The translations under genes and the position numbers were made by a program. From Chthoniobacteraceae bacterium (GTDB taxonomy: Bacteria; Verrucomicrobiota; Verrucomicrobiia; Chthoniobacterales; Chthoniobacteraceae), in assembly GCA_031409655.1 (NCBI GenBank), contig JANNXQ010000139.1:1-34847 (forward strand): a stretch of 34,847 nucleotides of DNA, given 5' to 3'. The notes below the pieces were generated by a model that was not told the origin of the DNA, made no database searches, and saw only the letters and a list, made by a program, of their open reading frames with translations. How positions within the stretch are numbered: position 1 is the stretch's first letter; each line of letters opens with the position of its first letter. Below, piece by piece: positions 1-34,847 of this stretch.

Positions 1-54
1 TCGCCGCTGTTCGGCGCCCTTTGCTGAGCAGCGTCGCATAGGGGAAAAAAGAGA

Positions 55-82
55 TTGCCAAGGGCGCTTCGCCCGCTACCAT
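55..82 (+). promoter_or_regulatory. Putative sigma70-type promoter of rpmI
   Basis: TTGCCA (55-60), 16 nt spacer, TACCAT (77-82), ending 9 nt before the rpmI ATG; no Shine-Dalgarno sequence. Confidence 0.5.
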
Positions 83-91
83 ACCCGGTAC

Positions 92-301
92 ATGCCTCGA
101 TCCATCGCACGTCGCAAGACGAAAAAGTCCGCCTCCAAGCGCCTCAAAATCACCGCGACGGGCAAAATCATGCGCCGCAAACCCGGCCTTCGTCATCTCG
201 CTTCGAGCAAGAGTTCCAAGCGCAAGCGCAAGCTCGGCAAAGACGGGGAAGTCCACGTCACCATGGTGAAGCGCATGAAGGCCTGCCTTCCCTTCGGTTA
301 A
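92..301 (+). CDS. rpmI: 50S ribosomal protein L35
   Basis: 69 aa basic protein with KTKKSASKRLKITATGKIMRRKPGLRH; upstream of rplT. Confidence 0.97.
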   Translation: MPRSIARRKTKKSASKRLKITATGKIMRRKPGLRHLASSKSSKRKRKLGKDGEVHVTMVKRMKACLPFG

Positions 302-431
302 ACGGGAGCGCTTCTTTCGATCCTGCCCGTCTGTCCCGCCTTTTGCGGGATGCCTCGGTGAGCGAGGAGGCGGATCTTTTCACCAAAAACAGCAACAGCT
401 CGCCGAACGAAACCAGTAACCGAACCAGACC

Positions 432-818
432 ATGCCAAGAGCCACTAATGCGCCCGCGAGCCGCGAGCGCCGAAAGAAAGTCGTCGATGAAGCCCGCGGA
501 TTCCGCGGCCGGCGCTCAAAACTTTTCCGCTACGCCAAGAATGCGGTGATGAAAGCCCAATACTGGGCTTTCCGCGATCGCAAGACGCGCAAGCGCAACT
601 TTCGCATGCTCTGGCAGCAGCGCATCAATGCCGCCGCCCGCGCGCACGGCCTCACTTACAGCCGTTTCATGGAAGGCATCAAAGCCGCCGGGATCGAGCT
701 CGACCGCAAGATCCTCTCCGACCTCGCGGTGACCGACGAGGCCGCGTTTAAGGCGATCTTCGACAAGGCCAAGGCCGCGCTCGACGATAAACGCTCCGCC
801 GCGAAGAAGGCCGCTTAA
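432..818 (+). CDS. rplT: 50S ribosomal protein L20
   Basis: [30 protein letters not shown] and [13 protein letters not shown] motifs. Confidence 0.98.
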
Positions 819-844
819 GCAAGCGCATCGAACGTCAGGATTTC

Positions 845-886
845 ACAGCCTCGAATGCGCCCCGCGTGTTCGAGGCTGTTTCTTTT
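845..886 (+). terminator. Intrinsic terminator after rplT
   Basis: ACAGCCTCGAATGCGC (845-860) pairs with GCGTGTTCGAGGCTGT (864-879), followed by a T-rich tail. Confidence 0.85.
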
Positions 887-952
887 CAGAATCGCAGATT
901 TCAGATCTCAGATTTCAGATTGAGATCCGAGGTCCGCATCCAATCTGAAATT
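884..952. repeat. Degenerate 7-bp tandem repeat (TTTCAGA) with an inverted copy
   Basis: tttcaga/atcgcaga/tttcaga/tctcaga/tttcaga; ATTTCAGATTG (912-922) is the reverse complement of CAATCTGAAAT (941-951). Confidence 0.7.
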
Positions 953-956
953 CCCC

Positions 957-1970
<1,014 letters not shown>

Positions 1971-2009
1971 CGGTGCGTGCCTGCCATGGGCGGCCCGCCC
2001 GTCGGTGTG

Positions 2010-5000
2010 CTAGGCCGCGCCTCCGCGACGGCTCTCCTGGCGGCGCTTCTCGGACTTGCGCCTCTCGCGCCAGCCAGCGAGGCCAAACATGGCCAGACCG
2101 ACCACGACGCCGGAAGGTTCCGGGACGGGCGTGGCCGAGACTTCACCGAGGGTTCCATCGAAGGGCGCGAACGTGTTGTAGAGGCCGCCGGTGAAGCCGG
2201 TCGCGAGAGTCGTGCCGCTGTTGCTGTAGAAGTTGATCTTGCTCAACTGTCCGCCGAGGAGGCCGCTGGGATCCACGCCGATGTAGAGCCGATCGAGGCC
2301 GGCGGTCCAGTTCCAGACGCTCAGCGTCGTGCCGGTCCAGTTCGCTCCCAGTGCGCTGCTGTCGTCGAAGCGCAGGACGATGCCGCTGGCGAAGGTGCCG
2401 AAGTCGATCACGGAATTGGCGCTCAAGGTGAGCGTGCCGAATTGCTCGTCGAGGCCATCGACTGCGCCGCGAATCTTGCCGCCGGCGAGTGTGACGGGGG
2501 CGCTGTCGTTGACCTGATCGCTGAGGCTGCTCAGGAGTAGGGTGCCACCCGCGTTCACCGCGACCGAGGCGGTATAGCCGAGGGCCTCGAAAGCGGTGGT
2601 CTCGAGGGTGCCGGTATGCACGGTGGTCGGGCCGTCGAAGAAGTTGGTGTTGGCGAGGACGAGCAGGCCGGGGCCGGTCTTGGTCAGGCCGTAGTTGATC
2701 AGCGTCTGGCTGCTCGAGATCGCGCCGCTGAAGGTGGTCGTGCCGGTGTTGGTCGTTTCGATTTCGCGCGTCGCGCTGTTCAGCGTCACGAAGCCGCTGA
2801 ACTCGAAATCCTCCGCGCCGCCGATTTTCATCGGGCCGTTGAGCGTTAGGTTGTTCACGAGGGTGAGCGGGCTGCCGCTGACGTTGCGGATTTCGCCGCC
2901 CTGGATGAAAAGCCCGGTGCTGGCGAAAGCTGAGGCATCGCCGACGGCGAAGACGCCATCCTTGAGCACGGTGTCGCCGCCGTAGGTATTGGCGACGCTG
3001 AGCGTGAGGGTGCCGGCGCCGGTCTTGATGAGGCCGACCGAGCTGGTGATCGCGCTATTGATATCGAAGGTCACGTCGCCGGAGCCGCCGATCGCCAGCG
3101 CGTTGCTGCCAGCGCGAATGGTCTTGGAAACGATGTTGCCAATGCCGGTCACGAGGAGATTTCCCGAGGTGAGCGTGAGTTCGCCGATGCCGGTCACGCT
3201 GCTGACATCCTTGAGCCAGAGGGCGTTGATTGTCGTCGCGCTGGGCAGCGCGATGGCGCTGCCGTCTGCCTTCACATTGTCGGTGACGGCGCTGCCATCG
3301 ACGAGCGTCGCAGTGAACTCCGTGGCCGGATGAAGCAGGCGCACACCTTTCACCGGGTCGTAGGTCACGAGCTGCGTGCCGAGGCCGGTGGCGCTGGTGT
3401 CGCCGAATCCGCCGCGGATGATGCTGATGCTCGGGTGGCCCGCCGGGGCGCCGCCGCCGATGAGCGGGAACTCGTTCGTATTCGTCGGGGTGAGGAGAAG
3501 GTTCGCGCTGTTCGCGGTGCCGGGGGCGTTCACGCCGAGATTCGTGCCGCGCCAGAGGCTCGCGGCGGTGGCGGCGTTCGTCGGGAGGCCGGCGAGGCGG
3601 ACGATGGCGGCCTGGCCGCTGCCGGGCGTGAGCGTGACCGTCGAAGCACCGGCCCCGAGCGCGAGCCCGTTGAAGACTTCCTCGGTCGTCGCGCTGCCGC
3701 TGCCAAGCAGATTCAGCGAGCCGCCGTTCAGTGTGACGCCACCCGCGTTGTCGTGGAGGCGATCGGAGGAATGCGTGCCGGTGTCGTCCAGGGTGAGCGC
3801 GGCTCCGGCGTTGACCGTGTGCGTGCAGGCATTGGCCGCGAGGGAGCCGCGGTCTCGAAGGACGACAGCCCCGGCGTTGACAGTGAGCGCGCCGCTGTAG
3901 GGCATCGCCTCGGTGAGGATGAGATTGCCGGTTCCATTTTTGTTCAAGGTGGTGCTCCCGACGAACTGGCCGCTCCAGGTGGCGTCGTAGCCGTTGGTCT
4001 GGATCGCGCCGGCGTTGGTCGTGCCGGCGGCGTGGATCAGCCGGCCACTGGTCCAGTTGCCGCGCAGGACGATGTCTTGCCCGGTGGCACTCGTGGCCAG
4101 CAGGATCTCACCGCCGTTGCCGAAGGCGGAGTCACCGTCGATGTAGAGGTGGCCGCCACTCCACTGGGTCGGGCCCGTGTAGTTGTTCGCGGCGTTGATC
4201 TCAAAAACGGCGTCGCTCGTGGCGTAGCCGATGCCGCCGGCACCGGTGATCGCCTGGTTGAGCTGCCAGCGCTGATAGGCCGCGCCGGTGAAGGCGCCGA
4301 AGCCGGTCGTCTCCACGGCCCGGTTGAAGGCCAGCGTGTCGGAGCCGGTGTAAGTCAGGCTCGTGGCGGACCCGCCGCCAAAGCGCACCGCGCCGCCCGC
4401 CGTGCCGAGGTTGGCGTCGGAGGCAAAGTTCACGGCGCCCTCGTTAATGGTCAGGCCGCCGGTGAAGGTGTTGGTGCCGCCCAGGATCAAGGCACCGGCA
4501 CCGGACTTGGTCACGCCGCCGCTGGTCGTGAGGTTGTAGTCGAGCGTGGTGCCGCCGCTGTCGTTAATCACCAGCTCACGGGTATTGCCCGAGCCGGTGA
4601 GGAGCGCATTCGTGATCGCGCCGAGGGTCAGTCCGGCTCCGGTGATGGACAGGCCGCCACTGTCGAGTGTGAGATCGAAAGCGCCGGTCACATTGCCCCC
4701 GGTGACGACCAGCGAATTCACTGTGGTCGTTGCGACGAGCATATCCGCGCCGGTGCTGCGGACATTGTCCGTCGGGCCTGCGCTGATGAGGCTGGTCGCG
4801 TATTCGCTGGTGGCCAGCGGGCGCAGGCCGTCCGCGCCGTAGGTCAGGTAGCTGCTGGTCGCGGGCTGGAAGGCCCAGGGCAGGATGCTCTGATTGGTGG
4901 TGCCGACCGCGCCGCCGCCGCCTGACAGAGCCGCGGCCGGAGCGCCGCCTTCGATCTGCGTGAGGAAAATGCGCGCGCCGCCGATCGGCGATTGCGTGAG

Positions 5001-8000
5001 GCCGAGATTCGTGGCGTTCACATTCAGCGTGCCGCGTGCGGCGCTGCGGGCCAGATTCGCGACGGAGACAGTGCTGGGCGCGCTGCTGCCGCTGGTGATC
5101 GTGAGCGTGCTGCCACCAGCCAGCGTGATGGGGCCGAGGTTGTGATTGCCTGGCGTGTTCGCGTTTTCCGTGAAGGCGATGCCGCCGCCCGCGAGGGTGA
5201 TGGGGGTGCTCGTGCCGATGCGATTGGCGATGGTGCCACCGGCAGCAGCGTTGTCGTCGGTGTTGTTGAACGCGAGCGTGCCGCCGCGGATTTCCACCGC
5301 CGTGCTGGCCAGGGTGCCCGCGCCGGCGAGCTGCAGTATGCCGCTCCGAATGACGGTGCTGCCCGTGTAGCTGAGCGGCTGGGTGAAGGTGCTGGTGCCG
5401 CTCGACTGGGAGGCTTTGGTTACGCCGCCGGTGCCGGTGATGTCGCCCGTGAAAAGGCCGCCAACGTTGTCGTAGATGGTGAGCCGGTTTGCGCCGAGGG
5501 CGACCGTTCCGTCGCTCACCTGGCCGAGATTGAACGACCCGATGATCGCCGCGGTGTTGAGGCTGGCGACGGAGCGGTCGCTGCCGCCGAGATCGAAGGT
5601 CGCTCCCGGCAGGACGGTGACGGCGCTGCCGAGGGGATTGAGCGCGGCCGTCGCACTATCGAGCCGGAGCGTGCCCTGCGCGACGGTCACCGCGCCGGTC
5701 GCTGTGTAACGACCGTTCAGAGCCAGCGTGCCCTCGCCATATTTCATGAGGCCAGCGCCGGGCAGGATGCTGCCCACGGTGAGCGTGGTGCCTGCGCCGG
5801 GGATGAGGAAAACGTAGCCCGCATTCGCGTCGGTGAGATTGGTGCTCAGGCTGGGCACGTCGATCGAGGCATTGCCCGTGGCCAGCACGGTGCTCTGGCC
5901 GAGGAGCAGCGTGCCGGGGCCGCCCACGCTCGCGCCGGCGCCCAGCTTCAGCGCGGTGAGGGCGGTGGTCTGATTCACCGAGGCCGCGCCGGTCAGGGCC
6001 ACGTTCGGCGCGCGGTTGAGGTCGAAATTTCCCGCCGGAATGGTGCCCGAGTATTCGCCCGCCGTGAGGGTGCGGAAGCCGGTGTCCGCCGCGTACGTGA
6101 GGAAATCCGTGCCGCTGCCGGTGGCGCTGGTGTCGCCCATGAAACCGGGGAGGAGATTGATGAAGGGCGTGCCTTCCGCGCCGCCCGCGCCGCCGAGTTG
6201 CACGCCGCCGCTGCCGAGATCGGTGACGAACCAGTTCGTGTTCCCCGGGCCGGGCAGCGCGCCGAGATTCGTGCCGCGGATGAGGCCCGCGCTGACGGCG
6301 CTGGTCCGGGCAAGCAGCCCGCTGGTGAGGGTGGTGCCGCCGCCAGAGAGCGTGACCGTGCCCGCGAAGAGATCGAGTTGATTGGTGCGCTCGCTGGTGC
6401 CCGCGGCGTGGCCGATGATTTTCAGCTCGCCGCCATTCAGCCGCAGCGCGCCGCTGGCGGCATTGCCGGTGCCGAAGGGCGTGTCCCACACGTCGGGCAG
6501 GCGGTTGTTGTTATTCGTCGCGGCGTTGTCGAGCACGAGGGCCGCGCCGGGATTCACGAGCACGGTGGCGGTGTTGAGGAAGCCGCCGGTGCCGGTGCTG
6601 TTGAGCAGGCTGCCATTCGCACCGCTGAGCCGCAGCGTGCCGCCGAAAATCTGGCTGGCTCCGGTGAACATCTCGGTGCCGGTGAGGTTCAGCTCACCCG
6701 CGCCGAATTTGTAGAGGCCGCGGATGGCGGTGCTGCGCGCATCGAGCAGCGTGCCGCTGAGGGTCACGGCGTTCCCATTTGTGTCGAAGCCAAACCCAGT
6801 GCCGTTCTGCGCGCTGTTCACGATGAAGTCCTGCGTGAGCGTCATCGGCGCATCGAAGCGCAGCGTCTGCCCGCCCGCGGTGCTGATCGCGGAGTCGGTG
6901 AAGACAACGCGGGGGTTCGTGCCGAGCGCGGCGGGGTTGTCGATGGCCAACGCGCCGGCGGCGATGAGCGTGGCACCGCTGTTCGTATTTGCGCCAGTGA
7001 GCCGCAGCACGCCGCTGCCGTCTTTTAAGATGCCGCCATTGCCACTCACGCTCGTGCTCGCCGCGTCCAGCGTGGTGCCGCTGACGACGTGGAAGCCCGC
7101 GCTCGCGCCGAGCCCCGCGCCACTGCCGCCTGCGGCGACGATACTCTTGCCAGTGAGCGTGGCATCGGGGCCGCGATACTTGAGGAAGCCGCCCCCGAGT
7201 TGGAGCTGGGTGCTGCCGCCGAGCGCGGCGAGATTGTCGATGACGAGATTGCCGGCGTTCACCGTGGTCGCACCGGTGAAGGTGTTGGTGCTGTTGCCGA
7301 GGTAGAGCGCGCCCGCGCCGGACTTGGTGAGGCCGCCGCTGGTGGTGACTTTCGCGCCGAGGGCGAGGTCGCCGACGGCGAAGACATTCAATTCCCGCGT
7401 GTTCGCCGCGCCGGTCTGGAGTTCGGCGACCTGGATGCCGAGCGGCACGCCCGCGGTGCCGGCAGCGTTGGTCGTATAGACATTCGCGACCGGACTGAGA
7501 ATGAGGCCGCTGGAGACGATGAGCTTCTCCGTCGTGGCGCTCTCGAGGCGCGTGCGGCTCGCGGTGCCGGCGAGGTTGAGAGCATTCACCGTCTTGTCCC
7601 CACCGCTGATCGTGGTGGTGGTGAGCGACCCGGTGTTGAGCCGCACGTTTTCCGTCGCGGCTGCGGTGGTGAGGCTGTCCCGCACTTCGGAGTTCGGGTC
7701 GGTGTTCAGCACGCGGACGCCGTTCGCGCCGTAGGTGACGAAGTTTGATCCCGGATCCGAGCCGGTGATTCCGCCGACTGCGTAAGGCAAGATGCTGATC
7801 GTTCTGGTCCCGATGGCGCCGCCACCGCCGACGAGTTGTGTACCGGGCAGATTGCCGAAGGTGAGCTTGGCGATCGCGGTCGTCGCCACCGCAGCCGTGC
7901 CCATGTTCGCATTCCCGGCGCGGAAGAGGAAGGTGCCTCGGTTCACGCGGGTGAGACCATTCGCGACGTCGCCGAAATTCAGCGTGCCGCCAGCGTTCAT

Positions 8001-11000
8001 GGTCACGATGCTCAGCCCCGCACCGCGCAGCGAGCCGACCGTCTCGCTCGTGGCGGTCCCACCGTTGGTGGTGAATTGAAACTCGCCCGCGTTGCTGAAG
8101 ATGGCCTGGGTGTCGGCGAGGCGCGTGCCGAGGTCGCTCGCGTTGTTGAGCGCGAGCAGCGGGCCGCGGTTCGTGTTGTTTCCCCACGCCCCGAGCGTCA
8201 TGGCGTTTTGGAAGGGCAGGGCACCATTGGCGGAGATGGTGGTCGTGCCGGTGCCGGAGAGCAGATGAAAGCCGCCGCCAAAGGTGTTGCCGCTGGCCGT
8301 CAGCGCGATCGAGCCAGTGCCAGTCTTGGTGAAAGCGGCGGCGGCGTTGCCGGTGATGTTGCCATCCCAGGTCATGGCAATGTTGTTGAAGCCGGTGGTG
8401 AGCTGTCCGCCGGAGCCGAGGGCGATATTCGATCCCGCGTCCAGATTCTGCACCGCCCCGAGCTCGCGCGCCTGGTTGGCGAGATTGAATGTGGTTTCCA
8501 CGCTAACCACGCGATCGACGCGCAACGTCGCGCGGCGCAATTGGCCGGTGCTCCCGAGCGTGATCGTATTTGCCGTCTCACCCGAGCTGATCCGCACCGG
8601 CGCAAAGAAAGACCGGTTGTCGCCAGAGATGATGAATTTTCCAGGACCGGAGAGGCTCAACTCAGCTCCGCTTACCGCCAGGATCTGGCCGGAAAGATCG
8701 AGCGTGGCCGTCGCGGTCGCGGCGTTGATCGTCTCGGTGCCGCCGAGGACGAAGATCGTGCGGGGCAGGGGAAAAGTCGTGGCGCTTCCAGGTGCAGCCG
8801 TGAGGCGGAGCGTGGCCGTACCATTTCCCAAGCGGATTCGGCTGCTGGCCGCGCCGAGCTGCGCGTTATCAGTGAAGGTCAGGATGCCGGCAGTGATTTG
8901 AGTATCGCCGGCGTAGTTATTGGTCGTGCCTAGATTGATCGTGCCGGTGCCGGATTTGTTGAAGCCGCCGCTGCCGCCGATCGTGCCATTGAGGGTCAGC
9001 GCGGTGCCGCTCGCGGCGCTGAGGCTATTGGCCAGCGTGACGACGGCGCTGGCGACCAGGGGCTGCGGGGTGGCGGCGAGAGTGATCGCTCGGCTTGTCG
9101 TGCTGTCCGCCGTGGCGTTTAAGGTGCCACCCTGAATGGTGATACCGTTGGCAAGATTCCCGAGCTGCGCATCCGCGCCGTAGTCGAGTCGGCCGGACCA
9201 GATTTCCACGCCGCCGGTGAAAGGATTCGGCAAAGTGCCATTGAGCGTGAACGGATTTGGGCCGGTCTTGACGAGCTTGCCAAATCCCTGAAGCACGCCC
9301 GCCGCCCCGCCAAAGCTGCCGCCGCTCACGCGCAAATCCACCGGCGTGAGCGCGGCGGAGCCGAGTTGCACCGTGTGCGCCTGGCCAAAGTCGCCCGCCG
9401 TGGTCAGCGAGGAAAAGCTGCGCCACGGCGTGCCGCTCGGCGCGGTCGCGGCGCTGAGATCCAGCCTGTAGGTGCCGGCTGGACCGGCGCTCGCGCCGAA
9501 GGTGACACTTGCTGCATTCAGCGCCCCCGGGCCCGCGAGGGCCAAGGTGCCGCCCTGGGTGGCGTCGCCGATGGAGACGGTCCCCGCATAGCCATTGTCC
9601 CCGCTGGCGATGGTGAGGGTGCCCGCACCGAAGATCTGCAGTGGCCCCGTGCCGTTGATGGGTCCGGAGAGCGTGACGGTGTTCCCACCCTTGAGCAATT
9701 GCAGCGCATTCCCCGTCTCGATGGTCAAAGCGCGCGCGCTCGTCCACGGTCCGGTGAGATTCAGCACGCCGCCGGAAGTGTGGAGGAAGCCGCCCGCCGC
9801 TCCGAGCCGAGCATCTGCATCGAACTGCAAAGTGCCGGCCCCGAGATAGGTGCCACCGGAGTAACTGTTCGTGCCGGCGAGGACGAGGGTACCAGCGCCG
9901 TCTTTCCGCAGGCCGCCCGCGCCGGTGATGTTGCTGTTCAAATTAAGCGTGGAGCTCGTGACGTTGAAGCCGGCGATACCGCCATTGGTGACGATCGGCG
10001 TCCCCAGGGTGTCCGAGCCGGTGAAAGTGAGGCCCGCGCCGGCGGCGGTCTGGCTGGGGCTGTTGAAAGTGAGCGACGTCGCGCCGCCGAGGCGCGCGAT
10101 CGCGCTGACGCTGAGTTGTCCGCCATTGATGGTGATGCCGCCGGCGATGGTATTGCCCGTGCCGGACAGGATGAGCGTGCCGTGCCCGCTCTTGACCAGC
10201 GATCCGGCGGTGACGGTCCCCGAGATCGTCAAAGTATTCGTCGTACTGAGTGGACCGACGACGCTGATCAGGCCCTCGCCCGCGCCACCCGCGCCGAGTT
10301 TCACCGGTGCGGCAATCGTGTGGTTGAGGACATTGCTCGCGAGCGCCCCGCTGGTGATCGTGATGGCATTCGCTCCGCCAATGCTCAGGCCGGGCGATCC
10401 GACGAAGATCGAATTCACGGTGACCGGCGCCAGGGGGGAGGTGACCGACCCGCTGATGCGCATGTTTTGAAAATTGTCCGGGAGGCCGTTGAAGTTGCTG
10501 GAGGTGTTGTATTCGTTCGCTGCCGTGTTCAGCAGCCGCACGCCATTTGCGGTGTAGGTCACAAAGCCGCTGCCGGCGGCGTAGCTGGTGCCGGTGTTTA
10601 CGATGTCTCCCAGTGCCCAAGGGAGGATGCTGATGGTCGGGGTGCCCGCGCCGCCACCACCGCCGACCAGCGCTCCTGCGGGAGCCGCGCCATTCAGCAG
10701 CGTGAGCAGCACGTTCCCCTGGGCCGCCGCTAGCCCCGGTCCAGCCGCTGCACCGCCAAGATTCGGTCCGGTGAAAGTGACTGTGCCGCCCGCGCTGCGG
10801 ATGAGATTGGCGATGGCCACCTCCGTCGCCGCGCCCGCTGGGGGCGAGACGCCGCCCGCGGTGCCCGCAACGATCGTGGTGAGCCCGCCCGGATTCACCG
10901 TGCCGAGGCTCTGCGTGACCAGGCCGTCATTGCCAAACGTCTCGAGGAAACCGCCGGTGACCCCGATGCTGGTCCAGGCCGAGACGCGCGAGTTTGCCGC

Positions 11001-11975
11001 CGAATGCCCGTCGCCATACTGCAAGCGGAAGGTGCCGCCTGCGCTCACCCCGATCCCCGAAGTCTGAAGGATCGAGCCCGCCGCACCGGTGATGTAAATG
11101 GACGCCGCGTTATCCACCGCCGTCGCCGCGTGATCCAGCGCGCGCACCGTCGTGGCACCCGCGTAAGTATTGATGCCCCGGAGTTGAAGCACTCCCGCGG
11201 AACCGGAGCCGCTCTGGGTCACGCCGCCCGCGCCGCTGAGAACGCCGGCGAGAGTGAGTGTCGATGAGCCGTTGAGCTTGAGGTTGCCGTTGAGGGTGAC
11301 GTTGTTCGCAACGGTCTGCGCGGACGCCGTGCGCAGATTGCCGCCATTGATGGTCAGCGAATTCGCGCGATCGCCGAGCGCGCGGGCGTTTGCGAGGTCC
11401 AGGGTGCCGGAGTTCAGCACCACACCGCCGGAGAAAGTATTCGCGCCGCTGAGCTTGACGATCCCGGTGCTCGCATTCCCCGCATCCGTGGCGATGACCA
11501 GCGGCGCGCCGGCCGCGGTATTCGACGAGACGACGCCTGAGACGGTGAGAGCGCCCGCCCCCGCGCCGTCGAAGGTGAGTGAGGTGAGTCCCGAACCCAG
11601 CACGACGCCCGCCGAGAGTGTGACCGTCGCGCTGGAGCCGAAATTGATCGCCCCCGCGCCGCTGAAAGCGAAGTCGCCGCCGAGCAAACTGGCCAGCGTG
11701 AGCGTGCCATTGCCCGCGAGGTCGAGCATCTGCAGGGTGAGATTGAGATCATTCAACGCCGTGAGCGACCCGCCAAAGCTCTGCAACCTGAGCGCCAGCG
11801 CCGCATCGCTCGCCGGCCCCGGCCCCGCGCCGAAGTTCCAGACGAGCGGATTGGTGAAGGTGCCGTTGCCTGGCGCCGTGTACGTCTGTGCCGGACTTGG
11901 CACTGTGGCGAGGAGCAGCGCTGCGACGCTGTTCGCGAGCGGACGCGGACGCCGGGACGGATTAGGGGGACTCAT
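2010..11975 (-). CDS. Giant (3,321 aa) surface protein with autotransporter-associated beta-strand (PATR) repeats and PEP-CTERM sorting signal
   Basis: N-terminal signal peptide; many GGLxKxGxGTLxLxGxNTY/FxGxTxIxxG repeats; C-terminal VPEPSGVVVGLAMFGLAGWRERRK (PEP, TM helix, basic tail); no beta-barrel translocator. Confidence 0.93.
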   Translation of the reverse strand: MSPPNPSRRPRPLANSVAALLLATVPSPAQTYTAPGNGTFTNPLVWNFGAGPGPASDAALALRLQSFGGSLTALNDLNLTLQMLDLAGNGTLTLASLLGGDFAFSGAGAINFGSSATVTLSAGVVLGSGLTSLTFDGAGAGALTVSGVVSSNTAAGAPLVIATDAGNASTGIVKLSGANTFSGGVVLNSGTLDLANARALGDRANSLTINGGNLRTASAQTVANNVTLNGNLKLNGSSTLTLAGVLSGAGGVTQSGSGSAGVLQLRGINTYAGATTVRALDHAATAVDNAASIYITGAAGSILQTSGIGVSAGGTFRLQYGDGHSAANSRVSAWTSIGVTGGFLETFGNDGLVTQSLGTVNPGGLTTIVAGTAGGVSPPAGAATEVAIANLIRSAGGTVTFTGPNLGGAAAGPGLAAAQGNVLLTLLNGAAPAGALVGGGGGAGTPTISILPWALGDIVNTGTSYAAGSGFVTYTANGVRLLNTAANEYNTSSNFNGLPDNFQNMRISGSVTSPLAPVTVNSIFVGSPGLSIGGANAITITSGALASNVLNHTIAAPVKLGAGGAGEGLISVVGPLSTTNTLTISGTVTAGSLVKSGHGTLILSGTGNTIAGGITINGGQLSVSAIARLGGATSLTFNSPSQTAAGAGLTFTGSDTLGTPIVTNGGIAGFNVTSSTLNLNSNITGAGGLRKDGAGTLVLAGTNSYSGGTYLGAGTLQFDADARLGAAGGFLHTSGGVLNLTGPWTSARALTIETGNALQLLKGGNTVTLSGPINGTGPLQIFGAGTLTIASGDNGYAGTVSIGDATQGGTLALAGPGALNAASVTFGASAGPAGTYRLDLSAATAPSGTPWRSFSSLTTAGDFGQAHTVQLGSAALTPVDLRVSGGSFGGAAGVLQGFGKLVKTGPNPFTLNGTLPNPFTGGVEIWSGRLDYGADAQLGNLANGITIQGGTLNATADSTTSRAITLAATPQPLVASAVVTLANSLSAASGTALTLNGTIGGSGGFNKSGTGTINLGTTNNYAGDTQITAGILTFTDNAQLGAASSRIRLGNGTATLRLTAAPGSATTFPLPRTIFVLGGTETINAATATATLDLSGQILAVSGAELSLSGPGKFIISGDNRSFFAPVRISSGETANTITLGSTGQLRRATLRVDRVVSVETTFNLANQARELGAVQNLDAGSNIALGSGGQLTTGFNNIAMTWDGNITGNAAAAFTKTGTGSIALTASGNTFGGGFHLLSGTGTTTISANGALPFQNAMTLGAWGNNTNRGPLLALNNASDLGTRLADTQAIFSNAGEFQFTTNGGTATSETVGSLRGAGLSIVTMNAGGTLNFGDVANGLTRVNRGTFLFRAGNANMGTAAVATTAIAKLTFGNLPGTQLVGGGGAIGTRTISILPYAVGGITGSDPGSNFVTYGANGVRVLNTDPNSEVRDSLTTAAATENVRLNTGSLTTTTISGGDKTVNALNLAGTASRTRLESATTEKLIVSSGLILSPVANVYTTNAAGTAGVPLGIQVAELQTGAANTRELNVFAVGDLALGAKVTTSGGLTKSGAGALYLGNSTNTFTGATTVNAGNLVIDNLAALGGSTQLQLGGGFLKYRGPDATLTGKSIVAAGGSGAGLGASAGFHVVSGTTLDAASTSVSGNGGILKDGSGVLRLTGANTNSGATLIAAGALAIDNPAALGTNPRVVFTDSAISTAGGQTLRFDAPMTLTQDFIVNSAQNGTGFGFDTNGNAVTLSGTLLDARSTAIRGLYKFGAGELNLTGTEMFTGASQIFGGTLRLSGANGSLLNSTGTGGFLNTATVLVNPGAALVLDNAATNNNNRLPDVWDTPFGTGNAASGALRLNGGELKIIGHAAGTSERTNQLDLFAGTVTLSGGGTTLTSGLLARTSAVSAGLIRGTNLGALPGPGNTNWFVTDLGSGGVQLGGAGGAEGTPFINLLPGFMGDTSATGSGTDFLTYAADTGFRTLTAGEYSGTIPAGNFDLNRAPNVALTGAASVNQTTALTALKLGAGASVGGPGTLLLGQSTVLATGNASIDVPSLSTNLTDANAGYVFLIPGAGTTLTVGSILPGAGLMKYGEGTLALNGRYTATGAVTVAQGTLRLDSATAALNPLGSAVTVLPGATFDLGGSDRSVASLNTAAIIGSFNLGQVSDGTVALGANRLTIYDNVGGLFTGDITGTGGVTKASQSSGTSTFTQPLSYTGSTVIRSGILQLAGAGTLASTAVEIRGGTLAFNNTDDNAAAGGTIANRIGTSTPITLAGGGIAFTENANTPGNHNLGPITLAGGSTLTITSGSSAPSTVSVANLARSAARGTLNVNATNLGLTQSPIGGARIFLTQIEGGAPAAALSGGGGAVGTTNQSILPWAFQPATSSYLTYGADGLRPLATSEYATSLISAGPTDNVRSTGADMLVATTTVNSLVVTGGNVTGAFDLTLDSGGLSITGAGLTLGAITNALLTGSGNTRELVINDSGGTTLDYNLTTSGGVTKSGAGALILGGTNTFTGGLTINEGAVNFASDANLGTAGGAVRFGGGSATSLTYTGSDTLAFNRAVETTGFGAFTGAAYQRWQLNQAITGAGGIGYATSDAVFEINAANNYTGPTQWSGGHLYIDGDSAFGNGGEILLATSATGQDIVLRGNWTSGRLIHAAGTTNAGAIQTNGYDATWSGQFVGSTTLNKNGTGNLILTEAMPYSGALTVNAGAVVLRDRGSLAANACTHTVNAGAALTLDDTGTHSSDRLHDNAGGVTLNGGSLNLLGSGSATTEEVFNGLALGAGASTVTLTPGSGQAAIVRLAGLPTNAATAASLWRGTNLGVNAPGTANSANLLLTPTNTNEFPLIGGGAPAGHPSISIIRGGFGDTSATGLGTQLVTYDPVKGVRLLHPATEFTATLVDGSAVTDNVKADGSAIALPSATTINALWLKDVSSVTGIGELTLTSGNLLVTGIGNIVSKTIRAGSNALAIGGSGDVTFDINSAITSSVGLIKTGAGTLTLSVANTYGGDTVLKDGVFAVGDASAFASTGLFIQGGEIRNVSGSPLTLVNNLTLNGPMKIGGAEDFEFSGFVTLNSATREIETTNTGTTTFSGAISSSQTLINYGLTKTGPGLLVLANTNFFDGPTTVHTGTLETTAFEALGYTASVAVNAGGTLLLSSLSDQVNDSAPVTLAGGKIRGAVDGLDEQFGTLTLSANSVIDFGTFASGIVLRFDDSSALGANWTGTTLSVWNWTAGLDRLYIGVDPSGLLGGQLSKINFYSNSGTTLATGFTGGLYNTFAPFDGTLGEVSATPVPEPSGVVVGLAMFGLAGWRERRKSEKRRQESRRGGAA

Positions 11976-12155
11976 GGTAGGAGTTCAGACTTGCGACGGA
12001 CACTCGGCCCTACTGCCATTGGCTGTTAGCGTCATGCGCGGAGGAGAGGTACACCGCAAATGGCCGGATCGCAAAATTCATTCCTGTAGGAATCGTCTGA
12101 CACAGAGGGGTCTGGGGCCAGCAAGCGTTTGAATCCCGACTCCCGCCGCTTCCGA

Positions 12156-12187
12156 CCTTTCGGCTTTTGCCTTTCGGCTTTTGCCTT
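12156..12187. repeat. 14-bp tandem repeat CCTTTCGGCTTTTG x2 plus partial copy
   Basis: Exact copies at 12156-12169 and 12170-12183, then CCTT. Confidence 0.7.
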
Positions 12188-12233
12188 GGCTGGCGCGGGG
12201 AAGCCCCGTTTAGTCGCGGGCTTCCCTTTTTAC

Positions 12234-14636
12234 ATGAAAATCTCCCTCAACTGGCTCCGCGAGATCGTCGAATTGCCACCGACGGTCGATGCGCTTGTCG
12301 ATTTGCTCACGCTCGCTGGCGTGGAAGTCGAAGGTGTCGAGACGCGCGGGTGCGCGATCCCGAGTGTCATCGTCGCGCAGATCAAGGAATCCGTGCAGCA
12401 CCCGAATGCCGACCGGCTCAGTGTCTGCCAGGTGGACGATGGCACCGGCACCGCGCGGCAGATTGTTTGCGGCGCAAAGAATTACAAAGTCGGCGACAAG
12501 GTGCCGCTCGCATTGCCGGGAGCGAAGCTCGGGCCGGATTTCACGATCAAGGTCGGCAAACTGCGCGGCGTAGAATCGCAAGGCATGATGTGCAGCGCGA
12601 AGGAGCTGCAACTCGCGGAAGACGCGGAGGGCCTGCTCATCCTGCCGGCGGAGTCCTCGATCGGCACACCGATCGGCGATCTCTTCCCGTCCGACACGAT
12701 CCTCGATCTCGAGATCACGCCAAACCGTGCGGACTTGCTCAGCGTAAATGGCATCGCTCGCGAGATCGGCGCGCTCACCGGCAAACCGGTTCGCCTCGCT
12801 GGGCCGAAAGCCACGCCGCCGACCACTGGTCTGGCGGCCATCCAGGTCGCCACGAGCGCCTGCCCGCTTTACACCGTGTGCAAGATCAGCGGCGTAACGG
12901 TCGGTCCGAGCCCGGAGTGGCTGCGCCGCCGACTCGAGGCCGTTGGCTTGCGCCCGATTAACAACATCGTTGATGTCACCAACTTCGTGATGCTCGAACT
13001 CGGCGAGCCGTTGCACGCGTTCGACGCGGCGAAGGTGAAGGGCGCGCTGAACGTGCGCGCGGCGCGGGCTGGCGAGGAGTTCCTCGCGCTCGATGGCAAG
13101 ACGTATCAACTCGGCGGGCAGCACATGGTGATCGCGGATGAAACGCACGCGCTTGCCGTGGCCGGGGTCATGGGGGGCGAAGGTAGCGGTGTCTCCGCAT
13201 CGACCACCGAGATCTGGCTCGAGAGCGCCGCCTTCCAGCCGCAGAGCATCCGTCGCACCTCCCGGGAACTCGGTCTCGCGAGCGACTCCAGCTATCGCTT
13301 CGAGCGCGGCGTGGATGCCGCTCTCATTCCGTTCGCTTCTGCCCGTGCGACTGAGCTGATCATGGAACTCTCCGGCGGTTCCGCCGCGTCCATGGTCTGT
13401 GGCGTCCCAGAGGATTCGGTACTCAGCGGAAAGCCGGTCGTGGACTTCGTAGCGGAGATGAGTCCGCGCAGCGTGGCGCTGCGTCCCGATCGTTTGCAGG
13501 CCTTGCTCGGCATCGCGGCGTCAGGCGAGCGCATCGAGCGGATTCTCACGGGGTTCGGCCTCGGCAGAACGGGCGACCAACAGTGGAGCGTCCCCAGTTT
13601 TCGCCCCGATCTCACCCGCGAGATCGACCTCATCGAGGAGATCGCCCGCGTCGTCGGGATGGACGCCATCCCCGCGCGGGTGCAGGCGCGCATCGCCGCG
13701 GCCTCACCGACGGACCTCGCGTATGATCGCGCAATGACTCTCCGCCGGGCGCTCGTCGCGCAAGGTCTGCACGAAGCGCGCAGCCTCACGCTGGTCCCCG
13801 CCGAGCCGCGCGGTCTCGCTTTCACCCAAGCCTTGCCGGAAAATCTGCTCCGCGTGAAGAACCCGATGATCGACGATCAGGTCGTCCTCCGTCCAGGCCT
13901 GCTCCACGGCCTGCTCGGAGCCATCGCCACCAATGTCCGTGGCGGAACCGCGAGCATTCGGCTCTTCGAGATCGGGCGTGTCTTCAGCGCGAGCGCGGGC
14001 CGCGAAGAGACCACCCACGCGGCGCTCGTTCTCACCGGCCCGAAGAGCGAACGCTCGTGGCGCGAAGGCGAAGGCCGCGACGCCGACCTCTACGATCTCA
14101 AAGGCATCCTTACCGCCGCACTCGGCGAAGGCACGACCTTCAAGCCGGTGGAAAATCCCGCGCTCGCGCTCTCGCTGACCGTGGAGATGAATGGCCAGCC
14201 CATTGGCTTTGCCGGCCAGCTCTGGCCCGCTGACGCGCGTGCGCTTGACGCCAGCGCTCCGATCGTTTTTGCCGAGTTCGGACTCGAATTGCTCGCCACA
14301 GCCCGCGCGGAAAATGCCGCGAAGAAATATCGCGAGATCCCGCGCTTTCCGGCGATGACGCGCGACATCGCGCTCCTCGCTCCGCTGAATCTCGCGCACG
14401 ACGCCATCGTCGACGCGCTCACCGGCGCGGACGAACCGCTGCTCGCCAACGTCGAACTCTTCGACGTTTTCACCGATCCCACCGGCGCGAAAGTGCCCGC
14501 CGATCAGCGCTCGCTCGCCTTTTCGCTCACCTACCGCAGCACCGAGCGCACGCTCACCGCGGACGAAGTGAACACCGCACACGCGAAGCTGAAGGAGCGC
14601 CTGAAGAACAACCTCGCGGTCGCGCTGCGGGAGTAG
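12234..14636 (+). CDS. pheT: Phenylalanine--tRNA ligase beta subunit
   Basis: Start reassigned to ATG 12234 (MKISLNWL); HPNADRLSVC, IVCGAKN, EITPNRADLLS, SSYRFERGVD, DLIEEIAR and SLAFSLTYRSTERTLT motifs. Confidence 0.98.
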   Translation: MKISLNWLREIVELPPTVDALVDLLTLAGVEVEGVETRGCAIPSVIVAQIKESVQHPNADRLSVCQVDDGTGTARQIVCGAKNYKVGDKVPLALPGAKLGPDFTIKVGKLRGVESQGMMCSAKELQLAEDAEGLLILPAESSIGTPIGDLFPSDTILDLEITPNRADLLSVNGIAREIGALTGKPVRLAGPKATPPTTGLAAIQVATSACPLYTVCKISGVTVGPSPEWLRRRLEAVGLRPINNIVDVTNFVMLELGEPLHAFDAAKVKGALNVRAARAGEEFLALDGKTYQLGGQHMVIADETHALAVAGVMGGEGSGVSASTTEIWLESAAFQPQSIRRTSRELGLASDSSYRFERGVDAALIPFASARATELIMELSGGSAASMVCGVPEDSVLSGKPVVDFVAEMSPRSVALRPDRLQALLGIAASGERIERILTGFGLGRTGDQQWSVPSFRPDLTREIDLIEEIARVVGMDAIPARVQARIAAASPTDLAYDRAMTLRRALVAQGLHEARSLTLVPAEPRGLAFTQALPENLLRVKNPMIDDQVVLRPGLLHGLLGAIATNVRGGTASIRLFEIGRVFSASAGREETTHAALVLTGPKSERSWREGEGRDADLYDLKGILTAALGEGTTFKPVENPALALSLTVEMNGQPIGFAGQLWPADARALDASAPIVFAEFGLELLATARAENAAKKYREIPRFPAMTRDIALLAPLNLAHDAIVDALTGADEPLLANVELFDVFTDPTGAKVPADQRSLAFSLTYRSTERTLTADEVNTAHAKLKERLKNNLAVALRE

Positions 14637-14642
14637 CCGCCA

Positions 14643-14705
14643 CCAAGGTGGCGGGGCGCCCTCGCCCCGAGTTGCTCCAAGGGTCGAGGGCGCCCCCGCG
14701 CCTTG
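14643..14705 (+). repeat. REP-like GC-rich repeat, two adjacent copies
   Basis: CCAAGGTGGCGGGGCGCCCTCGCCCCGAGTTGC (14643-14675) and CCAAGGGTCGAGGGCGCCCCCGCGCCTTG (14677-14705); the first matches 34815-34847 at 28/33 nt. Confidence 0.7.
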
Positions 14706-14743
14706 AAGACACCCCCTCGCGCGCGCTTTTACAGGCTTGTCCA

Positions 14744-14772
14744 TTGACGGAACGGAAGGTCGCCACCACTGT
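14744..14772 (+). promoter_or_regulatory. Possible promoter for the 6S RNA
   Basis: TTGACG (14744-14749), 17 nt spacer, CACTGT (14767-14772). Confidence 0.4.
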
Positions 14773-14840
14773 CTGAGCACTCGTTCTTTGCCAGCTTTCC
14801 AGGCTGCCCCGCCGGTGTTTTACCCGCGGAGCGCAGCGAA

Positions 14841-15030
14841 AAATTTGCTCTGCTGTGTTCGAACAATCGATGGTAATCCCGAACCGGTAATCACAACACA
14901 CTCAGGAGACCGGGGTGGGCGGTTGTAGATCATGCCTTCACTGGAAGATCGAAGCCCGTCCCAGGTCATCCGCCCGTGACCTAATGGGGGAACGGGAACA
15001 CCGCCGCGACGGCACTAGCGGGGCAATCTT
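14841..15030 (+). ncRNA. ssrS: 6S RNA
   Basis: About 190 nt. 5' TTGCTCTGCT-GTGTTCG pairs with 3' CG-ACGGCAC-T-AGCGGGGCAA as a closing stem. 6S-like blocks occur in the expected order (TGTTCG, CCCGAACC plus A/C-rich stretch, CATGC, GAAGCC, GCGACGGCA). Lies after pheT and before a strong terminator. Confidence 0.85.
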
Positions 15031-15034
15031 CTTG

Positions 15035-15080
15035 GCGCTTCGGAAAGGACGAACAAGTCCTTCCGAAGCGCTTTTTTTTT
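15035..15080 (+). terminator. Intrinsic terminator after 6S RNA
   Basis: GCGCTTCGGAAAGGAC / GTCCTTCCGAAGCGC stem followed by T9. Confidence 0.93.
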
Positions 15081-15126
15081 GCACCGCAGAGCGTGGTGGA
15101 AGCGGCGCTACGTGGTGCCTTCCCCG

Positions 15127-16335
15127 TCATTCCCCGAGCCGCCAGAGGGTGCTGTCGGTCCGCAGGAAAATGTGGCCACCGCTCAGGGCCGGGGTGCAGA
15201 GGATCAGCTCCTTGCTGTCCGGCTTGAGGGGGAGCTGGAGCTGGCCGGCGATGGCACCTTCGGGTGCGGCGAGGTTCACGATTTGCACGAGGCCCTTTTC
15301 ACTCACCGCAATGAGCTGCTGGCCTGCGCCGACGGGGGAACCGCTGAAGGGGCCAGTGAGGCGCAGCTTCCAGCGGATCTCGCCGGTCTTGAGATCGGCG
15401 GCAGTGAGCACGCCAGCGTTGTTCGTGGTGAAAATGCGGTCGTCGAGCACCACGGGGCTGATCGTCGCGGGGTTGATTTGTTTCGAGCGCCAGAGCTGAT
15501 CCGGGGTGGCAGTGCCGGGCTTGGGGTTGAGGGCGGTGAGGCCATTTGACGGCGCGTAGATGACCCCCGCGGCGACGACGCTGGAGCTCGAGGTGGAAGC
15601 GCCTTCGCCATATTCCCAGAGCAGACTGCCGCTCACAGGATCAACGCCCACGAGGCCCTTCGACGATTGCAGGACGACGCTGGGTGCGGATTTGGCATCG
15701 GCCCGCCACGGCACCGGGCTGGTCCAGTTCGCCACTTTCGGGCGGTCGAGCTTCCAGAGGTTCCGACCAGTCTGTTCGTCGAGGCCGAGGGTGTAACTCT
15801 CGCTGTCATTTTCGATCATCGTCACGAGCGTACCGCCGATCACGATTGGTGATGAAGCCATGCCGAGACTGTTACTCGCATTCGGGTAATCGGCGGTCAG
15901 TCCGCGGACCCACCGGAGATTGCCGTCGAGGTCAAAGGCGGCGACATCGTTACTACTCCAGATCGCGAAGACGTGGCGTCCGTCGCTGCACGGGGTGCAG
16001 GCCGCGACGCACGTTTTCTCCTGCGCCATCGTGCGGCCCGTGGCCTTGAGCTGGCGCTCCCAGAGCTTCGCGCCATCGGCCGTCGCGAAGCAGAAAAGAT
16101 GGAGCCGCTCCTGTTTCGGTCCACTGGAGCAGGTGACGAACACCTTATCCCCGATGACGATCGGGCTCGAGAGGCCGCGGCCTGGCAGCGCGACACTCCA
16201 GTCGATCTTCGGCTGCACGGGGATTTTCAGACCGGGCGCGGTGCCAGTGCTCTCGGGTCCGCGGAATTGCGGCCAATCTCCGGCGAGAGCGGTAAAAGGC
16301 AGCGCGGCGCAGGCGATAAGGCGGAACAGTTTCAT
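15127..16335 (-). CDS. Secreted PQQ-like beta-propeller (BamB-like) repeat protein
   Basis: Signal peptide, DWPQFRGP, repeated SSPIVIG and DxxTGxxxW motifs. Confidence 0.9.
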   Translation of the reverse strand: MKLFRLIACAALPFTALAGDWPQFRGPESTGTAPGLKIPVQPKIDWSVALPGRGLSSPIVIGDKVFVTCSSGPKQERLHLFCFATADGAKLWERQLKATGRTMAQEKTCVAACTPCSDGRHVFAIWSSNDVAAFDLDGNLRWVRGLTADYPNASNSLGMASSPIVIGGTLVTMIENDSESYTLGLDEQTGRNLWKLDRPKVANWTSPVPWRADAKSAPSVVLQSSKGLVGVDPVSGSLLWEYGEGASTSSSSVVAAGVIYAPSNGLTALNPKPGTATPDQLWRSKQINPATISPVVLDDRIFTTNNAGVLTAADLKTGEIRWKLRLTGPFSGSPVGAGQQLIAVSEKGLVQIVNLAAPEGAIAGQLQLPLKPDSKELILCTPALSGGHIFLRTDSTLWRLGE

Positions 16336-16341
16336 GGCGGA

Positions 16342-17421
16342 TTATTTCGAGGCAGCGAGGATGGCGGTGCCGGTGCGGTCGCAGACGCGGAGCTGAAACT
16401 CCCACTCCACCGTCCACTGCTCCTTCTGCTCGTTCTGACATGCCTTCACGAGCACGGTGTTCGTGCCCTTCTTCAGCCGGCAGGGAAGTTTGTACTGATC
16501 CATCTGCTGCCCGCGATGGTACTCATCGCGACCGAAAAGCAGCTCGCCATTGAGCCACACCTTCCAGGCGTTTTTGCAGCCCAGCCGCAGCTCCGCGTCG
16601 CGCTCTGTGGGCGAGTCAAAAGTCGTGGTGGCGTAGGCGGTCACCTCCTTTTGCATCCCGAGCGGCTTGTTGAAATCGAGCTTCCCGTATTCGTCCGCGC
16701 TTTCAAAAGGCTGCCACCTTACCTTCGCCCCCTTGCCCGCGTATTCCGCATCGAGGCGCAGTTCCTTCTCCGGGGGGAAGACGGTCTCGAAACCCTTGCG
16801 CTCCGTGTTGTCGAAAGGCCCGATCACCTGCCACTTCATCAGAAAGCCAAAGTGCCGCGGCAGATCCACCGGCACACCGAGTTCCTTCAGCGCCGCGGCG
16901 ATCACCTTCGTCTGATCCTCATCGCGCACCGCATCGAGTGCCTTCTGCCAGTCATCCTGCGTCTTCGCCGCATCGATGACCCGCTGCACCGCCCCGCGCC
17001 GCAACTCCTGCACCGGGTCCGCGATGAGCGACGGCTCGACCGCATCCGCGCGCCCTGGATCCGCTTTCCCGAGCAGATCGAAGGCTAGCTGCCGGGCTGC
17101 CGCCGCGTGCTTGGTGTCTTTCAAAAACGCCTCGATCTCCGCGACCGGCATCGGCTGCTTCGCGCGGACCGCTGCATCGACGATCGCATCCCCGGCGAGC
17201 CGCAGCCAGTTATCCGCCACCGCGCTCCCTTTTTCCGCCGCCGCGAGCACTGCGGGCAACGCCCCCGGCCCCGCCTGCACCACTTCTTTCCACGCCGCCG
17301 ATGCCGCCTCGTTGCCGCGGCCCTCGCTTCCCACACTCGCGAGCGCCTTCACCGAATCGCCGATCGCACCCTGCACATGGGAACACGCGAGAAGGATGGA
17401 AAGAGGGAGGAGAGTTCTCAT
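16342..17421 (-). CDS. Secreted hypothetical protein (helical N-domain plus beta-sandwich C-domain)
   Basis: Signal peptide; WQVIGPFDN, KVWLNG and LKKGTNTVLVK motifs; 6 nt from the PQQ-like gene, so probably co-transcribed. Confidence 0.8.
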   Translation of the reverse strand: MRTLLPLSILLACSHVQGAIGDSVKALASVGSEGRGNEAASAAWKEVVQAGPGALPAVLAAAEKGSAVADNWLRLAGDAIVDAAVRAKQPMPVAEIEAFLKDTKHAAAARQLAFDLLGKADPGRADAVEPSLIADPVQELRRGAVQRVIDAAKTQDDWQKALDAVRDEDQTKVIAAALKELGVPVDLPRHFGFLMKWQVIGPFDNTERKGFETVFPPEKELRLDAEYAGKGAKVRWQPFESADEYGKLDFNKPLGMQKEVTAYATTTFDSPTERDAELRLGCKNAWKVWLNGELLFGRDEYHRGQQMDQYKLPCRLKKGTNTVLVKACQNEQKEQWTVEWEFQLRVCDRTGTAILAASK

Positions 17422-17595
17422 GTGGGGAGCATAGAACGGATCACCGGCGTGAGGTCACGCCGCGAATTTTCAGCGTGAATGGGATCCCTGCCCGGAAGTG
17501 CATAGCGAGTCTGCAGGAATGCGATAAAAGTCACACGAGTTGCCTTCTCGGACGAGGTGAGGTCGCTCGGAGGAGCGGTGCGCGCGTGAGCCTGA

Positions 17596-18750
17596 CTATT
17601 GGCGGCCAAACTTCTCCGCAGCCGCCTTCTTAAACACCCCGAGACTTTCCTTCCCGTTACCGGGGAAGCCGCCGGTGTGCTGGACCATGAAGACGGTGAT
17701 GAGGCCGAGTTCGGTATCGACGGTCATATTCGTGGATTGCGCACCGCCGTGGCCATAGGTGCTGCCAGCGATGGTTAGTCCGAAGCCGTAGTTATCCTTG
17801 ATCGTCTCCGCGGTCTGCCGGCTGGTCATCGTTTTCACCGCGTCTTCCGAGAGGATGCGACGGTCGCCGACGGTGCCGCGATTGAGTAACATCTGGCAGA
17901 ATTTGGCGGTGTCCCTCGCGGTGGAGAAAAGGCCGCCGCCCGGCATCGGCTGACGGCGCCGATCGGGGAGGGGATAGGTAAGTTGCGAGATCGGCGTCTC
18001 GACGAGGTCGTTCTTGGCCTCGTTTGGTTTGTAAGATTTCGCGAGCCGCGCCACTTGCTCGTCATTTGGCCAGAAGGTCGTGTCTTTCATCCCGAGCGGA
18101 TCGCAGAGGCGTTTTTGCAGGAAGTCCTCGTAACTCATCCCGCTCAAGACTTCGATGATCCGTCCGGCAGTGTTGATGCCCGCGTTGCTGTACTTATACT
18201 GCGTGCTGGGCTCGAAGAGCAGTGGCATGAGCACATGACTGAGCACGGCGAAGCGCAACGGGATTTGATCGAGCGTGGGCTGCTCGATGCCGGACTTGAA
18301 CTGCAGCCCGCTGGTGTGGCTGAGGATTTCGCGAATGGTGATCGCGTGCCCTGGCCGGCGAAGGAGGACGTGATCTTTGTCCTGCTCGATCGCGACCCAG
18401 AGATCCTTGAACTCCGGCAGATACTTCTCCACCGGATCTTCGATGCGCACTTTGTCCTCATCGACGAGGACCATGAACGCGGCGGCTGTCATGGCCTTCG
18501 TCATCGACGCGATCCAGAACATCGTTTCCGGCGTCATCGGTTTCTTCGCCGCGATGTCCGCGAAGCCGACCGTCTCGATGCTGAGCACCTTGTCCTTTGT
18601 CGCCACGAGCGTCACCGCGCCCGCGAGACTGTGGCTTTCCACAAAGGGCCGCAGTGCGCTGGCGACCGTCGGGGCCTCGGCGAATGGCCGAGGCAGGGTC
18701 AGGGAGAGTAAGAGCGCAGCGAACGTGGTGAGTGAGGGAGCGGGAGTCAT
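17596..18750 (-). CDS. Serine hydrolase, class C beta-lactamase-like family
   Basis: FWIASMTK (SxxK), ILSHTSGL, YKYSN, PLGMKDTTF, GGGLFSTARD and HGG motifs; likely start ATG 18750 with signal peptide. Confidence 0.9.
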   Translation of the reverse strand: MTPAPSLTTFAALLLSLTLPRPFAEAPTVASALRPFVESHSLAGAVTLVATKDKVLSIETVGFADIAAKKPMTPETMFWIASMTKAMTAAAFMVLVDEDKVRIEDPVEKYLPEFKDLWVAIEQDKDHVLLRRPGHAITIREILSHTSGLQFKSGIEQPTLDQIPLRFAVLSHVLMPLLFEPSTQYKYSNAGINTAGRIIEVLSGMSYEDFLQKRLCDPLGMKDTTFWPNDEQVARLAKSYKPNEAKNDLVETPISQLTYPLPDRRRQPMPGGGLFSTARDTAKFCQMLLNRGTVGDRRILSEDAVKTMTSRQTAETIKDNYGFGLTIAGSTYGHGGAQSTNMTVDTELGLITVFMVQHTGGFPGNGKESLGVFKKAAAEKFGRQ

Positions 18751-18816
18751 GGCGGTGGGATATGGAAGGTGGGTAAAGATGGGATGAATGTTCAACCGGC
18801 AACTCTCAGCAGGGGA

Positions 18817-20673
18817 TCATGGCCGTCCGCACCAATCCTGCCACATGGTCTGATAGGCGGCTTCGAGATGTCGGGTGAAGCGGGGGCCATCCGTGATCGG
18901 TGATGCCTCCATGCGCGGGCGCAGGCTGGTGCGCAGAGTTTCCAGCCAGGTTAGATCACCGGCGAGCGCGACGGCGGTGCGGAGGTAGGCGTCTTCAGAG
19001 TGCGCGGCGAGTTCCTCCAGGCCGAGATTGGCGAGCAGAGTCAGCGTGCCCCGCGAGACGGCGCGGGCGCCGACGAGCGTGACGACCGGCACGCCCATCC
19101 ACAGCGCGTCACACGAAGTCGCCCCGCCGCCGAAAGGAAACGGATCGAGCGCGATGTCGATCTCGTGGTAAGTGGCAAAGTATTCGGCGCGCGCCAGGTA
19201 ACCGACAAAGGATAGGCGCGAGCCCGAGACGCCGCCGGCTGCGAAGTAGTCGAGGACGCGCTGCCGGTGGCTCCCCGCATCGGAGTGGAGCAGGAGTCGC
19301 GACTCCGGGACGGCCAGCAGTAACCGACGCCAAAGAGCGAGCGTGACGGAAGTAACTTTGCAGAAGTTATTCAGGCAGCCGAAGGTCACGTGGCCCGAAG
19401 CCAGTGCGGGAAGCGGTCCGGCCGGCGGAGTCGCGATCGGCGGTCGGTAACTCCAGTAGCACTCCGGGAGATGGATCGGGCTTTCTGAGTAACCTGCGCT
19501 CCCTTGTTCCGGTGGGTCCATGTGGGGATCGGTGAGCACGTAGTCCATGGCATCGAGGCCCGTGGTGGCGCAGTAGGCGAGGTAAGTGACCTGCACCGGC
19601 GCGGGCTTGCGCGCAAAGGTCAGCAGTCGATTGCCGACGCTGTGCGCTGCGAGATCCACGAGGATATCAACGTGGTCGGCGCGGACGAGTGCGGCGACTT
19701 CGGCATCATTCATCCGGCGGGTGTCGCGCCAGAGATCGGACTGGTCGCGCATCCGCGTCGCGAATTCGTCCGTGATCGAGTCGCTGTACGCGCAGATCTT
19801 GAAACGGGCGCGGTCGTGATTTTCGAGGAGGATGTGGAAGAACCAGCCGACGACATTGTCGCTGAGGTGTCGGGAGACGTAGCCGATCCGCAGGGGCCGC
19901 TCTGGATCGTCCGCGCGCGGGTGCGGCGCTGCGGCTGCGGTGAGCGCCGCGGCGTGGCGCGTATTCCATTCCCGATGCTCGCGAAGGAGGGTCTCACGAT
20001 CCTGATTGGAGTGGCACTGAAGGTAGAAAAGGAGCTGGCTGTGACGCGCCGCATTGGTCGGTTCCGCCGCCACCGCTCGGCGGAGGCGTTCGATGGAGGC
20101 GTCGTGTTCCCCGCGCGCATGGTGCAGGCAGGCAAGCTGGACCTCGGCCTGGCTCTGGCGCGGATCGAGGCGCAGGATCTCGCGATAGGCAGCCTCGGCG
20201 GCGTCGAGGTCGCGCTTCAGCGTCAGCGCGAGCCCGAGATTGTAGCGCGGTGTGAGCGAGCGGGGATTGAGCCGGATGGCCTCCCGTGAAGACTCGGCCC
20301 CTTCAGCAAGACGCCCTTGTTCCGCGAGCGCATGGCCGAGATTGCCATGCGCATCGGCGAAGCCGGCGTCACAGCGGAGGGCCTTGCGGAAAGCTTCGAT
20401 CGCCTCTTCGGCCTTGTCAGCGGACCGCAGGACTACGCCGAGATTGTTGTGGAAGGACGCCTCGTCAGGCTTTGCGGCGATCGCCCTTTGGAGGAGGCCG
20501 ATGGCGTCGGCATTTCTCCCAGTCTGCTGCGCCACCGTGCCGAGCAGGTGCAGGCTCTCGGCGTGTTCCGGGCAGGCGGCCAGGATCTTTCGGTAAAAAG
20601 ACTCGGCCTCGGCAAGCCGCCCCGCGGTGTGGTGTTGCAGCGCGATTTGCAGGGCTTGAGCGATCGTGAGCAT
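18817..20673 (-). CDS. TPR-containing GT41 glycosyltransferase (OGT/SPINDLY-like)
   Basis: Start at ATG 20673 (MLTIAQALQ); TPR repeats then LRIGYVS, DILVDLAAHS, KPAPVQVTYLAY, FGCLNNFCK, DIALDPFPFGGGATSCDALWMGVPVVT. Confidence 0.92.
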   Translation of the reverse strand: MLTIAQALQIALQHHTAGRLAEAESFYRKILAACPEHAESLHLLGTVAQQTGRNADAIGLLQRAIAAKPDEASFHNNLGVVLRSADKAEEAIEAFRKALRCDAGFADAHGNLGHALAEQGRLAEGAESSREAIRLNPRSLTPRYNLGLALTLKRDLDAAEAAYREILRLDPRQSQAEVQLACLHHARGEHDASIERLRRAVAAEPTNAARHSQLLFYLQCHSNQDRETLLREHREWNTRHAAALTAAAAPHPRADDPERPLRIGYVSRHLSDNVVGWFFHILLENHDRARFKICAYSDSITDEFATRMRDQSDLWRDTRRMNDAEVAALVRADHVDILVDLAAHSVGNRLLTFARKPAPVQVTYLAYCATTGLDAMDYVLTDPHMDPPEQGSAGYSESPIHLPECYWSYRPPIATPPAGPLPALASGHVTFGCLNNFCKVTSVTLALWRRLLLAVPESRLLLHSDAGSHRQRVLDYFAAGGVSGSRLSFVGYLARAEYFATYHEIDIALDPFPFGGGATSCDALWMGVPVVTLVGARAVSRGTLTLLANLGLEELAAHSEDAYLRTAVALAGDLTWLETLRTSLRPRMEASPITDGPRFTRHLEAAYQTMWQDWCGRP

Positions 20674-20797
20674 ACGCGTCGGAGGTGCAGTTGAACCCCA
20701 TCGAGGCAGCCCGCGCAATTCACGATTCCGCTGAGCAACGCGGATGGCGTGTCGGTTGCGGACTAAGGAGCGGCCGGCGTGCCGGGTCAGCTTGATC

Positions 20798-22174
20798 ATG
20801 ACTCCTGCGCCCCGCTCCCCATCCAATCCCCGGCCCCATCCTTCCCGCCGCGCCTTTCTCTCCCAGACCGGCAAGCTCGCCGCCGGCACCGCGCTCGCGG
20901 GCCTCACGCTTCCCCACGTCCACGCCGCGGGCAGCGACGAGATCCGCCTCGCGCTCATCGGCAGCGGGAATCGCGGGAGCGGTGCGGTGGTGAATGCGAT
21001 GGAGGCCACGGGTAGCACCACGAAAATGTGGGCGATGGCCGACTTGTTTGAAAATCGGCTGCGCAGTTCGCACGGCGTGCTCGGGGCAAAGCTCGGCGAT
21101 CGTTTCGAGGTTCCGTCGGATCGGCAATTCACCGGCTTCGATGCCTTCAAACACGCCATCGACACCCTGCGCCCCGGCAGCGGCGACGTCGCCATGCTCA
21201 CGGGCTACGCAGGCTTCCGCCCGCAGCAACTCGAATACGCGGTGCAAAGAGGCGTGAATGTTTTCATGGAGAAATCCTTTGCCACCGATCCGCCCGCCGT
21301 GCGCCGGATCATCGCCGCGGGTGAAGCGGCGGAAAAGAAGGGCCTCAAAATCGCTGCCGGTCTGATGTGCCGGCACTCGCGCAACCGGCAGGAACTCATC
21401 AAGCGCCTGCAGGATGGCGCGCTCGGTGAAGTGCTTTTCAGTCGCGCCTATCGCATGGGTCCGAGTGGCCCGCTGAAACCGAAGCCTACCGAAACCACGG
21501 ATCTGGAATGGCAACTCCGCAACTTCACCAAGTTCCTCTGGGTCTCCGGCGGCCTCTACGCCGAGATGGACATTCACCAGATCGATGAACTGTGTTGGAT
21601 CCATGGTGCTTCGCCCGTCTCCGCGCACGGCGTCGGGGGACGCGTCGCGGAGAGCGCCGATTGCAGCCAGAATCTCGACTCCTTCTCCGCTGAGTGGACC
21701 TTCCCGAATGGCAGCAAGGCGTATGACGTTGTTCGTTACATTCCGAAGACCCACGCCGACTTCGCCACTTACATCCACGGTACTAAGTGTGCCGCGCAAT
21801 TCAGCGGTAACATCCACGCTGGTACCGTCCGCATCTTCAAAGATCAGCGCTGCACCCCGGATAACATCGCCTGGGCCGCGCCCGACGAAGCGAACACTCC
21901 CTACCACGAACAGTGGACCGACTTCCTCGACGCCATCCGGAATAACAAACCCTTCAACCAAGCCAAAAGCGCCGCGCTCTCCAACCTTGCCGACATCATG
22001 AGCCGCGCCGCAATCCACATGGGCCGCGTGATCACCTGGGACGAAGCCATGGCGTCAAACTTCCGCTTTTTCCCCGGCATCGATCAACTCACGCTCGAAA
22101 GCGAAGCGCCCATCAAGGCCGATGCCAAAGGCGCCTACCCAGTGCCCATCCCGGGTTCGTGGGTGGAGATATAG
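20798..22174 (+). CDS. Tat-exported Gfo/Idh/MocA-family oxidoreductase
   Basis: SRRAFL twin-arginine signal, ALIGSGNRG Rossmann motif, VFMEKS, EMDIHQID; start at ATG 20798. Confidence 0.9.
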   Translation: MTPAPRSPSNPRPHPSRRAFLSQTGKLAAGTALAGLTLPHVHAAGSDEIRLALIGSGNRGSGAVVNAMEATGSTTKMWAMADLFENRLRSSHGVLGAKLGDRFEVPSDRQFTGFDAFKHAIDTLRPGSGDVAMLTGYAGFRPQQLEYAVQRGVNVFMEKSFATDPPAVRRIIAAGEAAEKKGLKIAAGLMCRHSRNRQELIKRLQDGALGEVLFSRAYRMGPSGPLKPKPTETTDLEWQLRNFTKFLWVSGGLYAEMDIHQIDELCWIHGASPVSAHGVGGRVAESADCSQNLDSFSAEWTFPNGSKAYDVVRYIPKTHADFATYIHGTKCAAQFSGNIHAGTVRIFKDQRCTPDNIAWAAPDEANTPYHEQWTDFLDAIRNNKPFNQAKSAALSNLADIMSRAAIHMGRVITWDEAMASNFRFFPGIDQLTLESEAPIKADAKGAYPVPIPGSWVEI

Positions 22175-22197
22175 CAGCCTGTTGAAAGACGTGCGTC

Positions 22198-22289
22198 GGT
22201 GGATGGCGTCGCTCCGCGCGCCATGCCACACACTCGCCGAAAGCCCAACTTTCAGAGTGGCGCTGCGCGCGAAGCGACGCCATCCCCCA
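22198..22289. repeat. REP-doublet-like long inverted repeat
   Basis: GGATGGCGTCGCTCCGCGCGC (22201-22221) versus the reverse complement of 22265-22285, 20/21 match; inner pairs CACTC/GAGTG and GAAAG/CTTTC. Confidence 0.75.
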
Positions 22290-22379
22290 AGGCCCTCAGG
22301 GTTCCGCAGGGGTCAAAGCTAACTGGCCAAGTGTCAGGGGATGGACGTCGGGTAAGCGAGTTCGATTTGGGGTGTCAGG

Positions 22380-22759
22380 GGATAGGCGTGGGGGCGTCGG
22401 CGGTGGTGAGTGAAGAGTTATTCGTTTTCGGCGGGATGTATTGCGACGAAGTCGCCCTGGAAGTGCGGAACCGCAGGAAATCCCACGCCTTCTTTCCCGC
22501 CAAAATGACCTGGCGAACGCTGAAGCCAATGAGGACCCCCATTCGTGGCTTGACTGGTGTGGCCTTGGACGACCGCCACATCTATCTCGCCGGAGGATTC
22601 ACGGAGGTGTTCACCGCCGAGGCCTTCCTCTACGAAGTGCAGGCCGACACTGATCAGCCAGCCAAAGCCCTGCCCTATGAGGGCAGGGCACCCTTGGTTA
22701 AGAGCGGCGGCTTCCTCTACTGTCTGGGCGGTGAGGATAAGATGAAATCCTGGACCTGA
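22380..22759 (+). pseudogene. Kelch-repeat beta-propeller gene remnant
   Basis: LFVFGG, WRTLKPM, IYLAGG and LYCLGGEDK Kelch motifs; only about 3 blades, no credible start, abrupt stop. Confidence 0.7.
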
Positions 22760-22995
22760 GCGGTGAGCGCGGTGACGGAGGTTTCATCTCCCTGATCGAG
22801 ACTCTCCGCGAAGACGCTATTTCCCTTCGCTGTTTCTTCCTCCGCGACCGTCTGGAGCCTGGCACGATCGCGGGAGGCGAGGATGAGGATGGCTCCGGTC
22901 TGGGCCAGGACAGCGGCCAGTCCTCGGCCATCGAGTCCAGCGCCGCCGGTGAGTAATAGGACGCAATCATGGAGGGAGAAGGAGGGCGATGTGAT
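22745..22995 (-). pseudogene. SDR-family oxidoreductase N-terminal remnant
   Basis: Frame absent from the ORF track: TSPSFSLHDCVLLLTGGAGLDGRGLAAVLAQTGAILILASRD...ESLDQGDETSVTAL; ATC at the expected start, 2 nt after the aldolase stop; truncated before the catalytic motifs. Confidence 0.75.
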
Positions 22996-22997
22996 AG

Positions 22998-23807
22998 TTA
23001 CTTCGCGCGGTAAGGGGAATCGCCAGCGGCGGGCAGGGTGTCGCCGTGGAAGGAGGTAACCATGTGGCGAAAGGCATTGCCCATCTCGATGACATCGGCG
23101 CCGAGCGTGAAGACGCGCGCGCCTTCGGCGATGACTTCCTCTTTGTTTCCGAAGAGCGAGGCGACCGCCACGTGCTTATCGTGCTTGAGTGCCGTGGTGG
23201 CGACCTTCCGCCGCGCGGCGACGATTTCGGGATCCTTGACCTGGCCGAGCTTGCCGATGCGGTGGCTGTAGTCACCGGCGCCAAACATCAGCATGTCGTA
23301 GCCGGGCACCGCAGCGATCTCCTCAATGTTCTCGAGCGCTTCCGGGGACTCGATCTGCAGGATGATGAACTTCTCGGTGTTGCAGTGCTGCACGTAGTCG
23401 GCGAGCGGCGCCTGGCAGAAGAGGCCGTCCATATTGCCGCCGTCGAGGGCCTTGCTGCCGAGCGGTCGGCAGCGGACCATATCCACGATGTGGCGCACTT
23501 CGTCGGCACTGGTGACGTGCGGGACCATGATGCCCGTGGCGTCGCACTCGAAGGGTTTTACGTACTCGCTGTAGCTGCCTTTGCTCACGCGGACGATGGT
23601 GTCCACGTCGTAGAGTTTCGCGGCGCGGATCTGGTGCTCAAGATTTAACCAGTGGTTGGGCACGTGCTCGTTGCAGAGCCAGACGGACGAAGCACCGGCA
23701 AGGCCGGCGAGTTCGATGATGCGCGGATCGTTGAGGTTGAGTTTGAGGATGGTGGCGTTTTGACCGGCGCGGAGTTCGCGCAGGACGCGGGATGGGCGGA
23801 GTTTCAT
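22998..23807 (-). CDS. HpcH/HpaI-family aldolase
   Basis: Start ATG 23807 (MKLRPSRV); WLCNEH, GIMVPHV, RPLGSK, ILQIESPEA and DMLMFGAGDYS motifs. Confidence 0.9.
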   Translation of the reverse strand: MKLRPSRVLRELRAGQNATILKLNLNDPRIIELAGLAGASSVWLCNEHVPNHWLNLEHQIRAAKLYDVDTIVRVSKGSYSEYVKPFECDATGIMVPHVTSADEVRHIVDMVRCRPLGSKALDGGNMDGLFCQAPLADYVQHCNTEKFIILQIESPEALENIEEIAAVPGYDMLMFGAGDYSHRIGKLGQVKDPEIVAARRKVATTALKHDKHVAVASLFGNKEEVIAEGARVFTLGADVIEMGNAFRHMVTSFHGDTLPAAGDSPYRAK

Positions 23808-23949
23808 AAGGTGAGTGACTGATGGGGTTGCCACCCGCCGTCGCGGTGGAATCTGGCTTTCACGTTCGTGCTGAATTGCGCGATCAAGGGTTCGAGTTGG
23901 GTGAGGGTCTGGTCTGTCGTGAGGCGCGAGCCGCAGGGATGACGGTGCG

Positions 23950-25050
23950 TCAAGGTGCAGTGGGCGCGTCCCAGATGGCGACTCCCATGTGATAGCGGGC
24001 GTGATAGTCGGAGGCACCCGAATACCATGCGGTGACGAGCTTGCCGTCGGCGAGCTGCACGGTGCTGGGGTAGCCGCAATCCCAGGTCGCTGTCTTCGCG
24101 ATGCGGATGGACTCGCCCCAGGTCTTGCCTTCATCGCTGCTGAACTTCGCGAGCACGCCGAGCTGGTCGCCGGTTTTGATGCGGTTGCCGTAGGCGAGGA
24201 GGATGCGGCCGTCCTTGAGGCGGGCGAGGTGACCGTTGATCTCGTTTTTCTGCGTGACGCGGTTTGGAGCGCTCCAGGTGACGCCGTCGTCTTCGGAGGT
24301 GAAGAGATCCATCGCGGTCTCGCGCGCGGCGGCGAGCCAGCGTTTGCCGCCGAGGTGGAGGAGCGTGGTTTCGTTGCCGGTGGGATGGATGAGGGAGACG
24401 GTCTTCCAGGTCTTGCCGTCGTCATCGCTGCGCAGATGCCAGGAGCGCATCTTGCCGATCTTATAGCTCGTCGCGGGTTCGTTGAGCGAACCGTGGTAAC
24501 AGCTCACGTGGAGCGCACCGTCCTCGCCGATCTTGATGTCGCCAAACGGCACGTAGGGCGACCAGCCGGCCTCGACTTCGGGGAAGGCCTTGATTTGCGA
24601 CCATGTCTTACCGCGATCGCTGCTCCGGCAGACCCAGATCGGGATGATGGCGTCGCGAAACGCGGCCTGCTTTGGGCGCTCCGGTTGTTTCACGTCGGTC
24701 CAGCCGGAGCAGAGCACGAGGAGGTCGGCGTTCCTGGCAAGACCGCACGCGACGTTCATGCGGTTCGTATCCGGTTCGTTCGGCGCGGGGATCCCGACCT
24801 TCGTCCAAAACTGGCCGTCCTTGCTGTTCCAGCACTCGGCGGCTCCGGCCATTTGTCCGTGGCTCGGCTGGCCGAAGATGGTGGTGTTGATGCTGCCATC
24901 GGGGAGTAGCGTGAGGTTCGGCCACGCGCAGACGTTATCGATGCCGACGAACCGCTGGATTGTGGACGGAGCAGGTTCAGCGGCTCGGAGAGTGGCGAGC
25001 GCGAGGAAGGTGAGGAGGAAGGCTGCTGGCATGGGTGGCAGGAGTTTCAT
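23950..25050 (-). CDS. Secreted BNR/Asp-box sialidase-family protein
   Basis: Asp boxes SSDRGKTW, SDDDGKTW, SEDDGVTW, SSDEGKTW; DCGYPS; signal peptide; ATGA overlap with the upstream gene. Confidence 0.88.
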   Translation of the reverse strand: MKLLPPMPAAFLLTFLALATLRAAEPAPSTIQRFVGIDNVCAWPNLTLLPDGSINTTIFGQPSHGQMAGAAECWNSKDGQFWTKVGIPAPNEPDTNRMNVACGLARNADLLVLCSGWTDVKQPERPKQAAFRDAIIPIWVCRSSDRGKTWSQIKAFPEVEAGWSPYVPFGDIKIGEDGALHVSCYHGSLNEPATSYKIGKMRSWHLRSDDDGKTWKTVSLIHPTGNETTLLHLGGKRWLAAARETAMDLFTSEDDGVTWSAPNRVTQKNEINGHLARLKDGRILLAYGNRIKTGDQLGVLAKFSSDEGKTWGESIRIAKTATWDCGYPSTVQLADGKLVTAWYSGASDYHARYHMGVAIWDAPTAP

Positions 25051-26471
25051 TCGGCAAAGCGCAGCGCGTAGAGATCGGCATCGTGCAACCGCACGCGCAA
25101 GCGGCCGGTCCGTCCTTGGAGCGCGCTGAGATCGTTCCCGCTTTTCCAGGTCGCGGCAGCGTCGAACTCGTCGCCATAAAGCGCGGGCATCTCGGCCAGC
25201 GCAAAGCCGGGGATCGGCTGGCCAGCTTCGTCTTGCAGCTCGATCTGCACGGAGCCGACTGCCGAGGTGGCGTAGTTCAGGAGCAGTTTCTTCCCGGTGA
25301 ACTTGATGGGATGTGTCGTGAATTCTCCGCCTTTTGCATCGGCGTGCATGGAGGCAAAGCCTTGCTTCCGCACACTGAGCCGTCGGATGCGATGGTCGGC
25401 GTGGCGGTAGTGTTCGCTGATGTAGAGCGACCACTCATCCGGCCCGGACTCGATGATGCCATAAGCCGTCATGTTATTGCGATCGGTCCAGTTCTTGAGA
25501 TCCGGCCCGGGACGCACCCATGCTTCCAGGAAGGGGCGATCCCACAGCACCCCGTCACGGCTCGACATAAAGACGGCATCGGAAACACCGGGGCCGCCGG
25601 GGTGATCCGGCACCTTCTTGCGGGTGGTGGCGAAGCGCTTGGGAAAGGAGAGAAAGAGATGCGGTGCCGTCGGGCAGGGAACCGTGGCGGAGGTGTAGAA
25701 GTGCTCCGACGGCACGCCCTCCGCGTAGCGATGTGGGACGCCGTCGCTCCAGGTGAGGAAATCGGCGGAGGTGCTGCTTTGCACAGCGCGGACTTTGTTA
25801 CTGAAGATGCGGCTGAAGCTGACGTAGCGATTTCGCGGATTGTCGTAGAAGGCGAGGTTCTGCGAATCAAATGCGCCCTTCGTGATGACGGGCTCCGGCT
25901 TGATCTTCTGCCAGTGGATGCCGTCGGCGGACGCGAAGGCATAGAGCCCGCCCGGAGTTTCTCCCTGGTGCCAGTTCTTACCCGGTTGCTTTACGCCGCC
26001 GAGCGCCTTGTAGCGTTCCTCGGGTTTCGCGTTCGGGTTGGTGTCGAGGAAGGGCGAGAAGTTATGCGACTCCACCCCGCGCCAGATGACGTTGTTGTCC
26101 TTCGTGCCGCCGGCTTCGATCAGCCCAAGCTTTGGCCTGGTGAAGTGAATGCCGTCCGCGCTTTCCGCCACACAGGTGACCTGCGCGTCGCTGTGATCCG
26201 AGCCTCCGGCCGAGCCGCGATAGTACAGTCGCACTTTGGTTCCATCCTGGATCGCGGAGAAGTACGCACAGGTCGGCCCTTCCCACGGCTGATCGGTAGT
26301 AAGAACGATCTCGCGCCGGATTGGATCGTGCAGCTTGAGGGTGACGCCGCCTTTTCGCGCGACGAGGAATTCATCGACGAAGAGTTCCCAACGCGAGCCA
26401 ATGTCGAGTGGCGTGGCTGCGTGGAGGGCTGCGGTGGCGCAGAGGAGGAGGGAGGGGAGCAGTGCTTTCAT
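25047..26471 (-). CDS. Secreted glycoside-hydrolase-like beta-propeller protein
   Basis: Signal peptide MKALLPSLLL; ELFVD, SADGIHF, SADGIHW, FDSQN, SADFLTW, SRDGVLW; C-terminal LLLNYATS...DADLYALRF domain. Confidence 0.8.
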   Translation of the reverse strand: MKALLPSLLLCATAALHAATPLDIGSRWELFVDEFLVARKGGVTLKLHDPIRREIVLTTDQPWEGPTCAYFSAIQDGTKVRLYYRGSAGGSDHSDAQVTCVAESADGIHFTRPKLGLIEAGGTKDNNVIWRGVESHNFSPFLDTNPNAKPEERYKALGGVKQPGKNWHQGETPGGLYAFASADGIHWQKIKPEPVITKGAFDSQNLAFYDNPRNRYVSFSRIFSNKVRAVQSSTSADFLTWSDGVPHRYAEGVPSEHFYTSATVPCPTAPHLFLSFPKRFATTRKKVPDHPGGPGVSDAVFMSSRDGVLWDRPFLEAWVRPGPDLKNWTDRNNMTAYGIIESGPDEWSLYISEHYRHADHRIRRLSVRKQGFASMHADAKGGEFTTHPIKFTGKKLLLNYATSAVGSVQIELQDEAGQPIPGFALAEMPALYGDEFDAAATWKSGNDLSALQGRTGRLRVRLHDADLYALRFAE

Positions 26472-26773
26472 AGTTCGGAGAGAATCTCGGCGATGGGAAC
26501 CGCGCTGCCTCCGCGCTCGCGACTGCGGAGGCCGGCGATGGTGACCGCCAGCGGTTTCTCGACGAACATATGCAGCGTCTCGGCCAGAGCCTGGAGCGCC
26601 ATAGGCAAGTGCAACGACGCGGGGGTACAGATCACTGCGGCATCGAAGTGGCCCCTCGCAAGAGCCGCGTCGAGGGAGGCGCAGGCCGCCACGGAGCAAC
26701 GCCCGGTCTGCTGATAGCAGCGCAGGTGACGTCCACCGATGTTACCGCAACCGATGACGAGGAGGGAAAGCAT
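26468..26773 (-). pseudogene. Internally deleted Gfo/Idh/MocA oxidoreductase
   Basis: LVIGCGNIGGRH, DAAVICTPASLH and FVEKPLA motifs in only 101 aa; C-terminal domain missing; stop overlaps the next ATG. Confidence 0.75.
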
Positions 26774-26947
26774 GTCTGCCGAAGGATGAGCCACCGAACT
26801 TCCTCCGCCCAGTGCATTCCGCTGGTTCCGTGGCGTGGCCAACTCCTGCGACCGAAGGCTGGCCGTTCCTGCAGAGGTGTCATTTTTTGGGCCGCCGGTC
26901 ACTCCTTGATTTGCAAAACACGGCCAACCAGCGAAAAGCTAACGCCT

Positions 26948-28333
26948 GTGAAATTCAATTGTCCTTCCTGCAGCATGCATCTGATGGCCGAGCCTGAAAT
27001 GGCCGGACAGGTCGTTAAATGTCCGGGTTGCAATGCCAAGATCCAGATTCCCGGAACCCCCCCCGAAGCGGAACAGCCGGCCCCGGGGGTGCCGCCGCCG
27101 AACCCCCCAAGACGGGGCAGCGTTGGAACAGAGGCCCGGTTTAATCCGACCGGCGATCCGCAGCGCAAGGCCTGGATCGAGGAAGATCCCACGAATCCGA
27201 ACGCGCGCGTCAGCTTCGGCATTGGCTTGGGGGTCACGATCGTCTGGTTTGCGATCATCTATTTCTTCCGAGCGTCGCCGACCAAGGTCTCCTCCGAGTT
27301 CAACGCTGGCGAGGTGCTCGCGAATCTCTTCTACAACCATTTCACGGTGAGTTTCGCAAATACGCTCTTCTTCTGCTGGGCGATCGCGATCTGTTTCCTC
27401 AAGTGGAAGAAACTGGAGCATCAGCGACAGGCAATGATTCTCGACGTACTGCCTATGGAAATCGGCAAGGAGATCAACGCCTCCAATGTCGGGCTCTTCA
27501 TCGATCACGTTTACCGGCTCCCATTTAACCTCCGTGACAGTTTGATGGTAAATCGCATTCGCAAGGCGCTCGAGTTCTTCGAAATACGGCAGAACGTCAC
27601 GGACGTGAGTGCGATGATGAATAGTCAGTCGGGGATCGACGGTTCGCGCATCATGGGCAGTTACATCATGATCCGGGCGTTTCTCTGGGCGATTCCCTTG
27701 CTCGGCTTTATCGGCACGGTCATCGGACTCTCGCAGGCGATCAGCGGCATGAGCTTCGCGAATGTGGAGGATGTCGGGAAGATCGTTGGCTCGATCAATA
27801 ACGTAACAAGCGGACTGGGTACGGCATTTGACGCCACGCTGCTCGGGTTGGTCTTCGCGGTCATCCTGAACTTTCCGCTCAACTCCCTCGCCAAACACGA
27901 GGAAGAAGCGCTCAACGACATCGACGCTTTTTGCAACGAAGTGCTGCTCCCGCGTCTGAACGACGGCGGTGGCGCGGCAGGCGGAGATCTCGGAGCCGTG
28001 GGGGATTCGGTGGTGCGGGCGATCGCCGGAGCCCAACGGGAGTTTCTCACCGATCTCAACGAACTCTCCGCGCGGCTGCTCGAATACACGAATAACATGG
28101 ACCGGCGCATCGAGATCCACCAGCAAGCGGCGATCACGCAGTTCGTCACGCACATGACCGCGATGCGCGGAGAGGTGGAGACGAGCATCAATGAATCAAT
28201 GCGCGTGGCCTCCCAGTATCTCGGCGGCCTGGAGTCTGGGATTCAGAGTCTCAATGCGGTGCTGGAGCAACTCGGTGAGAAGCAGGTGGTCATCCAGCAG
28301 GTGAAGAAGAAAGGCTGGTTCAGCCGCGAGTAA
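26948..28333 (+). CDS. MotA/TolQ/ExbB-family channel protein with N-terminal zinc ribbon and long C-terminal tail
   Basis: GTG start; CPSC...CPGC; Pro-rich linker; two N-terminal TM segments; WAIPLLGFIGTVIGL...GLGTAFDATLLGL signature; helical tail ending KKKGWFSRE. Confidence 0.9.
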   Translation: MKFNCPSCSMHLMAEPEMAGQVVKCPGCNAKIQIPGTPPEAEQPAPGVPPPNPPRRGSVGTEARFNPTGDPQRKAWIEEDPTNPNARVSFGIGLGVTIVWFAIIYFFRASPTKVSSEFNAGEVLANLFYNHFTVSFANTLFFCWAIAICFLKWKKLEHQRQAMILDVLPMEIGKEINASNVGLFIDHVYRLPFNLRDSLMVNRIRKALEFFEIRQNVTDVSAMMNSQSGIDGSRIMGSYIMIRAFLWAIPLLGFIGTVIGLSQAISGMSFANVEDVGKIVGSINNVTSGLGTAFDATLLGLVFAVILNFPLNSLAKHEEEALNDIDAFCNEVLLPRLNDGGGAAGGDLGAVGDSVVRAIAGAQREFLTDLNELSARLLEYTNNMDRRIEIHQQAAITQFVTHMTAMRGEVETSINESMRVASQYLGGLESGIQSLNAVLEQLGEKQVVIQQVKKKGWFSRE

Positions 28334-28371
28334 CTCGGCGGGAGCACTGAACTTTCGGAGCCCTCCGCCAC

Positions 28372-29334
28372 ATGGCCAGAAAACGCGCTCACCGGACGGA
28401 CGAGATCATGTTGATCCCGTTTCTGGACATCCTGTGCTCGTTGATCGGAGTGCTGGTGCTGATCATCGTGGTGCTCGTGGTGGCCCAGACGCAAAAGATC
28501 AATGGACGCACGCCGGAAGAGCTGCAGCGAGCCACCGATCACCTGAAGTTGCTCAAGCTGCAAAAGGAGAACGAAAAGGTGAGCGCAATCGTGGAGGACA
28601 AGACGGAGCTGCTTGAAAAACTAAAGGAACAGGCCAAGGAAAAAGCCGAACAGTTGGCGAAATTGCGGAAGTTGCTCGATACCTCGGCGGCGGCGCGGGA
28701 GAAGAACCTGGAGCTAAGTCAGAACCTCCTCAAGGAACTGGATAACCTGCTCCTCGAAATCAACGGCCTCAATACTCAGGAACCACCCTTAAAGAAAGAG
28801 ATCGCGGCGCTGGAGGCGGAGATCAAGCAGCGGAAACCGCCCGTGGTGAAAGGGCCGGCGGTGGTGGTGCAGCCGGGGGGATCCGGCCTGGCAAAAGGGA
28901 CGAGAGTGTTTTTCGTCGAAGCCTCTGCGGGGAAGCTGACGTTTTACTGGGACGAAAAGACGAAGACCGCGGTGAGCGCGGTGGCTGATGTGATCGCCGC
29001 AGACGTTGCTTTCAATGCCTTCCTCAGGGGCGTGCTGACCGTGCCGCAGAGTAAAATCATCTTCCTGCTCCGGGAGGATGGCATGGGGGCCTTTAACCTT
29101 GGTGCCGGTTGGGCGCAGGCGACTTATGGTTACAAGGTCGAGCAGATCGGTCGTTTGCCGATCCCGGGGCGCGGAGAGATTGATCTCAAGATGTTCAGCG
29201 AGTTTCTCGGCGCAATGGCGCCTCCGCCGGAAGCCATCGCTCCGCCCCAGGCGACCCCGACTCCGGGCGCGCCAAAGACAACCCCGGCTCCCGGAAAGCC
29301 GGCCGCGATTCCAGCTCTGCCGCCCAAAGCATAA
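28372..29334 (+). CDS. ExbD/TolR-like single-TM protein with long coiled coil (paralog 1)
   Basis: MARKR...EIMLIPFLDILCSLIGVLVLIIVV (Asp in TM), E/K/L-rich heptad region, C-domain with IIFLLREDG, Pro-rich tail. Confidence 0.75.
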   Translation: MARKRAHRTDEIMLIPFLDILCSLIGVLVLIIVVLVVAQTQKINGRTPEELQRATDHLKLLKLQKENEKVSAIVEDKTELLEKLKEQAKEKAEQLAKLRKLLDTSAAAREKNLELSQNLLKELDNLLLEINGLNTQEPPLKKEIAALEAEIKQRKPPVVKGPAVVVQPGGSGLAKGTRVFFVEASAGKLTFYWDEKTKTAVSAVADVIAADVAFNAFLRGVLTVPQSKIIFLLREDGMGAFNLGAGWAQATYGYKVEQIGRLPIPGRGEIDLKMFSEFLGAMAPPPEAIAPPQATPTPGAPKTTPAPGKPAAIPALPPKA

Positions 29335-29342
29335 CCTGACCC

Positions 29343-30491
29343 ATGGCACGCCGCGCCAAGCCTCACGAAGAAGAACTGCCGTTTGTCGCTTTGATGGACA
29401 CGATGACGAACGTCGTCGGGGTGCTGATCATCGTGCTCGTGATGATCGGTATCGGGCTCGCGAAGTCCGTGCGCAAAGTGCTCTCCGATCTCCCGCCGGT
29501 GCCGATCGAAGAGCACGAGAAGCTTAAGAAGGAGGTCGAAAAACTCCAGCCGAAGAAGGATCCGAAGGAAGTGGAGGACGAGACCAAAATACTGGAGCAG
29601 GAACTCAAGAAATCGACGGAGGAGCTGCAGACGATGGAAGTCTCGAAGGACCAGCAAAAGATCAAGATCGTGGATCTCGACGACTTGCAAAAGCAGCTCG
29701 AGACGCGGAAGAAAGAGCGCGAGACGAAGAAGGCGGCGGTGGATCGGTTACTCGCCGAACTCGACAAGATGAAAGCCCAGCTCGACACCACGCCGGTGTA
29801 TCAGCCGCCGCCAGCGACGATCGTAAAGCTGCCGAATCCGCGACCGATGCCGGATAAGGCCGAAGTGCAGCACTTTCTCGTGATCGGCGGACGCGTGATT
29901 TACACCAATGATGAGCAATTCAACGATCTCGTGGAGGCCGAGCTGAAGAAGAGTGAGTCCGCGCTCGCCATCAGCCGCGAGACGGTCAAAGGGCCGGATG
30001 GCAAGCCGGTGATGGTGAAGGATAAGTCCGGCCGTTCGTCGCCCCAGCGGAAGATTGTCTTCGATCCGAAGAAACTCACCGATCACTTTGCGCGACTGCG
30101 TCTCGGCAGCCGGGAGATCAAAGTGGAGGTGGTGCCTTCTCCTGCATCGCCACGCATCCCGATCAAACTGACGCCCTTGCCAAACGCGGGCGAAACGCCT
30201 GAGCAGACGAAGAATCTCGTGTCCGTCTTTCAAACGCTGGTGCGCAAATTCAAAGCCAATCCCAAGGCGGTCATTTGGTTCCATGTTTATAAGGACTCGC
30301 TGCCGACTTACCTTGCGGTCCGCGATATTGCGGACCAACTCGGGGTGCCGGTTGGTTGGGACATTTACGGGAGCCCGGCTTATGTGCGCAACTTACCGGC
30401 GGAGTACTCAGTGCCGGTCACCGCGCCGGCCAAGCCTGCGGCTGACCCTGGTCGGGTAATCATCGCGCCTCCGAAGACGACTCTGGACTGA
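29343..30491 (+). CDS. ExbD/TolR-like single-TM protein with long coiled coil (paralog 2)
   Basis: MARRAK...ELPFVALMDTMTNVVGVLIIV (Asp in TM), coiled coil, C-domain IWFHVYKDS..TYLAVRDIADQLGVPVGW resembling the ExbD periplasmic fold. Confidence 0.75.
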   Translation: MARRAKPHEEELPFVALMDTMTNVVGVLIIVLVMIGIGLAKSVRKVLSDLPPVPIEEHEKLKKEVEKLQPKKDPKEVEDETKILEQELKKSTEELQTMEVSKDQQKIKIVDLDDLQKQLETRKKERETKKAAVDRLLAELDKMKAQLDTTPVYQPPPATIVKLPNPRPMPDKAEVQHFLVIGGRVIYTNDEQFNDLVEAELKKSESALAISRETVKGPDGKPVMVKDKSGRSSPQRKIVFDPKKLTDHFARLRLGSREIKVEVVPSPASPRIPIKLTPLPNAGETPEQTKNLVSVFQTLVRKFKANPKAVIWFHVYKDSLPTYLAVRDIADQLGVPVGWDIYGSPAYVRNLPAEYSVPVTAPAKPAADPGRVIIAPPKTTLD

Positions 30492-30507
30492 GGGGGGCGC
30501 TCCGGCG

Positions 30508-30824
30508 TCAGGCGGGTGGGGGGTGAATCTCCAGACGCGGTCCCAGCGGGTCCACTCGGGCACGGAAAGGTTGCCTTTGGAATCCACGGTCAGCGCATGC
30601 GGGGTGAAAAATTTGGCGGCATGGGGCGCGGCTCCTTCGGCGACTGGCGGTTTCTTGGGGGCTCTTCCATAGCCGAACCGGGCCACGGGCTGATCTTTGT
30701 TGGCAATGATGGCGACGAGTGCGCCGAGTTCGGGGATAGAGAGATGGCCAGTGTGCGGGGAGAAGGAGCAGGGCTTGCGGGCGAAATCACCGCTGATGAT
30801 ACGGTGGCTGGGAATTTCTCCCAT
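30508..30824 (-). pseudogene. C-terminal remnant of an NHL-repeat beta-propeller protein
   Basis: RKPCSF...LSIPEL...KFFTPHALTVDSKGNLSVPEW...RVWRF; degenerate; TGA at 30508-30510 is out of frame beside a G-run. Confidence 0.6.
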
Positions 30825-30945
30825 TTTTTCCTTTTTGCGGAGCGTCCGCCGACCTAAAACCAGCATCCCTTCGCGGCTCCAGTTGGATGGTCACCATCCG
30901 CCGGCGCCGGTTGTTCAACCCACCTCACCACACGAAAAACACACC

Positions 30946-31389
30946 ATGAGCAATTACATTCCCATGATCAGTTCCGGCGTCGCCGGTCCTCTCGGAGTCA
31001 TCCATCTTCCACGCCTCTGGCAGAAAGCTTCGCTCGAAGCCTGCGGCAAGCTGCACGCCGACTACCCCGGGATCGGCAAAGGTTACGACAGCATGGTGCT
31101 GGCGGCCCTTGGTCTGAACGAAGCCGCCGTGCGCGAATTCATCAAGAGCAAGAAGCCGAGCTACACGCAGTTTGAAGCGTGGATCAAGACGCAGCCGGGC
31201 GTGAAGCTCGACAAGGCGAGCGTTTACAAGAACAACGCGGCGATCCGCGGTTACATCCACGACGACGCGACCCGCAAGGGCATCCTCGCCGCCTCTGGCA
31301 TGGCCGACGACGGTTCGTGCAGCCCCGGCGCCGTCGATCTCAACAATCTCGACGACTGGGCGACCTTCCATAAGGAAGTCCTCAGCTAA
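30946..31389 (+). CDS. DUF5069-like hypothetical protein
   Basis: ATG 30946; GVIHLPRLWQKA...GKLHADY...GYDSMVLAALGL...LDDW pattern; strong C/G third-position bias. Confidence 0.75.
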   Translation: MSNYIPMISSGVAGPLGVIHLPRLWQKASLEACGKLHADYPGIGKGYDSMVLAALGLNEAAVREFIKSKKPSYTQFEAWIKTQPGVKLDKASVYKNNAAIRGYIHDDATRKGILAASGMADDGSCSPGAVDLNNLDDWATFHKEVLS

Positions 31390-31467
31390 GCGTCCGACCT
31401 TCCGCTTTGACTGGTGCGCGCCACCCCCGGGGGAGGCGCGCACTGGGTCGGCGGGGTGGGTGAAAGT

Positions 31468-31560
31468 AAATGGTGATTGGTGATAGGTGGATGGAAGAAG
31501 CATCCCTTTCGATCACCGAGCAGCTCCATCGATTCACCATCCACTGATCTCGATTCCCAA
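31468..31560. repeat. Degenerate 7-bp repeats with inverted counterpart
   Basis: AAATGGT GATTGGT GATAGGT GGATGGA (31468-31495); GTGGATGG pairs with CCATCCAC (31537-31544). Confidence 0.55.
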
Positions 31561-31567
31561 TCCTCCC

Positions 31568-32380
31568 ATGCCAATCCCTCTCGAAGACACTTTTGCTGAC
31601 ATCGTCGGCAAAGCGATGCGCGGCCAAAAACTCGCGGATGGCGACGTGGCTGCGCGCGCCTCGGTGACTGCCGAGGCGGTGGAAAGCCTGCGCGACGGTA
31701 ACTTTGACGAAGCGACCGCGCGGGCCGTGGCACCGGTGCTCGGCCTCGGCGCTGCGCAGCTCGTGGCTGCCGGCAAGAAGACGTGGTCTCCGCAGCCCAT
31801 CGAGGTCGCGGGGCTCGCGTGCTTCAATACCCTCTTCGAAGACATGACGGTGAATAGCTACGTCGCTTGGGACGCCGCGAGTCGGGAGGCTGTGGCCTTT
31901 GACACGGGTGCGGATGGCAGCGGCGTGCTCGCGCTTCTCGAACAGGAGAAGCTCACGCTAAAACTCATCCTGCTCACTCACACGCACGGCGATCACATTT
32001 TCGATCTGGATCGTCTCCGGGAAAAGACCGGCGCGCCGGCATTCGTCGGAGACCGCGAGTCCGTCGAGGGCGCGGCGAAATTCGCCGCCGGTCGCACCTT
32101 CAACTGCGGCAAGCTCCGCATCGAGTCGCGGCTCACATGGGGCCATTCGCCTGGCGGCATCACCTTCGTGATCTCCGGGCTTTCGCGTCCCGTTGCCGTC
32201 GTCGGTGATGCCGTCTTTGCGGGTTCGATGGGCGGCGGCGCGATTTCGTATTCCGACGCCCTCGCGACCAATCGCCAGGAAATCCTCAGCCTTCCGGATG
32301 ACACCGTGCTCTGTCCCGGCCACGGCCCGCTGACCACCGTCGGCGAGCAGAAGCAGCACAACCCATTTTTCACCGCTTAA
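31568..32380 (+). CDS. MBL-fold metallo-hydrolase with N-terminal HTH-like extension
   Basis: LTHTHGDH, GHSPGG, VGDAVFAGSMG, LCPGHGPLTTVGEQKQHNPFF; start at ATG 31568. Confidence 0.92.
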   Translation: MPIPLEDTFADIVGKAMRGQKLADGDVAARASVTAEAVESLRDGNFDEATARAVAPVLGLGAAQLVAAGKKTWSPQPIEVAGLACFNTLFEDMTVNSYVAWDAASREAVAFDTGADGSGVLALLEQEKLTLKLILLTHTHGDHIFDLDRLREKTGAPAFVGDRESVEGAAKFAAGRTFNCGKLRIESRLTWGHSPGGITFVISGLSRPVAVVGDAVFAGSMGGGAISYSDALATNRQEILSLPDDTVLCPGHGPLTTVGEQKQHNPFFTA

Positions 32381-32397
32381 ACTCTCCCCTCATCTCT

Positions 32398-33300
32398 ATG
32401 TCTCAAAAAATTGGATTCGTTGGCGTCGGTCGTATGGGTGCGAATATGGCGCGCCGACTCAAGCAATGCGGGTACAAAGTCACCGCGGTCTATGACGTGA
32501 ACCGCAAAGGCGCGGCGGAAATTGCCAAAGAGATCGGCGCCGAAGCCTGCACGAAGCTGGCCCGCGTGACCGAACTCAGCGACGTCGTGATCACCGTAGT
32601 CACCGATGACAAGGCCCAGCTCGCGATTTTCACCAATAAGAAGGACAGCCTGCTCACGGGCGCGAAAGGCCGCGCTTTCATCAACTGCGCGACCATTTCT
32701 CCGAAGACCCATGTGCAGGTCGAGAAGCTGGCGAAGAAGGCGGGCGCCGCGAGCCTCGAGGCCTGCATGGCGTCGTCCATCAATCAAGCCCTCGCTGGCA
32801 CGCTCTATCTGATGTGCGGGGGCGAGAAGGCGGTCTTCGACAAACTCAAGCCGCTGCTCACGAAACTTTCCGACGAAGGGAAGCTGCTCCGGTACATCGG
32901 CAAAGCCGGGCAGGCCGCGCAGGTGAAGGCGCTGGTGAACATGGTCATGAACATCAACACCGCTGGGCTTGCCGAGGGTCTCGGCCTTGGCGCGGCGCTG
33001 AAGCTGGACCTCAAGACGCTGATGGAAGTCTTCTCGCAGACCGGCGCAAATAGCCGGGTGCTCGCGACCGACGGTGAAGACATGGTCAATCGCGACCACT
33101 CCTGCTTCTTCAGCGGCGCGCATGCTGCGAAAGACAGCGGCATCGCCCTCAAGCTTGCCAAGGAGCAGAAGCTCAATCTTCCGCTCGCTGCGGCCAGCTT
33201 CGCGCAATTCACGAAGATGACGAAGCTGGGCTTCGGCGGCCTCGACAAGAGCGGGATCGCGGAGCTGACCTTCAAAGGGCGCGGGAAGAAAGGGAAGTAA
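32398..33300 (+). CDS. NAD(P)-dependent beta-hydroxyacid dehydrogenase (3-hydroxyisobutyrate dehydrogenase family)
   Basis: IGFVGVGRMGANMARRL, INCATISP, GTLYLMCGG, VKALVN (catalytic Lys region), KDSGIA. Confidence 0.9.
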   Translation: MSQKIGFVGVGRMGANMARRLKQCGYKVTAVYDVNRKGAAEIAKEIGAEACTKLARVTELSDVVITVVTDDKAQLAIFTNKKDSLLTGAKGRAFINCATISPKTHVQVEKLAKKAGAASLEACMASSINQALAGTLYLMCGGEKAVFDKLKPLLTKLSDEGKLLRYIGKAGQAAQVKALVNMVMNINTAGLAEGLGLGAALKLDLKTLMEVFSQTGANSRVLATDGEDMVNRDHSCFFSGAHAAKDSGIALKLAKEQKLNLPLAAASFAQFTKMTKLGFGGLDKSGIAELTFKGRGKKGK

Positions 33301-33455
33301 GCGGAAGGCAGCGCGGTGCCCGGCTGGAAACGGACGGCGATGCCGGGTGGCAAATCGCGCCTTCAGTCTGGAGCGGGATTGCCCGTCGGGGTGAACCGGG
33401 GCGAAACTTCTCCGCCCGCTCGGCGTTGACTGTTACTCCCCGTCCAATCCTCACC

Positions 33456-34814
33456 ATGAACCGTCTCCTCCCTCTTTACCTTTGCCTCGCACTTTCCATC
33501 GCCGCTGACGCTGCAGAGGCCCGGCGCCCAAACATCCTCGTCATCCTCGCCGACGACCTCGGCTACGGTGAACTCGGCTGCCAGGGCTTCACGAAGGAAA
33601 TCCCCACCCCGCACGTGGATTCGATCGCGGCGAATGGCGTGCGTTTCACCAGCGGCTACGTGAGTGGTCCCTATTGCTCGCCGACGCGCGCCGGTTTCAT
33701 GACCGGCCGCTACCAGAACCGCTTCGGCCACGAATTTAATCCCGGCCCAGGGCCGAGCGCGCCGGGCATCGGGCTCTCGCTCAAGGAGACGACCATCGGT
33801 GATCGGATGAAAGCGGCGGGTTACGTCACCGGCTGGTTCGGCAAATCGCACCTCGGCTACGAGCCTGAGTATCATCCGCTCAAGCGCGGCTTCGACGAGT
33901 TTTACGGCTTCCTCGGAGGTGCGCGCAGTTACTTCGATGCGGCGAATGACCGCAGCCCGATGCTGCGCGGGATCGAGCCTGCGGGGAAGTTCGACTACAC
34001 CACCGACGCCCTCGCCGCGGAGACGGTCGCCTTTGTCGAGAAACACCGGAACGCTCCGTGGTTTGCCTACCTCGCATTCAATGCTGTCCACTCGCCGATG
34101 GAGGCGTCGGAGAAATATCTCAGCCGCTTTGCCAAGATCACCGACAAGAAACGCAAGAACTTCGCCGGAATGCTCTCCGCGATGGATGATGGCATCGGTG
34201 CCGTGCTCGGCAAGATCCGCGAACTCGGGCAGGAGGAAAACACGCTCATCTTTTTCTTCTGCGACAACGGCGGACCGACGGCGAACAACACCGCGGGCAA
34301 CGGCCCGCTCCGCGGCTTCAAGGCACAGACCTGGGAGGGTGGCGTCCGCGTCCCGTGGATGATGCAGTGGAAGGGTCGCATCCCGGCCGGGAAAGTGGAC
34401 GACCGGCCAGTCATCCAACTCGACATCCATCCCACCGCGCTCGCCGCTGCCGGCGTGGAGGTGAAGACGGAATGGAAGCTCGACGGCGTGAACTTGCTGC
34501 CCTTCCTCACCGGCGAAAAATCCGGCGCGCCGCATGAGGCGCTCTATTGGCGCTTTGGCCAGCAGATTGCCGTGCGCATGGGCGACTGGAAGTTCGTGAA
34601 GGCCACGGGCAACGCGACCATGGAGCGCGGCGGCGCGGCCAGCGTCGAAGGGGCCGAACTTTACAACCTCGCGAAGGACCTTGGCGAAAAGGAAAACCTC
34701 GCGAGCAAGGAGCCGGAGAAATTCAAAGAACTCGCGGCCGCGTGGGAAAAATGGAACGCCGGGAATGTCGAACCGACCTGGACCGGCCCCGCCCGCGCAA
34801 AGAAAGGGAAGTAG
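33456..34814 (+). CDS. Secreted formylglycine-dependent (Cys-type) sulfatase
   Basis: Signal peptide; PNILVILADDLG, CSPTRAGFMTGRY (CxPxR), GKSHLG, AVHSP, DNGG, EGGVRVP, ELYNL motifs. Confidence 0.95.
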   Translation: MNRLLPLYLCLALSIAADAAEARRPNILVILADDLGYGELGCQGFTKEIPTPHVDSIAANGVRFTSGYVSGPYCSPTRAGFMTGRYQNRFGHEFNPGPGPSAPGIGLSLKETTIGDRMKAAGYVTGWFGKSHLGYEPEYHPLKRGFDEFYGFLGGARSYFDAANDRSPMLRGIEPAGKFDYTTDALAAETVAFVEKHRNAPWFAYLAFNAVHSPMEASEKYLSRFAKITDKKRKNFAGMLSAMDDGIGAVLGKIRELGQEENTLIFFFCDNGGPTANNTAGNGPLRGFKAQTWEGGVRVPWMMQWKGRIPAGKVDDRPVIQLDIHPTALAAAGVEVKTEWKLDGVNLLPFLTGEKSGAPHEALYWRFGQQIAVRMGDWKFVKATGNATMERGGAASVEGAELYNLAKDLGEKENLASKEPEKFKELAAAWEKWNAGNVEPTWTGPARAKKGK

Positions 34815-34847
34815 CCAAGGAGCAGGGGCGCCCCCGCCCCGTGTTGC
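34815..34847 (+). repeat. REP-like repeat, copy of 14643-14675
   Basis: 28/33 nt identity; immediately after the sulfatase stop codon; runs to the window edge. Confidence 0.7.

Follow-up and report, generated by a model that had tools for sequence, protein, structure and literature searches.

Models of 5:2 ion-driven motors rest on two equivalent, alternating aspartates. Among the systems closest to the locus analysed here, ZorAB (PDB 8vvn) has a ring subunit of the MotA family whose cytoplasmic tail is long and helical, and a stiff link from membrane helix to periplasmic head, and in the account given in PMC11946911 its B subunit is anchored in the wall and the rotating, tailed A subunit recruits cytoplasmic effectors. 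AglRQS of Myxococcus xanthus, modelled as AglR5:Q:S (PMC11761067), comprises a ring gene and two distinct TolR-fold partners with a predicted heterodimeric axle, and its wider machine includes a zinc-ribbon switch (GltJ). The TPH-vWA motor pairs, as presented by Williams-Jones et al. 2025 (PMC12204202), combine a TolQ-like gene with a heterologous transpore-helix pair, need no TonB or TolA and occur in Verrucomicrobia. GldLM, as portrayed in PMC9389320, carries a long periplasmic arm on a dimeric subunit. In ExbD and TolR, according to PMC12905483, the TolR/ExbD fold binds peptidoglycan and just five residues separate the NIBS strand from the membrane helix; the TonB D-box lies 10-15 residues from its own helix.

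The window, i.e. the whole stretch of 34,847 nucleotides that was analysed, is an entire contig of a Chthoniobacteraceae bacterium and contains a module of three genes, A, B1 and B2, that is likely a relative of the ion-driven membrane motors of flagella and outer-membrane uptake. The module shares the features named above with ZorAB, which also gives the best profile matches of A; it differs in that A stays below the ZorA cut-off and has an N-terminal zinc ribbon, in that the two B subunits are unlike and have TolR/ExbD-fold heads with no OmpA Pfam match (a difference also from the MotAB/PomAB stators), and in that ZorC, ZorD and ZorE are not nearby. It resembles AglRQS in gene composition, predicted axle and ribbon, but has stalks of ~145 residues, a ribbon fused to the ring subunit, an asymmetry in the membrane Asp and no conserved neighbouring transducer, and no Glt-like genes were found adjoining. 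The likeness to the TPH-vWA pairs, of which locus L106 scores weakly against the A, B1 and B2 profiles, ends at the heads, which are not vWA domains, at the ribbon and tail of A, and at the Asp, which both TPHs keep and only B2 does here. With ExbBD (Ton) and TolQR (Tol-Pal) the module has in common the pore Pro/Thr, a membrane Asp in the ExbD register, the periplasmic fold and likely a NIBS-type strand, but A has four predicted membrane helices and a family-specific Asp295, the B subunits are 320 and 382 aa rather than about 140 aa and have a long insert between membrane helix and head, and there is no linkage to tonB, tolA, tolB, pal or a receptor. GldLM lacks evident homology to MotAB in sequence; A, in contrast, belongs to Pfam MotA_ExbB, and the arm here is a predicted helical stalk with a TolR-like head. 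We found no description of the A-B1-B2 triple in the literature; the supplements of PMC12204202, PMC12505986 and PMC7159879 may list members.

The three genes and the predicted ring subunit A

The three tightly linked genes reported by the first-pass annotation were confirmed as + strand open reading frames, separated by 38 nt (A/B1) and 8 nt (B1/B2):

26948-28333, + strand: gene A, 461 aa, GTG start; MotA/TolQ/ExbB-family subunit of a predicted pentameric ring
28372-29334, + strand: gene B1, 320 aa; membrane helix, stalk, TolR/ExbD-fold head, Pro-rich low-complexity end
29343-30491, + strand: gene B2, 382 aa; membrane helix, stalk of interrupted helices, head of the TolR/ExbD fold carrying a large insert, and a conserved PPK-xLD end at the C-terminus

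Homologs numbered 1212 for A, 712 for B1 and 559 for B2, and the triple is therefore not a chance arrangement. No sigma-70 site was found for the module.

The homologs of A begin at the position of its GTG start. The MotA/TolQ/ExbB signature noticed earlier corresponds to a match to Pfam MotA_ExbB above the cut-off (PF01618; E 1.8e-10, 41.1 bits, cut-off 22.9). ZorA-type profiles are the best for A in the defence library and in NCBIfam, yet remain below cut-off (NF033915, 32 of 100 bits; another, 22.9 of 500 bits; PADLOC ZorA2, 6.3e-10), and the NCBIfam profiles for TolQ and MotA reach 18.4 of 221 bits and 17 of 340 bits, respectively. The protein is divided as follows:

26960-27031, + strand: N-terminal zinc ribbon of A (C5, C8, C25, C28; CxxC...CxxC), putatively on the cytoplasmic side
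27209-27400, + strand: membrane helices 1-2 of A (about residues 88-106 and 133-151), from hydropathy peaks; putative topology
27668-27877, + strand: pore helices 3-4 of A (P250, T257, D295, A296, T297), from conserved residues and alignment to TolQ, MotA, ZorA and PomA
27980-28330, + strand: cytoplasmic helical tail of A with basic-aromatic end, from helical periodicity

The four cysteines of the ribbon are invariant in a diverse alignment of 16 rows, and 132 of the 143 loci whose 5' end is complete retain the ribbon; several of the 11 A proteins without it are short (about 350 aa). The ribbon has a weak PDB match (7zok, E 0.25), and the gliding machinery of Myxococcus uses a related zinc ribbon as a cytoplasmic switch, as described in PMC11135422. 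The tail has a period of 3.65 (0 of 300 shuffles equally strong); the length past the last membrane helix varies from 79 to 667 aa (median 152, n=147), and the basic-aromatic end is present in 128/147.

These features enter into our best reading, which we hold tentatively and at somewhat less than even probability, that the module is a 5:1:1 ion-driven rotary motor anchored by its heads and with a cytoplasmic output. The ribbon, the variable tail, the ZorA matches and the kinship to the gliding switch argue for such an output; the A proteins that lack the ribbon argue against it.

The predicted B1:B2 axle and the putative pore

B1 and B2 had been described as having a basic N-terminus and one membrane helix with Asp, and each indeed has a single strong hydrophobic segment, with the motifs PFLD and ALMD, respectively:

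28426-28428, + strand: B1 D19, in the membrane helix; D in 82/150 loci, S in 68/150
28513-28833, + strand: B1 stalk, one helix of 107 residues in the AlphaFold2 model
28870-29187, + strand: B1 head, TolR/ExbD periplasmic fold by fold match of the model
29397-29399, + strand: B2 D19, in the membrane helix; Asp in 131/133 loci
29505-29789, + strand: B2 stalk region, three predicted helices, no clean heptad signal
29805-30383, + strand: B2 head, by fold match of the model

The two proteins are paralogues (hhalign probability 95.8), and each is encoded by a single copy in the genome. For B1, AlphaFold2 predicts a single helix over residues 48-154 (pLDDT mostly 83-93) followed by an alpha/beta head; at a helix rise of 0.15 nm per residue, this stalk would be ~16 nm long. 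The B2 stalk is predicted as helices 55-68, 74-97 and 112-149, with a pLDDT of 47-75 over residues 41-110. In a heptad test, B1 had a period of 3.5 with 18 of 300 shuffles equally strong, and 156 of 300 shuffles did as well as B2. The coiled coils of about 100 aa that had been proposed for both subunits are thus borne out for B1 and fit B2 only loosely.

The predicted heads match E. coli TolR (5by4; B1 head, Z 7.6, rmsd 3.4, 88/105; B2 head, model 155-343, Z 6.2, rmsd 3.5, 93/105) and ExbD (8pek; Z 6.3 for B1, Z 4.7 for B2, model 161-347). These Z scores are moderate, all being below 8, and agree with the suggestion of an ExbD-like domain in both proteins; the first strand of the B2 head overlays the beginning of the periplasmic construct of ExbD (model 161 = ExbD 43) and is likely a NIBS-type strand. 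Foldseek found no match for B1 or B2 at E<=0.001, a profile comparison with nine ordinary ExbD/TolR proteins from this genome fell short of significance, no Pfam family, OmpA and vWA included, was above cut-off, and Atlas matches were to unnamed clusters only. A head of the OmpA/MotB kind is absent from the fold lists of B1 and B2, which is no proof of absence. The fold matches below Z 8 and the non-significant profile comparison count against the anchored motor; the anchor-type fold of the heads counts in its favour.

The distance from membrane motif to head is conserved in both subunits (median 148 residues in B1, n=111; 144 in B2, n=105), and this length, together with the nearness of the B1 helix to the 18 nm of GldM (PMC9389320), suits a different arrangement: the A ring would stay still, perhaps held by its basic-aromatic end, and the paired stalks of B1 and B2 would turn like a drive shaft, working directly on a target in the periplasm or outer membrane with no need of TonB or TolA. 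GldM has been proposed to act in this way, and PMC12204202 proposes the same for the TPH-vWA pairs to which L106 belongs. The variable inserts and conserved tip motif of the B2 head fit such a shaft, and so does the fact that ~145 residues exceed the ~9 nm to peptidoglycan given for model bacteria in PMC12905483, which counts against the anchored motor. We regard the shaft as a close rival that is possible, at lower probability than the anchored motor. Its heads would have an anchor-type rather than a vWA or Ig-like fold, no outer-membrane partner is conserved next to the module, and a homologous triple exists without any stalk; the stalk is therefore an insert and does not define the motor, and the core does not need a long shaft. 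As to the idea that the shaft crosses the periplasm, the conserved stalk length suits it, but A is so elaborate on its cytoplasmic side that an output into the cytoplasm is no less likely.

A heterodimeric shaft had also been proposed, and here the existence of two distinct TolR/ExbD-like partners stands. The predicted B1+B2 complex scores 0.56 (best of three controls, 0.00), with runs sharing at least 85% of contacts and a partner pLDDT of at least 75. We nevertheless grade the support for B1 and B2 binding each other as a pair as weak, because scores of 0.60 or less in the calibration were obtained for 18 of 157 solved complexes and for both of the passing mismatches among 215.

On the ring side, A P250, T257 and T297 occur in 165/165 loci and D295 in 164/165; position 296 is T in 90 and A in 75 loci. 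As for the conservation of the membrane Asp, it is conserved in B2, where the two exceptions are mis-assembled rows, and A adds D295, but it is not conserved in B1, even though both axle helices carry it in the window and its clade (82 loci with B1 Asp). Ser at B1 position 19 is apparently the ancestral state, and the position is Cys in 11/11 stalkless sister triples. The frequent Ser misfits the standard rotary scheme of two alternating Asp and, with the Cys of the sisters, would suit a module that is not rotary, i.e. a gated ion channel, a sensor or a spacer from inner membrane to wall on a kept 5:2 scaffold. This we consider the least probable explanation, given the invariance of the ring-side pore residues and of the B2 Asp and a second Asp in B2, one turn away, in 62/64 loci with A Thr296. 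The Ser in B1 touches a refuting condition set in the first-pass annotation, a membrane Asp that is not conserved in homologs, but the motor reading survives it, since acidic and Thr residues are retained in B2 and A.

The combination found in the window (Asp in B1, Val in B2, Ala at A296) forms one clade (64 rows, SH-aLRT 100) in a quick tree with the outgroup on a very long branch and the trait column kept in the alignment. Being a single clade, it represents one event and carries no statistical signal, and co-evolution of the three pore residues was rejected as such a signal. Zorya is described as proton-driven and the ZorA chain aligned with A has Thr/Thr/Ser; the Thr/Thr/Thr motif of the pore is therefore not decisive, and sodium use was not read from it. 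The motif matches PomA as described in PMC10374538. A more elaborate scenario, which we consider doubtful, would be a PVC-wide 5:1:1 motor that ancestrally ran on a single canonical axle Asp, assisted by another Asp a helical turn further down and by an invariant Asp in every one of the five ring subunits, in which the branch of the window re-wired the site in one step (Ser to Asp in B1, Asp to Val in B2, Thr to Ala in A at the PomA T185 position) from sodium to protons, and which would drive a zinc-ribbon/GTPase-linked cytoplasmic machine via a wall anchor on 16-nm stalks.

Neighbours, spread and sister families

The genes are kept together across Verrucomicrobia and Planctomycetes (of the 114 loci with enough space to judge, 112 have the order A-B1-B2) and are present in the cultured Verrucomicrobium sp. 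BvORR034 and BvORR106; B2 alone forms 752 clusters at 50% identity (E<=1e-10). No conserved fourth gene was found in 80 genome loci and the window, nor in distant loci. The neighbours are housekeeping and carbohydrate genes. No conserved gene for a cytoplasmic partner adjoins the module, a point against the anchored motor with cytoplasmic output.

The 20 window ORFs scanned had no match to TonB, TolA, OmpA, flagellar or receptor families, as the first-pass annotation had stated, and the 107 flanking ORFs scanned, which represent 146, included 0 TonB_C, 0 OmpA, 0 Zorya and 1 TonB receptor, upstream of the module in locus L147; routine linkage to TonB or receptors is not seen. TonB_C was present in 5/5 module genomes tested and receptors in 11/13. 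An ExbBD/TolQR-type energiser that uses a TonB-, TolA- or vWA-type transducer encoded elsewhere, for uptake or envelope upkeep, would agree with these counts, with L147 and with the match of the B1 head to the D-box-bound form of ExbD (8vgd, Z 6.3). It is, however, unlikely: the ~145 residues between helix and head, compared with five for the NIBS strand (PMC12905483), place the head beyond the reach of an ordinary TonB D-box, the genome of the window has ordinary ExbBD-TonB loci of its own, and two module genomes (96-98% completeness) have no receptor match. Independence from receptors is nevertheless weak, because both of these genomes carry TonB_C. Of the transducer-free motor module proposed earlier, what remains is a stand-alone module with no adjoining transducer or receptor, and an unlinked transducer is conceivable. 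The possession of two ExbD-like subunits turned out not to be distinctive, as two different ExbD-like genes per ExbB are common in these bacteria; they occur in this genome's ordinary loci too and are reported for PVC bacteria in PMC12204202.

FliG is found in 7/9 module genomes and 8/142 others of the order sample, but was not found in 6/13 module genomes, nor in 4/6 of the phylum sample, and a tie to flagella is therefore not obligatory; the FliG-positive module genomes belong to a few related genera.

The spread of the module is patchy (9/151 genomes in the order sample, 6/301 in the phylum sample). This pattern, the ZorA-like profile matches, the variable tail of A and a sister triple in an operon with a GAP1-N2 GTPase system, a class predicted as conflict systems in PMC7159879, would be in line with the core of a Zorya-kind anti-phage or conflict system with effectors encoded elsewhere. 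Defence had been named earlier as one conceivable output. ZorC, ZorD and ZorE were not found in 110 flanking ORFs (immediate same-strand neighbours, E<=1e-10), and the 3 PADLOC matches among them were via generic Fic, ABC-ATPase and kinase domains. The nature of the neighbours, the high conservation (B2 identity 52-78% in the best 120 of 559 homologs) and a G+C content of 58-60%, compared with 59-69% in the rest of the window, likewise make this explanation improbable, slightly more so than the energiser.

Two kinds of sister triple bear on the output. In one, seen in 14 of the 36 sister loci that were fetched, A has no ribbon or tail and the operon also includes genes for a GYF/zinc-ribbon GTPase and GAP1-N2; the other, in 17 of the 36, has no stalk. 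Both are consistent with the anchored motor with cytoplasmic output. The DO-GTPase and GAP1-N2 genes stand beside the sister triple only: the GTPase and GAP1-N2 profiles had 0 matches in 166 module loci, and a GAP1-N2 operon in the genome of the window has no motor triple behind it. With GAP1-N2 in just 2/9 module genomes of the order, which counts against the anchored motor, a tie of the module to the GAP1-N2 operon was rejected.

A proposed motor and its meaning

Combining the conservation of the pore (A Pro and both Thr, B2 Asp), the gene order, the predicted B1:B2 pair and the sister triples, we suggest that in the inner membrane five A subunits form a ring around two membrane helices, one from B1 and one from B2, and that the two stalked TolR-like heads anchor this axle in the cell envelope. 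The A ring, with zinc ribbon and helical tail, would rotate and so transmit force or a signal to cytoplasmic partners encoded elsewhere. By analogy to MotAB, ExbBD and ZorAB, the stoichiometry may be 5:1:1, rotation and output direction would follow, ions would pass B2 Asp19 and A Thr257, Thr297 and Asp295, and the heads would be anchored to peptidoglycan. The cellular job, the weakest step of this model, is probably envelope sensing or the positioning of a cytoplasmic complex.

Heterodimeric axles and motors without a transducer have already been proposed in print, and the surprise of the module is thereby capped. A family in which Ser or Cys is common on one axle helix and the ring Asp is invariant provides natural variants for testing the need for two Asp in rotation, and the same variants could show what sets sodium versus proton use. 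A-B1-B2 adds an unannotated envelope machine to Planctomycetes and Verrucomicrobia.

The locus and its genome

The module lies on a contig that the window covers in its entirety, from a 6.85-Mb genome. The tight linkage of its three genes, already noted in the first-pass annotation, was borne out (gaps of 38 nt between A and B1 and of 8 nt between B1 and B2):

26948-28333, forward strand: A, MotA/ExbB-family ring gene, 461 aa, GTG start
28372-29334, forward strand: B1, first TolR/ExbD-like partner, 320 aa
29343-30491, forward strand: B2, second TolR/ExbD-like partner, 382 aa

A contains a MotA_ExbB domain (Pfam, E 1.8e-10); B1 and B2 match no Pfam family above cut-off, residues 1-95 of B1 giving only a weak match to ExbD (E 0.023). 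As noted earlier, the window is free of TonB, TolA, OmpA-type, flagellar and receptor genes, with none in the 20 ORFs scanned with Pfam. The genome has ten MotA_ExbB genes, several beside ordinary ExbD and TonB-like genes, and a single copy of the triple; two ordinary ExbB loci (L007, L008) each have two different short ExbD-like genes. The nearest named homologs of the module come from Chthoniobacteraceae.

Directly upstream of A lies a Gfo/Idh/MocA oxidoreductase fragment (26468-26902, reverse strand; Pfam positions 47-102 of 120), which is probably a remnant; full-length members of this family adjoin several homologous loci. Elsewhere in the window, a 3321-aa PATR-repeat protein that ends in a PEP-CTERM-like segment is encoded on the opposite strand (2010-11975, reverse) and separates the two phenylalanyl-tRNA synthetase genes, that for alpha (957-1970) and that for beta (12129-14636).

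Predicted architecture of the ring protein and its partners

A starts with a zinc ribbon, continues with four membrane helices predicted from hydropathy, with inferred topology, and finishes in a helical tail whose last segment is basic and aromatic. Outside Pfam, its best profile matches were ZorA models, every one below cut-off. The same ribbon occurs in three other proteins of this genome, one with a double ribbon and two with a ribbon and a long coiled coil (C147:22215-22697, C62:6254-7426 and C181:2547-4970); they are possible cytoplasmic partners or regulators of the module. Among homologous loci, L053, L055, L061, L077, L078, L126, L127 and L135 encode an A of 850-960 aa with a cytoplasmic tail of up to 667 residues and B1 and B2 of unchanged size. 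A further branch (L133, L146, L147, L151, L153, L172, L177, L180, L184) has an A of ~350 aa with a short tail and no ribbon, several with Glu where TolQ has its acidic residue; the cluster of one member is named Opitutales.

B1 and B2 are paralogues (probability 95.8), and their AlphaFold2 models (mean pLDDT 79 and 77) each predict a membrane helix that leads through a stalk into an alpha/beta head. The coiled coils expected before the heads fit B1, a single 107-residue helix with a heptad period of 3.5 (18 of 300 shuffles as strong), but only loosely B2, which has three helices and no clean heptad (156/300). For the proposed ExbD-like heads, the best globular match to both in a fold search of 48,161 chains was E. 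coli TolR (B1: Z 7.6, rmsd 3.4, 88 aligned; B2: Z 6.2, rmsd 3.5, 93 aligned) with ExbD close behind, a moderate match between models and solved folds. Foldseek gave nothing at E<=0.001, and no significant similarity emerged when the profiles were compared with those of nine ExbD/TolR proteins from this genome. The superpositions begin at the first strand of the periplasmic domain of ExbD/TolR, which makes the stalk an insertion that separates this strand from the membrane helix. It spans ~145 residues (medians 148, n=111, and 144, n=105), in contrast to the five residues that separate helix and NIBS strand in ExbD and TolR (PMC12905483). In a subset of L064-L090 and in L132, L143, L152 and L185, from Prosthecobacter-like genomes, B2 reaches ~515 aa through a ~130-residue extra insert within the head.

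Prediction of a B1+B2 complex scored 0.56, compared with 0.00 for the best of three controls, with contact agreement between runs of at least 85% and partner pLDDT of at least 75. Scores in this range, rated weak, were also obtained for 18 of 157 solved complexes and for the two mismatches that passed among 215. Resemblance to TolR/ExbD dimers of solved structure may contribute to the score; the modelled pairing is weakly indicated.

Spread, pore residues and sister families

Relatives were sampled from a genome collection (the best 80 of 154), from metagenomes (the best 80 of at least 556, led by a distant member) and from five genome stretches. A was present in 164 loci, and the order A-B1-B2 was found in 112 of the 114 with room for the entire module (A-B1 only in the other two). 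No conserved fourth gene was found around the sampled loci, near or distant. The module stands apart from transducer-type neighbours: among 107 flanking ORFs (standing for 146), many without any match and some possibly non-genes, one was a TonB-dependent receptor and none contained TonB_C or OmpA. TonB_C was present in all five module genomes tested. Zorya effectors were absent from 110 flanking ORFs. Flagella, receptors and GAP1-N2 are non-obligatory companions. Named homologs fall in Verrucomicrobiota and Planctomycetota (Pirellulales, Thermoguttaceae, Phycisphaeraceae, Ca. Anammoximicrobium), and B2 retrieves 752 clusters at E<=1e-10; within Verrucomicrobiota the distribution is patchy (9/151 genomes in an order sample, 6/301 in a phylum sample).

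Across 166 loci, which are non-independent and in part near-identical, P250, T257 and T297 of A are each invariant (165/165), D295 is Asp in 164, and position 296 is Thr (90) or Ala (75). A membrane Asp had been noted in both partners; across the loci it is kept in B2, with D19 in 131/133 (the other two rows are a gapped fusion and a split ORF), but at position 19 of B1 82 loci have Asp and 68 have Ser. With numbering counted along the aligned PomA stretch and the register set via B. subtilis MotA and TolQ, T257, 296 and T297 correspond to PomA T158, T185 and T186; D295 aligns with a hydrophobic residue in PomA, B. subtilis MotA and TolQ. The combination B1-19/B2-15/A-296, readable in 129 loci, is D/V-or-A/A, the type of the window, in 65, S/D/T in 52 and D/D/T in 10, with two singles. 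A was placed on a quick tree of 118 rows, whose outgroup has a long branch. There, loci of the window type form a single clade (64 rows, SH-aLRT 100) nested among Ser-type rows and D/D/T has two origins; hence Ser looks ancestral and the three-residue change is one event. The three Thr of PomA form its sodium filter, and proton stators carry Ala at two of these sites (PMC10374538), suggesting the hypothesis of a sodium-to-proton switch. It is kept as such since the aligned ZorA chain has Thr/Thr/Ser at these positions, yet Zorya is described as proton-driven (PMC11946911).

A looser search matched 59 of 301 phylum genomes, and 36 stretches were retrieved. In one sister family (L236-L242, L245, L247, L250, L251, L254, L256-L258, L267-L269; e.g. 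L257:952-12116), A is short and lacks both ribbon and tail, and B1 and B2 have stalks (hhalign 99.2 and 99.4, respectively, to the window family). The triple sits behind a GYF/zinc-ribbon GTPase and GAP1-N2, each present in 14 loci, and a 1000-aa helical membrane protein, present in 17; a vWA or zinc-ribbon-ankyrin gene sometimes follows. The locus is predicted to be a GTPase conflict system that includes an ion-motor module of its own. GAP1-N2 systems are predicted conflict systems active near the membrane (PMC7159879, whose main text mentions neither ExbB nor TolQ nor proton). An operon with GTPase, GAP1-N2, 1000-aa and GYF-type proteins also exists in the genome of the window, where no motor triple follows it (C62:9930-18422, L272).

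A second sister (17 loci: L243, L244, L246, L248, L249, L252, L253, L255, L259-L265, L270, L271) has stalkless B1 (~170 aa) and B2 (~210 aa; hhalign 76 and 97.7), with Cys at the B1 Asp position and two Asp in B2 in all 11 read. In seven loci, a gene for an NHL-repeat protein of 670 aa separates A from B1, and 11-12 have downstream genes that we take to be like fabZ, lpxA and type II secretion gspD/E/F. Together, the two sisters argue that the constant core is a ring gene and an unequal pair with a reliable Asp on B2, and that stalk, ribbon and tail are modules.

Proposed mode of action and relation to known motors

The module would work like a 5:2 motor: the ring domain, the conserved pore Pro and Thr residues and a partner with a conserved membrane Asp are present. 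It differs from ExbBD/TolQR, MotAB, Zorya and TPH-vWA in lacking defining features of each. Heterodimeric axles have been modelled for AglRQS (PMC11761067) and noted for PVC loci (PMC12204202), and PMC12505986 refers briefly to homologs outside flagella whose periplasmic domains are very large; our literature search, which covered main articles, found no published description of the triple. One retrieved locus (L106:5712-10171, genome G285), scoring weakly against all three profiles, has a TolQ-like gene and two stalked vWA partners (vWA recognised by eye), the published TPH-vWA arrangement.

By analogy with MotAB, ExbBD, ZorAB and AglRQS, the complex would be A5:B1:B2, with ions passing B2 Asp19 and the Thr and Asp residues of the ring. 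The turning part could be either ring or axle. The first-pass annotation took the B1:B2 stalk as a shaft; the conserved stalk length, its approach to the 18 nm of GldM (PMC9389320) and the direct rotation proposed for TPH-vWA pairs (PMC12204202) speak for this reading, which we place a close second. A transducer borrowed from elsewhere is improbable, a defence system slightly more so, and a non-rotary channel or spacer is the least probable reading of all. We tentatively favor that the heads are anchored, the ring turns and the output is cytoplasmic. Our reasons are that the fold of the heads is one which in TolR and ExbD binds peptidoglycan, that A resembles ZorA and has elaborate cytoplasmic parts, that a cytoplasmic GTPase module accompanies one sister and that the other sister has no stalk. 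In the Myxococcus gliding machine, a zinc ribbon is a cytoplasmic switch (PMC11135422). The module is real, and its chief interest is the aspartate asymmetry between B1 and B2.
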